NCBI GenBank assembly: GCA_016281275.1
Contig: JAEEIH010000121.1
Span: forward strand, 1-61,811
Source of the DNA: Lachnospiraceae bacterium
Lineage (GTDB): Bacteria; Bacillota; Clostridia; Lachnospirales; Lachnospiraceae
Length of the DNA: 61,811 bases
Reading direction: 5' to 3'
This document shows, piece by piece, positions 1 to 61,811 of this stretch. The notes under the pieces were generated by a model. That model was given only the letters and a program-made list of their open reading frames with translations, did no database searches and had not been told where the DNA came from. Both the position numbers and the translations under genes were made by a program. Numbering within the stretch: position 1 is the first letter of the stretch; each line of letters opens with the position of its first letter.

Positions 1-2289
1 AACAGCTTCCTTGATGAGCTCAACCGACTCTCTCTCTGCAGGGAAGAGTGTTTCACGGCTTCCCTCGGGCCAGGATGCGATCATGATCGATTCGTTCTTA
101 TCAAGTGTTCCCTGCTCTTCTTTCAATGTGCAGAAGATTTCTTCCGTGATGAAAGGCATGTAGGGATGAAGAAGCTTAAGTGAGTCAACAAGCACGTGTG
201 AAAGTGTCCACATGGCTGCTTTCTTTGAGGTTACGTCGCTGCCGTAGAGACGAGCCTTAACCATCTCGATATACCAGTCGCACAGCTCTTCCCAGATGAA
301 GTCGTAGATCTTCTGGGCTGCGATACCGAGCTCGAATTTCTCGATCGAGTCTGTTACCTCGGTAACAACCGAAGCTGCCTTTGAAAGGATCCAGCGGTCT
401 GCATCCTCGAGGATGTCGCGAACGCTGTCAAGGGGCGCTTCAAAATCAATGCTTATGCCTGCTTCCCTGCACTGGTCCATGTTCATCATGATGAAACGGG
501 AAGCGTTCCAAACCTTGTTGGCGAAATTACGAGATGCCTCAACACGCGACATGTAGAAACGCATGTCGTTTCCGGGTGCGTTGCCGGTGATGAGCGTGAA
601 GCGGAGCGCATCTGCTCCGTACTGCTCGATAATCTCAAGAGGATCGATACCGTTGCCGAGCGACTTGCTCATCTTGTGGCCCTGATCGTCACGAACGAGA
701 CCGTGGAAGAGTACATACTTGAAGGGACGCTCGTGCATCTGCTCATATCCCGAGAAGATCATCCTGATAACCCAGAAGAAGATGATATCGTAGCCGGTAA
801 CAAGCACGTCGGTAGGGTAGAAGTACTTGAGTTCCTTCGTGTCCTCGGGCCATCCGAGTGTCGAGAAAGGCCAGAGAGCCGATGAGAACCATGTGTCGAG
901 TGTGTCGGGGTCGCGCTCGATGTGAGTGCTTCCGCACTTCTCACACTTGTCGACATTGTCGGCCGAAACGGTGATATGACCGCAGTCCGCGCAGTAATAT
1001 GCGGGGATCTGATGACCCCACCAGAGCTGACGGGAGATACACCAGTCACGGATGTTGTCTGTCCAGTTATAATAAGCCTTGTCCATACGCTCGGGGATGA
1101 GCTTGATGTCACCGTTCTTGATGCATTCAACAGCGGGCTTAATAAGCTCGTCCATTTTAACGAACCACTGCTTCTTGATCATGGGCTCAACCGTTGTATG
1201 GCAGCGGTAGCATGTTCCTACGTTATGTGCATGATCCTCGATTTTTACAAGGAGACCCATCTCGTCAAGCTCTTTAACGATCTGCTTGCGAGCTTCATAG
1301 CGGTCGAGACCCTTAAATTTGCCGCCGTTCTCGTTGATCGTGGCGTCGTCGTTTAAGATATTGATCTCGGGAAGGTTGTGACGCTTGCCTACCTCGAAGT
1401 CGTTAGGGTCGTGAGCGGGTGTGATCTTAACAACGCCCGTTCCGAATGTCATGTCAACATAGCTGTCGGCGATGATCGGGATCTTTCTGTCAACGAAGGG
1501 AAGCCAGAGAGTCTTGCCTACAAGATCCTTGTACCTGTCGTCCTCAGGGTTAACCGCAACAGCGGTATCGCCGAGCATTGTCTCGGGACGTGTTGTGGCG
1601 AAGATGAGGAACTTCTCCTTCGAGATGCTTCCGTCGTCCTCTACGAGCGGGTACTTGATATGCCAGAAATGACCTGCCTGCTCCTCGTATTCAACCTCGG
1701 CATCCGAGATGGATGTGTTACAAACAGGACACCAGTTAACGATTCTGGAGCCTTTGTATATGAGACCCTTTTTGTAGAGGGAAGTGAATACCTTGTTAAC
1801 GGCCTTGTTGCAGCCTTCGTCCATAGTGAAACGCTCACGGTCCCAGTCGCATGATGAGCCGAGCTTCTTGAGCTGCTCAACGATCCTTCCGCCGTACTCT
1901 TTTTTCCATTCCCAAGCGCGCTCAAGGAACTTCTCACGTCCGAGCTCTTCCTTTGATGTGCCTTCCTTCTTTAAGGTCTCAACGATCCTTGCCTCCGTAG
2001 CGATGGAAGCGTGGTCTGTTCCGGGCTGCCAAAGCGCATTGTAGCCCTGCATCCTCTTTGTTCTGATGAGGATGTCCTGCATGGTGTTATCGAGAGCATG
2101 ACCCATGTGAAGCTGTCCCGTGATGTTGGGGGGCGGGATCACGATGGTAAAGGGTTTCTTTGTCTCATCGACTTCGGCATGGAAGTACTTCTTCTCGAGC
2201 CACTTCTTGTATATACGGTCTTCGATTTCCGAAGGGTTATAGGTCTTGGCAAGCTCTTTTCCGGCTTTGCTGTTAGCATTATCTGCCAT
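1..2289 (-). CDS. valS: Valyl-tRNA synthetase, C-terminus beyond left edge (partial)
   Basis: Absent from the ORF track because the frame runs off the window. Reverse-strand ATG at 2289-2287, 7 nt after AGGAGGAG (complement of 2297-2304). Translation [40 protein letters not shown]...[21 protein letters not shown] (HIGH-type motif). KMSKS is encoded by the complement of 661-675. Confidence 0.9.
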
Positions 2290-2374
2290 AACGATGCTCC
2301 TCCTCTTCTTATTATAATACATAGAGTTGATAATATATTGAAAATACTGTATTTGTCAAGAGGTGGGTCCACTC

Positions 2375-2402
2375 TTGCACTTTACGGTAAATATGATATA
2401 AT
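2375..2402 (+). promoter_or_regulatory. Sigma-70-like promoter candidate for typA (TTGCAC-16-TGaTATAAT)
   Basis: TTGCAC at 2375-2380, extended -10 TGATATAAT at 2394-2402, about 50 nt upstream of the typA ATG. Divergent from valS. Confidence 0.45.
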
Positions 2403-2452
2403 CTTCAAGTTGACCAACTAAAAGAGATATTTAAGGAAGAAGTACTACTTAT

Positions 2453-4270
2453 ATGAAAAGAGAAGATGTCAGAAACATAGCCATAATTGCTCACGTCGAT
2501 CATGGCAAGACTACACTTGTAGACTGCCTTTTGAAGCAGAGCGGTGTATTCAGAAGCAATCAGGTGGTTGAAGAAAGAGTCATGGACTCGAACGATCTCG
2601 AAAGAGAGCGTGGAATAACGATCCTTTCAAAAAACACCGCTGTAAACTATAATGGAGTTAAGATTAATATTATCGACACGCCCGGTCATGCCGATTTCGG
2701 CGGAGAGGTTGAGCGTGTGCTCAAGATGGTTAACGGAGTTATCCTCGTGGTTGATGCATTTGAGGGTCCCATGCCACAGACGAAGTTCGTACTTAAGAAG
2801 GCACTGGAACTTTCGCTTCCTGTTATTGTCTGCATCAACAAGATCGACCGTCCCGAGGCTGATCCCGAACGAGTCATCGATCAGGTACTCGACCTCTTTA
2901 TCGAGCTTGACGCAAGCGAGGACCAACTTGATTGTCCTTTTGTTTATGCTTCCGCCAAGGCGGGCATTGCGATCCTTGAGCTTTCGGACAGCAGAGAGAA
3001 CATGAAGCCTCTCTTTGACACGATCCTTGAATATATTCCGGCTCCTGAGGGAGATCCCGATGCGGGAGCACAGGTGCTCATCAGCACCATTGATTATAAT
3101 GAATATGTCGGCAGGATCGGTTGCGGCAAGGTTGACAACGGTACGATCAGGGTCGGTCAGGATGCGATCATCGTGAACTACCATGATCCTGACAAGCAAA
3201 GGAAAGTCAGGATCAGCAAGCTCTATGAGTACGACGGTCTTAAGAAGGTCGAGGTTGAGTCGGCAACTGTCGGTTCGATCGTTGCGATCTCGGGTATCGA
3301 GGATATCCACATCGGTGATACGATATGTTCGGTAGAGAATCCCGCTCCGATCCCGTTCCAGAAGATTTCCGAGCCCACGCTTTCCATGAATTTCATGGTA
3401 AATGATTCTCCGCTTGCGGGACAGGAAGGAAAGTGGGTTACATCCCGGCATCTCCGCGAGAGACTCTTCAGAGAACTTAACACAGATGTCAGCCTGAGAG
3501 TCGAGGAGACAGATACAACGGAGGCTTTCAAGGTTTCCGGACGCGGCGAGCTTCATCTTTCGATCCTGATCGAAACCATGCGACGCGAAGGCTACGAGTT
3601 CGCTGTGAGCAAGGCACAGGTTATTTACAAGCAGGGCGAGCACGGCGAAAAGCTTGAACCCATGGAGCGCGCCATCATCGATGTTCCGGATGAATTCTCG
3701 GGAAGCGTTATCGAGAAGCTCAGCCAGCGAAAGGGTGAGCTTCAGGGCATGAGTAATGCGGCCGGAGGATACACAAGACTTGATTTCCTTATCCCCTCGA
3801 GAGGACTTATCGGTTACAGAGGAGAGTTCCTCACCGACACGAAGGGCAACGGCATCATAAACACGATCTTCGAGGGTTATGCTCCCTACAAGGGAGACAT
3901 TCCTTCAAGAAAGCAGGGAAGTCTTATCGCTTTTGAGGACGGAGTGAGCGTTACATACGGTCTTTACAACGCGCAGGAACGCGGAGTTCTCTTTATCGGT
4001 CCCGGAGAAAAGGTTTATTCGGGCATGGTTGTCGGTCTTTCGGGAAAAGGCGAGGACATCGAGCTCAATGTTTGCAAGCGCAAGCAGATGAGTAACACCC
4101 GTTCATCGAGTGCCGATGAGGCTTTAAGGCTTTCACCCCCAAGGATCCTTTCTCTTGAGCAGGCACTTGATTTCATTGACAATGACGAGCTTCTTGAGGT
4201 TACTCCCACGAGCCTTCGTGTGAGAAAGAGGATCCTTGACAGCACTCTTCGCAAGAGAGCCAACAGATAA
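2453..4270 (+). CDS. typA: Translational GTPase TypA/BipA
   Basis: 605 aa. N-terminus MKREDVRNIAIIAHVDHGKTTLVDCLL (G1), DTPGHADFGGEVER (G3), NKIDRP (G4). Length and domain order typical of BipA. Confidence 0.93.
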   Translation: MKREDVRNIAIIAHVDHGKTTLVDCLLKQSGVFRSNQVVEERVMDSNDLERERGITILSKNTAVNYNGVKINIIDTPGHADFGGEVERVLKMVNGVILVVDAFEGPMPQTKFVLKKALELSLPVIVCINKIDRPEADPERVIDQVLDLFIELDASEDQLDCPFVYASAKAGIAILELSDSRENMKPLFDTILEYIPAPEGDPDAGAQVLISTIDYNEYVGRIGCGKVDNGTIRVGQDAIIVNYHDPDKQRKVRISKLYEYDGLKKVEVESATVGSIVAISGIEDIHIGDTICSVENPAPIPFQKISEPTLSMNFMVNDSPLAGQEGKWVTSRHLRERLFRELNTDVSLRVEETDTTEAFKVSGRGELHLSILIETMRREGYEFAVSKAQVIYKQGEHGEKLEPMERAIIDVPDEFSGSVIEKLSQRKGELQGMSNAAGGYTRLDFLIPSRGLIGYRGEFLTDTKGNGIINTIFEGYAPYKGDIPSRKQGSLIAFEDGVSVTYGLYNAQERGVLFIGPGEKVYSGMVVGLSGKGEDIELNVCKRKQMSNTRSSSADEALRLSPPRILSLEQALDFIDNDELLEVTPTSLRVRKRILDSTLRKRANR

Positions 4271-4441
4271 TTAACGTGGTTCGATCGGTCGCGGTTGCGG
4301 GTGATCGAAAGCGGTATTATACTACAAGGTAATAGCGCTGATAAACACATAGGTAGAAGACACTTAAGGACAAAGCATTCGGATCATTTTTCGTAATGCG
4401 GCACGCGGCAGGGAAACGGCTCCCTGCAGGAAGGATATCAT

Positions 4442-5689
4442 ATGGAGAGAAGACTCTTTACATCGGAATCGGTAACCGAAGGACATCCCGACAAGATCTG
4501 CGATCAGATTTCGGATGCGGTGCTTGATGCGTTGCTTGAGCAGGATCCGCAAAGCCGTGTGGCTTGTGAAACATGCTGTACCACGGGACTCGTTCTTGTT
4601 ATGGGTGAGATCACCACTAATGGCTATGTTGACATACAGAAGATCGTTCGCGATACTGTTCGTGAGATAGGATACGACCGTGCCAAGTATGGTTTTGACG
4701 CCGACACCTGCGGCGTTATGGTAGCACTTGATGAACAGTCAAGCGATATCGCCATGGGTGTTAATGTATCGGCAGAACAGAAGGCCGCTTCGGATATAGA
4801 TATAACGGATGCAGGCAGTGTCGATGCGGAAAATTTGCTTAAAACAAAGTGCTCGGAGGCGGATCCGGACAATGTCGGAGCCGGCGATCAGGGTATGATG
4901 TTCGGCTATGCGACCAACGAGACGGAGGAGTACATGCCGTATCCGATTTCAATGGCGCACAAGCTTACGAAAAAGCTTTCGGAAGTCAGGAAAAACGGTA
5001 CATTAAAGTATCTTCGTCCCGACGGGAAATCGCAGGTTACGGTGGAATATGACGAGGAAGGCAAGCCCGCAAGGATTGACGCGGTTGTTCTTTCCACACA
5101 GCATGATCCGGATGTTACTCAGGAACAGATCCATGAGGATATAAAGAAGTATGTATTCGATCCTGTTCTTCCCAAAAACATGATCGATGACAAAACAAGA
5201 TATTACATAAATCCCACGGGTCGATTCGTTATCGGAGGACCGCAGGGAGATTCGGGTCTTACGGGACGTAAGATCATCGTTGACACCTACGGAGGTTACG
5301 CTCCGCACGGCGGCGGAGCCTTTTCGGGAAAGGATCCCACTAAGGTTGACCGTTCGGCGTGCTACGCGGCTCGCTACGTGGCAAAGAATATCGTCGCTGC
5401 GGGACTTGCCGACAAATGTCAGATACAGCTCAGCTATGCGATCGGCGTTGCCGAGCCTACATCGATCAATATTGACACTTTCGGGACAGGTAAGCTAAGT
5501 GACACGAAGCTTCTCGGTTTGATAAGAGAGAATTTTGATCTTCGCCCTGCCGGGATCATCAGGATGCTTGATCTCAGACGTCCGATCTACAAGCAGACTG
5601 CGGCATACGGTCATTTCGGACGTACGGATCTCAATCTGCCGTGGGAGAAGCTTGACAAGGCGGAGTCACTTCGTGTACAGGCGATGTAA
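4442..5689 (+). CDS. metK: S-adenosylmethionine synthetase
   Basis: 415 aa. [63 protein letters not shown] motifs. AGGAAGGA RBS 6 nt upstream. Confidence 0.95.
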
Positions 5690-5845
5690 GCAGAAGGTAT
5701 TCGGAGGCACGATGATCACGCGGATCGTCGATCTGCATGATGGCATGTGGCGTTTTTGAAGTTGATTGACAAAACTGACATATTAATATAGCGTACAGAT
5801 AGATATGCGTTATTATTCAAAATAGGATTGAGAGGGGAAAAGGCG

Positions 5846-7288
5846 ATGGAACAGGAAAAGAAGCAGGTTGAGGCGATCACCTCCATGAAAGAGGATTTTG
5901 CCCAGTGGTACACCGACATAGTCATTAAGGCAGAACTCACGGATTATTCGAGCGTTAAGGGCTGTATGGTCATCAAGCCCGCGGGATATGCCATATGGGA
6001 GCTTATCCAGAAACAGCTCGACGAGAGATTTAAGGAAACGGGCGTTGAAAATGTTTATATGCCCATGTTCATCCCCGAGTCGCTTCTTGAAAAAGAGAAA
6101 GACCATGTCGAGGGCTTTGCTCCCGAGGTTGCATGGGTAACTAAGGGCGGACTTGAGCCGCTTCAGGAGAAGCTCTGCGTACGCCCCACGTCGGAGACGC
6201 TGTTCTGTGATCTTTATAGGAATATTGTTCATTCCTACAGAGATCTTCCCAAGGTATATAACCAGTGGTGCAGCGTTGTTCGCTGGGAGAAAACGACACG
6301 TCCGTTTCTCCGCTCGAGAGAGTTCCTTTGGCAGGAAGGTCACACGGCTCATGCCACAGCAGAGGAGGCCGAGGCACGCACGATCCAGATGCTCGACGTT
6401 TATGCGAACTTCTGCGAGGAAGTCCTTGCTATCCCTGTGGTAAGGGGTCAGAAGACGGATAAAGAAAAGTTTGCGGGCGCAATGGCCACATACACGATTG
6501 AAGCGCTCATGCACGACGGCAAGGCGCTTCAGTCCGGAACCAGCCACAACTTCGGTGACGGTTTTGCGCACGCATTTGATATTCAGTACACGGATAAAGA
6601 CAACAAATTATCCTATGTTCACCAAACCTCATGGGGCATGACGACCAGGCTTATCGGTGCGGTCATCATGGTTCACGGCGATGACAGAGGACTTAAGCTT
6701 CCTCCCAGAATCGCTCCCACACAGGTTGTCATCATCCCCATCATGCCGAATAAGGAAGGCGTCATGGAGACTGTGGGACAACTTGCTGACAGCCTGAAGG
6801 CAAAGGGTATCAGAGTTAAGATCGACGATTCGGACAAGCGTCCCGGCTTCAAGTACTCGGAGCAGGAGATGAGAGGCTTCCCGGTAAGACTCGAAGTTGG
6901 TCCCAAGGATATCGAAAGAGGCGTTTGTGTTGCAGTCAGACGTGATACGCTTGAGAAGACAGAGGTTGCTCTCCGTGAAGCAGCCGACAGGACGGCAGAG
7001 CTTCTCGACACTATCCAGAAGGACATGCTTGAAGCAGCAAGGGTACACAGAGATGCTCATACCTACGAAGTAACCACATACGACGAATTTGTCGATACCA
7101 TCAATAACAAACCCGGTTTTATTAAGGCTATGTGGTGCGGAGATCAGGCATGTGAGGACAAGATCAAAGAAGATACGGCTGCCACATCACGCTGCATCCC
7201 CTTCGGGAATCATAAACCCATTTGTGACAAATGCGTTTGTTGCGGTCGTCCCGCGAAGAAGCTCGTATATTGGGGAAGGGCCTACTGA
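5846..7288 (+). CDS. proS: Prolyl-tRNA synthetase, archaeal/eukaryote-like type with C-terminal Zn-binding domain
   Basis: The track ORF starts at TTG 5828. ATG 5846 ([26 protein letters not shown]...) follows GAGGGGAAAAGG. Class II motifs are present, and the C-terminal [21 protein letters not shown] ends in Tyr, as in this ProRS subtype. Confidence 0.9.
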
Positions 7289-7295
7289 TAACCAC

Positions 7296-7318
7296 CAAAA
7301 CTTGCAAAGCAAGTTTTG
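7296..7318 (+). terminator. Hairpin after proS (10-bp stem CAAAACTTGC/GCAAGTTTTG, 3-nt loop)
   Basis: Perfect inverted repeat 8 nt after the proS stop. It is the first of three consecutive stem-loops (7296-7318, 7329-7365, 7399-7438). Confidence 0.5.
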
Positions 7319-7459
7319 AGTGCTCGAAGTGAAAAGATTGCGATGGTTCACCGCAAACTTTTCACGTAAGAGTCGCGAAGCCTGCGGAGCGAGTTATGAT
7401 AAAATTTTCGAGGCACGAAGTGACGATGAAAATTTTATGCACGGAAGGAAGAATGCTTA

Positions 7460-7603
7460 ATGATAGATTTTGATGAAGAAATATCAAGATTTGAAATGAG
7501 TCAGGAAACGGACAGGGTCGAGGAAAACCTCCTCAATGCGGACATAAAGGATCTGGCTGATCTGCTCGATCAGTTAACAGGTGGATATCAGTATGAACAA
7601 TAA
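7460..7603 (+). CDS. Possible 47-aa acidic small protein (MIDFDEEISRFEMSQETDRVEENLLNADIKDLADLLDQLTGGYQYEQ)
   Basis: Below the track size cut-off. ATG 7460 follows GGAAGGAAG. Its stop at 7601-7603 overlaps the ATG (7593) of the next gene by 11 nt, a translational-coupling geometry. No family recognised. Confidence 0.25.
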   Translation: MIDFDEEISRFEMSQETDRVEENLLNADIKDLADLLDQLTGGYQYEQ

Positions 7604-9044
7604 GCCTTATGACAAGCTCATGAGGATATCGGACCGCCTTTATAACGATGGACTTGAAAAGGCAAAAGTCAGGGATCTTTCGGGAGCTGTCGTTTCTCTT
7701 AAAAGAAGTCTTTTATATAACAAATACAATACCGAGGCCAGAAACCTCCTCGGTCTTGTTTTTTATGAGCAGGGAGAGACGGTTAACGCTCTGACGGAAT
7801 GGGTCGTAAGCAGAAATCTTGATGATTATGAGAACAGCGCGGACTATTATCTCGAACGGATCCAGGACGATGAAAATGAGATAGAGAATATAAACGGCGC
7901 GGTAAAAAAGTACAATCAGGCGCTGAGTGCCGCACGCTACGGCAATATTGACACAGCCATCCTGCAGCTCAAAAAAGCGGTCGGGATGCATCCTCATTAT
8001 GTACGGGCCATGAAGCTTTTGGGGCTTCTATATATCAGACAGGAAGAATACCAGAAGGCGAAAAAGATTCTGGTGGCTGCAAGAGCGATAGACCACACCG
8101 ACACGGATGTTTTGCGGTATCTGGCGGAGGTGGAAAAGGTGCTGGTACCCGAACCTGTGAAGATCGGACCGTTTAAGACTCAGACAGCGGAAGAAACCGA
8201 ATTTGATGAGGAGCTCGGGATTGAGCATTCACGTAAGGGATTTTTTTCGATGATCTTTAATCAGGAAAAACCGAATCTGATGCTGTTTATAAATCTTATT
8301 GCGGGTGTTCTTATCGGTATTGCGGTGGTTTATTATCTTATTGTACCCTCGAAGGAGGCGCAGATCAGAGAAGAATACAACGCCGGGAAGGTTGATTACA
8401 GCAGCGAGCTCAGTGCCAAAAACGCTGCAATATCGCAACAGGAAAAGGAGATCACGAACCTCAGAAAACAGGTCGATGAGCTAAAATCCGAGCTTAACGG
8501 CATTACTTACGATACTATAGAGATAGCTGTCGGAGACGAGACGTTTTCGTCCTTCTTTGACGCATGGAGCGAATACAACGATCTGAAATCAAGAGAATAC
8601 TCGGATGAAGAGCTCGTAAGGCTTGCGATGGATCTCTGGGATCTCGATCTGAAGGGAATTCAAAGCAAATATGCGCAGGATATTCTTTCGAAGATGAGGG
8701 AAGACATTTATCCTCTTGCGGCAAAGCTGGTGTATAAAGAAGGAAAAGAATTCCTCGATTCAGGGGAAATCCCCGAAGCAGTCAGGGCGCTCAGGGCCGC
8801 AGCAGACTTCGACCCCGAATCGGATGTTGCGCTTTATTATCTCGGTAAAGCGCTCGAAGAAGACGGACAGTACAGCGAAGCGATCTATTGCTACAGGCAT
8901 ATGCTGACGGTTGCGCCGGGATCGACACTCAGAGACTACATCCCTCAGAGGCTTGAGTTCTGCGAAGAGAAACTCAGAGAACTCGGGGAGCAGGAAGAAG
9001 TTCCCGAGGGTGAAGAAGCAGAGGAGAATTCTGAGGACGAATAA
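7593..9044 (+). CDS. TPR-repeat membrane protein with central TM helix, coiled coil and acidic tail
   Basis: The track ORF starts at GTG 7581. ATG 7593 has AGGTGG 8 nt upstream. TPR-like repeats occur at both ends (ARNLLGLVFYEQGE..., AMKLLGLLYIRQEEYQKA..., ALYYLGKALEEDGQYSEA...). TM segment LMLFINLIAGVLIGIAVVYYLIV. Confidence 0.6.
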   Translation: MNNKPYDKLMRISDRLYNDGLEKAKVRDLSGAVVSLKRSLLYNKYNTEARNLLGLVFYEQGETVNALTEWVVSRNLDDYENSADYYLERIQDDENEIENINGAVKKYNQALSAARYGNIDTAILQLKKAVGMHPHYVRAMKLLGLLYIRQEEYQKAKKILVAARAIDHTDTDVLRYLAEVEKVLVPEPVKIGPFKTQTAEETEFDEELGIEHSRKGFFSMIFNQEKPNLMLFINLIAGVLIGIAVVYYLIVPSKEAQIREEYNAGKVDYSSELSAKNAAISQQEKEITNLRKQVDELKSELNGITYDTIEIAVGDETFSSFFDAWSEYNDLKSREYSDEELVRLAMDLWDLDLKGIQSKYAQDILSKMREDIYPLAAKLVYKEGKEFLDSGEIPEAVRALRAAADFDPESDVALYYLGKALEEDGQYSEAIYCYRHMLTVAPGSTLRDYIPQRLEFCEEKLRELGEQEEVPEGEEAEENSEDE

Positions 9045-9072
9045 TACATAACAGGAAAAAGAACACAGATAG

Positions 9073-9106
9073 CAGAAAAGAGCGGCCTGCGGGACGCTCT
9101 TTTCTG
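9073..9106. terminator. Bidirectional terminator hairpin (12-bp perfect stem CAGAAAAGAGCG/CGCTCTTTTCTG)
   Basis: Lies between the convergent genes 7593-9044 (+) and 9114-10400 (-). T-run follows on the + strand. Confidence 0.7.
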
Positions 9107-9113
9107 TTGCGGG

Positions 9114-10400
9114 TTAGTCTTTCAAACATCCTATAGGAATTACAAATACGTTGTCCTCTCTTTGATATCCGTAGGGTGTACCGGTGAGAACGATCTTGAG
9201 ATCGGGAAGTCTGAGAGGAGCCTGCTTCTCACGTTCATTGTGTTCTTTTACCAGCTTCTCGATCTCGTTTAGGTGAGAGGCACCCTCATCGATCTCGCTA
9301 CTTCCGAGCTTTATTTCTATCAATGCATATCGACCATCCTTTAAGTGAAGGACAGCATCGGCTTCTAGCCCGTATCTGTCATGGTAGTATGATACGGTGC
9401 CTCCCAGAGCAGAAGAGTATACTCGCAGGTCTCTTATACATAACGTTTCAAAAATAAACCCAAAAGCCTTAAGATCCATATTGAAGTACTCGGGAGAAAC
9501 GCCGAGAGCGGCAACTGCGATCGAAGGATCTATGAATTCTTTTTTCTCGGAAGATTGAATCGCTGTTTTGGATCTGATCGAGGGGCACCAAGCTTCAACG
9601 TCTCTGATGACAAACAGTTTTCGAAGAGCCTTTAGATAGTCGTAAAATGTCGTTTCGCTCATGGGGTAATTCGCATTTATATCTTGCAGAATCGTCCGAT
9701 TGGAAGCGAATGTGGATATGTTTCGTGCATAGGATCGGAGGAGCAGACGGGTTCCCTGCTCATCTCGAGTTGTTTTATCTATATTGTTCACATCGTTTTT
9801 GCATAAACTGTCAAAGTAGCTTCCGGAGATCATAAGCTTAGCTTTATCTGTTTTCTTTTTAATTGCAGACGGCCATCCACCTCGACATGCAGCCATGATT
9901 ATCCCGTCAATTGTAAGTTCAGAGAAGTATTTGGCATCCGGAAGGCTTTTTTTCTTAAATAATTCGGACAGGGAAATCTCACCGTTTGATTCACCGGATT
10001 CGTAAAGACTCATGGGGTACATCTGCAAGGTGTCTATCCTTCCTGTACCAGTATGCATGATCGTTGATTTGTCAATAGAATTGGAACCCGTAAGGATATA
10101 CAGGCCCGGTTCATCTCTTCTGTCAACAGACACTCTGACAGCATCCCAAATATTTGGTGCTATCTGCCATTCGTCGATCAGACGAGGGTTTTCTCCGACA
10201 AGCAGGTTGGAAGGCTTAATCCGGGCAGTTTGCACATAAGAATCCCGCATGTCGGGATCTTGCATCTCAATATAGCTTTTTGCAAATTGTTTGGCGGTGG
10301 TTGTTTTGCCGCACCATTTGGGACCTGTTATGTGTACAGCACCAAATGCATCAAGTTTGTCCTGTAGTTCACTGTCACAAATGCGTTTTATATAGCTCAT
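9114..10400 (-). CDS. AAA-type ATPase of the AAA_14/DUF4143 family
   Basis: 428 aa. Walker A GPKWCGKTTTA near the N-terminus. Overall layout (ATPase, then a C-terminal nuclease-like fold region DAVLHLKDGRYALIEIKLG) is as in DUF4143 'ATP-binding protein' genes. GGAGGGG RBS. Confidence 0.65.
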   Translation of the reverse strand: MSYIKRICDSELQDKLDAFGAVHITGPKWCGKTTTAKQFAKSYIEMQDPDMRDSYVQTARIKPSNLLVGENPRLIDEWQIAPNIWDAVRVSVDRRDEPGLYILTGSNSIDKSTIMHTGTGRIDTLQMYPMSLYESGESNGEISLSELFKKKSLPDAKYFSELTIDGIIMAACRGGWPSAIKKKTDKAKLMISGSYFDSLCKNDVNNIDKTTRDEQGTRLLLRSYARNISTFASNRTILQDINANYPMSETTFYDYLKALRKLFVIRDVEAWCPSIRSKTAIQSSEKKEFIDPSIAVAALGVSPEYFNMDLKAFGFIFETLCIRDLRVYSSALGGTVSYYHDRYGLEADAVLHLKDGRYALIEIKLGSSEIDEGASHLNEIEKLVKEHNEREKQAPLRLPDLKIVLTGTPYGYQREDNVFVIPIGCLKD

Positions 10401-10471
10401 TGCACCCCTCCGATTCAGACTACTGTGTTTTTGTATTATAGCTGAATTTTAGCTGGTTTGCAATAAGCTGC

Positions 10472-10540
10472 CGAAGACATTTGTGGTATTTCACCGAAGA
10501 CATTTGCGGTATTTTAACGAAGACATTTGCGGTATTTTTG
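10472..10540. repeat. 3 x 23-bp perfect-phase tandem repeat, core CGAAGACATTTG(T/C)GGTATTT
   Basis: Copies start at 10472, 10495 and 10518. Located 72 nt upstream of the DUF4143 ATPase start, in a divergent intergenic region. Confidence 0.9.
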
Positions 10541-10555
10541 CCGGTAAGCTGGCCA

Positions 10556-10611
10556 GGTTATACTACGTAGTATAACCTCCTTGTAGGTGTATTGACATAC
10601 ACCTACAAGGA
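10556..10611. promoter_or_regulatory. Two adjacent perfect palindromes (22-bp GGTTATACTACGTAGTATAACC; 14-bp arms TCCTTGTAGGTGTA/TACACCTACAAGGA with TTGACA loop)
   Basis: Read directly at 10556-10577 and 10578-10611. Position between divergent genes suggests operators or a promoter (the loop is a consensus -35 hexamer). Confidence 0.5.
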
Positions 10612-10695
10612 ATACATTAAGGACAAAGGAAATTTTGGAAAATACGCAACGGCGTTTATATAAATATGTATATAAAGATGGGAGAATAGCGGAGC

Positions 10696-10944
10696 ATGTT
10701 AATTAAGGTTGCTGTTGCAGATACGAACAGTGAGTATCTTTCGAGGTTTGTATCTGCTCTCGAGAATAATCCTGCCGTTGAGGTATTAACCTATACAGAC
10801 AGGAGTATTTTGCGTTATGACGTTGAAAAGCGAAAAATGGATGTGCTCCTGTTTGACCCCTCTGTTTATTCAGGTGATTACGAAATAAGTGATCGCATTG
10901 TTTCTGTTATGCTCTTTGATGATTCTACAGAGTTCCTTCCTTAA
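10696..10944 (+). CDS. 82-aa receiver-like N-terminal fragment (possible gene remnant)
   Basis: MLIKVAVADTNSEYLSRFVSALENNPAVEVLTYTD...MDVLLFDP resembles, from memory, the REC-like N-terminus of roughly 400-aa ParA/CpaE-like ATPases of Clostridia. Here it stops after 82 aa, 39 nt from the convergent 1621-aa gene. Confidence 0.3.
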   Translation: MLIKVAVADTNSEYLSRFVSALENNPAVEVLTYTDRSILRYDVEKRKMDVLLFDPSVYSGDYEISDRIVSVMLFDDSTEFLP

Positions 10945-10983
10945 TTGTATGTTGCTTGATGATGCGAAAAATCACAGATGCGG

Positions 10984-13900
10984 TCAGGTCAGCTCCTCCG
11001 TCCACAGTACTGAGCGGTTCCTGCCGTGCTGCTTGGCGTGGTAGAGTGCTTTGTCGGCGTGCTCGATGAGGTCGACACGCTCGAGGGAGCTGTTCCAGAT
11101 CGAGATACCGATACTGATCGTGACGGAAACCATCGTGACTTCCACACCGTCGTTGAAGGCGATGGTCGAATTCTCGACGGTCTGCCGGAGCTTTTCGGCA
11201 ATCTCCATGGCTGCGGCAGGGTCGTTTATGTCAAGCAGTATGACAAATTCCTCACCACCGTAACGGCAGGGAACGCCATGCTCGCCGCTGACTCGCTTCA
11301 TGACATTTGCAATCATCTTGAGAACCTTATCGCCGAAAGGATGACCGTAGGTATCGTTGAATTTTTTGAAATAATCCACGTCGATCATGAGAGCCGAGAG
11401 TTCGATCGAGCTTTCGCTCGTTCTGTCCATGATAAGGTTGTCGAGATAAGAACGACCGTAAATTCCCGTAAGTCCGTCCGTGATGGCTCTTCGGTAGAGA
11501 CGTGCATTTTCGATTGGAGCACCGCCCTGGTTGGCAATGAATTCCATCGTTTCGATGTAGTCATCACTGAAGATCTGTCTTACCAGTCTCGAATCAAGGT
11601 ATATAACTCCGAAAAGGACTCCTCTGACGAACATGGGCATCGCCATCGCGGCCTTGATACCGTAGCGGACCATGTTTGTGTAGTGCTTCCGGAATTCATC
11701 GGATTGCATGTCGTTGATGACGATGGGGCGCTTGCTCTTTTCAACTTCTTCGAGCATCCAGTCGTAGGTATTTGTGTCAAAATTACCAAGGTTGTAAACA
11801 GAGGCAACATAAAGTCTCTTTTCACCCGTTTCGGGATAAAGGAAGAGGATGCCTCTCTCAGCACCGACGAGCTCAACCGCATCCTTAAGAATGCGCTTTT
11901 GAAGCTCGTCAACTTCAAGGGTTGACGTAAGGATGCTTCCGAGGTGGAGAAGAGTATTAACCTTGCGGTCGACATTCATCCTGTTACGTCTTGCGGTAAC
12001 ATTTGCTATGAGAGAGTTTTCCCTGAAATCATCCTGATATCTTTCGGCGATGATCGCTTCACACTGCTTGAGGTACACGGATGAAGAGAGCGATGAAAAG
12101 GTCATATATGCTTCAAAGGTATAATAACGCGCTTCATGGTTGCGGTGCTGGGAAGTCAGGAAACAACCGTATTCGTAGTCTATCAATGCCGACTCGTAAC
12201 GAATGGCTGATCCTGAAGCAAGACCCGAACCTTTTTTGTAAAATGAGTCGGCCTTTTCAAGCTTGTTGAGCAGGATCGAATAGAGCGCGTTCGCCCTGTA
12301 GGCCGCAAAAATAAGATTCGGTCTCGAAGACACCTGAGAAAGAGCTTTGTCACAAAGCGAACCTATATCAAGCTCGTGGCTGTGTATCTCGTTCAGCGCA
12401 AGGTCGCCGCGCTCCGTGTCAAGAAGCTTGATCTTTGCGATGCAGAGATATCCATACAACGAAGCTGTGAATTCGCGGACGAAATCATTTGTTTCGTAGT
12501 ATATCCTCGCGGCGTCGAGATATTTGACGGCATCACGGTATTTACATTGTTCGATGAGAAGTTCTCCGTAGGTAAGGTTGAAGAGCGTCGTCATGTAAGG
12601 AAGACGCATCTGTCCCACGAGCATTTCGCAACGTGAGCTGACCTCGGATGCTTTTGGATAGTTTCCGCGGTGAGTGTAGCTTCTTATGAGAGCCGAGTAA
12701 GCCTGACACTGAGCAAGGCTGTCTTTGATTTTTTTCGAAATTTCGATGACTTCAAGAGACAGCTTCTCACATTTTTCATATTCACCGGCGTAGAGGTATG
12801 CCAATACAAGGAATGAATTGGTGTTATTGATTTCCCAAAGGTCTCCGAGCTGAGTGAACGCTTCGATCGCTTCCGCAAAAAGCTTTATGCTTCGATCAAT
12901 CTCGCCCTGACAGAGCTTGCACAGACCGGAGAAGAAGAGACTTCTCGCTATGCCGAAGCTGTCGTTATTCGCACGTCTCATCTTTAAGGCAAGGTGTTGC
13001 ACGGAATCGGACAAAGCGTCTTCACCGTGAAGCATATAATAAAGTGAAAGAGCCGATAATGCACAGGACATCTGTACCGATGATCCGAAGTGTTTTAGGG
13101 TAAATTTGTAAAGGCGGAGACATACGTAATCGAAACGGTTCATGTCGCTGTAGACGTATATCCAGCAAAGAGCCTCGTATATCGAAACAGTCGTGACGGC
13201 GCGTTCGAGGTCTTCGCCCATAAGAGGAACCTTATATTCTTCAATCGATTTTGTCCCGGCGCCCGTCAGTAATTTGTTAAGTTTAAGGAGCATCGAAGAA
13301 GTTTTGAAAGTCATGCTGTTCTTCGGAAAACCTTGCCCGATATAGTCAAGAGCGCGTATAAGCACATCCTCCGCTTCTCTGAACCGGCTTTGTCTGAAAT
13401 AGCCGAGTCCGATGTAATAAAGCAGCTTGGCAATCTGGGTGTTGTCGCGAAGGAGAGCCAGCAAGTCGTTTGCCGCAGCGATGGCATCATCAAAACGTCC
13501 GCAGGTAAGGTAGAGATGAACAAGGGAACGCTTGCATTCCTTCCAGTCCGCGTTGCCCGTCGAGGCCTGTCCCTCGAGAAGGCGAAGAGCGGTGACAAAA
13601 TATTTTATCGCCGACTCGATCGCGTTCGAAGCGAGCGCTGCACGGGCAGCCGTCATGATATGAACACGAAGACCCGCATTCGCGCGCGCTGCTTCAAAAT
13701 GGCTGCAGAGGGCGAAGATATCCGCGGGTCGGGTTTCTATTGTAAGTTCGAGTGCCTTGGCAACCCAGTAGTGGAGGCTTTCCAGCTCACGTTTTTCGAG
13801 GCGCGAAATAACGGCATCATAAATATCATTATGCGAAAAGACAAGTATGTTCTTCGATGAGCTGAATTCAACAAGGTTCCTTTGAAGGGGAAGATCAAAC

Positions 13901-15849
13901 ATTCGAAGAAGCGTATCCACCTTAAGGTCGGTAATGACCGAAAGAAGATCGAGCGAAAATTCGGTTCCTATGACCGAAGCCACTTTAAGAAGGGAGACGG
14001 TATCCTCATCGAGACTCGTGATGCGTCTTTCGATGATCTGCTGCATGTCACTGACGGTGTTGAGCGATTTGAGCTGCTGCCAGTTCTGCTCAAGGCGTCC
14101 GTCGCGGATGGAGATGACATCGTCCTCGAGCATGGAATGGATGATGTTGACGGCATAGTACGGATTACCTTCGGTCTTGGGAAGAAGGTAGGACGCAAGA
14201 GCCTGGGCATCGTCGCGGTTCAGGTTCAAAAGATCCTTAAAGAAGCCGGCAAGCCTTTCCTCGTCATAGGGGAAAAGGTCGAAGAAGCAGTTATGACCTC
14301 TTTCGATAAGGCTGTCAAGGAGCGTTCTGAGATATTCGTTATCCGCCGAAAGGTTGTTGCTGTATGAGCATATGATAAACACTTTGTACGAGGAAACGCT
14401 TCGCGCGATCTCTTCGATAAGAGCAAGGCTGGCAGGGTCGGCATTATGGATATCGTCAAATATGTAAACAAAAGGTTTTTTCTGTGTGTAGAGCGAAAGG
14501 AAGAAAGCGGACAGCTGCATGAGCGTGTGCTGTTGATCCTTAAACGCTTCGGGATCCGCAAGACCTCCGGTCCTTTTGGGGAGGACATTCTTCATTTCGG
14601 GGGAGAAGGATAATACCGTATCCGTGCTGCCCGAAAGAAGGGCGGCAAGACGACGTCCTTCGGTTATCTGAAGCTTTTTGTCGTATTTGTTGAACAGACT
14701 GAGATAATCATCGAGGATCTCGCTGAAACCCGAATAGGGAACCTGTGATGAAATCTGAGAGAAGTGGCACCTGAAGAAGGGGATCGAAGCTGCCACAAGC
14801 TCGGAGCAAAGATTTGAGAACAGGTCGCTTTTCCCGCAGTTCTTGGGACCGCGCAGAAGGTAAAATGCGCCGCCCTTTTCGAAGGCCTTTGTAACGAGAG
14901 CCTTTATATCGTTAAGCTCCTGTCGCCTGCAAAGGTATTTTGAATCGGATTCGAGAGCCTTAAGGACGGTCGATCCGCCGGGAGTGAAAAGATCGCTGTC
15001 CATATTGCCTGAAAGAAGTCTGTCTATGTCGTTGATGAGTTCGTTGCATGTCTGGTATCGCTGGTCGGGATCCTTCGCAAGGAGCTTCAGCGTGATCCTC
15101 GACGCCTCGACCGAAAGACCGCTCACCACCTCGTGAGGAGAACGCACGGGAACGGCAACATGCTGGTAAACCATGTTGTCGATGCTGTCGGAATGGAAGG
15201 GAAGCGTTCCGGTAAGAAGCTGGTAAAGCAGCACACCGAGTGAATAAAGATCTGAACGACCGTCAATTTTGGTGTCGACGAGTCCGGTCGATTCGGGAGC
15301 CATATAGCCGAAGTGTTCATCGACAAGCTTTCCCGTGGCGGAAGAGTAGTCGATCATGTATGAAATTCCGAAATCAAAGAGTTCGGCAGAAAGATCGCCT
15401 CCGTCGCTTGTATTAAGAGCGACGCAATCGGCACTGATACCGCGATGGAAAACATGTTGCTCGTGAGAATAACGAAGCGCGTAAGCCAGCTGACGAACCA
15501 GCTTGAGAGCGGTCACCGAATCAAGCCTCCCGTACTTTTCGAGATGTTTTGAAAGAAATGTATGGTTGTTGTATTCGTAGATCGAACAGATCGTATTGGC
15601 ATAATTGCCCGACTCGAGCATTTTTAAGATCCCGGAGGATTCAAAATGACGAATGATACCGAGGTCTTTGACATAACATATCTTATCTATTTCGAATTTG
15701 GTAATGACGGAGGGATTAACAAGACGGATCAGAACATCGCGGTTCGCAGCGAGGTCATGTCCGATAAGAGACACGCAAAAAGCACCCTCCTCAAGCGTGC
15801 GTTCTACCTGATATCTGTCAAAGAAAATGACATTCTCGTACGGATCCAT
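10984..15849 (-). CDS. Multidomain signalling protein: Ser/Thr-kinase-like domain, STAND/AAA ATPase, TPR array, GAF, GGDEF diguanylate cyclase
   Basis: 1621 aa. Kinase fold with DFG (LFDFGIS) and APE (YMAPES). Walker A GPKNCGKS, Walker B FVYIFDDIH. Long TPR-like middle. GAF (GAERGILFLYPETGEK...VIYLDS). C-terminal GGDEF domain with RYGGEEFVILL. GGAGGAG RBS 8 nt upstream. Confidence 0.85.
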   Translation of the reverse strand: MDPYENVIFFDRYQVERTLEEGAFCVSLIGHDLAANRDVLIRLVNPSVITKFEIDKICYVKDLGIIRHFESSGILKMLESGNYANTICSIYEYNNHTFLSKHLEKYGRLDSVTALKLVRQLAYALRYSHEQHVFHRGISADCVALNTSDGGDLSAELFDFGISYMIDYSSATGKLVDEHFGYMAPESTGLVDTKIDGRSDLYSLGVLLYQLLTGTLPFHSDSIDNMVYQHVAVPVRSPHEVVSGLSVEASRITLKLLAKDPDQRYQTCNELINDIDRLLSGNMDSDLFTPGGSTVLKALESDSKYLCRRQELNDIKALVTKAFEKGGAFYLLRGPKNCGKSDLFSNLCSELVAASIPFFRCHFSQISSQVPYSGFSEILDDYLSLFNKYDKKLQITEGRRLAALLSGSTDTVLSFSPEMKNVLPKRTGGLADPEAFKDQQHTLMQLSAFFLSLYTQKKPFVYIFDDIHNADPASLALIEEIARSVSSYKVFIICSYSNNLSADNEYLRTLLDSLIERGHNCFFDLFPYDEERLAGFFKDLLNLNRDDAQALASYLLPKTEGNPYYAVNIIHSMLEDDVISIRDGRLEQNWQQLKSLNTVSDMQQIIERRITSLDEDTVSLLKVASVIGTEFSLDLLSVITDLKVDTLLRMFDLPLQRNLVEFSSSKNILVFSHNDIYDAVISRLEKRELESLHYWVAKALELTIETRPADIFALCSHFEAARANAGLRVHIMTAARAALASNAIESAIKYFVTALRLLEGQASTGNADWKECKRSLVHLYLTCGRFDDAIAAANDLLALLRDNTQIAKLLYYIGLGYFRQSRFREAEDVLIRALDYIGQGFPKNSMTFKTSSMLLKLNKLLTGAGTKSIEEYKVPLMGEDLERAVTTVSIYEALCWIYVYSDMNRFDYVCLRLYKFTLKHFGSSVQMSCALSALSLYYMLHGEDALSDSVQHLALKMRRANNDSFGIARSLFFSGLCKLCQGEIDRSIKLFAEAIEAFTQLGDLWEINNTNSFLVLAYLYAGEYEKCEKLSLEVIEISKKIKDSLAQCQAYSALIRSYTHRGNYPKASEVSSRCEMLVGQMRLPYMTTLFNLTYGELLIEQCKYRDAVKYLDAARIYYETNDFVREFTASLYGYLCIAKIKLLDTERGDLALNEIHSHELDIGSLCDKALSQVSSRPNLIFAAYRANALYSILLNKLEKADSFYKKGSGLASGSAIRYESALIDYEYGCFLTSQHRNHEARYYTFEAYMTFSSLSSSVYLKQCEAIIAERYQDDFRENSLIANVTARRNRMNVDRKVNTLLHLGSILTSTLEVDELQKRILKDAVELVGAERGILFLYPETGEKRLYVASVYNLGNFDTNTYDWMLEEVEKSKRPIVINDMQSDEFRKHYTNMVRYGIKAAMAMPMFVRGVLFGVIYLDSRLVRQIFSDDYIETMEFIANQGGAPIENARLYRRAITDGLTGIYGRSYLDNLIMDRTSESSIELSALMIDVDYFKKFNDTYGHPFGDKVLKMIANVMKRVSGEHGVPCRYGGEEFVILLDINDPAAAMEIAEKLRQTVENSTIAFNDGVEVTMVSVTISIGISIWNSSLERVDLIEHADKALYHAKQHGRNRSVLWTEELT

Positions 15850-15944
15850 CAGGTGGTCTCCTCCTTTTCCCCATAATCATATCTATTATAAATAAAAATA
15901 GGTAAAAACACAAGGAGGATTTCACGAAATACTGAATTGATTTT

Positions 15945-16733
15945 TTACTGTTTTAAGGGACGGACCGCATCTTTACTGGTTTTAAGCATGTAAGGCGAAA
16001 GGCTGATGAGAACCTGAGATGGAAGATAAAACACCCACGAAAGGAATACCGCCATGCTTACCATACCGGCAGGTACGGTTTCGGAATAAAAAGAATTTAA
16101 GTTTCTGATCAGAACATTGATGTCGCACAGCATAAAAAGCGTGAGTCCCATCGAAAACATCAAATGAAAGCGCCGGCGGAATTTTATAAAATCGCACCAG
16201 CTTATTATAGTGTTACGGACAAACATTGCGGCATAATATAATACAAGCGTGAGAAGCAGGATTACGGTAGAATCACAGACAAGAAGTTTGCCTGCGCAGG
16301 CCGCAAGAACGATGGCGGTGACAAGAAATATACAGGGAACGGGAAAGCGTTTGTACAGAGCTTTACCGTCGGTTAAAAGAAATGAATATATGGTCTGCGT
16401 AATGCAGAAGGAGACGAGACCGGGGATGATGAAAAGCCGCTCGGCGAAAAAGAGGAGAAAAATATCGGCCGTTGCGGTGAAAAACAGAGCACCGGCGATC
16501 AGCAAGTGTTTCTTCTCAAAGTTCCTTATGCACAGAAACAGCGCATGGGTGAACACAAGCACGATACCCGAGTATTTGAGGTGATCTGAACACGCGTCTT
16601 TGATGCCTGTAAATAATCTCACATTGTCGGAATAACCGGGAATCAGACCCGAAAGGTCAAGTGTGATAAAAGATATGTATATGATCAGCTCCGCAATGAT
16701 AAAAATACGGGAGACAAGCCTTTCGAGCCGCAT
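15945..16733 (-). CDS. Polytopic membrane protein (possibly YhhN/lysoplasmalogenase-like)
   Basis: The track ORF starts at 16760. The internal ATG at 16733 (MRLERLVSRIF...) has GGAGG 7 nt upstream. About 7-8 hydrophobic helices. The YhhN assignment is a weak recollection only. Confidence 0.4.
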   Translation of the reverse strand: MRLERLVSRIFIIAELIIYISFITLDLSGLIPGYSDNVRLFTGIKDACSDHLKYSGIVLVFTHALFLCIRNFEKKHLLIAGALFFTATADIFLLFFAERLFIIPGLVSFCITQTIYSFLLTDGKALYKRFPVPCIFLVTAIVLAACAGKLLVCDSTVILLLTLVLYYAAMFVRNTIISWCDFIKFRRRFHLMFSMGLTLFMLCDINVLIRNLNSFYSETVPAGMVSMAVFLSWVFYLPSQVLISLSPYMLKTSKDAVRPLKQ

Positions 16734-16850
16734 ATCGGGACCTCCGTTCCGGTGAATCATGAATCAAAACGTAACAGATTAACAAACACGCACCGATGAG
16801 TTGTTAAACAATATTATATTAATCATACCGAAATGTCGAACTTTTTTTTC

Positions 16851-16879
16851 TTGACAATTTTCATGCCCGGTTTCATAAT
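16851..16879 (+). promoter_or_regulatory. Sigma-70-like promoter for tRNA-Pro (TTGACA-17-CATAAT)
   Basis: TTGACA at 16851-16856 and CATAAT at 16874-16879, 17 nt before the tRNA 5' end. Confidence 0.55.
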
Positions 16880-16895
16880 AACATAGGTTTGATTA

Positions 16896-16969
<74 letters not shown>

Positions 16970-16970
16970 T

Positions 16971-16991
16971 CGGGTCGGATTATCCGACCCG
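16971..16991 (+). terminator. Hairpin directly after tRNA-Pro (CGGGTCGGA / TCCGACCCG)
   Basis: 9-bp stem followed by ATTATCTT, 20 nt upstream of upp. May be a terminator or a processing signal. Confidence 0.45.
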
Positions 16992-17011
16992 ATTATCTTA
17001 GAGAGGAGGCT

Positions 17012-17659
17012 ATGATGCAGCAGAAACTTGACAATGTTTTTGTGTTCGATCATCCGCTTATTCAGCACAAAATCTCGTTGATGAGGGATATCAACACCAC
17101 CACGAAGGATTTCAGGGAGCTTGTATCCGAGGTTGCCATGCTCATGGCGTACGAGGTAACGAGAAACTTTGAGCTTGAAGACTGGGATGTGGAAACACCA
17201 ATCTGCAAGGCAACGGTCAAGATCCTTTCACACAGAAACAAGGTGACGCTCGTTCCCGTGCTTCGTGCGGGACTTGGCATGGTTGACGGATTTCTTAAGA
17301 TTTTGCCTCAGGTGCGCGTGGGTCATATCGGACTTTATCGTGACCATGATACAAAAGAGCCCGTTGAGTACTACTGCAAGCTGCCCGATGATGTGGCAGA
17401 CACACAGGTCATCCTCCTCGATCCCATGCTCGCAACGGGTGGGTCGGCGGTTGCTGCGACAAACTTTATCAAGCAAAAAGGATGCAAGAATGTAAGATGG
17501 GTGTCGATCATTTCAGCTCCCGAGGGAATCGAAACGCTTCACAAGGCGCATCCCGACATCCCGGTTTTTTGCGGCTGTGTTGATGAAAAGCTCAACGAGA
17601 ACGCATATATCGTACCAGGACTCGGTGATTGTGGTGACAGGCTTTTCGGAACAAAATAA
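17012..17659 (+). CDS. upp: Uracil phosphoribosyltransferase
   Basis: 215 aa. [38 protein letters not shown] (PRPP-binding loop), [17 protein letters not shown]. Start could be ATG 17012 or 17015. Confidence 0.93.
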
Positions 17660-17677
17660 AATACAGGATATAAACGG

Positions 17678-17706
17678 ACAAGCTCCCGGCATGAACGCGG
17701 GAGCTT
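17678..17706. terminator. Bidirectional terminator (10-bp stem CAAGCTCCCG/CGGGAGCTTG)
   Basis: Lies between upp (+) and the convergent gene ending at 17711 (-). Followed by CTCTCATTTT. Confidence 0.7.
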
Positions 17707-17710
17707 GCTC

Positions 17711-18673
17711 TCATTTTGAGGCGGCTGCGGTGAACGGACCGATGACTTCGGGTCCGAAATCGTGTGGGTAACGGTAGATGTTATCTGACAGGATCTGGTC
17801 GGGCGGAATCACTGTGGAATTGACATCCTTGACCATTTCGTTGAGATGTTCCGCATCGATGGTGGATGCAGGCAGGATGATCACTTCATTGACAGAGCTT
17901 GGGATGATGTAAAGATCGTGACCGAGATCTTTCCTGATGTTTTCGAGCACTCCGGGATAAAGGATGCAGGATGCACCGTAATAGGATTGATCGTTCGTTA
18001 ATACTTTCATGGGGCTGTGAAATCCACCGTTATTCATGAACAAGGGGATCATGTGATCGGGAACGCCGCGCTTCCTCATGATACGGACAAGAAGTTCGTC
18101 AAGGTCCTCAAAAGATGTCGGGAAGATCGCGGGTGTGTTTTTTACGGCAAGGGCAAGAAGCTTTCCTGCATCAAAACCGAGCAGCTTTGCGATTTTGTCG
18201 TCTATTCGGACGGAGCCCGTTTCTTCATTGGGAAGCGGAACGTATATGCAGAATACAACCGCAAGATCGAGGATCCTGAAGTGGGGATAAGTTTCGAGAG
18301 TCTCGCAATTACGTTCGTAATTGACGAGTCGATAAAAAATCTTGTCCGAAACCTTTTCGGGATCGGAGATGATATTTTCAAACTTCAGTGATTTCCGATC
18401 GATGCTGTTGTAAGCGGAGGAGATTCTTTCGGTGATCTCTTCAAGGTTCATGTTGCCGTTTTTGTAGGTGTCAAAGAGCTCGTCAAGACGAATGTTCGGG
18501 GAAATGTTACGATCGGGATGACGTATCGTAAGACAGGGATAGGTTATCTGATTGTTTTTCTTCTGTTCGGATGTGGTGATTTCGACGTCGGAACCGAGAT
18601 TGGAAGAAACGCTGTGAATCAGGGCGCGGACGAATCCGTCCATGTCAAGGGCGGATGATGTTGTAAAATTCAT
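17711..18673 (-). CDS. Hypothetical protein (possibly DUF5688-like)
   Basis: 320-aa ORF with an AAGAGGA RBS. No motif I can assign with confidence. The DUF5688 resemblance is a recollection only. Confidence 0.4.
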   Translation of the reverse strand: MNFTTSSALDMDGFVRALIHSVSSNLGSDVEITTSEQKKNNQITYPCLTIRHPDRNISPNIRLDELFDTYKNGNMNLEEITERISSAYNSIDRKSLKFENIISDPEKVSDKIFYRLVNYERNCETLETYPHFRILDLAVVFCIYVPLPNEETGSVRIDDKIAKLLGFDAGKLLALAVKNTPAIFPTSFEDLDELLVRIMRKRGVPDHMIPLFMNNGGFHSPMKVLTNDQSYYGASCILYPGVLENIRKDLGHDLYIIPSSVNEVIILPASTIDAEHLNEMVKDVNSTVIPPDQILSDNIYRYPHDFGPEVIGPFTAAASK

Positions 18674-18989
18674 AAATCCTCTTTCTTTCGGAAAGCGGCG
18701 GTGATCCTTGAAAGCATGATACCATTCCGCAACGCATGATGTCCATTGGCGTTTTTAACGAACACGGATACTCATTTTTGTGCAATTTGCCTATGGTTGC
18801 TTTTGCCGCACACCGAAAAGATTTTAGTCTCTTTTTGTGTACGGAAATCAAGCAATCGGCACGTAAACTGTTCTTGTAAAGAGAACATGAATGTGGTACA
18901 CTTGACAGCGTATAAGACGATAGGGGAGTTGCGGAGGCGAGAAATCGGGAGCGGTTTAAAAACCGCTTATAAAGAGGCGAAAAATAAGC

Positions 18990-20471
18990 GTGGGAGGCGG
19001 AAGAACCGTTTCCGCAGAACGGGATACAGATCTTATGGAGAAGAAAGAAAAAGAGAAGGTTATACTTGACCGCAGGAGCGGTGCATGGAAAAAATACCTC
19101 GTGGGGGGCGTTACTGCTTTTTTGGTACTTGCCGCAGCGATTGTCCTTATATTCCTTTTTGTCCAGAAGGAGGATTTCTCCGATATCTTCGACCGTCTTT
19201 CATCGGCTTTTGCTCCCGTACTGGTGGGCGGCGTTATGGCATATGTCATGAACCCGCTCATGACGTTCTTTGACAGGAAAATTTCACATTTTCTTCTTAA
19301 AAGGGTCAAAAAGAAAAAGCGTGCGCTGTCGTTCTCAAAGGGTGTGAGCCTTATTCTCACTCTTATAGTTGTGGCGCTCATTATCGGCATTTTGGTGTAC
19401 ATGCTTGTTCCGGAGATCACTTCGACGGCACAAAAGCTTACCGATGAAGTTCCCGGTCAGGCGGAAGAATTCCTGAAATGGTTCAGGGCGACGGTGGGCG
19501 ACGGGTCATGGATCGGAAATATACTCTCAACCGTGATCGAAAAGGTTACGATGTGGTTTGAGGACTTTATCGACAACGGGCTTTTTTCGTTTGCCGGCGG
19601 CGTGCTTGAATCGGTAGCTTCGGGAGTGATTAGTGCATTCGGAATCATATACAACATCGTGATCGGGCTTGTTTTCAGTATATACATTCTCCTTGCGAAG
19701 GAGAGGTTCACGGCCAGCACGAAGAAGCTTGTTTTTGCTGTGTTTAAACGCAGAAGGGCCAACAGGATCATCAGAACGGCGAGAGAATGTCACAGAAAAT
19801 TTACGGGCGCGATCACGGGTAAGATCCTCGACAGCGCCATTGTGGGTGTACTTTGCTTTGTCGGCATGACGCTGTTTGGTTTTCCATATGTGGCGCTCAT
19901 AAGTGTTATCGTCGGAGTGACAAACCTAATCCCGTTCTTCGGACCCTATATCGGAGCCGTTCCGAGCGCGCTTTTGATCCTTTTTGTCGATCCGCTTCAG
20001 TGTCTGTGGTTTGTTATATTTATTGTGGTGCTCCAGCAGATCGACTGCAACATCCTCGATCCGAGGATTGTCGGAGATTCCATCGGTCTTTCGGCGTTCT
20101 GGGTGCTTTTCTCGTGCGTCGTGTTCGGAAGTCTGTTCGGAATATGGGGTCTGTTGCTCGGAGTGCCGGCCATGGCATGTTTGCAGATGATCTTTGGCGA
20201 GATCATGGACAACAGATTGCACAGAAAGGGGCTTTCGACTAAGACGGATGAATATCTTGCGATCGACAGGGTGCCCGAAACCGATGTCATCGTTGTTGAT
20301 CCTGTCGAAAACCGGGATGATCTTGACATCGACGATATTGTCTCCGGTGAGACGAATGATCCGGGATCCATCCGGGGAGAAGACGGTCCGGAGGGTGATG
20401 ATGACGGCGAAAGCAGGGAGAACAAAGAAATGACCCCGCCGCAAAAAAACAGGAAGCAAAAAGGGAAATAA
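18990..20471 (+). CDS. AI-2E family (PerM/UPF0118) transporter
   Basis: Multiple TM helices and the characteristic NLIPFFGPYIGAVPSALL...LQQIDCNILDPRIVGDSIGLSAFWVLFS region. Start uncertain (GTG 18990 or ATG 19035, MEKKEKEK...). Acidic/basic C-terminal tail. Confidence 0.8.
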   Translation: MGGGRTVSAERDTDLMEKKEKEKVILDRRSGAWKKYLVGGVTAFLVLAAAIVLIFLFVQKEDFSDIFDRLSSAFAPVLVGGVMAYVMNPLMTFFDRKISHFLLKRVKKKKRALSFSKGVSLILTLIVVALIIGILVYMLVPEITSTAQKLTDEVPGQAEEFLKWFRATVGDGSWIGNILSTVIEKVTMWFEDFIDNGLFSFAGGVLESVASGVISAFGIIYNIVIGLVFSIYILLAKERFTASTKKLVFAVFKRRRANRIIRTARECHRKFTGAITGKILDSAIVGVLCFVGMTLFGFPYVALISVIVGVTNLIPFFGPYIGAVPSALLILFVDPLQCLWFVIFIVVLQQIDCNILDPRIVGDSIGLSAFWVLFSCVVFGSLFGIWGLLLGVPAMACLQMIFGEIMDNRLHRKGLSTKTDEYLAIDRVPETDVIVVDPVENRDDLDIDDIVSGETNDPGSIRGEDGPEGDDDGESRENKEMTPPQKNRKQKGK

Positions 20472-20547
20472 CAGCAGGGGAAACCTTGGTATAAAGGGGA
20501 AAAGGGTATTTAGGGAGCCCAAATAATCGAAAGGCAGTTGTATATTT

Positions 20548-21525
20548 ATGGCAAATCTTTTAAGCCCCGACAGCAGGGTAATGACGGGGATAAACAAAGT
20601 AGTTGATGTGATCTGGATAAGCTTTCTCTGGTGTCTGATCTGCTTGCCGTTAGTCTGGATCTTTGTGGCATTGTCTACGATAGCGGCATTCGGCGGCGAT
20701 CCCGATGCATACATTGAAGTATATAAGACGGCATTCGGGGCCGCACCTACGGACAATTCGGTGGTTCTTAGCCTGATGCTTGAGGAAACATCATATATAT
20801 TGCTGATAGAAATGCTTGTCAGAGCCGTTTTTATCGGTCCGTCGACGGCAGCCCTTTATTACACCATGGTTAAGGTCATAAGACGTGAGCGCGGGTATGC
20901 CACAAAGACGTTCTTTCACGGCTTTAAGATAAATTTTAAGACGGGTGCGCCCACATCTCTTTTGTTTGTGCTCTTCGGCATCCTTATGGTGTTTGATTTC
21001 AGATATGTGGACGCTGTGCAGGCTGAAAGCCCGACCTTTTCGAGCGTGCTTAATGTGGGACTCATTGTGGTCTGCATTTTTGTACTCTTTATTCTGGTTT
21101 GGATATTTCCGCTGCTTTCACGCTTTACGATCTCGTTGAAGCAACTCTTCAAAAACGCGATGCTCATATCCGTCAGACATTTCATCGGTTCTTTTGTGAT
21201 CGGGGGCGGATTGATAGTTTTGTTCTGGCTCTTGTACAGATTTTCGGGAGACCTCGCATCGATACTTATAATATTCCCTTTTGTGCTTCCAGGCGGAATA
21301 GCACTTGCGGCATCGTTTATCATCGAACCTGTTCTTAAAAGGTACACGGGCAACCATAACAAAGCTGCCAAATCCGTGAACGAAGAAAATGGGGAGATTC
21401 CGGACGACAGCACGCCCGCTTCACTTGAGGGTACGGTATCATCTGAGAACGGCGGGGACGGGGATTCTTCCGCTGCCGGGGATGAAGAAGAGAATTCTTC
21501 GGTTGACGAGTGGTATATGGAATGA
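20548..21525 (+). CDS. YesL/DUF624 family membrane protein
   Basis: N-terminus MANLLSPDSRVMTGINKVVDVIWISFLWCLICLPLV is typical of DUF624. About 6 TM segments and an acidic C-terminal tail. Confidence 0.6.
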   Translation: MANLLSPDSRVMTGINKVVDVIWISFLWCLICLPLVWIFVALSTIAAFGGDPDAYIEVYKTAFGAAPTDNSVVLSLMLEETSYILLIEMLVRAVFIGPSTAALYYTMVKVIRRERGYATKTFFHGFKINFKTGAPTSLLFVLFGILMVFDFRYVDAVQAESPTFSSVLNVGLIVVCIFVLFILVWIFPLLSRFTISLKQLFKNAMLISVRHFIGSFVIGGGLIVLFWLLYRFSGDLASILIIFPFVLPGGIALAASFIIEPVLKRYTGNHNKAAKSVNEENGEIPDDSTPASLEGTVSSENGGDGDSSAAGDEEENSSVDEWYME

Positions 21526-21650
21526 TATTTGCAAACGGTTTATTGAGCGGCATGAGTTAAATACCGCCTTTATACATAAAGCATGATACATGGGTTTTGT
21601 GTTTAAAAGAAATGAGCTTTGAAATACTTCTTTAAGGAGGATACAGAGAT

Positions 21651-24218
21651 ATGATCGAAGAGGATGATGTTCTGTACAAGTACATGAACTGGGGTGCGAT
21701 GGAAGCACTTATCTACTCTGAACATGATGACCCGCATTCGTGGCTCGGACCGCATGAGACAGCAGACGGTACGATGATAAATGCTTTTCTTCCCACGGCC
21801 AGGGCAGCCGACGTTGTGATCGGGAAAAAGTCTTTCCCCATGAAGAATGTTGACGATTCAGGCAACTTTTCGGTTCTTATCGGAGGCGAAAAGGTAGGGA
21901 ATTACAAGCTTGACATTACTTACAGAGATGATTCGAAGGCACTTGTTTACGATCCGTACAGCTTCCGCAAGCAGATATCCGAAGAAGACGAGGACAGGTT
22001 TATCCGCGGCGTTCACTACGAGATATATGAGAAGCTCGGAGCGCATGTTATTTCCGTGAACAGAGTAAAGGGAACCTACTTTGCCGTCTGGGCACCCAAC
22101 GCTCAGCGTGTGAGCGTGGTCGGAGATTTCAATACGTGGGACGGAAGGCGCCACCCCATGAGGAAGCTTCGCGCGGCAGGCATTTTTGAACTGTTTATCC
22201 CTGGGCTTTCCGAAGGGACCATATACAAATATGAGATCAAGGCACAGAGCGGTCTGACATACCTGAAGGCGGACCCCTATGCGAACGCCACCGAGATGCG
22301 ACCGGGAAATGCGTCCATCGTCGCCGATCTTTCTTATGAGTGGAAAGACGGCAAGTACATGGCGAACAGAAAGAAGCTTGATATCACAAAGTGTCCTATG
22401 TCCGTTTATGAGGTACACCTCGGCTCCTGGATGCGGAAGGGCGAAGGAGACAACGATTTCTACACCTACGGTGAGACGGCCGAACTTCTTTCAAAATATG
22501 TCAAGAAAATGGGATATACCCACATAGAGCTTTTACCGGTTATGGAGCATCCTTTCGACGGCTCTTGGGGATATCAGGTGACCGGATATTTTGCACCGAC
22601 CTCGAGATACGGATCCCCGAAGGATTTTATGGCGTTTATGGACCACATGCACCAGGAAGGAATCGGCGTTATACTTGATTGGGTACCCGCTCACTTTCCG
22701 AGGGATTCCTTCGCGCTTGCCGGATTTGACGGAACCTGCCTTTATGAGCATCCCGACAGAAGGCTCGGAGAGCATCCCGATTGGGGAACGCTGATATTCG
22801 ATTTCGGACGTCCCGAGGTTTCGAATTTTCTGATCGCAAGTGTGCTTTTCTGGACGGAAAAGTATCATGCCGACGGCATAAGAATGGATGCCGTTGCATC
22901 AATGCTTTATCTTGACTACGGACGTCAGGATGGACAGTGGCTGCCGAATAGGTACGGGGGAAAGGAAAATCTCGAAGCGATCGAGCTTTTGAAGCATCTT
23001 AATTCCATCTTCCATAAAAAGAAGAACGGAGCGCTCATCATAGCTGAGGAATCGACTGCCTGGCCGAATGTTACAAAGCCCGTCGAGGAAGACGGACTGG
23101 GATTCGACCTTAAGTGGAACATGGGATGGATGAATGATTTTACATCATATATGCGTCAGGATCCTCTCTTCAGAAAGGGATGTCACGGACAGCTCACGTT
23201 TAGCATGATGTACGCGTACAGTGAGAATTTTGTGCTTGTTCTTTCTCACGATGAGGTTGTTCACGGCAAGGGTTCGATGATCAACAAGATGCCCGGAGAA
23301 CTTACGGATAAATTTGCAAATCTTCGCGCGGCTTACGGGTTTATGATGGGACATCCGGGAAAGAAGCTGTTGTTCATGGGTCAGGAGTTCGGTCAGATCC
23401 GCGAATGGGCGGAAAACAGAAGCCTTGACTGGAACCTTCTCGATGAGCCGCTTCACGCAAAGCTTTCAGACTATGTTGCAGCCATCAACAAGATGTACCG
23501 CGATATGCCGGCTTTTACGGAGCTTGACTGTGATCCCGATGGATTCAAGTGGCTCGGGTGCCTTGATGCGGACCACAGCATCGTAAGTTTTGTCAGAAAA
23601 ACACATAAGCCGGAAGAAACTTTATTATTTGCTTTCAATTTTACTCCTGTGGAGTATAATGAATACAGACAGGCGGTTCCTTTTCCCGGAGCATACAAAG
23701 AGATCCTTTCGAGCGATGCCGTGAAATACGGTGGATCGGGACATGTTAATCCCAGGACAAAGACATCTGAACCGATTGAAAAGGACGGATGGGATAATTC
23801 AATTGTGATTAAGCTCCCGCCTCTGGGAATGACGGTTTTCTCCTGCACGCCGGGTGACGTGGAGAAGAAAGACAAAAAAGCCGGGAAAGAGCGCCTGAAG
23901 GCAAAACAGGTCAAAACCAAAAAAACAGCGGAGACCGCAAAACAGGTTAAGGCCGAAAAAGCAGCGGAGACCGCAAAACTGGTTAAAGCTGAAAAAACAG
24001 CGGAGACCGCTAAAAAGGTTAAAACCTTGAAAACGGCGAAAGCCGCGGACCGGGCTAAGCCCGGGAAAACAGCGGTGATCGAAAAAACGGGTGAAAAGAA
24101 AAAGAACGCGGGAGAAATAAAGCCCGCACAGGCTGCCGATAAGGCTGAAAAGACAAAAACCGCCGAAAAAGTGAAATCGGGTGTAAAGGCGGGAAAGTCG
24201 AAAAAAAGAAATAATTGA
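21651..24218 (+). CDS. glgB: 1,4-alpha-glucan branching enzyme with C-terminal Lys/Ala-rich repeat tail
   Basis: 855 aa. GlgB-type N-domain, GH13 core (YEVHLGSW, GIGVILDWVPAHF, ADGIRMDAVASMLY, IAEESTAWP, LSHDEVVHGK). About 120 extra residues of K/A/T/E repeats follow about aa 736. Confidence 0.92.
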   Translation: MIEEDDVLYKYMNWGAMEALIYSEHDDPHSWLGPHETADGTMINAFLPTARAADVVIGKKSFPMKNVDDSGNFSVLIGGEKVGNYKLDITYRDDSKALVYDPYSFRKQISEEDEDRFIRGVHYEIYEKLGAHVISVNRVKGTYFAVWAPNAQRVSVVGDFNTWDGRRHPMRKLRAAGIFELFIPGLSEGTIYKYEIKAQSGLTYLKADPYANATEMRPGNASIVADLSYEWKDGKYMANRKKLDITKCPMSVYEVHLGSWMRKGEGDNDFYTYGETAELLSKYVKKMGYTHIELLPVMEHPFDGSWGYQVTGYFAPTSRYGSPKDFMAFMDHMHQEGIGVILDWVPAHFPRDSFALAGFDGTCLYEHPDRRLGEHPDWGTLIFDFGRPEVSNFLIASVLFWTEKYHADGIRMDAVASMLYLDYGRQDGQWLPNRYGGKENLEAIELLKHLNSIFHKKKNGALIIAEESTAWPNVTKPVEEDGLGFDLKWNMGWMNDFTSYMRQDPLFRKGCHGQLTFSMMYAYSENFVLVLSHDEVVHGKGSMINKMPGELTDKFANLRAAYGFMMGHPGKKLLFMGQEFGQIREWAENRSLDWNLLDEPLHAKLSDYVAAINKMYRDMPAFTELDCDPDGFKWLGCLDADHSIVSFVRKTHKPEETLLFAFNFTPVEYNEYRQAVPFPGAYKEILSSDAVKYGGSGHVNPRTKTSEPIEKDGWDNSIVIKLPPLGMTVFSCTPGDVEKKDKKAGKERLKAKQVKTKKTAETAKQVKAEKAAETAKLVKAEKTAETAKKVKTLKTAKAADRAKPGKTAVIEKTGEKKKNAGEIKPAQAADKAEKTKTAEKVKSGVKAGKSKKRNN
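23922..24047 (+). repeat. In-frame 36-nt (12-aa) tandem repeat KTAETAKQVKAE x about 3.5 inside the glgB tail
   Basis: Units start at 23922, 23958, 23994 and 24030, in the codon phase of glgB. Confidence 0.85.
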
Positions 24219-24303
24219 TTCGGATGATTATTCTGGTGATTCGTGAATAACTAAGCCTGAAAACCTGATAAGGGCAGGTTGGGGTAATTGTGGGGGACGT
24301 GTT

Positions 24304-24510
24304 ATGAAGAATGTTGGAATGATTGTTGATGAAGGAATCTGCACGGGGTGCTGCGAGTGCCTCGGAGCCTGTGATTCGAACAGCATTGTGATGATCTACA
24401 GCATAGAACTGGGTCGTCCCGTGCCCTGCATTTCTGAGGATTGCAGCGGTTGCGGAGAATGCGTTGATGCGTGTGACAGCAGGGAGTTGTTAAAAGTTCA
24501 AAACATGTAA
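24304..24510 (+). CDS. Small 2x[4Fe-4S] ferredoxin
   Basis: 68 aa with two CxxCxxCxxxC motifs (CTGCCECLGAC and CSGCGECVDAC). Confidence 0.75.
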   Translation: MKNVGMIVDEGICTGCCECLGACDSNSIVMIYSIELGRPVPCISEDCSGCGECVDACDSRELLKVQNM

Positions 24511-24520
24511 AAGCATTGTA

Positions 24521-24554
24521 CCCCTCCCGCATAATCAAAAATATGCGGGAGGGG
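24521..24554 (+). terminator. Strong rho-independent terminator (13-bp stem CCCCTCCCGCATA/TATGCGGGAGGGG)
   Basis: Perfect inverted repeat 10 nt after the ferredoxin stop, followed by a T-rich tract. It insulates the downstream 35-kb block. Confidence 0.8.
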
Positions 24555-24664
24555 GATCGGTTTGCTTTCTTAAACGATCAATCTTTTTTCCATTCCCTTT
24601 GCACAATCTAATCGAATATGGTAATGTTATGTGTGGGTGTTTTTTTTCTTACACGTATATTATA

Positions 24665-24694
24665 TTGTCGGACTTTTGTCGGACTTTTGTCGGA
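24665..24694 (+). promoter_or_regulatory. 11-nt direct repeat TTGTCGGACTT x 2.8 in the leader of the CIS block
   Basis: Units start at 24665, 24676 and 24687 (one helical turn apart), about 170 nt upstream of the first gene. Promoter-like TTGCAC-17-TAATGT at 24599-24627. Confidence 0.45.
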
Positions 24695-24861
24695 GGAGTC
24701 CTGATGCTTTATAAAATTCAGGCAAAGAGTCAACGGACATAAAACCGGCGTTGAAGGTAAGCTTGTTTTTCGGTGAAGCGGAGGGCAAGGAATCAGCGGC
24801 TCATAACGGCCGTAAAAGAGGAGACTTGAGTTCAGGTTAACTATGTAAGGAGAGGTGTGTC

Positions 24862-26661
24862 GTGAAAAACAATCAATTGCTTCCTTTTGAGAGGAACCGT
24901 TACTATGCGGGCAAGATGCTCACTTCGGCCGATTTTCAGGCAGAGCAGAATTATGTAAATAATAAGCGAAGATTCGTGAACAACATGATGTTCGGTTCGG
25001 GTATCGTGTGCGGATGCAATGTCCTGAGTCTGGACGATCTTTCGATACTTGTCGAGAGCGGCATGGCAATCGACAATTTCGGAAGAGAGATCGTTATTGC
25101 TTCCTCGGTAGTCAAAAAGCTTTCCGCTATTGAGGGCTTTGATACCATTGCCGGAAATAAAGCGCTTCTTTGCATTAAATACCGGGAGGACAATGTCCAT
25201 ACCGTTTATTCCGTCGGATATCAGGATAACAAGAGCTCCGAATATGAATTCAACCGCGTGAGCGAGAGTTATGACCTCTTCCTGATGGATGCGTCGAATG
25301 TTGTTCCGAGAGTTGAGCTTGAAACCGAGCTCCTTGCGCGACAGAGCCTTTACAGTGATTCGGATCACAGGATCACGCTCATAGTTCCTTCGCAGATCCC
25401 GAAAGGAAAATCGGCGAAGGTCGTTGTCCGTATCGACAAGATCTCTTCAAAACCTGTCACTCTTTCGTATGAGAGTGTTCTTCAGGTACCCGTATTCACG
25501 ACAGCAAACCGTTCAAGAGAATTGTCTCTCGAATTATCTGACATTAACCTTCTCGAGGGCGGATGCATTGAAAAAGAATACTGGATCACCGCGCAGGATA
25601 CACCCGTGGACAGCGCGGAGCTTGTCATTAAGGCAGGTTCGTCGCATCTCAAGATCGACGGTCATGACGTGGATATTCCCGACGTTCCTTCGGTAAAGGT
25701 GAGCATCGTGGAGATCGACACGGAATCGCTTGTCACCCGCGAAATCTCAAAGCTCAGTCTTGAGCTTCGTTCAGGTCTCAATACAACCGATTATCTTGTG
25801 CTTGCCTGCATTGACCTTGTTCGCACGGAAAGCGCTTATATCATCGATAAAATCTCCGACGGCAATGACAAAAGGTATATCGCTTCTCCTTCACAGCATT
25901 TTGAAAGAACGAAGCTTTCGGCATTTTTCTCCGATACACCTGTTCATGAGGAAGAAACAGGCAACACCGAAAGAGTGATTTCTGAGGACAAGGAAAGAGG
26001 GATGTCCTCGAATCATTTCCAGATCGCCACGGGCACGCTTGAAATCCCTCTCGGTGAAAAGCCGAGGCGAGGGGATGTCAGGTATTCGGGCGAAATCATG
26101 CATGGACTCGGAAAAGGCAATGTCTATGTTGAAATAGGTTACGAGCAGTTCGAAGACGACAAATCTCTCGGCATGAGTGCAAAGAGCACCGTTTACGGCA
26201 ATGCTGAGCTTTTTGCGACCTCGAATGACAATATACCGGATGTCGAAACCGCCGTTAAGGTCCTTAACGATAAAGGCAGTTTTATCGTTGCGGCAAAGAT
26301 AGGGCGTGAACCCGAATTCCTTACCCTTACATACAGGTGGGTTGCAATCAGATTCCCTTCGGGTAACGACCTCGGACTTCTTGAAAACAACAACAATAAG
26401 AGTATCACCGTCGATACACCTACTGTAATACTCGGAACAAAGGACAGCTATTTCTTCAACGTCAACTTCAACAACATGGAGAAATGCAGCGTAGCCTACG
26501 AGCTTACAGAAGAGGGAAGCGGCGAGATCACGGCCGAAGGCGTATATACGGCGCCCGCCAAAGAAGGCGTATTTGAGATCAGGATCTACTGCGTGGAGAA
26601 TCCGTCTGTTTGCACATACGCATATGCGATCGTCAAGAAAAAAGGACTTGAAAATGCCTGA
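24862..26661 (+). CDS. Hypothetical 599-aa protein, first gene of the block (possible fibre/receptor-binding candidate)
   Basis: GTG start, 6 nt after AAGGAGAGG. No TM segment. The N-terminal motif LPFERNRYYAGKMLTSADFQAEQNY...GSGIVCGCNV is one I recall from conserved hypotheticals in tail-like loci (unverified). C-terminal beta-rich region with ITAEGVYTAPAKEGVFEI (Ig-like-domain style). Confidence 0.35.
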   Translation: MKNNQLLPFERNRYYAGKMLTSADFQAEQNYVNNKRRFVNNMMFGSGIVCGCNVLSLDDLSILVESGMAIDNFGREIVIASSVVKKLSAIEGFDTIAGNKALLCIKYREDNVHTVYSVGYQDNKSSEYEFNRVSESYDLFLMDASNVVPRVELETELLARQSLYSDSDHRITLIVPSQIPKGKSAKVVVRIDKISSKPVTLSYESVLQVPVFTTANRSRELSLELSDINLLEGGCIEKEYWITAQDTPVDSAELVIKAGSSHLKIDGHDVDIPDVPSVKVSIVEIDTESLVTREISKLSLELRSGLNTTDYLVLACIDLVRTESAYIIDKISDGNDKRYIASPSQHFERTKLSAFFSDTPVHEEETGNTERVISEDKERGMSSNHFQIATGTLEIPLGEKPRRGDVRYSGEIMHGLGKGNVYVEIGYEQFEDDKSLGMSAKSTVYGNAELFATSNDNIPDVETAVKVLNDKGSFIVAAKIGREPEFLTLTYRWVAIRFPSGNDLGLLENNNNKSITVDTPTVILGTKDSYFFNVNFNNMEKCSVAYELTEEGSGEITAEGVYTAPAKEGVFEIRIYCVENPSVCTYAYAIVKKKGLENA

Positions 26662-26729
26662 CCCGGCTTAAGTGATTATGAGATGAAAACCCGGTACACA
26701 GGTATGTATTGGGCAAGTGAGGGAATTAC

Positions 26730-27563
26730 ATGATCTATGAGATCGGAAATATGTCACTCAACTGCATAAGAGAGGTGTTCAGATGCGAAGCAGACAATGT
26801 CAGCATCTGTCAGGATATAAACGCAGCCGCCGACACCTGTTACACGCTTGTGACGGTTAAGGATCACGGTCTTGCCAAGGAACTGATCGAAAGCTTTGAA
26901 GCTGAAGGAAAACAATTTCTTGCCACGGCACCGCATCCGGATGGGTTTCTGATCCTGTTCCCGTATAAGCCGGAGAGACGATTGTCACAGTTTTATATGG
27001 GTTCACTTTTCTCGAATGAGGAGTGCGAGAAAATCTGCGTCAACCTTGTCATGGAATGTATGAGGGCTGACATACCGTATCCGTTACTTTATCTGATACT
27101 TGACCAGGATCAGATCGACCTGGGAAAGGACTGTTCGATCAGCTTCGGTTACGGACTCGATCTTTCGGCATATGACAGTAGCATAGGAGAACGCGAATGT
27201 GCCAATAAATGCGCCGAAATCGTGTTTGGGCTTATCGAATCAAAGTCGGAAGCCAAAGCAATGAGTTACGAGCTCATGAAAAGAAAGGTACCGAAGAACG
27301 TCTACATTCATTTTGCGGAGATCTTTCGTGATATAAAAGTCACGACCGAGGCTGAAGTAAAAGTCGGTATCGTCAAAAGGGCAAGAGCATTTCTGTCGCG
27401 AAATCTGGGGAGATTTTTTAAATTGTTTATCATACTCTGCGGCATACTCGTAGTCGTGGTTCTCCTGATGTTGTTGACGCAATTGCTGGTAGGAGATATT
27501 TCGTTTTTCCGTTTGTTTAAGAATCCGTTTAAGGAGATAGGTACGGAATCGATGCTCCAATAA
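26730..27563 (+). CDS. Hypothetical C-terminally membrane-anchored protein
   Basis: 277 aa. Single hydrophobic helix near the C-terminus (FFKLFIILCGILVVVVLLMLLTQLLVG). No family recognised. Confidence 0.5.
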   Translation: MIYEIGNMSLNCIREVFRCEADNVSICQDINAAADTCYTLVTVKDHGLAKELIESFEAEGKQFLATAPHPDGFLILFPYKPERRLSQFYMGSLFSNEECEKICVNLVMECMRADIPYPLLYLILDQDQIDLGKDCSISFGYGLDLSAYDSSIGERECANKCAEIVFGLIESKSEAKAMSYELMKRKVPKNVYIHFAEIFRDIKVTTEAEVKVGIVKRARAFLSRNLGRFFKLFIILCGILVVVVLLMLLTQLLVGDISFFRLFKNPFKEIGTESMLQ

Positions 27564-27685
27564 AGTCCGTTATTACGGATAAGAAATCGGATGCGAAAGT
27601 GTCGAAACCGAAGGATCGGTACCGCAGCGCAGCTTCGGGACTGAAATCGGGTGGAATAAAAAGCATCCCGTGAGGAGGAATTCCT

Positions 27686-30052
27686 TTGAAATCAAGGGCA
27701 TTTGGTGCATTTTGCATGGTGGTTTTAATAGCGCTGACAGTGGTCGTGACGGGGTATATCACGTTTGACCAGTGTCTTGTTTATGCACCCTCGGAGCAAA
27801 ATGTCCTTTTCGGAGTTGAAGACGGAAAAGGCAACAGCTATGTATATTTTGAATCATCCGCAAATGCCGGAATATACAAGCTTAACGAAAACAATAAACT
27901 GATGGCATCCGTGGTCGACGGCTCGGGTAATCCATGGGACGGCGGCAAGGTTATTGATCTGATATATTCTTCCGGAATGATCCGGATGGCTGTCAGAACC
28001 CAGTCGGGTCTTAAAATCTTCGCATGGAGTGATGACCTTAAGGACGGTAACAGTCAGACAGTGCCGTTTTCGAATGATGTTGTTGTTTCATCGGTTTGCT
28101 TAAGCAACGGATCGCTCTTGGCGGTCACGATCGAAAAAGGCGGAACCGAGGCGGTTGTTTACAGACTCGGAGCAGCCGGTCGCGACCCCGAAGTCGTTTA
28201 TTTTGAAACGGCAGAAGGCGGACTTCGCTTCCTTGACGCGAGATATGTCAATGAAAGATTGGAAAGACTTATGTCCGACGGATCGCGGACACCCGGTTTT
28301 GCGGCATCCACAGACGAAAGAACGAAGCTTCCCGAAAATGTCGGTTTCATGGGTATCTCGATGGGTTTTTCGACCGTTGTGCGTAACATTCTCTTTATGG
28401 TTGCGATCATCTTTGCGATCATATTCTTCTTCAGAACGGTTGTCTTTAAGAGAAATTACGTATGGCTTAAAATCTACGGATTCATGATTCTGGTGGCTCT
28501 GTGCCTCTCGGCATCCATATACCTTGTAAATGAGCCCGTCAGTCATTCGAGGGCAGAAGAAAGGATGAGGGAGTCGGAGGATATACTTAGGCTCATCGGT
28601 CGCGATTTTGTCGATTATGACGGTTCACTGGGAACCGCAAGATATGACGAAGCGTATAAAGCGCTCAGCGGATATTGGGGTAAGACCGGTACGATCGCTG
28701 ATCTTTGCGTTACATCGATAAACAACGGAAGGGCACTGGTGAATGTTTCGACCCAGCTTCCTTACGGACAGTGGCTTGCGGATTCATGGGGCGAAGCAGT
28801 AGACGACTGCATAGAAAAGGCACATGCGGGCAATTCGCCGGTATGGAATGAGATCACTCTGAAAGGTGTCAGCTTCCTTACGGTTGCGCTTCCCATAACC
28901 GATGAAGCGGGCGCGAGAAGCTTTATCTCGGCTATCGTGCAATACGAGGATATCATCGCCGATAATGCGATCAACCTTATCACGTATCTCGGATATATGT
29001 TCTTTGTCTGGGGCTGTGCGCTCGTGATTATCATAATCATCAGCTATATGCGTGCGAGGGAGCTTAAGGTTCTTTCGACGACGCTGACGCGTGTCTGTAG
29101 CGGAGATCAGCTGGAGGTTGTGAAACCGCATGCCGGATCGAAAGATTTTGAAAGAATGTGGAATGCGGCTGCAGAGCTTTCCAAGGTTATGGAGAGAAAC
29201 AATTACCTCAAGAATCAGACGCTCACTTCCGTTTCCAGATTTGCTCCGCAGAATATCGAGAAATTCCTCGGCAGGGATTCCATTACGGATGTGAGAGTCG
29301 GGGACAGAGGGTCCGTTAACGGAACGGTCGCATTGGTAGAAGTCGCGAGACCTTTCATCAGGAAACGAAGCGACTACATGGACTACATGAGCCGCAACAT
29401 TGAAATATTGTGTAAATACAAAAGAGAATATTCGGGCGTGATAATCAGCGACAGCGCGACCATGTGCTCGTCGCGGATCCTGTTTGCAAATGAGAACGGC
29501 AATCCCATAGCGTTCGGGGTGAGGACGGTCGAAGCGCTGATCAAATCGGATCCGGCACAGAGAAAGCGGGCTCTCATACTGCTTCACAAGACGGAATATG
29601 AGTACGGGATCACGGGCTCGGCCGATCAGAGCTTTGCATGCATAAGCTCGACACAGCTTGACGCGATAGCGCTTCGCATTCCTAAGCTCTTGGATCTCGG
29701 ATTGCGTGTGGTTGCATCGGAGGATGCGATGGCAAACCATGTCAACGACTATTCCGTTCGTTATATAGGGTATCTTGAACTCGGTGAAAACGGCGGCAAC
29801 GTAAAGCTGTACGAAGTGCTTGATTCTGCTCCTATGGAGGAGAGAAACAGAAAGAAGCAGACGGCGCAGAATTTCAGAAGAGCGCTTGATCTTTATTATA
29901 CAAACGATTTTTATCTTGCACGAAATGTGTTTACGGAGGTAATAAAGGACTGCCCCGAAGACCTTGTGGCAAGATGGTATCTGTTCAGATGCGAAGGGAT
30001 GCTTGACGGGGGTAAGGTTGAACAGTTCGGATATGGGCTTCTTTCGGAATGA
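27686..30052 (+). CDS. Receptor-type membrane protein with degenerate class III nucleotidyl-cyclase homology domain
   Basis: TTG start, 7 nt after GAGGAGG. Four hydrophobic helices delimit two extracytoplasmic regions. The C-terminal region RFAPQNIEKFLGRDSITDVRVGD...VKLYEVLD...FRRALDLYYTNDFYLARNVFTEVIKDCPEDLVARWYLFRCE matches the RFVPxxFLxxLGKxSIxDVxLGD...YEV...D.A..Y..RC pattern of class IIIb cyclases. Confidence 0.6.
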   Translation: MKSRAFGAFCMVVLIALTVVVTGYITFDQCLVYAPSEQNVLFGVEDGKGNSYVYFESSANAGIYKLNENNKLMASVVDGSGNPWDGGKVIDLIYSSGMIRMAVRTQSGLKIFAWSDDLKDGNSQTVPFSNDVVVSSVCLSNGSLLAVTIEKGGTEAVVYRLGAAGRDPEVVYFETAEGGLRFLDARYVNERLERLMSDGSRTPGFAASTDERTKLPENVGFMGISMGFSTVVRNILFMVAIIFAIIFFFRTVVFKRNYVWLKIYGFMILVALCLSASIYLVNEPVSHSRAEERMRESEDILRLIGRDFVDYDGSLGTARYDEAYKALSGYWGKTGTIADLCVTSINNGRALVNVSTQLPYGQWLADSWGEAVDDCIEKAHAGNSPVWNEITLKGVSFLTVALPITDEAGARSFISAIVQYEDIIADNAINLITYLGYMFFVWGCALVIIIIISYMRARELKVLSTTLTRVCSGDQLEVVKPHAGSKDFERMWNAAAELSKVMERNNYLKNQTLTSVSRFAPQNIEKFLGRDSITDVRVGDRGSVNGTVALVEVARPFIRKRSDYMDYMSRNIEILCKYKREYSGVIISDSATMCSSRILFANENGNPIAFGVRTVEALIKSDPAQRKRALILLHKTEYEYGITGSADQSFACISSTQLDAIALRIPKLLDLGLRVVASEDAMANHVNDYSVRYIGYLELGENGGNVKLYEVLDSAPMEERNRKKQTAQNFRRALDLYYTNDFYLARNVFTEVIKDCPEDLVARWYLFRCEGMLDGGKVEQFGYGLLSE

Positions 30053-30149
30053 AACTGTTGCGTAAGAGAAAGAGCCGCCGGCACGGATGACCCGTCGGGG
30101 CGATGAGTCGGAAGCGTAATGTTTCCAAAGAGGAGGGATTTAGGGGAGT

Positions 30150-31364
30150 ATGCAGTTCCTGACAATTCTTATAAATTCAATAAAAGCCAAATTTACCGCT
30201 GCATGGACGAAGATCACGAGATACACGCAGAAACAGTTTGTTCTTGCGAAGATCACGACAGCCATACGTCAGTTCTTTACAAAGACGCTTTCTGTAAAGC
30301 CCAGACACAGCAAGGATTATTATGGCTTTCTCGCGTGGCTCATAAGCCGGAAGCTGGTTTATGCGATACTGCTTACACTTGGGGTACTGAGTCTTTTCTA
30401 TCTGCTTGTGATCAATCCTGTTTTCCAGTCATCGGATGAATCGGACGGACTTCCGATCTACAGCTACGATTCTCTCGCGCTCAGATTTACGAATGATAAG
30501 GTCAAGATCAAGGCGGATTCGGGCTATATCGCGTATGTCGGAGATGTTGAAGAAGGCGCATGCAAGGGTGACGGCGTTCTCTATGACAAGGAAGGTAATC
30601 TTGTTTATGCCGGTCAGTTCTCAAACAATATGTATAACGGAAAAGGAAAAACATATTATAAAAACGGTCAGACGCGTTATGAGGGCGATTTTATCGACAA
30701 CATATATGACGGAGAGGGCACTCTTTTAAGGCAGACCGGAATTCGTGAATATATCGGCGGTTTCTCACGCGGACTTAAGGAGGGGAGCGGAGAACTGTAC
30801 GATCCGACCGGAAAACTTGTTTTTTCGGGCTTGTTCTCGAGAGACAGGCTTGTTTATTCGGATTTCCTCGGAAGAAGCACACAGGAAGCGAGAGAACTGT
30901 ACACCGGAGCAACCGCGATCTACAGAGGCCGGGATGATTTCATCGTTACGATGCCCGATATCAATGCGATGTACGAGGGCAGCCTCAACAGTGATACGGT
31001 GGACGATTCCATTACCGTTAAAAGTGTGTTTGTTCTTGAAAACCGCTTCTATATCGACGGGGAGCCGATCTCCACGATCAGGGGTCTGACCGATGCTTTC
31101 GGTGAGCCTTATTATGAGGGCAACACAAGGGTAAGACTTGCGGAAGCTGTCGGCATCAATTCGCTTAATGAAATGGGTCATGCTTTTTCAGGTAAGGTTG
31201 ACATGACGCTCTCGAATCTGTTTGACGATGCGTACGATGTTGAATCATTTGACAGAGAATACACTTTGTACCTTTACACATTCAGATATGAAGGACTTAT
31301 GTACACCTTCTTCTGCAACGAAAGATACGGCGGATTTGAAATGTACCAGATCACCAAGGAATAA
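30150..31364 (+). CDS. MORN-repeat protein with N-terminal membrane anchor
   Basis: 404 aa. TM YGFLAWLISRKLVYAILLTLGVLSLFYLLVI. Consecutive MORN-like units (YAGQFSNNMYNGKGKTYYKNGQTRYEGDFIDNIYDGEGTLL..., YIGGFSRGLKEGSGELYDPTGKLVFSGLF). Confidence 0.65.
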   Translation: MQFLTILINSIKAKFTAAWTKITRYTQKQFVLAKITTAIRQFFTKTLSVKPRHSKDYYGFLAWLISRKLVYAILLTLGVLSLFYLLVINPVFQSSDESDGLPIYSYDSLALRFTNDKVKIKADSGYIAYVGDVEEGACKGDGVLYDKEGNLVYAGQFSNNMYNGKGKTYYKNGQTRYEGDFIDNIYDGEGTLLRQTGIREYIGGFSRGLKEGSGELYDPTGKLVFSGLFSRDRLVYSDFLGRSTQEARELYTGATAIYRGRDDFIVTMPDINAMYEGSLNSDTVDDSITVKSVFVLENRFYIDGEPISTIRGLTDAFGEPYYEGNTRVRLAEAVGINSLNEMGHAFSGKVDMTLSNLFDDAYDVESFDREYTLYLYTFRYEGLMYTFFCNERYGGFEMYQITKE

Positions 31365-31441
31365 TGTAACCTCGCTCGTATAATCGTTTGTAGGAAATGA
31401 CGGGACAGGTCTTTTGTATGTAATACGGAAAGGAGGAAAGC

Positions 31442-33604
31442 ATGAAACGAAGGCTGTTATATATCGTTACATGTGCCGTTATGGTCGCTGTTTTTTCAGT
31501 GAGCGACGTGATCGGAAACTCCTACCTTACCGTTTCGGCAGATCCCGTGGGGAATGAAGCTCCGGCAGGTTTGGATATTTCGGGATCGATTGCTGCGATC
31601 GGCATGAACGGACTTAAGGGCGGTACGATCGAACCGGTGCGTCCCAAGAAGATCTTTCTTAGCGAAGTAAAGAAGCTTGCGGTTTCAAAATCGAAGGAAT
31701 ACAAGAAAACAAAAGTTTCGATCATAACAAAGAAAGCGAATTATACGGATGCGGTTAAAAGAATCGCGCAGAAAAAGAAGAAGCTCAGCACTTTTTCATG
31801 GATGCCTCTTTTGAACTTTAATTTCCCGACCGACCCGGGATTTACCGAGGAGTTCGAATTCAATTTTAAGCCTGTTTCGATACAGTCGGCGATCACGGAC
31901 TTAAACCATAAGCTTACCGATGATCTTTATTCGATATACGAAAAAGCGACGAACCTTTATGTGAAGGTTTATACACTTCAGGAAAACATTAAATTCAACA
32001 ACAAGCTTCTTGAAGCAAGGAAGAAAACGCTTGAGAGAAATGAAGGAAGACTTTTGCTGGGACTCGCGACACAGAGTGATGTGGATGCGATCAAGGGGGC
32101 GATAACAAAGCTCGAGAACCAGATCGCCACTCAGGAAACGTCGTTCGTGAATGAAAAGGAAAAGCTCAAAGGCATGATTGGCGTGGATGTCAGATCGAAT
32201 TATGTTTTTGAGAATCCTTACCAAAGCGCGATCATTGAACGTGCGGATCTGGAAGCCCTTATACAGCATACTCTTGATAATTCTCAGGATTTTTTTGAGG
32301 CAAAATCCACAACTTCGCTCGCAAGGACGACACTTAATCAGTACTACAAGCAGATGCTCAGCAAGTACGGCAGTCATATGGACATCGTTAAGAAATATGT
32401 ACAGGCTGCCTTAAACGGAGAAGAAGTTGACGGTCTTGCTCTTAAGGTTGATTTTGACGCGCTGTTAAAGAAGATCGATGAAAAGTGGGAAGGAAAGCTG
32501 AAGATACTTTTCATAAAGATCCCGAAGCTTTGGTTCAAGGGTGCTACAGCCGGTTCAAGATATATCGAGGACGAGCCTTACGCTCTTTACAATGCGATAC
32601 TTGATTATCAGTCCGCAAGACTCGATCAGGAAAACCTTGAAAAGGACATAAGGTCCCAGGTGAAGGATGCGTACGAAAATGTGAAAGCGCTTGAGAAAAC
32701 CTACAGAAATGGGGTCAAGGAGCTTGATCAGAAAGCACGGGAGCTGGAAAAGGCGCTTTTAAAGAACCAGATGGGAGAGCTGACTTTTGCGGAATACACG
32801 GAGCTTCAGGAAGATTTTGAGAGTACGCAATTGACGGTAAATGAGGACCTTGATTCATACACGCAAGCGCTTGTTTCACTTGACAGACTTACCTGCGGAG
32901 GAATTACCGCAATCCTTAAAGGCGACGGTTTGGACTCGGAGGATACGGTCGGCGGAGACAGCTATTTGGTTGCTGAAATCGCCGAGGGAGTTAATTACTA
33001 CATCAAGGTCATGCTTGAATCGAATATTTTCGAACTCGGTCTTCATGTACCGGAGGACTTTGAGGTGAGCATTTCGAAATTCGAGTTGTGGGTTGACAAC
33101 ACGAAGATCGGTTCGTCGGATCCCGCCAAACCGATCAAGCATCTCGGTCTTATACTTGACGGAAGTGAGACGGTATTCCTGAGGTTCTATGACGACAACG
33201 GAGAGATGATCTGTGATTATACCATCGATCCTTCGCAGTACAGCGGACCGGTGGATATCATAACCGGATATCTTGTGAAAAAGAGAGAAGACGCTGTAAA
33301 AACTATCGGAACTTACACTCTTCAAACAAATGATGCGAGCGGGACGGTGACATTTACCTTTAAAGCAGACGAATCGGTCGAGGGAGCGGAAAAATTCAAG
33401 CTCCTGACATCAAACGGATCGGTCATCGCGAACACGGACACGCCGAACGGACAGGGAATGACCTATCTTTCGCTTCTGCAAGGTTCCGTGACCGACATTA
33501 CGGTTTCGATAACAGATTCTAACGGGAAAGAGATCATTAAAGGAAAACCCGATCCCGAAACAATGACAGTAAAGACAGAGCCGGAGGGAGGTGACGCGCA
33601 GTGA
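31442..33604 (+). CDS. Secreted/anchored TolC-like (outer-membrane-efflux-protein-like) coiled-coil protein with beta-rich C-terminal domain
   Basis: 720 aa. Signal-peptide-like N-terminus MKRRLLYIVTCAVMVAVFSVS. TolC-style helical repeats (RLLLGLATQSDVDAIKGAITKLENQIATQETSFVNEKEKLKGMIG). GGAAAGGAGG RBS. Confidence 0.5.
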   Translation: MKRRLLYIVTCAVMVAVFSVSDVIGNSYLTVSADPVGNEAPAGLDISGSIAAIGMNGLKGGTIEPVRPKKIFLSEVKKLAVSKSKEYKKTKVSIITKKANYTDAVKRIAQKKKKLSTFSWMPLLNFNFPTDPGFTEEFEFNFKPVSIQSAITDLNHKLTDDLYSIYEKATNLYVKVYTLQENIKFNNKLLEARKKTLERNEGRLLLGLATQSDVDAIKGAITKLENQIATQETSFVNEKEKLKGMIGVDVRSNYVFENPYQSAIIERADLEALIQHTLDNSQDFFEAKSTTSLARTTLNQYYKQMLSKYGSHMDIVKKYVQAALNGEEVDGLALKVDFDALLKKIDEKWEGKLKILFIKIPKLWFKGATAGSRYIEDEPYALYNAILDYQSARLDQENLEKDIRSQVKDAYENVKALEKTYRNGVKELDQKARELEKALLKNQMGELTFAEYTELQEDFESTQLTVNEDLDSYTQALVSLDRLTCGGITAILKGDGLDSEDTVGGDSYLVAEIAEGVNYYIKVMLESNIFELGLHVPEDFEVSISKFELWVDNTKIGSSDPAKPIKHLGLILDGSETVFLRFYDDNGEMICDYTIDPSQYSGPVDIITGYLVKKREDAVKTIGTYTLQTNDASGTVTFTFKADESVEGAEKFKLLTSNGSVIANTDTPNGQGMTYLSLLQGSVTDITVSITDSNGKEIIKGKPDPETMTVKTEPEGGDAQ

Positions 33605-36321
33605 ATAAAAAAAGAAAAATCTCCGTCATTGTGATCTGCGCGGCAATCCTCGCAGTGGTTGCGGTCTCGGTGCCGATGACGCTCTACGCTATATTTAACG
33701 AGGCAGAGCACACTCATGTAAAGGATGCCGATGTGGAACCCGGTACGCTTCTTATAGGAACCCACCTCATCCACATCCAGGCGATGAACGATGAAATCTA
33801 CAAAAAGGCGATGGACACGGCAGCGGACTCCGGAAATGACAAGATATATTACAAGTCCGAGCTTGCGGGCGGTCAGTGGTACGAGATAACATCCGCCACT
33901 TCGGTGGAGGATATCACTACCGGCGGCGTGCCTGTCGAGGCGTCCGTCATAGAAAGCATTTTCCTCCGTTGGCACACAAAGAGCGATAAGATCACATACG
34001 ATCTGATGCTTGGTGTTCCGGTCAGCATTTTTGATACGGACGATCCCTACAATCTTATGAAGAGAGTAGAGCTCCAGCCCATCAGAAACCAGTATGACAA
34101 TTATGTCGAAAAGGGCGATCTTGAGGATCTTGACGCATATAATTACAATTTCATCAAATCCTTCTACGACTATGCGGGACCTGCCGCACACAGCCTCGAA
34201 ACCGATGCGTGCGATGCGTACATAGATGCGCTGCAGAGATTTTATGAAGAACAGGCTTCGAATGAGGCTCCGGCGGGAGAACTCGAATTCATACTGAAAG
34301 CTCAGGCAAGTGTGAACGCTCAGCGAGAGATTTACATCATGAATAATGTCGCTCCTTACGTTGAGATCCTTTCGGACGCATTTAACGGAAAGAGCAGGGT
34401 GGGATTCAGAATCCCCGAGTATTCCATCAGACTTTGCGATCCTTCATTTATTCCGCCCGCAATAGCCTTTGAACCGCCTCCCAAGGAGGAAAGTGAGGAT
34501 GATGAGGACGACGATGATGACGATGATGAAAAATTCAGATATATAACGACGGACATGCTTGTTACCGCGGTAACAAGTTCGACCAATAATATGTCCGATA
34601 CCGTTAATGAGAATTCATCGAAGGTTATCGGAGGAGGAACGACAGTCCTTTCGACAAGACAGAGCGAAAACATGATGAAGCTCACGGATTCCGCTCTCGG
34701 AGGAAGGTACAGAGAAGCGGAAACAGCCGTAAAAACGCTTGTTATCCTTGACAATATTGAGAACTGTCCCGACGGTGTCGATCTTAAGGCCGAGGACGAT
34801 ATGCTCGTAAGCGACCTCGTTCCCACATCGATGAAGAGGTATCAGGAAGGTCTCGGTGCCGGTACATCGGCTCAGTACAAAAAAGAAGCAGAAAATACAA
34901 ATACGACCGTTGCGAGACTTAACAAGCTTCTTAAAAATCAGATCCTCGGACCGAACTCCGAAAGAGGAGAGCTTGAATTCTTTATTGATTCCGCAACAAA
35001 GAGGGAAGACCCTCAGGTAGCCATTGATTACCTTCAGACGCTGATAGACGGAACGGAAGTCCTAAAGACTGTTCCGATAGATGACGAATTTAGGGATATT
35101 GCGCTTCAGAGCATTAAGGAATATAAAGAGTGGCTTGAAAAAAAGAAAAGTGAGATAATTGCTTCAATGGGGGGCTCAGATCTTTCCGACCTGCTTTCGG
35201 AAAAGGAGAAGGCAATCCTTGAGAAGCTTACCTGCCTTGACAACAACGATCTCAACGGATCGAAGAAAGCCGATGCGAAGATTGCCGAGCTCGATGCAAG
35301 GATCGATGCGCTCGGCGGCGATACGAGCAGTGTGAACGATGCCTTAAACGGTGCGCTTGACGGACTCAATTCGGACGATATGAACAGCCTCAAGGAAGGA
35401 ATAGATGCGCTCGAAGCGCTTTCCGGACTTTATCCCAATGCAGTCACCGCAGCACTCGGAGATCTTGCCGAAGCGATCGAGACTAAGATGAACGCCGACA
35501 ACGCCGGTTCGGGAGACGGAAGCGGTTCGGGAGATGGAAGCGGTTCCGGGGACGGAAGTGGCTCCGGAGACGGAAGCGGTTCGGGAGACGGAAGCGGTTC
35601 GGGAGACGGAAGCGGTTCGGGAGACGGAAGCGGTTCGGGAGACGGCAGCGGTTCGGGAGACGGCAGCGGACTCGGAGACGGTAGTGGCTTGGGAGATCTT
35701 TCGGGACTTCTCGATGATGTTCTGGGATTACTTGCGGACACCTCTAATCTCCTTGAGGGCAAAGTTGATGCCGACGCAATGCTCGGACTTCTGGAAGATC
35801 TTCTCGGCGGATCTTTGAGCACCTTGTCCGATAAGGCACAGGCAAGCGCCGTGATAGCCCTTGATATGTTTGCACGGTTTACGAACAACAAATCGATAAA
35901 GGATCTTGTGGAGGAACTTGCCGGAGCGTTCCTCAGGCAGGGAAATATCTGCTTCTACGTGCAGTACAAGGGAGTGGCCGAATATATTCCGCTCTATACA
36001 CTTTCGTTGTGTGCGGGATACAGGTACCTCTTTGATAACAGCATACATAAAGTAGTACTTACAAGAGGCGATAAGGATTACTACGAATTCAATCAGTTCT
36101 CCTCAGAGGTACTAAGACCTGAAGACGTTGTGGATGAAATGGCAACCCAGACCGTTTTCAGAAAGGATCTTTTTGCTGAAGAAACATATTGTAAATCAGC
36201 GCTTGGGTGGGAAGCCGTTTATCTTATCGACAATTATACGGGAATCTGTGCGGACGATGAGATAATGCAGCTTGCGGAAGAATTATACAACAAGATGGTT
36301 GAAGCTTCTCTTCCCGCCTGA
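33601..36321 (+). CDS. Hypothetical 906-aa N-terminally anchored protein with poly-acidic tract and (GSGDGS)n repeat
   Basis: The GTG start overlaps the upstream stop (GTGA, 33601-33604). TM KISVIVICAAILAVVAVSVPMTLYAIF. EESEDDEDDDDDDDEK near aa 297-312. About 60 aa of GSGDGS repeats near aa 636-700. No family recognised. Confidence 0.55.
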   Translation: MNKKRKISVIVICAAILAVVAVSVPMTLYAIFNEAEHTHVKDADVEPGTLLIGTHLIHIQAMNDEIYKKAMDTAADSGNDKIYYKSELAGGQWYEITSATSVEDITTGGVPVEASVIESIFLRWHTKSDKITYDLMLGVPVSIFDTDDPYNLMKRVELQPIRNQYDNYVEKGDLEDLDAYNYNFIKSFYDYAGPAAHSLETDACDAYIDALQRFYEEQASNEAPAGELEFILKAQASVNAQREIYIMNNVAPYVEILSDAFNGKSRVGFRIPEYSIRLCDPSFIPPAIAFEPPPKEESEDDEDDDDDDDEKFRYITTDMLVTAVTSSTNNMSDTVNENSSKVIGGGTTVLSTRQSENMMKLTDSALGGRYREAETAVKTLVILDNIENCPDGVDLKAEDDMLVSDLVPTSMKRYQEGLGAGTSAQYKKEAENTNTTVARLNKLLKNQILGPNSERGELEFFIDSATKREDPQVAIDYLQTLIDGTEVLKTVPIDDEFRDIALQSIKEYKEWLEKKKSEIIASMGGSDLSDLLSEKEKAILEKLTCLDNNDLNGSKKADAKIAELDARIDALGGDTSSVNDALNGALDGLNSDDMNSLKEGIDALEALSGLYPNAVTAALGDLAEAIETKMNADNAGSGDGSGSGDGSGSGDGSGSGDGSGSGDGSGSGDGSGSGDGSGSGDGSGSGDGSGLGDGSGLGDLSGLLDDVLGLLADTSNLLEGKVDADAMLGLLEDLLGGSLSTLSDKAQASAVIALDMFARFTNNKSIKDLVEELAGAFLRQGNICFYVQYKGVAEYIPLYTLSLCAGYRYLFDNSIHKVVLTRGDKDYYEFNQFSSEVLRPEDVVDEMATQTVFRKDLFAEETYCKSALGWEAVYLIDNYTGICADDEIMQLAEELYNKMVEASLPA
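35506..35700 (+). repeat. 18-nt in-frame tandem repeat GGTTCGGGAGACGGAAGC x about 10-11 (encodes GSGDGS)
   Basis: Read directly. The central five to six units are identical and the outer ones are degenerate (GGACTCGGAGACGGTAGT, GGCTTGGGAGATCTT...). Confidence 0.9.
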
Positions 36322-36342
36322 CCGTAACGAAACGGAGTTGTT

Positions 36343-36960
36343 ATGGCAGATTATTCGATAATAGCCGATGTGAGCAATTACCTCTGTAAAATATTCAGAG
36401 AAAAAATGTGCCCGGAACCGATTCCTTCGGCCGGAAACATTCAGGTGTCATCGCCTTCGTCACAGGACGTTGACTACCTTCTCGGCGTGTACCTTTACGA
36501 CATAAAGGATTGCGCCGACGTTACCCGCCCCGACAGGGTAAGAAGGGGCAGGTACCAGCTGGTTAAGCCGCCAAAGCCATATACGCTTGAATATATGGTT
36601 TTTGTAAACGGTGCTACGCAGATGGGTCTCGAAGCACCGGATATACAAAAAATCGTAGGTAGGGTTGCGCAGATAGTAAATGACAATGCTTCGGTCCTTC
36701 CGACTGAACTACAGCCGTGGCTTGATACACCCGAACCCCCGATAGTGTTTTCTCAATCGAAGATTTCACTTGAGGAAAAGGTAAGAGTGTGGTCCGCGAT
36801 CAACAAGCCGTATCAGGTAAGCCTCTTTTATAAGGTGGCACCGGTATTCTTGTCGAGCGAGATCCTCATCAATACACCTGTTGTAGCGGATGCAACCTTC
36901 AACCTGCAAACGCAACAGGAAAGGAGGGAGATGTACCTGAATGGCAATAATCAATCATAG
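36343..36960 (+). CDS. DUF4255 / Pvc16-Afp16-type tail terminator (cap) protein
   Basis: 205 aa. N-terminus MADYSIIADVSNYLCKIFREKM...VSSPSSQDVDYLLGVYLYDIKD fits the Pvc16 N-terminal domain pattern. Starts 22 nt after the upstream gene. Confidence 0.7.
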   Translation: MADYSIIADVSNYLCKIFREKMCPEPIPSAGNIQVSSPSSQDVDYLLGVYLYDIKDCADVTRPDRVRRGRYQLVKPPKPYTLEYMVFVNGATQMGLEAPDIQKIVGRVAQIVNDNASVLPTELQPWLDTPEPPIVFSQSKISLEEKVRVWSAINKPYQVSLFYKVAPVFLSSEILINTPVVADATFNLQTQQERREMYLNGNNQS

Positions 36961-37705
36961 GCTTGATCTCGTGATCCGGCTTATCGATGCGACAACAGGC
37001 AGACCGGTCGATGAAAAAAATGTTTCTTTTGCCAAAGACGGCGTTCCGATACGTATGATCGAAAAAGATGGCGGGATTTATTATTTGATCAATGCGGGGA
37101 GGGAGAACTTCGAGCTTACTTTGAACATCTACGGATATGAAGTAAAGAAGTTAACGATCGACTATGGGGAACTTGAAGAACGGATACCTGAGAAGCTGAT
37201 TTGGCTTCTGCCGAAAAACGCACTCTCTCTGGAGGGGACCCTTAAAGGGATCAAATCACTGTGTGCGGTAAGACTGGTAACTCCGGGCTGTTTTGTCAAC
37301 AGCTACGATGCCAGAAAAAATGTTATAACGCTGTTCAATCCTCATAACCGTGTGATGCAGCATCATCTGTACGGCATTCTCGATTCCGAAAGAAAGTCTT
37401 TTGAAAAGATTTATCTTAAGGAAGAGGATGGACTCAAGACGATCAGTCCCACAGAACCCTTAAGGAGGAATCCGGGGGTCAACGATCCGATCGAGCGGAT
37501 AATTCCGGGGGAAGTTTTCGAAGACGGAAGGTACCTGCTCAGGATGAGGGACGACGCCGACAAAATTGAGGTTCTGGTCAGGTTTGAAGCAGACGACCGG
37601 GAATATTTCCAGAAGGTTGAGCTTCACGGAGCCGGGCAGGATGAACTTGACAGAGAAAAAGCATTCAGGGATGAGGGAAAGGAAACGGAGGTGGAGACAC
37701 AGTAA
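36941..37705 (+). CDS. Hypothetical protein (beta-sandwich, carboxypeptidase-regulatory-like domain guess)
   Basis: 254 aa. Overlaps the DUF4255 gene by 20 nt. LVIRLIDATTGRPVDEKNVSFAKDGVPI...YYLINAGRENFELTLNIYGYEVKKLTI resembles prealbumin-like fold repeats. Weak call. Confidence 0.35.
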   Translation: MAIINHRLDLVIRLIDATTGRPVDEKNVSFAKDGVPIRMIEKDGGIYYLINAGRENFELTLNIYGYEVKKLTIDYGELEERIPEKLIWLLPKNALSLEGTLKGIKSLCAVRLVTPGCFVNSYDARKNVITLFNPHNRVMQHHLYGILDSERKSFEKIYLKEEDGLKTISPTEPLRRNPGVNDPIERIIPGEVFEDGRYLLRMRDDADKIEVLVRFEADDREYFQKVELHGAGQDELDREKAFRDEGKETEVETQ

Positions 37706-37706
37706 T

Positions 37707-38087
37707 ATGTCAACAGTAGTTAATGCGGGAGCATCTTTAATGTGTCCGTACGCAACAGGACCGGCTACTCTTAATGTATCGAGTCAAAGTAATGTTATAT
37801 CGGGAACACCCGTCGCAACAATAAATGATTGCGCACCGGGAGGAAACATATTGTTTCCGATGTGCATCAGCCCGAGTAATCCGGCATATGTAGCGGCTAC
37901 AGCTGCGGCAATGGGCGTATCTACGCCGGTTCCGTGCACACCTGTTTTTCCGGGACCGTGGACCGCGGAAAAAACAACCGTATCTATAGGTGGAAGCTTG
38001 TGTTTGACATCAGGCTGCCAGCTGGTGTGCGGGATGGGAGGAACGATCAGGATAACCTCACCCGGACAGTCAAAATTAAATTGTTGA
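37707..38087 (+). CDS. DUF4280 PAAR-like spike-tip protein
   Basis: The track ORF (37566-38087) is over-extended. ATG 37707 lies 1 nt after the upstream stop. VVNAGASLMCPYATGPATL...VATINDCAPGGNILFPMC...PCTPVFPGPW...CQLVCGMGGTIRITSPGQ matches the DUF4280 Cys/Gly pattern. Confidence 0.75.
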   Translation: MSTVVNAGASLMCPYATGPATLNVSSQSNVISGTPVATINDCAPGGNILFPMCISPSNPAYVAATAAAMGVSTPVPCTPVFPGPWTAEKTTVSIGGSLCLTSGCQLVCGMGGTIRITSPGQSKLNC

Positions 38088-38103
38088 AAGGAGAACATAA
38101 AAA

Positions 38104-39795
38104 ATGGGAGAATATTTATCACCCGGTGTTTATGTGGAGGAGTATGACAGTTCACCGCGATCGATAGAAGGCGTGGGAACCAGTACAGCGGGTTTTGTCG
38201 GACTTGCTGAAAGAGGACCAGTAGAGGGAGCTCCTTCGCTTGTTACTAATTTTGCGGATTTTGCAAAGCAGTTTGGTGGATTCCTTTCCGAATTCGTTTT
38301 CGGAGAATACAGATATCTTGCCAACAGCGTTGAGCAGTTCTTCCTTAACGGCGGAACAAGATGTTATGTTGCCAGGGTAGTACCCGACGATGCGAAGAAA
38401 GCTTCGATAAAGAAGGGTATCCTTTCTCTCACGGCAGCTAACGAAGGAAAGTGGGGAAACAAGATCCAGTTCTCAATCGTTTCTTTTGCAAAGAGAAGAC
38501 TTCAGATCATTGCAAAGAACGGTGAAGTTTATACAGCAAAGAATTCCGACGGCTTTAAGGAAGGCGATGTTGTTGTCTGCGAAGGTGAATACAACAAGAT
38601 CACATCCGTGAGCGACGGAACCGTTACTTTCGCAAAGCCTTTTAAGGCAAATATCGTTGATGCCGACATCATTCCCAAGACATTCCTTTGCCTTGTGGAA
38701 TACGAAGCACAGATCAAGTACAACGATATAGTTGAGAATTACGCAGGATTCAACTTTAATCCCGCATCACCCAACTTCATTGCATCAAAGATGGCAAAGA
38801 GCGATCTTGTACGTGTTGAAGTTGATGCACCCAAGACAGAGAATCCCATCGCTGAGATCTTTGGCAAGGATGAGCCCGGTATTATCCTTCTTGCGGGCGG
38901 ATCGGACGGATCGATCGCAAAGGTTGGTCCCCAGACCTTCATAGGAAAGGATGACGGCCCCACAAAGCGTACGGGTATCAAGTCGTTTGTTGAGAACTCG
39001 ATCGTCAGCATGATGGCGGTTCCCGGCATCACAATGCCCGAGGTTGTTGTTGAACTCGTTGCTCATTGCGAGAGATTAAAGAGCAGATTCGCGGTTCTTG
39101 ATATGCCGAAGGATCTCATTAAGCCGAAGGATCTCATTGAATATCGTAATCTTATCGATTCGACATATGCGGCAATGTATCATCCCTGGATCCAGATGTT
39201 CGATCGTTCGTCAAACAAGGCAGGATTTATTCCCCCTTCGGGCGCGATCATGGGCGTTTATTCCAGAACAGATATCGAGCGCGGTGTTCATAAGGCTCCC
39301 GCAAACGAGACGGTTGCCTGCACAGGTCTTATGGTAAATTACACGCAGTCCGAGCAGGATATCCTTAATCCCGAAGGAATCAACCTCATTCGTATCCTTC
39401 CCGGTCAGGGCATCCGTGTTTGGGGCGCAAGAACCGCAAGCTCCAATTCGGCATTCAAATATGTCAACGTCAGACGTCTCTTCATCTATGTTGAGGAGAG
39501 CATCAAGAACAACACCAACTGGGTTGTATTTGAGCCCAATGATACAACTCTCTGGGGCAGAGTGAGCGTAACCATCTCATCGTTCCTTACGACATTGTGG
39601 AGAAACGGCATGCTTGCCGGAGGTTCACCCTCGGAGGCATTCTTTGTTGATATCGGTCCCAATACGATGACCCGTGATGATATCGACAACGGAAGACTTA
39701 TCTGTAACATTGGTATAGCACCTTCCAAGCCTGCAGAATTTGTAATCTTCAGAGTTACACAGCATACTGCAGAGTCCGGTGGTTCAGAAGAATAA
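38104..39795 (+). CDS. Contractile tail sheath protein
   Basis: 563 aa. Classic sheath N-terminus MGEYLSPGVYVEEYDSSPRSIEGVGTSTAGFVGLAERGP and C-terminal domain (YAAMYHPWIQMFD, GVHKAPANE, INLIRILPGQGIRVWGARTA). Confidence 0.93.
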   Translation: MGEYLSPGVYVEEYDSSPRSIEGVGTSTAGFVGLAERGPVEGAPSLVTNFADFAKQFGGFLSEFVFGEYRYLANSVEQFFLNGGTRCYVARVVPDDAKKASIKKGILSLTAANEGKWGNKIQFSIVSFAKRRLQIIAKNGEVYTAKNSDGFKEGDVVVCEGEYNKITSVSDGTVTFAKPFKANIVDADIIPKTFLCLVEYEAQIKYNDIVENYAGFNFNPASPNFIASKMAKSDLVRVEVDAPKTENPIAEIFGKDEPGIILLAGGSDGSIAKVGPQTFIGKDDGPTKRTGIKSFVENSIVSMMAVPGITMPEVVVELVAHCERLKSRFAVLDMPKDLIKPKDLIEYRNLIDSTYAAMYHPWIQMFDRSSNKAGFIPPSGAIMGVYSRTDIERGVHKAPANETVACTGLMVNYTQSEQDILNPEGINLIRILPGQGIRVWGARTASSNSAFKYVNVRRLFIYVEESIKNNTNWVVFEPNDTTLWGRVSVTISSFLTTLWRNGMLAGGSPSEAFFVDIGPNTMTRDDIDNGRLICNIGIAPSKPAEFVIFRVTQHTAESGGSEE

Positions 39796-39815
39796 TTCGA
39801 GAGGAGGAAAAATAA

Positions 39816-40319
39816 ATGCCGGCTTCAACTTATGAAAACAGTGATGGATTATCATATCCGTTAACTAAAATGAACTTCCTCGTAACGGTCAACAGCGTTG
39901 CGGGAACAGCTGCTTTCAGCGAGGTTACAGGAATTGAGGCATCTGTCGATGTCATCGAATTCCGCCAGGGTAATGCTCACAGCCTTTCACCCGTTAAGGT
40001 TCCGGGTCTCGTAAAGCATGGTAACGTTACTCTTAAATTTGGTTATACACTTGACAGTGCTTTCAAGACATGGATTCAGGAATGTGTTTCCGAAGTAAGA
40101 GGACAGATGCCCAGAAACGATCTTCAGATCGAGCTGATCGACATCAACGGCGGTGCTCCCAAAGCAGCGGTAAATGCATCTCTTGACGGTTCGAGAGTTT
40201 GGCTTCTTACAGATGCATGGGTTTGCAAATATACAGGTCCCGACCTTAATGCAACCACATCCGAAATCGCGATCGAATCTGTTGAGATTGCGTACGAGGA
40301 ACTTGTTATTCCTAACTGA
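39816..40319 (+). CDS. Tail tube protein (T4 gp19 / Afp1-type)
   Basis: 167 aa. MNFLVTVNSVAGTAAFSEVTGIEASVDVIEFRQGN...VKVPGLVKHGNVTLKFGYT fits the conserved phage tail region (tube) pattern. GAGAGGAGG RBS. Confidence 0.88.
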   Translation: MPASTYENSDGLSYPLTKMNFLVTVNSVAGTAAFSEVTGIEASVDVIEFRQGNAHSLSPVKVPGLVKHGNVTLKFGYTLDSAFKTWIQECVSEVRGQMPRNDLQIELIDINGGAPKAAVNASLDGSRVWLLTDAWVCKYTGPDLNATTSEIAIESVEIAYEELVIPN

Positions 40320-40352
40320 TGCGCTTGTCGCATGATTTTAAGTGTTTTTCAT

Positions 40353-40397
40353 ATACCGTATTTCAGGGGAGTCTTTGAGACTCCCTTGAGGCGGTAT
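40353..40397 (+). promoter_or_regulatory. Compound stem-loop in the 142-nt gap after the tube gene (ATACCG...GGGAGTC-TTTGA-GACTCCC...CGGTAT)
   Basis: Inverted repeats read directly, with no long T-run after them. Candidate partial terminator or mRNA-stability element separating sheath/tube from the lower-copy genes. Confidence 0.4.
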
Positions 40398-40461
40398 GAT
40401 GGGGTAGTAAAATGAAGTAACCCGCTTATAAAGAAAGCCCGCTTCTAAAGAGGAGGTAATT

Positions 40462-40824
40462 ATGCAGACAGTATATGAATTTGAATTGCCCAAGGGATAT
40501 ATCGACAATACGGGCGAAGTACATAAATTTGGAAAAATGCGGCTTGCAACGGCAGGCGATGAAATAAATGCGACCAGGGATCCGAGAGTCCTTTCAAACC
40601 CTTCATATCTCACGATTGCGATACTCGGAAAGGTTGTGACTGAAATTGAAGGAGTGGCTACCGTGTCGGCGACTCTCATCGAGAAGCTTTTCACGGCAGA
40701 CCTTGCGTTTCTTCAGGACATGTATCAAAGGATCAATGATGTTGAACTGCCCGTTATGACGGCTGTATGTCCGGAATGCGGAAAAACCTTCGAGGTACCC
40801 GTAAATTTTACTCGAGAGGGATAA
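40462..40824 (+). CDS. Tail assembly chaperone-like protein (P2 gpE-like)
   Basis: 120 aa. ELPKGYIDNTGEVHKFGKMRLATAGDEINA...LFTADLAFLQDMYQRIN pattern of phage tail assembly proteins. C-terminal CPECG zinc-ribbon-like motif. AAAGAGGAGG RBS. Confidence 0.55.
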   Translation: MQTVYEFELPKGYIDNTGEVHKFGKMRLATAGDEINATRDPRVLSNPSYLTIAILGKVVTEIEGVATVSATLIEKLFTADLAFLQDMYQRINDVELPVMTAVCPECGKTFEVPVNFTREG

Positions 40825-41021
40825 AGCTTTACCCCAAGGAAGAGCTTTACAGGGAAATGTCCTTTATCTCGTACTATTTTCACTGGAGCAATGATGAGGT
40901 AATGGCACTCGATCACATGAGCCGCCGAAGGTGGTGTAATGAGATATCGGCGATCAACAAGAGCCTGAATCCCTCGGATAACAAGAACAAAGAAAAGAGT
41001 ATTGTTGACTTTAAGCTGTAA
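40767..41021 (+). CDS. -1-frame ORF overlapping the chaperone gene; small CIS-associated protein (DUF6760-like by recollection), possibly made as a frameshift fusion
   Basis: ...YPKEELYREMSFISYYFHWSNDEVMALDHMSRRRWCNEISAINKSL. It has no SD of its own. There is no ATG/GTG/TTG between 40776 and 40858. The slippery heptamer A AAT TTT at 40803-40809 is in the zero frame of the upstream gene. Start coordinate uncertain. Confidence 0.45.
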   Translation: MSGMRKNLRGTRKFYSRGIKLYPKEELYREMSFISYYFHWSNDEVMALDHMSRRRWCNEISAINKSLNPSDNKNKEKSIVDFKL

Positions 41022-41068
41022 CACTCGCGTAAAAAAGTCGAATAGCGATTCCAAAGAGGAGAACGTCA

Positions 41069-43231
41069 ATGCCAGCAGTAAAAAATGACAATAATATAAT
41101 GAGTGCGTCGGAAAGATCAGGTTATACCAAAGGAGACCAGAATACAAATGCATTCGTATTTAACGTCGGCATGCATCCGCTCGTGAATTTCAATTTCATG
41201 CTTCGCGTGGAAGGGCTCATGGATATTCCCTGTAAATCCGTCAGTGCCTTCACAAAGGAGAACGAATTTGAGTATATCAAGGAGGGTGGATTAAACGACT
41301 ATGTCCACATGAAGAGAAGACCGATCTCTAAGCCTTTTACCTTCACAGTGGAAAGGTATATCACGCCCGCATATATAGTTGATCCGCTCGCTTTAGGAGC
41401 CGAGCTTGTTCTTCCCGTGATCCTCATGATCAGCCGTGACGGCAACAGATTCGACAAATGTCCCAGAACATTTACCTTTACGGGATGTACAGTCATCAGC
41501 AAGGAGTTCGGAAGCCTCAATTCCGAAAAGAGCGGTCTTCTTACGGAATCCATCACGATAGCGTATCGTGAGATGCTCTGCTTTGATCTTCCCGGCAATC
41601 CCGACAGCCCGACATATAAGATGGCAGCGGGTATTACCCACCTTGGTAAGGATCCGAAAAATGACGCCGGTGCTGTAAAGGGCGATGCTATATATAATCA
41701 AAGTGAACAAAGAAAAGCAAAATCAGAAGAAGCTGCGAGAATAACCGCCTTTCCGACAGGTGCGGTGCCGTCGGATAATACAATGATAAAAAATAAATCC
41801 CGTTATGATAAAGAAAAGCGAAAATCTGAAATGGGTTCTGTACCTTATCATAAGGATGCTTTATATAATTACGCGGTGGACACCAAAATAGACAATAAAA
41901 CAGTAAAAGTAAGTAATATGACAGCGGTCAGAGGAAATCAGCTGTTTGAACCGGTTTCACCGAAGGAAAGAAGAAAAGCGGATTCAAAAGCGGCAGCGTC
42001 AACAGTAGTTTTTTCAAAAGACATGACACCGTCAGACCGCACACAGCAGAAAAACAAATCACTTTACGATAAAGAAAAAAGGAAAGCCACACAAAGCGAA
42101 TTAGCTAAGGACGATGAAGGAAATCCGGTTTATGAAAAAGACGGAACGCAGAAAAGGAATTATTTCACTTTTTCGTCAAAGCCTTTATTCTCCTTGCAAG
42201 TGTTAAAAGAGCTTTATAGCAAAGAAAGACGTAAGGCAAATATGGGTGAAGTAGAGTATCATAAGGATGCTTTATATAATTACGCGGTGGACACCAAAAT
42301 AGACAATAAAACAGTAAAAGTAAGTAATATGAAACCGGTCAGAGGAAATCAGCTGTTTGAACCGGTTTCACCGAAGGAAAGAAGAAAAGATGCTTCAAAA
42401 GCGGCAGCGTCAACGGTAGTTTTTTCAAAAAAAATGACACCGTCAGACCGCACACAGCAGAAAAACAAATCACTTTACGAAAAAGAAAAAAGGAAAGCCA
42501 CACAAAGCGAATTGGCTAAGGACAAGGAAGGAAATCCGGTTTATGAAGCAGACGGAACGCAGAAAAGGAATTATTTCACTTTTTCGTCAAAGCCTTTAAG
42601 ATCGGCGCAGTTTGTCAGGGATCTGTATAATAGTGAGATCCGGAAAAGCGACATGGGTAGTGTTACGTACCATGAGGGCTTTGAATGGGTTAAAGATGCG
42701 GCCTCGAAGGCGCCGACGATGAACAGCACTCCGCTTAGGTCGATGCAAAAGGCTAAAGGCATTTATGAAAACGAAATCCGAAAAGGACAAATGAACACGA
42801 AAGCAGCTCACAGGGCTGCCTATGTGCACTCGCGCACACCGCAGAAGGTCAGACATGAGGAGTCGCCGCTTGAAAATACTAAGGTAACACCCGAAAAATT
42901 TGTGATGGCAAAGAGCGCCACACCGGTGAGATCGGCGAAGGCACCGTATGAAGATACAAAGGTAACGCCCGAAAAATTCGTGATGACAAAGAGTGCCACA
43001 CCGGTGAGATCGGCGAAGGCACCGTATGAAGATACAAAGGTAACGCCCGAAAAATTCGTGATGACAAAGAGTGCCGCACCGGTGAGATCGGCGAAGGCAC
43101 CGCTTGAGGATAGCAAGGTCACTCCCGAAAAATTCGAGATGAAAAAGAATGCCACCCCGCTGAGAGCGCGTGAGGCGCCTCTTGAAAAAACGGTGGCAAA
43201 GAAGAGAGAATGGCAGCCGGTCAAAAGATAA
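41069..43231 (+). CDS. Second tube-domain protein (Afp5-like N-terminus) fused to a roughly 530-aa Lys-rich repetitive extension
   Basis: 720 aa. N-terminal about 190 aa are tube-like (VNFNFMLRVEGLMDIPCKSVSAFTKENEFEYIKEGGLNDYVHMKRRPISKPFTFTVERY). The remainder is K/R/E-rich with 137-aa and 26-aa tandem repeats. AAAGAGGAG RBS. Confidence 0.7.
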   Translation: MPAVKNDNNIMSASERSGYTKGDQNTNAFVFNVGMHPLVNFNFMLRVEGLMDIPCKSVSAFTKENEFEYIKEGGLNDYVHMKRRPISKPFTFTVERYITPAYIVDPLALGAELVLPVILMISRDGNRFDKCPRTFTFTGCTVISKEFGSLNSEKSGLLTESITIAYREMLCFDLPGNPDSPTYKMAAGITHLGKDPKNDAGAVKGDAIYNQSEQRKAKSEEAARITAFPTGAVPSDNTMIKNKSRYDKEKRKSEMGSVPYHKDALYNYAVDTKIDNKTVKVSNMTAVRGNQLFEPVSPKERRKADSKAAASTVVFSKDMTPSDRTQQKNKSLYDKEKRKATQSELAKDDEGNPVYEKDGTQKRNYFTFSSKPLFSLQVLKELYSKERRKANMGEVEYHKDALYNYAVDTKIDNKTVKVSNMKPVRGNQLFEPVSPKERRKDASKAAASTVVFSKKMTPSDRTQQKNKSLYEKEKRKATQSELAKDKEGNPVYEADGTQKRNYFTFSSKPLRSAQFVRDLYNSEIRKSDMGSVTYHEGFEWVKDAASKAPTMNSTPLRSMQKAKGIYENEIRKGQMNTKAAHRAAYVHSRTPQKVRHEESPLENTKVTPEKFVMAKSATPVRSAKAPYEDTKVTPEKFVMTKSATPVRSAKAPYEDTKVTPEKFVMTKSAAPVRSAKAPLEDSKVTPEKFEMKKNATPLRAREAPLEKTVAKKREWQPVKR
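41846..42598 (+). repeat. Tandem 411-nt (137-aa) duplication; first 342 nt of each copy about 95% identical
   Basis: Copy 1 is 41846-42256 and copy 2 starts at 42257. By eye there are roughly 10-15 substituted bases between 41846-42187 and 42257-42598. Confidence 0.9.
42881..43192 (+). repeat. 4 x 78-nt (26-aa) in-frame tandem repeat KVTPEKFVMTKSATPVRSAKAPYEDT
   Basis: Units start at 42881, 42959, 43037 and 43115. Units 2 and 3 are almost identical. Confidence 0.9.
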
Positions 43232-43262
43232 AATAACCTGCAGATAAAAGGAAGGTGGAAAA

Positions 43263-45542
43263 GTGCTCACGATAAAAACGAATATGGAATATAAGAGCCT
43301 TACACCTCTTTGCAAAACAAGCGATCCTTTTTGTGAGAGGATTTTCGGTGAATACGAGCTGATGAGGGCGAGCTTTGTTCCGGAAGAGCTTTTGTATCTG
43401 GTCACTTCACAGCCGGATGTCTACTACAACGAAGCTCCGATAACCAATATCGTCAATGATAACAGAGTCGCAAACAATCAGAACATCAAAATGGATGTGA
43501 TCAACAACATGATCAACAGACTCATGTTTTCCGGAACGGTAAAGCCGACGTACCGCGATACCGTCTATGTGGAAAATGTGCTCAGAAAGCTCGGAATCAC
43601 TGACGTTAAACAATTCCTCAAGCAGGTTAACATACTTGAGAGTGAGGATGCGGCAACCACAAAGCTTCTCGAACTCTACTACAGCAGCGTGGACGAGCTG
43701 CGTACGATCGCCGACGAAGCAAGGGAAGAAAAGAAAAAGCAGTCGGGCACGAAAGATAAAAAGGACGAAACGGAGAAGAAAGAACAGGAACCTGCTCTTT
43801 ATAATGAGATATTCAACAGACTCGACACGGCGCTCATCTATTCCGAGCTGTACAACATGTATAATCCGGTGTCATATGATGTGAGACCCGTGTTACCCGA
43901 GCAGATCGGGATGGCAGGAGATGAGAAATTTTCACGAAATTCCCTCCTTTCGGTGTTCAGGAACTATGTTCGAAACGAACAATTGCCCCTGACCTACCGC
44001 AGTTATAATGTATATGAGGAAGGCGATTACGAAGGAACGGTAAACAATCAAAAAAGCGTTACAAATATGATCTCGTCCGCCGTTCTCTTAAATCATCTTG
44101 AAAAAGCGTACAGGATTTATTCAAACAGAACAGCGGAAAACAAAAACGAATGGTTTGATTATTCAAGAACCTTCTTCGGAGCGGGAAGAGACACCTTTGA
44201 AAGGATCAGGGAGAGAGCTTCCCGCGGTGAAAACGTATATATATACGACAAAAACCTTCTTGAGGTTTCGAGCGAGCAGAAACATTCCGAGGTTGAACTT
44301 CTTACCAGGCTTGTTCATTTAATTCATGAAGAGTCGCCGCAGCTCACCGAGGTATTCAGGACAGAGGGCGAAAAATATGTTACCGAAGCCGCCAGACAGC
44401 TTATCGAGAAACTTGGAGAGACGACTGTAAAGAACCAGAATACCACATTGACCGAAAATGTATTCAACAGGATAAGCGCGGACCAAAGAACGGTCACGGG
44501 TCCCACAGAGGGTAATGTTTACACCTATCGTGATATGAGAAGCCGTCGGACTGACATTACCGAAGGAGGCACTACCGCGTATTATTCGGATCGTACGGAC
44601 ATTCGCCGCGATGAGAGGTCTTTTGTTGAAGGTGACGTCGATATAACATTAAACAAGACCGAAGAGGGCGATACGAATGTTACGGAAGGATCCTCGGAAT
44701 TCGATTCGACGACCATTAATGCCTATAAGCAGGCTCTTGAGATAATAAATGAGCAGAATCTTGAAAAACTGACACAGCTCAGCAAAATAATGCCTGAAAA
44801 GGGTGAAAAAAAGAAGCGTGGAGAGGTAAGACTTGACAGATCACAGGCGCTGCTTGCGGCAGAGGACATACTTTCGGGCAAGTCGCCTCTTGAGATCGAA
44901 TACCTAAAGGAAGGCGAACCGCAGGAAAAGCAGGAAACCGTTTACGAAAAAGCGGTAATGCAGGTGATGTCCGAGGAAACAAGACAGATCATGCAGGTGG
45001 TCCGTGAATACATCGAGAATCCTCTTGAAACGATCGTGTCGGGACGTGTGATGCCCTCGGAGCCGGGAGCTCTCGCAGCAGAGCTTCAGTACCTTAATGT
45101 CGGAAGATCCGAAGAAGAGGTGATCGAAGGTGTTGTGGAGGATGTCACGGAAAGAACTGTTAATACCGTCAATGAGATTAGCAGAACGAAGATCGGCGAG
45201 CAGCAGATCGCAAGATCGGATTACGAACTCGAGAACCTGAATCTTGTGCATAAGCAGGAAAGAGACCTTGACGAAACGCTGGATTTTGTTGAGGAGCTTC
45301 ACAGACAGAGGTCAGAGATCAAAAAGACAAATGAAGAAATAAAGAACATAGTCGATAATGTGAATGTCACAAAACAAAATATCACGGAAAAGACGACGGT
45401 CAATAACGAAACAGTCAGTATGGATACCGTCAATAAAATGATCTCCACCAGGTTCAGGGAGGATATGGACGAGATATCCGAGAAGGTTTATGACAGGATA
45501 GAAAAAATGCTTGTTTCGGAAAGGAAGCGACGAGGCTTCTAA
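43263..45542 (+). CDS. Putative tape-measure protein (by position and composition)
   Basis: 759 aa. E/K/R-rich and predicted largely helical or extended. Located between the tube/chaperone genes and the baseplate-hub genes, as in phage and many CIS loci. Conserved-looking C-terminus ISEKVYDRIEKMLVSERKRRGF. GTG start after AAGGAAGGTGG. Confidence 0.45.
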   Translation: MLTIKTNMEYKSLTPLCKTSDPFCERIFGEYELMRASFVPEELLYLVTSQPDVYYNEAPITNIVNDNRVANNQNIKMDVINNMINRLMFSGTVKPTYRDTVYVENVLRKLGITDVKQFLKQVNILESEDAATTKLLELYYSSVDELRTIADEAREEKKKQSGTKDKKDETEKKEQEPALYNEIFNRLDTALIYSELYNMYNPVSYDVRPVLPEQIGMAGDEKFSRNSLLSVFRNYVRNEQLPLTYRSYNVYEEGDYEGTVNNQKSVTNMISSAVLLNHLEKAYRIYSNRTAENKNEWFDYSRTFFGAGRDTFERIRERASRGENVYIYDKNLLEVSSEQKHSEVELLTRLVHLIHEESPQLTEVFRTEGEKYVTEAARQLIEKLGETTVKNQNTTLTENVFNRISADQRTVTGPTEGNVYTYRDMRSRRTDITEGGTTAYYSDRTDIRRDERSFVEGDVDITLNKTEEGDTNVTEGSSEFDSTTINAYKQALEIINEQNLEKLTQLSKIMPEKGEKKKRGEVRLDRSQALLAAEDILSGKSPLEIEYLKEGEPQEKQETVYEKAVMQVMSEETRQIMQVVREYIENPLETIVSGRVMPSEPGALAAELQYLNVGRSEEEVIEGVVEDVTERTVNTVNEISRTKIGEQQIARSDYELENLNLVHKQERDLDETLDFVEELHRQRSEIKKTNEEIKNIVDNVNVTKQNITEKTTVNNETVSMDTVNKMISTRFREDMDEISEKVYDRIEKMLVSERKRRGF

Positions 45543-45597
45543 GGTCTTTGGGTCATAAGACGGGGCTCATAAAAACAGTACACGGAAGGCGGAAGAT

Positions 45598-46464
45598 ATG
45601 GGATTAGCAGACAGTGCCATAGCGCAATTTACCGGTAACCCGGTGCTCGGAGTCATAACAATACTTGATACGCGTCCGCTGGCTCCGTCCAATGAAGGAC
45701 AACCGGCGACGAATGTCTCAACCAAAAGAAAGATCGCAACAACGGGTAATGGCGGCAACACCGACAGGTTTACCGCAGGACTTTCAGCCAATCCGATGGA
45801 TCCGAACAAACCCGGTAACAGAAGATTTGAAGAGATCGCTGCCGGAAAAGGAGCAAAAAAAAGCTTCGAGGTACAATTTAATCCCGCAGGCATCACGATT
45901 CAGGCGCAGGGCGGAGGTATGGCCCAGGTTACCAATGTCGCCGGAGATACAAAAGGATCTGATGTCGGTGGCAGTATTAAATACACGACGATGGACCCGC
46001 GTATTACCGTTACGATTCCACTCATTTTTGACAGTGTCGTCAATGCTGATGCGTTCCTTGAGGACAAGCTTAACACGAGCCTTTCGTCGATAGCGAAAAA
46101 CGTTGCCAATGCGGTCACTAACGGACTCGGAGAAGTACACACGGTACAGACACAGGTTGAGGGTCTTATTTCCGTTCTTCGTAATGATTATACAAGGCAG
46201 ATAATGTTCTCTTGGTCTGAGATGAGCTATATCGGGCTCATAAACGGAGTGAATGCACAATACACAATGTTTTCTCCGCTCGGAAGACCGATCAGGGCAG
46301 TAGTGACCCTCACCCTCTTGTGTACGGACAAGGATGTAAGGTCAGGCACCATGGGTCAGTGGGAAGATCGCTATAGAGCTGCATTTATTAAAGAAAACGG
46401 TGATAATATGATCTCTAATGTAACGGCAGGTCAAAAGGTCGGTACGTTGTTTAATATTGGATGA
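45598..46464 (+). CDS. CIS tube-initiator-like protein (Afp7-like N-domain, no LysM seen), paralog 1
   Basis: 288 aa. FEVQFNPAGITIQAQGG and IMFSWSEMSYIGLINGVNAQYTMFSPLGRPIRAVVTLTL match the FxFNPe...vtFxWG...f.G.i.s....ytlF...G.P.RA.v pattern. Confidence 0.6.
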   Translation: MGLADSAIAQFTGNPVLGVITILDTRPLAPSNEGQPATNVSTKRKIATTGNGGNTDRFTAGLSANPMDPNKPGNRRFEEIAAGKGAKKSFEVQFNPAGITIQAQGGGMAQVTNVAGDTKGSDVGGSIKYTTMDPRITVTIPLIFDSVVNADAFLEDKLNTSLSSIAKNVANAVTNGLGEVHTVQTQVEGLISVLRNDYTRQIMFSWSEMSYIGLINGVNAQYTMFSPLGRPIRAVVTLTLLCTDKDVRSGTMGQWEDRYRAAFIKENGDNMISNVTAGQKVGTLFNIG

Positions 46465-46572
46465 TCTGAGACATAGCTATGAGTTGATCTGAAAGCCGCC
46501 GCGTTCCCTTTGAAAATGCGCGGGGCAGAGAAATCACAGGCGGTTTGAGACCGCTTCAAAAGAGGAGTTTGT

Positions 46573-47460
46573 ATGAGCGGTGTAATGGACGGCTTAGAAA
46601 ATTTTGGTAGAAGTGTTACCGGTTATGTGGCGAAAGCGGCCCTTCTTGTCAGAAGGATAAATCCCGCCAATTCGGGCTTGGGCGCGGAATCGGGCAGCCT
46701 CGCTTCACTTGCCAATCCGGACTCGGCCATCGGAATGGCGGATGTTATGTCCAATGCTGAGAGCGTGGCCGGCGCGGCGGTGAATTCGATAGCCGGCGGC
46801 GGGAGACTCACGGGAAATAATCTGATCAATTTTGTCAAACAACATCGGGATTGGGATTATTTTGAATTCCAGTACAATCCGGAAATAATATACATTAATT
46901 CGCAGGCCGGCTCGTACATGAGCAGGCAGGGTGCTCCCGAACAGGGTCTCAATCAGGTCACGATGACAGACATCCCTGCGCAGACCTCGATGAACTTTAA
47001 GGTGTATTTTTATGATATCAATAATGCGAGTGCGTTCCTCCAGGACAAGCTGATAGTTTCGGCGTCTGCGGTTGCAAAGGACATAGAGGCGATAGCGGCG
47101 ACTTATTCCGTCCAGACTCCCGTTGAAGGTCTTGTATCTCTTGTCACTCAGTATGCGACCCGTCAGGCGGTTTTTGTCATGGGAGAGGTTGTCTTTTTCG
47201 GAGAGATTGAAACCGTGAATGCCCAGTACACCATGTTCTCTCCGACCGGTCATCCCATTGCGGCCGTTGTTGACATTTCAATCCGTCAATCCTCCGCGGG
47301 AATCAAGGATGAGGACGGATATGAAGTACACAGCATGTCGCATACATACTGGGATGATGCTTTTGAAAGATTGTTCGGCAAGCCCGGCGTCGATCAGGAG
47401 GTTCATGCCAAGACGACCGCCGACAAGTTCGGTGGAGCATTCCTGAATCTTAATATGTAA
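46573..47460 (+). CDS. CIS tube-initiator-like protein, paralog 2
   Basis: 295 aa. FEFQYNPEIIYINSQAGS and AVFVMGEVVFFGEIETVNAQYTMFSPTGHPIAAVVDISI. Clearly paralogous to 45598-46464. Confidence 0.6.
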   Translation: MSGVMDGLENFGRSVTGYVAKAALLVRRINPANSGLGAESGSLASLANPDSAIGMADVMSNAESVAGAAVNSIAGGGRLTGNNLINFVKQHRDWDYFEFQYNPEIIYINSQAGSYMSRQGAPEQGLNQVTMTDIPAQTSMNFKVYFYDINNASAFLQDKLIVSASAVAKDIEAIAATYSVQTPVEGLVSLVTQYATRQAVFVMGEVVFFGEIETVNAQYTMFSPTGHPIAAVVDISIRQSSAGIKDEDGYEVHSMSHTYWDDAFERLFGKPGVDQEVHAKTTADKFGGAFLNLNM

Positions 47461-47472
47461 AGAGGTAAATAA

Positions 47473-48759
47473 ATGGCAAGTATTGGCGGTGTTCCCGGTC
47501 CGGCTTCGGATTCCGGCACAAATTACAAGGACATGGAAAGCAATTACCGTGGCTTTCAAAATCCTCATGTCGTTATAAAAGTGAATAAAAAAGATATGGT
47601 CGACAAAAAATCCGAGCTGAAGATCAGTCAGGTCAGCGTCGATCTTTCGAGCGGTTTCGAGGCATCGGTGGCAAGCTTCAGGATATACGGAGTATTTGAC
47701 AGGGATGCCGGTAAATATCTTACAAAAAAGTATGAGAAATTACTGCACATAGGATCTTCGATCGAGATATCAATGGGCTACAGCATAGGCGTCAGTCCCG
47801 TGTTTGTCGGTGTTATCACAAAGCTTAATTTCATCTATGAAGATCCCGAGCTGCCTTATATTCTTTTAACGGCGATGGATGCAAAGGGTATTATGATGGC
47901 CAACAATCATTCCAAGCAGCTGACCGCCACCACGATCGATGCAGCCGTTAAGGAGATACTCGACGGACAAGCGTACAAAAACCTTCTGACGACCGGCATA
48001 ATCACAAAAATCTCGGTTGAAGCAACGCCCGATTCGCCCGGAGGAGGCAAGGGAGGAGTTGCCGGAGGAGCCGGCGGGGCCGCGCCCGCAGCAGCTCCGA
48101 CAGGAGCGGCAGGCGGATCCGAATCGGAAAAACCGACGATCGAAATGGTTGGCGAAAGTGACTATGAATTCATTGTGAGAATGGCAAAAAGGATCAATTA
48201 TGAATTTTTCATTTCTGCGGGCGAAGTGATCTTCAGACCTGCAAGAGTGGACACGGACAGTATCATGACCTTATCGCCGTCAAACATTTTGAGAAGCTTT
48301 GATTTTGAATATGACATAACAGGGCAGGTCGGAACGGTAGAGGTCAGAGCAACCGACACAGATAAAGGAGAGCTTATCACGTCATCCCAAAAGGTTTCCA
48401 ACAAGTGGTCTTTCGGAAAAAAAGCTGAAAAACTCGTCAAGGGACACAAGATGGTTTATTTGGATCCTTCGGTTCACACGAAAGAGGAAGCCGACATGAG
48501 AAAGAATTTCCTTGTCGACAATATTTCCTATAAATTCGCGACTCTCAACTGCGAGACACTCGGAGTGCCCGAGCTTGTGCCCGGGAAATTCATCAAAGTA
48601 GCGGGACTCGGGGAAGGACCCGACAATAAATTTTACCTTCAGGAGGTCCGTCATGTGATGTCCAAAAAGGGTGAATATAAATGCATCGTGGTCGGAAAAG
48701 CAAAGAGCATAGAAGAGCAGCAGGCGGTTCCCGGAATGGGAAGTGTACCTTCGCTGTAG
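47473..48759 (+). CDS. Baseplate hub protein, phage late-control gpD-like
   Basis: 428 aa. HVVIKVNKKDMVDKKSELKISQVSVDLSSGFEASVASFRIYGVFD, then a Gly/Ala linker (GGGKGGVAGGAGGAAPAAAPTGAAGG). Sits immediately upstream of the spike gene. Confidence 0.55.
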   Translation: MASIGGVPGPASDSGTNYKDMESNYRGFQNPHVVIKVNKKDMVDKKSELKISQVSVDLSSGFEASVASFRIYGVFDRDAGKYLTKKYEKLLHIGSSIEISMGYSIGVSPVFVGVITKLNFIYEDPELPYILLTAMDAKGIMMANNHSKQLTATTIDAAVKEILDGQAYKNLLTTGIITKISVEATPDSPGGGKGGVAGGAGGAAPAAAPTGAAGGSESEKPTIEMVGESDYEFIVRMAKRINYEFFISAGEVIFRPARVDTDSIMTLSPSNILRSFDFEYDITGQVGTVEVRATDTDKGELITSSQKVSNKWSFGKKAEKLVKGHKMVYLDPSVHTKEEADMRKNFLVDNISYKFATLNCETLGVPELVPGKFIKVAGLGEGPDNKFYLQEVRHVMSKKGEYKCIVVGKAKSIEEQQAVPGMGSVPSL

Positions 48760-48893
48760 TTTTCGTATAATTAATCGTAAGCAAAGCGTGATCTGCCGTA
48801 AGGAAAGGCAAAATGTTTTTTTCGGCACGGCGGAACGGGATTTGAACGGCATTATGTCCGTGATAATCATGAAAAAAGACTGTGAGGACAGGC

Positions 48894-49739
48894 ATGGAAT
48901 TTTTTGACATTATGGAAGATATCAGCGCCCATAGGGTCACCAAGACCGAAACGGGTGACAACAGAATATTCGGCGTTGTAGTCGGTATAGTCGACAAAAA
49001 CTACGACCAGAAGCAGCCCGGTAAAGTGTGCGTGAGGATTCCCAACAGGGATGCGAACAGCAACGTGCTCAAGTGGGCCAAGGTCGTAACCTTTTCGATG
49101 GGAGCAAATTGGGGAGGATACTTTATCCCCGAGGTCGGTGATGAGGTGCTTGTCACGTTCGAAGAAGGAAACATAGATAAACCGTATGTGATCGGATGTA
49201 TCCCCAAAAGTAATTCCAAGCTCGTCAGCGCCTCGGTAGATGAAAAAAATTCCATAAAGCAGATCAGAGCCAGAAACGGTAAATCCTTCCTCAAATATAC
49301 CGATGACGGTCAGGAAAAAGCAGAAGAGGACAATCTGAGGCTTGAGCTTTTTGACGGTCATGTGTTCATCGATCTTGATTCCAAGACGGAGACGGTCGTG
49401 ATTTCGGACAAGGGTGAAAAGAACTGCATTGTTTTGGACGGTCAGGATGACAACGGTCTCTTACGTATAAAAACACAGAAGAGAATTGAGATCTCCGTTG
49501 CGGACAGCATAAAGCTGAAGCTTGACGGGGATAACGGAAAGATCAGCATTCAATGCGATGATATTGATGTAAAAGCGAACCAGAAGGCCGCGATCAAGGC
49601 TTCCAGCGGAGTCTCGGTCAATACGGACAGCGGATTCGATGTTTCGGCAAACAAAGCGCAGATCAAGGCGGGCGGTTCAGTCAACGTGAAAGCGGACGGT
49701 ACGGCATCATTTGGCGGAAGCGCGATAAAGATCGGTTGA
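48894..49739 (+). CDS. Spike protein, gpV / VgrG OB-fold plus beta-helix
   Basis: The track ORF starts at GTG 48882. ATG 48894 (MEFFDIMEDISAHRV...) follows GAGGACAGG. IFGVVVGIVDKNYDQKQPGKVCVRIP...GYFIPEVGDEVLVTFEEGNIDKPYVIGCI is a typical baseplate-V OB-fold. The C-terminal repetitive beta-strands fit a spike helix. Confidence 0.8.
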   Translation: MEFFDIMEDISAHRVTKTETGDNRIFGVVVGIVDKNYDQKQPGKVCVRIPNRDANSNVLKWAKVVTFSMGANWGGYFIPEVGDEVLVTFEEGNIDKPYVIGCIPKSNSKLVSASVDEKNSIKQIRARNGKSFLKYTDDGQEKAEEDNLRLELFDGHVFIDLDSKTETVVISDKGEKNCIVLDGQDDNGLLRIKTQKRIEISVADSIKLKLDGDNGKISIQCDDIDVKANQKAAIKASSGVSVNTDSGFDVSANKAQIKAGGSVNVKADGTASFGGSAIKIG

Positions 49740-49758
49740 TCATGAAAGGATGATTTCT

Positions 49759-50181
49759 ATGGGTAATGAATTTTTGGGTACGGGAATGAAATTTCCGCCC
49801 TCTGTCAATCCCACGACGGGAAGATTTGAGCTTTCGAGCGGAACGGCCGGAGTCAAGGAATCGATCTATATAGTTCTTATGACCCAAAAGTCTGAAAGAT
49901 GGCTCAGACCGGGCTTCGGAAGTCAGATACAGAGATTCGCGTTTGCAGATCCGAATCCCACTATTCTGAACCTTATGAAGCTTGATATCGTCAATGATAT
50001 CAAAACGTCCGAACCCAGAGTCACGGACGTAACTGTGAGGTTTGATGCGATATCAAAACCCGGATATCTCCTTGTGGATATCGAATACACGATCGCAGAA
50101 TCCAATACAAGGGACAATCTGGTATTTCCGTTTTATTTGAACGGCGCTTCGGAGGAGAAAAATGAAGAACAGCAGGGTTGA
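49759..50181 (+). CDS. Baseplate wedge protein, GPW/gp25 family
   Basis: GTGMKFPPSVNPTTGRFELSSGTAGVKESIYIVLMTQKSERWLRPGFGSQIQRFAF. ATG 49759 has AAAGGA 8 nt upstream (track start 49750). Confidence 0.85.
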   Translation: MGNEFLGTGMKFPPSVNPTTGRFELSSGTAGVKESIYIVLMTQKSERWLRPGFGSQIQRFAFADPNPTILNLMKLDIVNDIKTSEPRVTDVTVRFDAISKPGYLLVDIEYTIAESNTRDNLVFPFYLNGASEEKNEEQQG

Positions 50182-53100
50182 TCTTGACAACAGAAAGGCC
50201 GCAGACATAAAGGAGCAGATAAAGGCTCTTTCGGGTGTATATGTTCCCGAATGGCATTTCAATACGCAGAATCCCGATATAGGATCTGTTATCGGAATCA
50301 TTTTCGCGGAACAAATGGCGGAAAACATAGGACGATACAATGAGCTTATAGATGTGTATCATGCAGAACTTGCAAACATGACGGGCATCTCTCTGTTACC
50401 TGCGCAGCCCGCATCTACCGTGGCTGTCATGGAGCTCGCTTCGGATACGGTTCCGGGAAGCTATGTTCAGAAAGGAACAAAGCTTTACGGAGGCGACGGT
50501 GAGCAGCGACTTATTTTTGAAACCACGCATCCCCTCTATATCACCAACTCACATCTGACAGACATACTTTCGACCGATGCAAAATCCGGAAAGATCAGGA
50601 ACATCATGGGAGATGCAAAGAGAATACCGATCATTCCGGAGATGAACTCTATTGAACAGACAGAGGAAGAGGAAATTGCGGTCAGTGATGAATCGGCAAA
50701 CGATCACATGTTCCGGCCGTTTACCGCTTTTGACGAGAGTGGCGAGGAGCTTGGGCGCAACGCGCTTCTTTTGTATCATTCGTTCTATTTTGACATCAAA
50801 GAAGAAAAGATATTCATGAGGATCAAGAGTCCCGACCATCTTGCGGAACGGATCATAAACGGTACATATAAAATTTCATATCTGAGCGAGGAAGGCTTTG
50901 TGCCGTTCGATGAAGTCGGATTTGCCGGTGACGATATCATTTACCTGAGAAAAACGGGTGAATGCCGTAAAGTAAAACGCGACCGTGAATATTCCGTATT
51001 TCTGATAGAGGCATGCGGTGATGTGAACGAACGTATTAAAGTAAAGGACATAGATTTCACGTCTGTAGGAGAGAAAAAGCCTTTCGATTCCGTCGGTACG
51101 GGAAGCGTTGACTGCGATCCGCAGAATTTCAAGCCCTTTACGGAAAAGCTTTCGGTATTTGACGAGTGTATCATGCGTCAGGATGATTATTTCTCGAGGG
51201 TCGGGGCAAGAATCACGATCTCTTTCGACGTTGAATACGGCGTCAATCAGGTGCAGATGTCGACACAGATGGTCGAGGAATCGCTCAAGGTAGTTAAAAG
51301 AAAACCGATAATGGCGATCAACATGCGTGTGGTTGAATCGTATGTTGATGAGATTTCGATTGAATATTCATCAAAAAAAGGATGGAAAAGGCTTGTGCTC
51401 GCGTCGGACGAAACGACGATCTTCGGATCGGCAAAGGCCGGAAGACGTTCGTTCTCGTTCATATGTCCGGACGATTGGGACGACGAGAGCGGCAGGGGCA
51501 GAGCAATCCGCTTCCAGAGCATTAAGTGCGATAACTGCTACATGATGCCTTGTAATCACAACTACCCCATTATTAAAAATGCGACGGTAGAATATTCATA
51601 CGAAGACATGTACGTAAAGCCCGAGCGTGTTGAAACGGTCGGCAATACATCGAGAGAAGACGTAACGGCAGCGCTCCTTTCGGAAAAAGGAATTACGGCT
51701 TTTAAAGTGAGTCCTTATACGGATAATGCGCTTTGGCTCGGCTTCAACCGCAAATTCACGGCCGGTCCCGTTTCAATGCTCGTTGTTCTTGAGGATGAAA
51801 GCGCTTATGTCGGCACAAATCTGAGGTTTGAATATTCGACGATCGACGGTTTTAAGCCGCTTCAGGTTATAGACAAGACCGATGCGCTTGCCAGGACGGG
51901 TCAGATCAGGTTTATCCCTCCGGATGATATGGCGGCAGTGAACGTCGAGGGCAGAAGGTGCTTCTGGATCAGAGTGGTTGATGTCAATGAGCATTTTTCG
52001 GTGAAGAATGTATATAAGCCGATGATCAGGGATGTCGTCCTTAATGTCGTAGATGTCAACAATATAGATACGCACGAACCGGAAGAATTTTATCTCGACG
52101 AAGTATCGCCCGGAATGACCATCGACCTTTCGGAAGGAAATATCCTTGATGCCGAGGTGTGGGTCAACGAGATCGGAAAACATACCGTTGAGGAAATGAA
52201 GCAGCTTATCAGGCATGACCCCGAAGGTGTATATGCCGAGTACGACAGCTACGGAAATATAAATGACTTTTTTGTTCGTTGGAAAGAAGTACCGTCTTTC
52301 GATAAATCAAAGGACGGCGACCGTCATTATGTCCTCGACCGGCAGGTGAGCAGGATAGTGTTCGGTGACGGAGTTCATGTTGCGATCCCGACCGTGACGG
52401 AAGCTACCTCGGTAAGGGTTATAGCGCGCAGCTGCTACGGCGCGGAGGCCAATATCCCGGCAAATTCCCTCGAGGGCTGTATGACAAGAGTCGATTTCCT
52501 CGGAGGTCTTTACAACCCTTATCCCGCATATGGCGGAAGCAGCATAGAGTCTATTGAAAGCGCCATGAACAGAGCGGCCAATATCATAGGCAGCCGCAAT
52601 AGGATTGTCACCATGGCGGATTATAAAAACGAGGTATTAAGCTTCAGCGACAACATAAATAAGGTTGAGTGTATCATCGGAGAATCTGTTGACGGAAGCA
52701 AAAAGGACGGCCTTATCAGTATTGTTCTTCTTATGAAGGATTTCGGAAAAGGAACGCACACCTTTGATAAGCTTGCTCCGATGCTGAAGAGCCACCTTGA
52801 GCAGTGCGTGGAGTTGACCGCGGGAGTCGATACCATAGAGATAGTTGAGCCCATAGGCGTGGCGATCTCGGTCGATATTTGGATGAACAGGATGACCGAT
52901 GAAACGGATTATGAGGTCGGACTTAAGCTTACAGATGCTCTTACATCGTTCCTTTCACCTGTTTCGGATCCGTTGAATCCGGGCTGGGAGATCGGAAAGC
53001 TTCCCGGAAAGTCGCAGATCATGATGAAACTGAATGCGCTCAAAACAGGCGCATTCATCAGAAGGCTTGTTATCACCGCAACTTATATGGACACGGACGG

Positions 53101-53209
53101 TTCTCACGAATGCGATATCGACAATCTGCCGCCCAACAAGTTCTACGTTGTTAAGAGCGGTACCCATAAAACGCACATTATAAGCGAAGACAGACTCGCA
53201 AATATGTAA
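50162..53209 (+). CDS. Baseplate J-like protein (Afp11 / gp6-like), large
   Basis: 1015 aa. Overlaps the gp25 gene by 20 nt. N-terminal NTQNPDIGSVIGIIFAEQMAENIGRYNELIDVYHAELANMTGISLLPAQPA fits the CIS Baseplate-J N-terminal pattern. GGAGGAG RBS. Confidence 0.6.
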   Translation: MKNSRVDLDNRKAADIKEQIKALSGVYVPEWHFNTQNPDIGSVIGIIFAEQMAENIGRYNELIDVYHAELANMTGISLLPAQPASTVAVMELASDTVPGSYVQKGTKLYGGDGEQRLIFETTHPLYITNSHLTDILSTDAKSGKIRNIMGDAKRIPIIPEMNSIEQTEEEEIAVSDESANDHMFRPFTAFDESGEELGRNALLLYHSFYFDIKEEKIFMRIKSPDHLAERIINGTYKISYLSEEGFVPFDEVGFAGDDIIYLRKTGECRKVKRDREYSVFLIEACGDVNERIKVKDIDFTSVGEKKPFDSVGTGSVDCDPQNFKPFTEKLSVFDECIMRQDDYFSRVGARITISFDVEYGVNQVQMSTQMVEESLKVVKRKPIMAINMRVVESYVDEISIEYSSKKGWKRLVLASDETTIFGSAKAGRRSFSFICPDDWDDESGRGRAIRFQSIKCDNCYMMPCNHNYPIIKNATVEYSYEDMYVKPERVETVGNTSREDVTAALLSEKGITAFKVSPYTDNALWLGFNRKFTAGPVSMLVVLEDESAYVGTNLRFEYSTIDGFKPLQVIDKTDALARTGQIRFIPPDDMAAVNVEGRRCFWIRVVDVNEHFSVKNVYKPMIRDVVLNVVDVNNIDTHEPEEFYLDEVSPGMTIDLSEGNILDAEVWVNEIGKHTVEEMKQLIRHDPEGVYAEYDSYGNINDFFVRWKEVPSFDKSKDGDRHYVLDRQVSRIVFGDGVHVAIPTVTEATSVRVIARSCYGAEANIPANSLEGCMTRVDFLGGLYNPYPAYGGSSIESIESAMNRAANIIGSRNRIVTMADYKNEVLSFSDNINKVECIIGESVDGSKKDGLISIVLLMKDFGKGTHTFDKLAPMLKSHLEQCVELTAGVDTIEIVEPIGVAISVDIWMNRMTDETDYEVGLKLTDALTSFLSPVSDPLNPGWEIGKLPGKSQIMMKLNALKTGAFIRRLVITATYMDTDGSHECDIDNLPPNKFYVVKSGTHKTHIISEDRLANM

Positions 53210-53244
53210 CGGATCCGTTTCGGCGGTTGCCAAAGGAGCTTTAG

Positions 53245-55332
53245 ATGATCAGGATAAAAAGAAAAGAATCAAAAGATTATTTGACCATGATGGGGGAAGC
53301 GTTCAACAAGATACCGCTTTACTCAAAGGAATGGACAAACTTTAACCCGTCTGACCCCGGCGTGACGCTTCTTGAAGTGATCACGGCGTTCAATTCGCTT
53401 CAGTCGAACCAGCTCGGACGCGTTGCCGACGACGTAAAGGAGAGCCTGTTAAAGCTCATGGGCTTTACCCCGCGCGAGGGAAGATGCGGAAGAGTGCTTC
53501 TTGCGGCCGATAACGTCGATCACGATTTTTATCTGCCGAACGATCAGAAATTCAAGATCGGAGACATCAGCTTCGAAACAAACAGAAGAAGTATCGTTCA
53601 TGCAAACTCCGTCACATCGATCTTTTCGATCGCATCCGGTAATGTGATCGATTGCGGTCCGCTGATCGACAGGCATTCCACCATAACGGTACGGATCTTC
53701 GGAGATAAGCCGGCTGTCGGTGACGAACTTTATATATTCCTTGAAAAAGAACCGATCATGGATACCGAACTGATCTTTTATTTCGGCTTTGATGACCGCT
53801 TCCACAGAACTCCGGGCGGCGACAAACATGAGAATGTTTTCGCTTCGGTGAACTGGCAATATTACACCAAAGACGGTTTTGTGGACCTGAAAAAGAAGGA
53901 TATGACGAGGGCGTTCCTCAACGGCGGTGAACTCAGACTTCAGATACCTGCCGTCGAAGGAGCGGTTTATGAGAAAGAAGGAAGAAGCGGCTACGTGCTG
54001 AAGGCTGTTCTCGAAAAAGCGGATTATGACGTGCCTCCGAGATTTTTCTCCGTGCACGGTTTCCTTTTCGAGGTATGGCAGAAGGAAACGAGATCGATAT
54101 GCCACACATTCCGAGGGCAGGATGAGATTTCGATATACTGCGACTTGCTTGAAGAGGATTATGTGAACATTTTTGTCAAGGAGAAAAAAAGAGGATCCTA
54201 CAGGCATTACACCGATTCGAGGACAAGAGTAACCGATAAGGGTCGTTTCTTTGATCAGGAAAGAGAAGCATTCGGACTGTACAAGTACGTGTTCAACAAG
54301 GAAAAGTACGGCTTCGGTCCGTGTTCCGATGTCGACAGCATAAAGATCGTTGCCTATAACGAGGAGCTTATGCGTCAGCGCATGCTCGGGGCAGTTATCG
54401 GGTATGACGACCAGGTGCTTGAGCTTCCGGTGAAAAATGTCGTTCCCGAAAGTTTCACGCTGATCGCGAAGCGATTGGTTGACGGTGAAGAAATATACGA
54501 TTTCGTTCGTCCCGACAGAAACAAGCAGGGAGAACTTTACTATACGCTTGATGAGAGAGACGGGAATATCTGCATCAGGGATGCGGGCGACTATATAGGA
54601 GCGGAGCTTTTTATCTGCTCTTGTGCCGTAACTATGGGAGACGAGGGAAATGTGCGCCCCGGAAACACATTTACGCCGATCGGTTATGAAACCGACGTCA
54701 GATTCTACAATCCTTATATCGGAGAGGGCGGACGCCTCAGGGAAAATCTTGAAGAACTGACGGCAAGATTCACCGAAGATCTTAATACCCCTTATACTGC
54801 CGTCAAGCGGTCGGACTACGAGGACATTGTCAGGATGATTCCCGATCTTTGCATCCATAAAGTAAGAGCCATCGCCGATTCGTCGAAAAATGAGGTCAGG
54901 ATAGTGGTCAAGCCATATGCCGATGAGGAAAGGTCATTCCTCTCCGACATATACATTAAAAAGATCATGGATTATCTCGGTGAGCGCAGAGTCCTTACAA
55001 CCCAGATTAAGGTCGTCCAGCCCACATATCTTCCCATCGAGGTTACGGGAACGATATATGTCAGACGTCATTACGAGAATTGCATGGCAGAGATCGAAAA
55101 AGTTATCTCGTCTCACCTTGATTACATAAACAGCGACAAAAATTTTGGAGATATACTGAAATTTGAAGCTCTCTTCAATGAAATTGAGGAGCTTGACTGT
55201 GTCGATCATATATATGAGCTTTCGATAAAGCCGGAAAATGCGAACGGATATATGAGCGGACTTGATATCGTGCCCGCCGAAAATGCGCTCTGCTGCACAG
55301 GCAGGGTGTCGATCGAACTCAATATGTTCTGA
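53245..55332 (+). CDS. Second baseplate wedge protein (Baseplate-J-like N-terminus, Afp12 / gp7 position)
   Basis: 695 aa. NFNPSDPGVTLLEVITAFNSLQSNQLGRVADDVKESLLKLMGFTPREG resembles the Baseplate-J family N-terminal motif. Confidence 0.5.
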   Translation: MIRIKRKESKDYLTMMGEAFNKIPLYSKEWTNFNPSDPGVTLLEVITAFNSLQSNQLGRVADDVKESLLKLMGFTPREGRCGRVLLAADNVDHDFYLPNDQKFKIGDISFETNRRSIVHANSVTSIFSIASGNVIDCGPLIDRHSTITVRIFGDKPAVGDELYIFLEKEPIMDTELIFYFGFDDRFHRTPGGDKHENVFASVNWQYYTKDGFVDLKKKDMTRAFLNGGELRLQIPAVEGAVYEKEGRSGYVLKAVLEKADYDVPPRFFSVHGFLFEVWQKETRSICHTFRGQDEISIYCDLLEEDYVNIFVKEKKRGSYRHYTDSRTRVTDKGRFFDQEREAFGLYKYVFNKEKYGFGPCSDVDSIKIVAYNEELMRQRMLGAVIGYDDQVLELPVKNVVPESFTLIAKRLVDGEEIYDFVRPDRNKQGELYYTLDERDGNICIRDAGDYIGAELFICSCAVTMGDEGNVRPGNTFTPIGYETDVRFYNPYIGEGGRLRENLEELTARFTEDLNTPYTAVKRSDYEDIVRMIPDLCIHKVRAIADSSKNEVRIVVKPYADEERSFLSDIYIKKIMDYLGERRVLTTQIKVVQPTYLPIEVTGTIYVRRHYENCMAEIEKVISSHLDYINSDKNFGDILKFEALFNEIEELDCVDHIYELSIKPENANGYMSGLDIVPAENALCCTGRVSIELNMF

Positions 55333-55348
55333 CAGAAAGGAATTTGAC

Positions 55349-56482
55349 ATGCCGTACCTATCAAAGTATTCAGTTAAAAAGAGCAGACTCGATCATTCCG
55401 CGCTTCATGCGCTTGAAGCGGATGAGCGGGGGCGTCTTTTCTGTGACGATTCCGACAGGATGCATTATCTTTTTCTTCCGCCTTTTGACGGAGGAAAGCC
55501 GGATTCGGAGTGGGGGAGGCTTAAATTTGATATAAGTGTTCCCGATGATACCGAGGTTACGATATTCTGTTTTGCCACGGATACTTTGGAGTTCACAAGA
55601 AGACACCAGCCGGCGAACATGCAGGAATTTCTTTGCGACGTTAAAGAAAACCCGGGCGTAAAGCTTGAGCTTTTCTCGATTGCCGGCGCGAAATCGATCA
55701 GGGGAGCGAGCGATATGCTCCTGTATGAGATCAGGGGACGTTATCTGTTTGTCTGCATCAGGATCGAGGGTAACTTCGAAGGTCCTCTTTCGGATATAAA
55801 GATTATCAACCCGGGTGATACTTTCATGATGACGCTCCCGGAAATATACAGAAAGCGTAATTCGTTCCTTCACAGGTACCTTTCTGTTCTTTCTTCGATC
55901 TTTAATGATTTTCAGGACAAGATCGATGGCTATCGCGTAAACCTCGATCCCGATGTTGCCGACAAGGAACTGCTTGTCACATATGCGGGCTGGATGGGGA
56001 TCGACCTGAGCGGTGACTTCCTCGATGAGAGCAGGCTTCGACTGCTTGTGAAGGAAGCTCCCATGCTTAACAGGAAAAAAGGCACAAAGGTTGCACTTGA
56101 GAGACTTTGCGAGATTGTTCTTTCAGAGAAGTGTATCGTTGTCGAGAACTTTGGGGGTTCGGAAACGGGGATGTTCGGAGAAAGCCGCTTTGACGTGACC
56201 ATCCTCATAAAGTCGTTTGTAGAGGAAAAGAAGAAGTCGCAGCTTTATTTCCTACTCAATCAGTTTGTTCCTGTGAGGACGCACCTTCGCATCATTTATC
56301 TTGAGGGCAGAAGCGGACTTGATACTCACAGCTATCTTGATATAAATGCTACCGTATTTGATACAAGGAACGGAAAACTCGACAAGCATATGTCGCTTGA
56401 CGGCAATGTGCTCATGCCGGGAGAGCCTGCCGAAGAAGGGGTGATACTCAGCGACGACGGCGACGGACCGGTTCTCAGCTGA
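55349..56482 (+). CDS. Phage tail protein I-like baseplate protein
   Basis: The track ORF (55262) is over-extended. ATG 55349 follows GAAAGGAA. LPEIYRKRNSFLHRYLSVLSSIFNDFQDKIDGYRVNLDPDVADKELLVTYAGWMGIDL...NRKKGTKVALERL matches the conserved 'phage tail protein domain' (P2 gpI-like) pattern. Confidence 0.7.
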   Translation: MPYLSKYSVKKSRLDHSALHALEADERGRLFCDDSDRMHYLFLPPFDGGKPDSEWGRLKFDISVPDDTEVTIFCFATDTLEFTRRHQPANMQEFLCDVKENPGVKLELFSIAGAKSIRGASDMLLYEIRGRYLFVCIRIEGNFEGPLSDIKIINPGDTFMMTLPEIYRKRNSFLHRYLSVLSSIFNDFQDKIDGYRVNLDPDVADKELLVTYAGWMGIDLSGDFLDESRLRLLVKEAPMLNRKKGTKVALERLCEIVLSEKCIVVENFGGSETGMFGESRFDVTILIKSFVEEKKKSQLYFLLNQFVPVRTHLRIIYLEGRSGLDTHSYLDINATVFDTRNGKLDKHMSLDGNVLMPGEPAEEGVILSDDGDGPVLS

Positions 56483-56533
56483 TCGGATCATACCGTCCAT
56501 GAAACAATGATAAAGAGCAAAACAAACTTTTAT

Positions 56534-56562
56534 TTTACGTTATCAGACAAATAGCGTATAAT
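56534..56562 (+). promoter_or_regulatory. Internal sigma-70-like promoter candidate (TTTACG-17-TATAAT)
   Basis: In the 157-nt gap between the last baseplate gene and the STAS gene. It is one of the two largest intergenic gaps in the block, the other being 60 kb-side 59982-60160. Confidence 0.45.
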
Positions 56563-56639
56563 AACAAGAGTAGGACAGAGTGGCTCGTAAGGGCGTGGTA
56601 TTTGCCTGTAAATTATTGTTACATGGAAAAGGGGAAAAC

Positions 56640-56939
56640 ATGACAATCAGTGAAACAAGGAACGGAGAGAGCATTACGCTCTCGGTAGAAGGCAGAGTTG
56701 ACGCAACAACAAGCGCGCAGCTGCAAAACTCAATTTTGTTGGCATTTCAGAAAGTACGTGATCTTGTACTTGATTTTGAGCAGTGTGAATACGTTTCAAG
56801 CGCGGGCCTGAGAGCTTTGCTTATCGGTCAGAAGACGGCACAATCGAAGGGTGGGCAGATGAAACTGATTCATGTTGGAGATACGTTTATGTCGGTGCTG
56901 AAGCTTTCGGGTTTTGACAGCATTATTACTATCGAATGA
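56640..56939 (+). CDS. STAS-domain anti-sigma-factor antagonist (SpoIIAA/RsbV-like)
   Basis: 99 aa from ATG 56640 (track start GTG 56580). LSVEGRVDATTSAQLQN...LDFEQCEYVSSAGLRALLIG carries the conserved phosphorylatable Ser context (SSAGL). Confidence 0.8.
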   Translation: MTISETRNGESITLSVEGRVDATTSAQLQNSILLAFQKVRDLVLDFEQCEYVSSAGLRALLIGQKTAQSKGGQMKLIHVGDTFMSVLKLSGFDSIITIE

Positions 56940-56957
56940 CGGGACGGATGATCTCTT

Positions 56958-57386
56958 ATGGGAGGAATTATGGTCAAAGCAAGATTTGATGCATCGATCG
57001 ACGAGCTGTCGCGCGTTATCGATCTTGTCAACGAAACGATCTTAAAAGCGGGATGGAGCGATGCATTGTTGCCCGTTATGGACGTTGCCGTTGAGGAGAT
57101 ATTCGTCAATATTGCATCATATGCGTATCAGACATTGCCGGATGCCGATAAATATGCCGATATTACGATTGATGCCGAGGACGACCGGGTAAAGATCGTA
57201 TTTGAAGATGAGGGAATTGAATATAATCCGCTCTTAAGGGATGATCCCGACGTAACACTTCCTGCCGGGGAGAGGAAGATCGGCGGACTTGGAATATACA
57301 TGGTCAAGAAGAGTATGGATGGCGTAACATATGCTCGTACCGACGGAAAAAATGTTTTCACGATCATGAAGAAGAGGACGGACTGA
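56958..57386 (+). CDS. Anti-sigma-factor-type Ser kinase (SpoIIAB/RsbW-like HATPase_c)
   Basis: 142 aa. N-box-like VAVEEIFVNIASYAY, G1-like FEDEGIEYNP, G2 GGLGIYMVKKSMD. Small single-domain size is typical of RsbW. Confidence 0.75.
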   Translation: MGGIMVKARFDASIDELSRVIDLVNETILKAGWSDALLPVMDVAVEEIFVNIASYAYQTLPDADKYADITIDAEDDRVKIVFEDEGIEYNPLLRDDPDVTLPAGERKIGGLGIYMVKKSMDGVTYARTDGKNVFTIMKKRTD

Positions 57387-57399
57387 AAGGAAGTGCCTT

Positions 57400-61811: not shown

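Follow-up and report, generated by a model that had tools for sequence, protein, structure and literature searches.

An envelope-protein module inside the CIS operon of Lachnospiraceae as a candidate docking or trigger complex

Between the fibre-like (cis13-like) gene and the cap gene of a phage-tail-like contractile injection system (CIS) operon, found in a 61,811-nucleotide stretch of Lachnospiraceae DNA (GenBank assembly GCA_016281275.1, contig JAEEIH010000121.1; as a whole, "the window"), lie five genes, M1 to M5, and hundreds of Lachnospiraceae from gut and rumen carry such a module inside their CIS operon. Its genomic coupling to the CIS is observed directly; as to its function, we lean towards a lineage-specific complex that docks the CIS at the envelope or triggers it there, which suggests an undescribed way for these Gram-positive bacteria to attach or trigger an injection machine at the cell envelope. 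No description of such a module was found in the literature searched. The original prediction, which saw in these genes an anchoring, trans-envelope or sensing module fused to the CIS genes, is partly supported as a whole.

Locus layout and operon boundaries

The five predicted ORFs, each with a hydrophobic segment, were recovered at exactly the predicted coordinates by ORF calling and a Kyte-Doolittle scan (Table 1), and a GGAGG-type ribosome-binding site precedes every one of them. As for the predicted fusion to the CIS genes, the module does belong to the same operon but does not stand at its front: the preceding ORF carries a CIS13-family N-terminal domain (NCBIfam NF053767, E 4e-24, residues 9-145), which places the five genes inside the CIS operon. 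The C-terminal sequence of this cis13-like protein looks Ig-like, as judged by eye, and its weak PDB match is the Anabaena tCIS baseplate entry 7b5h (E 0.06).

Table 1. Features of the locus in the window
Feature	Coordinates	Strand	Description
Putative hairpin terminator	24522..24556	+	3' of small 4Fe-4S ORF; CCCCTCCCGCAT...ATGCGGGAGGGG, then T-rich
Candidate sigma-70-type promoter of the CIS operon	24597..24632	+	TTGCAC, 17 nt, TATGGTAAT
cis13-like gene	24862..26661	+	599 aa, no TM; first gene of operon
M1	26730..27563	+	277 aa; predicted tail-anchored pseudokinase
M2	27686..30052	+	788 aa; polytopic, sensor-like, 4 TMs
M3	30150..31364	+	404 aa; bitopic MORN-repeat protein
M4	31442..33604	+	720 aa; predicted TolC-fold protein
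M5	33601..36321	+	906 aa; large, predicted extracytoplasmic protein
CIS cap gene (Pvc16_N/DUF4255)	36343..36960	+	PF14065 E 2.8e-21; 21 nt 3' of M5
CIS structural core	36941..56482	+	Pfam and NCBIfam matches
Distal locus part	56580..61051	+	five ORFs, STAS gene first

Direct reading confirmed the predicted overlap of the M4 stop and the M5 start (GTGA, 33601-33604), and the supposed lack of room for a terminator plus promoter between M5 and the cap gene also holds, as only 21 nt separate the end of the M5 stop (36321) from the cap ATG (36343), while no terminator-like hairpin is present in any intergenic gap from 26661 to 36343. The tight spacing is kept in orthologous loci (median gaps of 0-23 nt), and a terminator and a conserved promoter are seen only 5' of the cis13-like gene, at ~24.5-24.6 kb, which together support co-transcription. 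To judge from its sequence, the hairpin, an equivalent of which is found in L001, L004 and L005, probably marks the end of the preceding transcription unit, and the candidate promoter block is kept in 4/4 close relatives (alignment A9).

The structural core begins with a 254-aa ORF, a DUF4280 (PAAR-like) gene, sheath, tube, a 120-aa ORF and DUF6760, continues with two large ORFs with a tube-like N-terminus, two CIS_tube proteins and a VgrG-related protein, and ends with a spike OB domain, gp25, a 1015-aa baseplate protein, Baseplate_J and Tail_P2_I. The distal genes encode a STAS protein, a HATPase_c_2 (anti-sigma-kinase-like) protein, an 80-aa ORF, an AAA+ ATPase (Cis15-like) and a 2-TM HATPase_c membrane protein; the ATPase and HK-like genes of other lineages lie directly 5' of the cis13-like gene. 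With its fibre-like gene, cap and AAA ATPase, the eCIS-type gene set of the locus is complete and would also allow for a released particle, a counterpoint to docking.

Topology and folds of the module proteins

The topology of M1-M5 follows the positive-inside rule and is conserved, the TM positions recurring in 65-78 orthologues per family, and a comparison by region shows M1, M3 and M4 to be best conserved in their extracytoplasmic parts.

M1, encoded directly after the cis13-like gene in 70/70 loci (with a gap of at most 60 nt in 97% of them), has the predicted C-terminal tail anchor, a single TM at residues 232-250 preceded by five K/R residues (Kyte-Doolittle, positive-inside rule). Residues 1-207 form a cytoplasmic kinase-like fold in the AF2 model (pLDDT 83, pTM 0.71), for which Foldseek returned 213 PDB matches at E<=1e-3, the 50 listed all being protein kinases, among the structural matches also the kinase-homology domain of Mtb Rv3910 (3ouk, TMt 0.54); the BFVD matches listed are mostly protein kinases as well. 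No Pkinase Pfam match to M1 was obtained and the conserved Lys, HRD and DFG are absent, and M1, as modelled, is a membrane-tethered, catalytically dead pseudokinase facing the cytoplasm. Its best-conserved region is the 25-aa extracytoplasmic tail, GDxPxLRLFxNxFKxIGTESLLQ.

The four TM helices predicted for M2 were located at 5-23, 235-253, 263-281 and 435-453. Its ectodomains (24-234 and 282-434) are variable, whereas the cytoplasmic domain (454-788), which ends in a TPR-like segment and received no assignment from PDB or Pfam searches, is better conserved; the family comprises 237 clusters at E<=1e-30 and is missing in L008, L012, L017, L033, L053, L062, L066, L072 and L084. M3, in which both the N-terminal TM (~70-88) and the MORN repeats had been correctly foreseen, consists of a basic cytoplasmic N-terminus (1-69), the TM, extracytoplasmic MORN repeats (~126-240; Pfam PF02493, E 5e-11; profile A8 against PDB MORN proteins, E 1e-20) and a C-terminal domain, and is found in every module-bearing locus, the distant L084, L189 and L213 included.

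M4 was expected to combine a signal-like N-terminus, TolC-like repeats and a beta-rich C-terminus, and it does: MKRR and a hydrophobic stretch (6-24), which would act as a signal peptide or anchor (1-24), are followed by a disordered linker, two TolC-type helical repeats (65-495; OEP PF02321, E 7e-10; TIGR01844 TolC, E 7e-6) and two beta-sandwich domains (517-712). The best 43 Foldseek matches in the PDB to its AF2 model (pLDDT 75, with a beta-rich C-terminus) are all TolC/OprM/CusC-type channels (E 9e-9 to 1.5e-4, TMt 0.47-0.62), and its 320 homologues are annotated as "TolC family protein" in Lachnospiraceae MAGs. In the model, the strands at the beta-barrel position are vestigial, 3 residues long, and one loop is disordered, so that M4 combines a TolC fold, lacking any convincing beta-barrel, with Ig-like domains. 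A CIS tube would not fit through the narrow lumen of a TolC-type barrel, and M4 therefore cannot simply be the conduit.

M5 likewise agrees with its prediction, with an N-terminal TM/signal (7-25), an acidic tract (EDDEDDDDDDDE, residues 299-310) and the (GSGDGS)x10 tract (residues 636-695), which an 18-nt tandem repeat (x10.7, 35505-35696) encodes. It further has a conserved N-domain (28-290), a coiled-coil-like middle between the two tracts and, at the C-terminus, a Cu_amine_oxidN1-like domain; PF07833 matches 20/39 M5 orthologues (best E 7e-7), as well as the L158 orthologue, and no Pfam match was obtained for M5 of the window itself. The signal peptides of M4 and M5 may be cleaved rather than serve as anchors, and M5 would probably be a large wall-associated protein.

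Linkage and distribution across genomes

M4 relatives are encoded in 300 species genomes, and among the M4-anchored loci of the best 80 of these (species representatives) the sheath gene is present in 56/57 with at least 7 kb downstream, where M4 stands in the same gene order beside cap, sheath and tube; M5 is present in 64/64, and the cis13-like gene, M1 and M3 in 63/63. This linkage holds despite differing flanking genes and module proteins that are only 27-40% identical, as against 68-76% for the CIS core; when metagenome loci were selected by their sheath instead (>=60% identity), 8/8 carried the module, M4 and M5 included. One locus, L036, has an RHS protein after M5 in place of the CIS core. 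The strongest mirror-tree partial correlations of pairwise distances are M4-M5 (0.70), M3-M5 (0.63) and cis13-like-M1 (0.61), values that are confounded by gene adjacency.

The predicted co-occurrence with CIS cores largely stands, but related CIS lineages lack some or all of the genes. More distant loci carry M1 and M3 (L084: cis13-like-M1-M3-cap) or M1, M2 and M3 only (L189, L213: cis13-like-M1-M2-M3-cap), and the L202-type lineage, with ~54% sheath identity, has none of the five and no TM ORFs near the sheath. Related CIS loci without these genes, which the original prediction had named as evidence against itself, therefore exist in part, and the five genes form an accessory that is modular and confined to a clade, one that CIS do not generally require; with some sub-lineages also lacking M2, the module is dispensable for CIS assembly itself. 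A more fitting description of the unit is a core of the cis13-like gene, M1 and M3, of which M1 and M3 are the oldest module part, with M2, M4 and M5 being later additions in Lachnospiraceae.

Possible roles and known counterparts

In the docking arrangement that we propose, the cytoplasmic faces (M1 pseudokinase, M2 C-domain, basic M3 N-terminus) would dock the baseplate periphery, the likeliest contact being the C-terminal part of the cis13-like protein, and the extracytoplasmic parts (M1 tail, M3, M4, M5) would form a wall-spanning assembly, such that the module might fix the position of the machine, and possibly its firing time, across the single membrane and thin wall of these monoderms. 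Docking, stoichiometry and firing direction are what we infer here, next to the observed genomic coupling, topology and folds.

It is rather unlikely that the module is the sensor/trigger of an intracellular, self-directed CIS, with no trans-envelope delivery: the variable ectodomains would sense envelope damage or phage attack, the cytoplasmic CIS would be recruited to the membrane, and firing would kill the producer, for which CisA offers a precedent in another monoderm (PMC12237407). The variability of the M2 ectodomains next to a conserved cytoplasmic domain, the locus-encoded regulators (the STAS and anti-sigma-kinase-like pair, the HK-like membrane protein) and the absence of a visible lysis cassette at the locus end would all fit; however, the ~2,200 conserved extracytoplasmic residues of M3, M4 and M5 exceed the needs of a sensor, conservation in M1, M3 and M4 peaks outside the membrane, and the fibre-like protein, together with the PAAR-like and spike genes, suggests an external target.

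Improbable, in our estimate, is a classical released eCIS whose producer envelope is served by the five proteins through particle export, surface retention or display, or self/kin protection. The eCIS-type gene set speaks for it, as does the faster evolution of the module relative to the core, expected for surface proteins under diversifying selection, but the conserved 200-aa domain of M1, always encoded next to the cis13-like gene, is cytoplasmic, immunity or display leaves the conserved cytoplasmic domains of M1 and M2 unexplained, and domain searches found no lysis or export enzymes in the module.

That the five are unrelated surface proteins merely sharing a transcript with the CIS, an alternative raised originally, seems highly improbable: although the CIS link is drawn from genomic coupling, at least 80 species share the gene order in spite of the low protein identity and differing flanks, subsets persist between the cis13-like and cap genes in loci of 31%, 48% and 65% GC, and no M4 locus was seen without other module genes (M2 being absent from some sub-lineages). 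The cargo or effector alternative is hardly credible, for, although large proteins without an assigned function, encoded within a CIS locus, might suggest cargo, all five have Sec-type signals or TM anchors, implying insertion into the producer's own membrane, their genes lie at the fibre/cap end of the operon, domain searches detected no toxin or enzyme domains, and their synteny is conserved as a whole, without the exchange typical of effectors.

A docking or trigger complex of this kind can be set against several known systems. M4 shares with TolC/OprM the duplicated long-helix hairpin architecture and matches the OEP/TolC models and structures; unlike these outer-membrane factors, it belongs to a Gram-positive-type lineage, has an N-terminal Sec-type signal/anchor, two extra C-terminal beta-sandwich domains and, in the model, the barrel-position features described above, and no cognate pump genes adjoin it. 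Mtb MviN (Rv3910) resembles M1 in that an inactive, membrane-attached domain with a kinase fold sits at the cytoplasmic side of an envelope protein, but it is fused to a MurJ-like flippase, with a different membrane architecture, no CIS link and no sequence-level relationship. Like the proposed complex, TssJ-TssL-TssM of the T6SS comprises several envelope proteins whose genes accompany those of a contractile machine, and it combines large extracytoplasmic parts with cytoplasmic domains that might serve for baseplate docking; here, however, the host is a monoderm, the core is of eCIS (Afp/PVC) type with a cap, an Afp15-like ATPase and a fibre-like gene, the module folds are pseudokinase, MORN, TolC-like and CuAO-N1-like, and no IcmF/TssM, DotU/TssL or TssJ family matches were found (Pfam, NCBIfam).

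Closer to the eCIS lineage, the thylakoid-anchored CIS of Anabaena is attached by the TM helix of Cis13 itself and has a Cis12 extension (PMC8894136). A Cis13-type N-terminal domain tied to a membrane anchor is common to both, membrane attachment being inferred for Lachnospiraceae, in which the cis13-like protein lacks a TM, anchoring would fall to a separate tail-anchored protein from the neighbouring gene, and four more envelope proteins are encoded. Streptomyces CisA (SCO4242), a bitopic protein required for firing, whose cytoplasmic N-terminus is predicted to contact the baseplate (PMC12237407), is also an accessory membrane protein of a monoderm, its gene occupying the fibre position in an eCIS-type cluster. 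Yet CisA is a single protein whose cytosolic region is disordered and whose outer domain is SBP-like, against five proteins here, M1 having a folded pseudokinase in the cytosol and only 25 residues outside. In the haloarchaeal T6SS-like CIS, the putative anchor Hbor_38620, one 6-TM protein whose cytoplasmic domain has 150 aa, is clade-specific and correlates with membrane-anchored archaeal CIS (PMC11566945); compared by description, it lacks TolC-like, MORN and pseudokinase components, and shares with the Lachnospiraceae module a clade-specific membrane protein gene beside the CIS core that tracks one CIS clade in hosts with no outer membrane.

Position of the module within the CIS locus

The window comes from the chromosome of a Lachnospiraceae MAG of rumen type, whose nearest relatives are labelled "MAG: Lachnospiraceae bacterium", and the same genes are found on contig JAIKVM010000079.1 of GCA_024685735.1. 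From 24862 to ~61.9 kb, all genes lie on the forward strand and are part of one CIS locus, in which a single cluster contains, as judged by Pfam, everything by which an eCIS of the Afp/PVC type is recognized: sheath, gp19-type tube, spike/VgrG OB domain, gp25, Baseplate_J, Tail_P2_I, Pvc16_N cap, and AAA+ ATPase. Five consecutive genes for envelope proteins (M1–M5, hereafter the module) had originally been predicted to be operon-fused to the CIS genes and to precede them; the linkage held, but the position had to be corrected, as the module sits inside the operon, between cis13L (a gene for a Cis13-like protein) and the cap gene. No terminator-like hairpin is present in any of the gaps between 26661 and 36343, and direct reading of the sequence confirmed that M4 and M5 share a GTGA overlap and that 21 nt separate M5 from the cap ATG. 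The five ORFs themselves stand as proposed, their coordinates and start sites being supported by good ribosome-binding sites, and the hydrophobic segments are where they had been placed, with flanking charges that obey the positive-inside rule; the MORN repeats, the OEP/TolC similarity, the acidic tract, and the (GSGDGS)n tract were likewise all recovered.

Features of the window, in order along the forward strand unless indicated otherwise
Feature	Position	Description
Signalling protein	10984-15849 (- strand)	1621 aa; Ser/Thr kinase, AAA_16 (STAND-like), TPR, GAF, GGDEF
Housekeeping genes	up to 24218	typA, metK, proS, glgB and others
GlgB	21651-24218	~110-residue Lys/Ala/Glu-rich repetitive C-terminal tail (KAEKAAETAK-like) past Alpha-amylase_C
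4Fe-4S ORF	between 24218 and the hairpin	68 aa
Strong hairpin	24522-24556	3' of the 4Fe-4S ORF
Promoter-like block	~24597-24632	TTGCAC-17 nt-TATGGTAAT; kept in the three nearest relatives
Direct repeat	24668-24700	11 bp, three copies, TGTCGGACTTT; operon 5' leader
Leader insertion	~24700-24800	~95 nt, operon 5' leader; missing in the three closest relatives
cis13L	24862-26661	599 aa; CIS13-family N-terminal domain
M1	26730-27563	cytoplasmic 1-230; one C-terminal TM; 25-residue extracytoplasmic tail
M2	27686-30052	four TMs; cytoplasmic N-terminus, TM2-TM3 loop and residues 454-788; two ectodomains of ~210 and ~150 residues
M3	30150-31364	basic cytoplasmic N-terminus of 69 residues; one TM; ~315 residues extracytoplasmic
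M4	31442-33604	N-terminal Sec-type signal or anchor; remainder extracytoplasmic
M5	33601-36321	N-terminal Sec-type signal or anchor; remainder extracytoplasmic
Cap	36343-36960	Pvc16_N/DUF4255
254-aa ORF, DUF4280, sheath, tube, DUF6760
Two large ORFs	41069-45542	720 and 759 aa; directly after the tube gene; tube-like N-terminus
Two CIS_tube proteins, VgrG-related protein, spike, gp25, 1015-aa protein, Baseplate_J, Tail_P2_I
STAS and HATPase_c_2 proteins	56580-57386	PF13466, E 2e-13; PF13581, E 5e-18 (anti-sigma-kinase-like); partner-switching pair between baseplate genes and AAA ATPase
AAA+ ATPase
HATPase_c and SH3_3 proteins	60161-61811	296 aa, HATPase_c, hydrophobic N-terminal stretch, apparently 2 TMs, no HisKA match; 300-aa SH3_3 protein as last gene

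A few features of the locus deserve mention in their own right. The triple repeat in the 5' leader was considered as a regulator site and discarded, as it is absent from the three closest relatives. Of the two large ORFs behind the tube gene, the first opens with a segment resembling the tube protein (gp19/CIS5; E 7e-4 and 0.016), and neither matches any other family; cargo fused to a tube, an adaptor, and a tape-measure-like protein are candidate roles. The partner-switching pair is present on the source contig (L159) as well, and homologues of one or the other of its genes occur in three loci (L019, L036, and L065).

Linkage and graded distribution of the module

With the alignment of M4 homologues (A1), relatives were found in 300 species-representative genomes. 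The counts that follow are from the best 80, which belong to Lachnospiraceae and allies (Acetatifactor, Butyrivibrio, Hungatella, Eisenbergiella, Anaerotignum, Lachnospira, and Dorea); these include the isolates Butyrivibrio sp. AE3009, Butyrivibrio sp. FCS014, and Lachnospiraceae bacterium 48-33. Within these best 80, M5 accompanies M4 in all 64 loci with at least 3 kb downstream, a sheath is found in 56 of the 57 with at least 7 kb downstream, and cis13L, M1, and M3 are all there in each of the 63 with at least 7 kb upstream. The intergenic gaps from cis13L to the cap have medians of 0–23 nt, and the flanks vary, glgB adjoining the locus only in the three closest cases. Linkage thus persists despite low identity of the module proteins themselves (medians of 27% for M2, 29% for M5, 37.5% for M1, 38% for M4, and 40% for M3), which is far below that of the core (68% for the cap, 69% for the sheath, and 76% for the tube).

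Occurrence of the module genes apart from a CIS would have spoken against the original prediction, and the one apparent exception was L036. Here, M5 is followed not by a cap or sheath but by an open-ended gene (14934-21980) that extends past the locus edge; its product, at least 2334 aa long, has a Sec signal and RHS repeats (PF05593, E 5e-59). Upstream of cis13L, this locus carries the anti-sigma-like and HK-like genes that in the window lie at the opposite end of the locus, and in several other loci an AAA ATPase and an HK-like gene lie directly upstream of cis13L, from which it follows that the operon has been circularly permuted among lineages; L036 is probably one such permuted locus. Its reading as a module without a CIS was therefore dropped, given those upstream genes and the fact that the apparently ORF-free 7 kb turned out to be the giant RHS-repeat ORF (a search of L036 against Rfam gave no match). 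All in all, we consider with high confidence that the genomic coupling of the module to the CIS is secure, and the module has been inherited together with one CIS clade.

The converse question, whether related CIS lack these genes, received a divided answer from a sheath-profile scan of metagenome contigs, in which loci with at least 5 kb upstream were scored. At a sheath identity to the window of at least 60%, M4 and M5 were kept in 8/8 loci, as were M1–M3 where in range, whereas 9 of the 11 loci at 49–55% had no module genes, the remaining two (L189 and L213, with a GC content of 48% and 65%, respectively) showing the order cis13L-M1-M2-M3-cap without M4 or M5, and none of the nine loci at 41% or below had any. 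The nine module-free loci at ~49–55% (L177, L182, L185, L188, L190, L202, L203, L207, and L236), in which no module homologues were found, form a separate CIS-like lineage; L202, the sole one examined closely, has a sheath, a tube, large ORFs, and a baseplate hub in this order; no TM ORFs adjoin its sheath, and an Afp15-like ATPase is encoded nearby on the other strand. Scanning IMG/VR with the same kind of profile mostly returned distant sheaths (54% identity or less) without module genes, L084 (31% GC, sheath 49%) alone being informative: it has only cis13L, an M1-like gene, an M3-like gene, and the cap, and its M1-like protein, used as a query, returned 3 homologues. M2 is missing from 8/80 M4 loci of the Lachnospiraceae clade, in 6 of which the cap is upstream of cis13L.

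This graded distribution across sheath identities implies that the module was built up in a modular manner: cis13L, M1, and M3 are the widest and probably the oldest unit, M2 has been added or lost among lineages, and M4 and M5 are confined to the Lachnospiraceae-type clade. The sole adjacency that is never broken is that of cis13L followed by M1. Some loci have further neighbours directly upstream of cis13L, namely an extra ORF with a C-terminal TM in both L189 (3-1079; Fn3_assoc and CHB_HEX_C_1 domains) and L213 (2-1096). In a Clostridia MAG with the full module (L158; 4545-6119, - strand), the genes just upstream of cis13L are one for an SLT lytic transglycosylase and a pair for an OmpR-type response regulator and a histidine kinase.

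Properties of the encoded proteins

The N-terminal baseplate-attachment domain of the Cis13-like protein (residues 9-145) matches positions 4-138 of NF053767 with an E of 4e-24, and the 85.5 bits obtained are below the 370-bit equivalog cut-off, the aligned part being the N-terminal third of the model. No hydrophobic segment, and hence no TM helix, is present in its 599 aa; the TM comes with the next gene, M1. Profiles of cis13L, M2, and M5 gave nothing significant against PDB sequences.

Residues 1-207 of M1 are modelled by AF2 (31 homologues; pLDDT 83, pTM 0.71) as a bilobal protein-kinase fold, for which Foldseek gave 213 PDB matches at E<=1e-3, with 50/50 of those listed being protein kinases, the kinase-homology domain of M. 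tuberculosis Rv3910 included; among the matches listed for the viral library BFVD, most are protein kinases too, and the sequence profile weakly matches PAK1 (E 0.09). Despite its kinase fold, M1 shows no sign of the catalytic motifs: a Pkinase Pfam match was obtained for 0/42 members, and the Gly-rich loop, beta3 Lys, HRD Asp, and DFG Asp are not among the conserved columns of alignments A3 and A5 (motif positions were judged by eye), which is why it is called a pseudokinase here. The best-conserved stretch of M1 is its extracytoplasmic tail, GDxPxLRLFxNxFKxIGTESLLQ.

For M2, a family of 237 clusters at E<=1e-30, nearly all conserved columns fall into the cytoplasmic domain, the end of which is TPR-like (a C-terminal signal in 10/39 members, with no other domain signal). 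An RFxPxxxxxxLG motif had made a degenerate class III cyclase conceivable for this domain; that idea was abandoned, since Guanylate_cyc was matched in 0/39 members in Pfam and profile A7 yielded no cyclase, and no fold, against PDB. The tandem MORN repeats of M3 (PF02493, E 5e-11) are also seen with profile A8, which matches FAP266, MORN1, and MORN3/4 chains over residues 128-236 (E 1e-20 to 1e-10), and its cytoplasmic N-terminus has a conserved juxtamembrane motif.

M4 contains tandem long-antiparallel-helix repeats of the TolC protomer type (PF02321, E 7e-10, two stretches), and its AF2 model (pLDDT 75) places two TolC-type helical repeats at 85-246 and 282-483, followed by two beta-sandwich domains; the top 43 Foldseek matches are all outer membrane factors (TolC, OprM, CusC, or VceC channels). 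In such factors, every protomer contributes four membrane-spanning beta-strands to a 12-stranded outer-membrane barrel, and the channel works together with an inner-membrane pump and an adaptor; Lachnospiraceae hosts are of the Gram-positive type. At the barrel-strand positions, the monomer model of M4 has only 3-residue strands (69-71, 119-121, 125-127, and 254-256), and its loop 353-374 is modelled with a pLDDT below 50, within a disordered basic-aromatic loop (346-380) that is highly conserved. No pump or MFP genes adjoin M4, a member of the TolC fold class for which an outer-membrane context is unlikely in these Gram-positive-type hosts. In M5, a conserved N-domain is followed by a repetitive, coiled middle; PF07833 (Cu_amine_oxidN1) is detected in the C-terminal domain of 20/39 orthologues (best E 7e-7) and in that of the L158 orthologue, whereas M5 of the window has no such match at E<=0.1.

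Taken as a set, M1–M5 have most of their mass, ~2,200 residues per set, outside the membrane, and conserved domains of three of them face the cytoplasm. Matches to toxins, enzymes, or known secretion-system families were obtained for none of the five, and PHROGs likewise provided no informative family.

Possible role and comparison with known systems

The best-supported reading, and in our opinion a somewhat probable one, is that the module is a docking or trigger mechanism for the CIS at the envelope. The cytoplasmic faces of the module would dock the baseplate periphery, the first candidate contact being that of the Cis13-like protein with the pseudokinase domain of M1, which is proposed because the two genes are never separated, because the N-terminal domain of Anabaena Cis13 is fused directly to an anchoring TM helix (PMC8894136), and because their pairwise distances covary (mirror-tree partial r 0.61). 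Such covariation is suggestive only, as the best pairs, including the strongest, M4-M5 (0.70), are also neighbouring genes. Outside the membrane, the M1 tail would join M3, M4, and M5 in an assembly that spans the wall. The variable M2 ectodomains could provide sensory input, and the presence of a partner-switching pair and an HK-like protein in the locus points to regulated assembly or firing. Firing may be outward, in a T6SS-like manner, or inward or suicidal, as in Streptomyces. A CIS tube would not fit through the lumen of a TolC-type channel, and M4 is therefore more likely a strut or gate than a conduit.

Considerably more doubtful is the far-reaching reading that at least 300 species of Lachnospiraceae, cultured Butyrivibrio included, possess a membrane-anchored, outward-firing CIS, that is, a functional T6SS analogue in Gram-positive Firmicutes. 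The trans-envelope complex of such a system would be an independent construction, made up of a pseudokinase with a tail anchor, a MORN protein, a TolC-fold protein without a barrel, and a giant protein that binds the wall, with the fibre-like Cis13 protein as the baseplate-to-membrane adaptor, the part played by TssK in the T6SS.

Hundreds of Lachnospiraceae from gut and rumen have this conserved multi-protein envelope module in their CIS operon, which suggests that the coupling of contractile machines to a monoderm envelope has evolved independently in yet another way. The parts open to testing are the Cis13-like/M1 pair, the M1 tail with its conserved sequence, M3, M4, and M5, and cultured carriers exist. 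M4 represents a family of TolC-fold proteins that occurs in Gram-positive-type bacteria without any link to efflux, and M1 is a new membrane-tethered bacterial pseudokinase. The carriers are abundant gut and rumen organisms, so that a weapon acting on contact or a device for programmed death, if the CIS is one, would have consequences for community ecology.

CIS can be sorted by how the baseplate relates to a membrane: released (eCIS), TssJLM-anchored (T6SS), thylakoid-anchored, and cytoplasmic with CisA. The nearest functional parallels of the module are TssJLM, Anabaena Cis13/Cis12, Streptomyces CisA, and haloarchaeal Hbor_38620, each a clade-specific membrane component that sets the mode of action of a CIS; as far as the comparisons reach, none is homologous to M1–M5. 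Differing from TssJLM, neither M1–M5 nor their neighbours have a Pfam or NCBIfam match to TssM (IcmF), TssL (DotU), or the TssJ lipoprotein, and in the Anabaena tCIS the TM helix is inside Cis13 (PMC8894136), whereas cis13L of the window is devoid of one. From CisA (PMC12237407) and Hbor_38620 (PMC11566945), the module is set apart by their descriptions rather than by sequence comparison: CisA is bitopic, its cytosolic N-region being disordered and its extracytoplasmic C-domain SBP-like, an architecture that none of M1–M5 fits, M1 having a folded cytosolic domain and a 25-aa outer tail and M3 an outer MORN domain. No description of a membrane module in a Lachnospiraceae or Firmicutes CIS was found in the literature searched. 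A lineage-specific CIS membrane accessory is already known as a kind; the composition, five-protein size, modular build-up, and host group of the present one have no counterpart in that literature.
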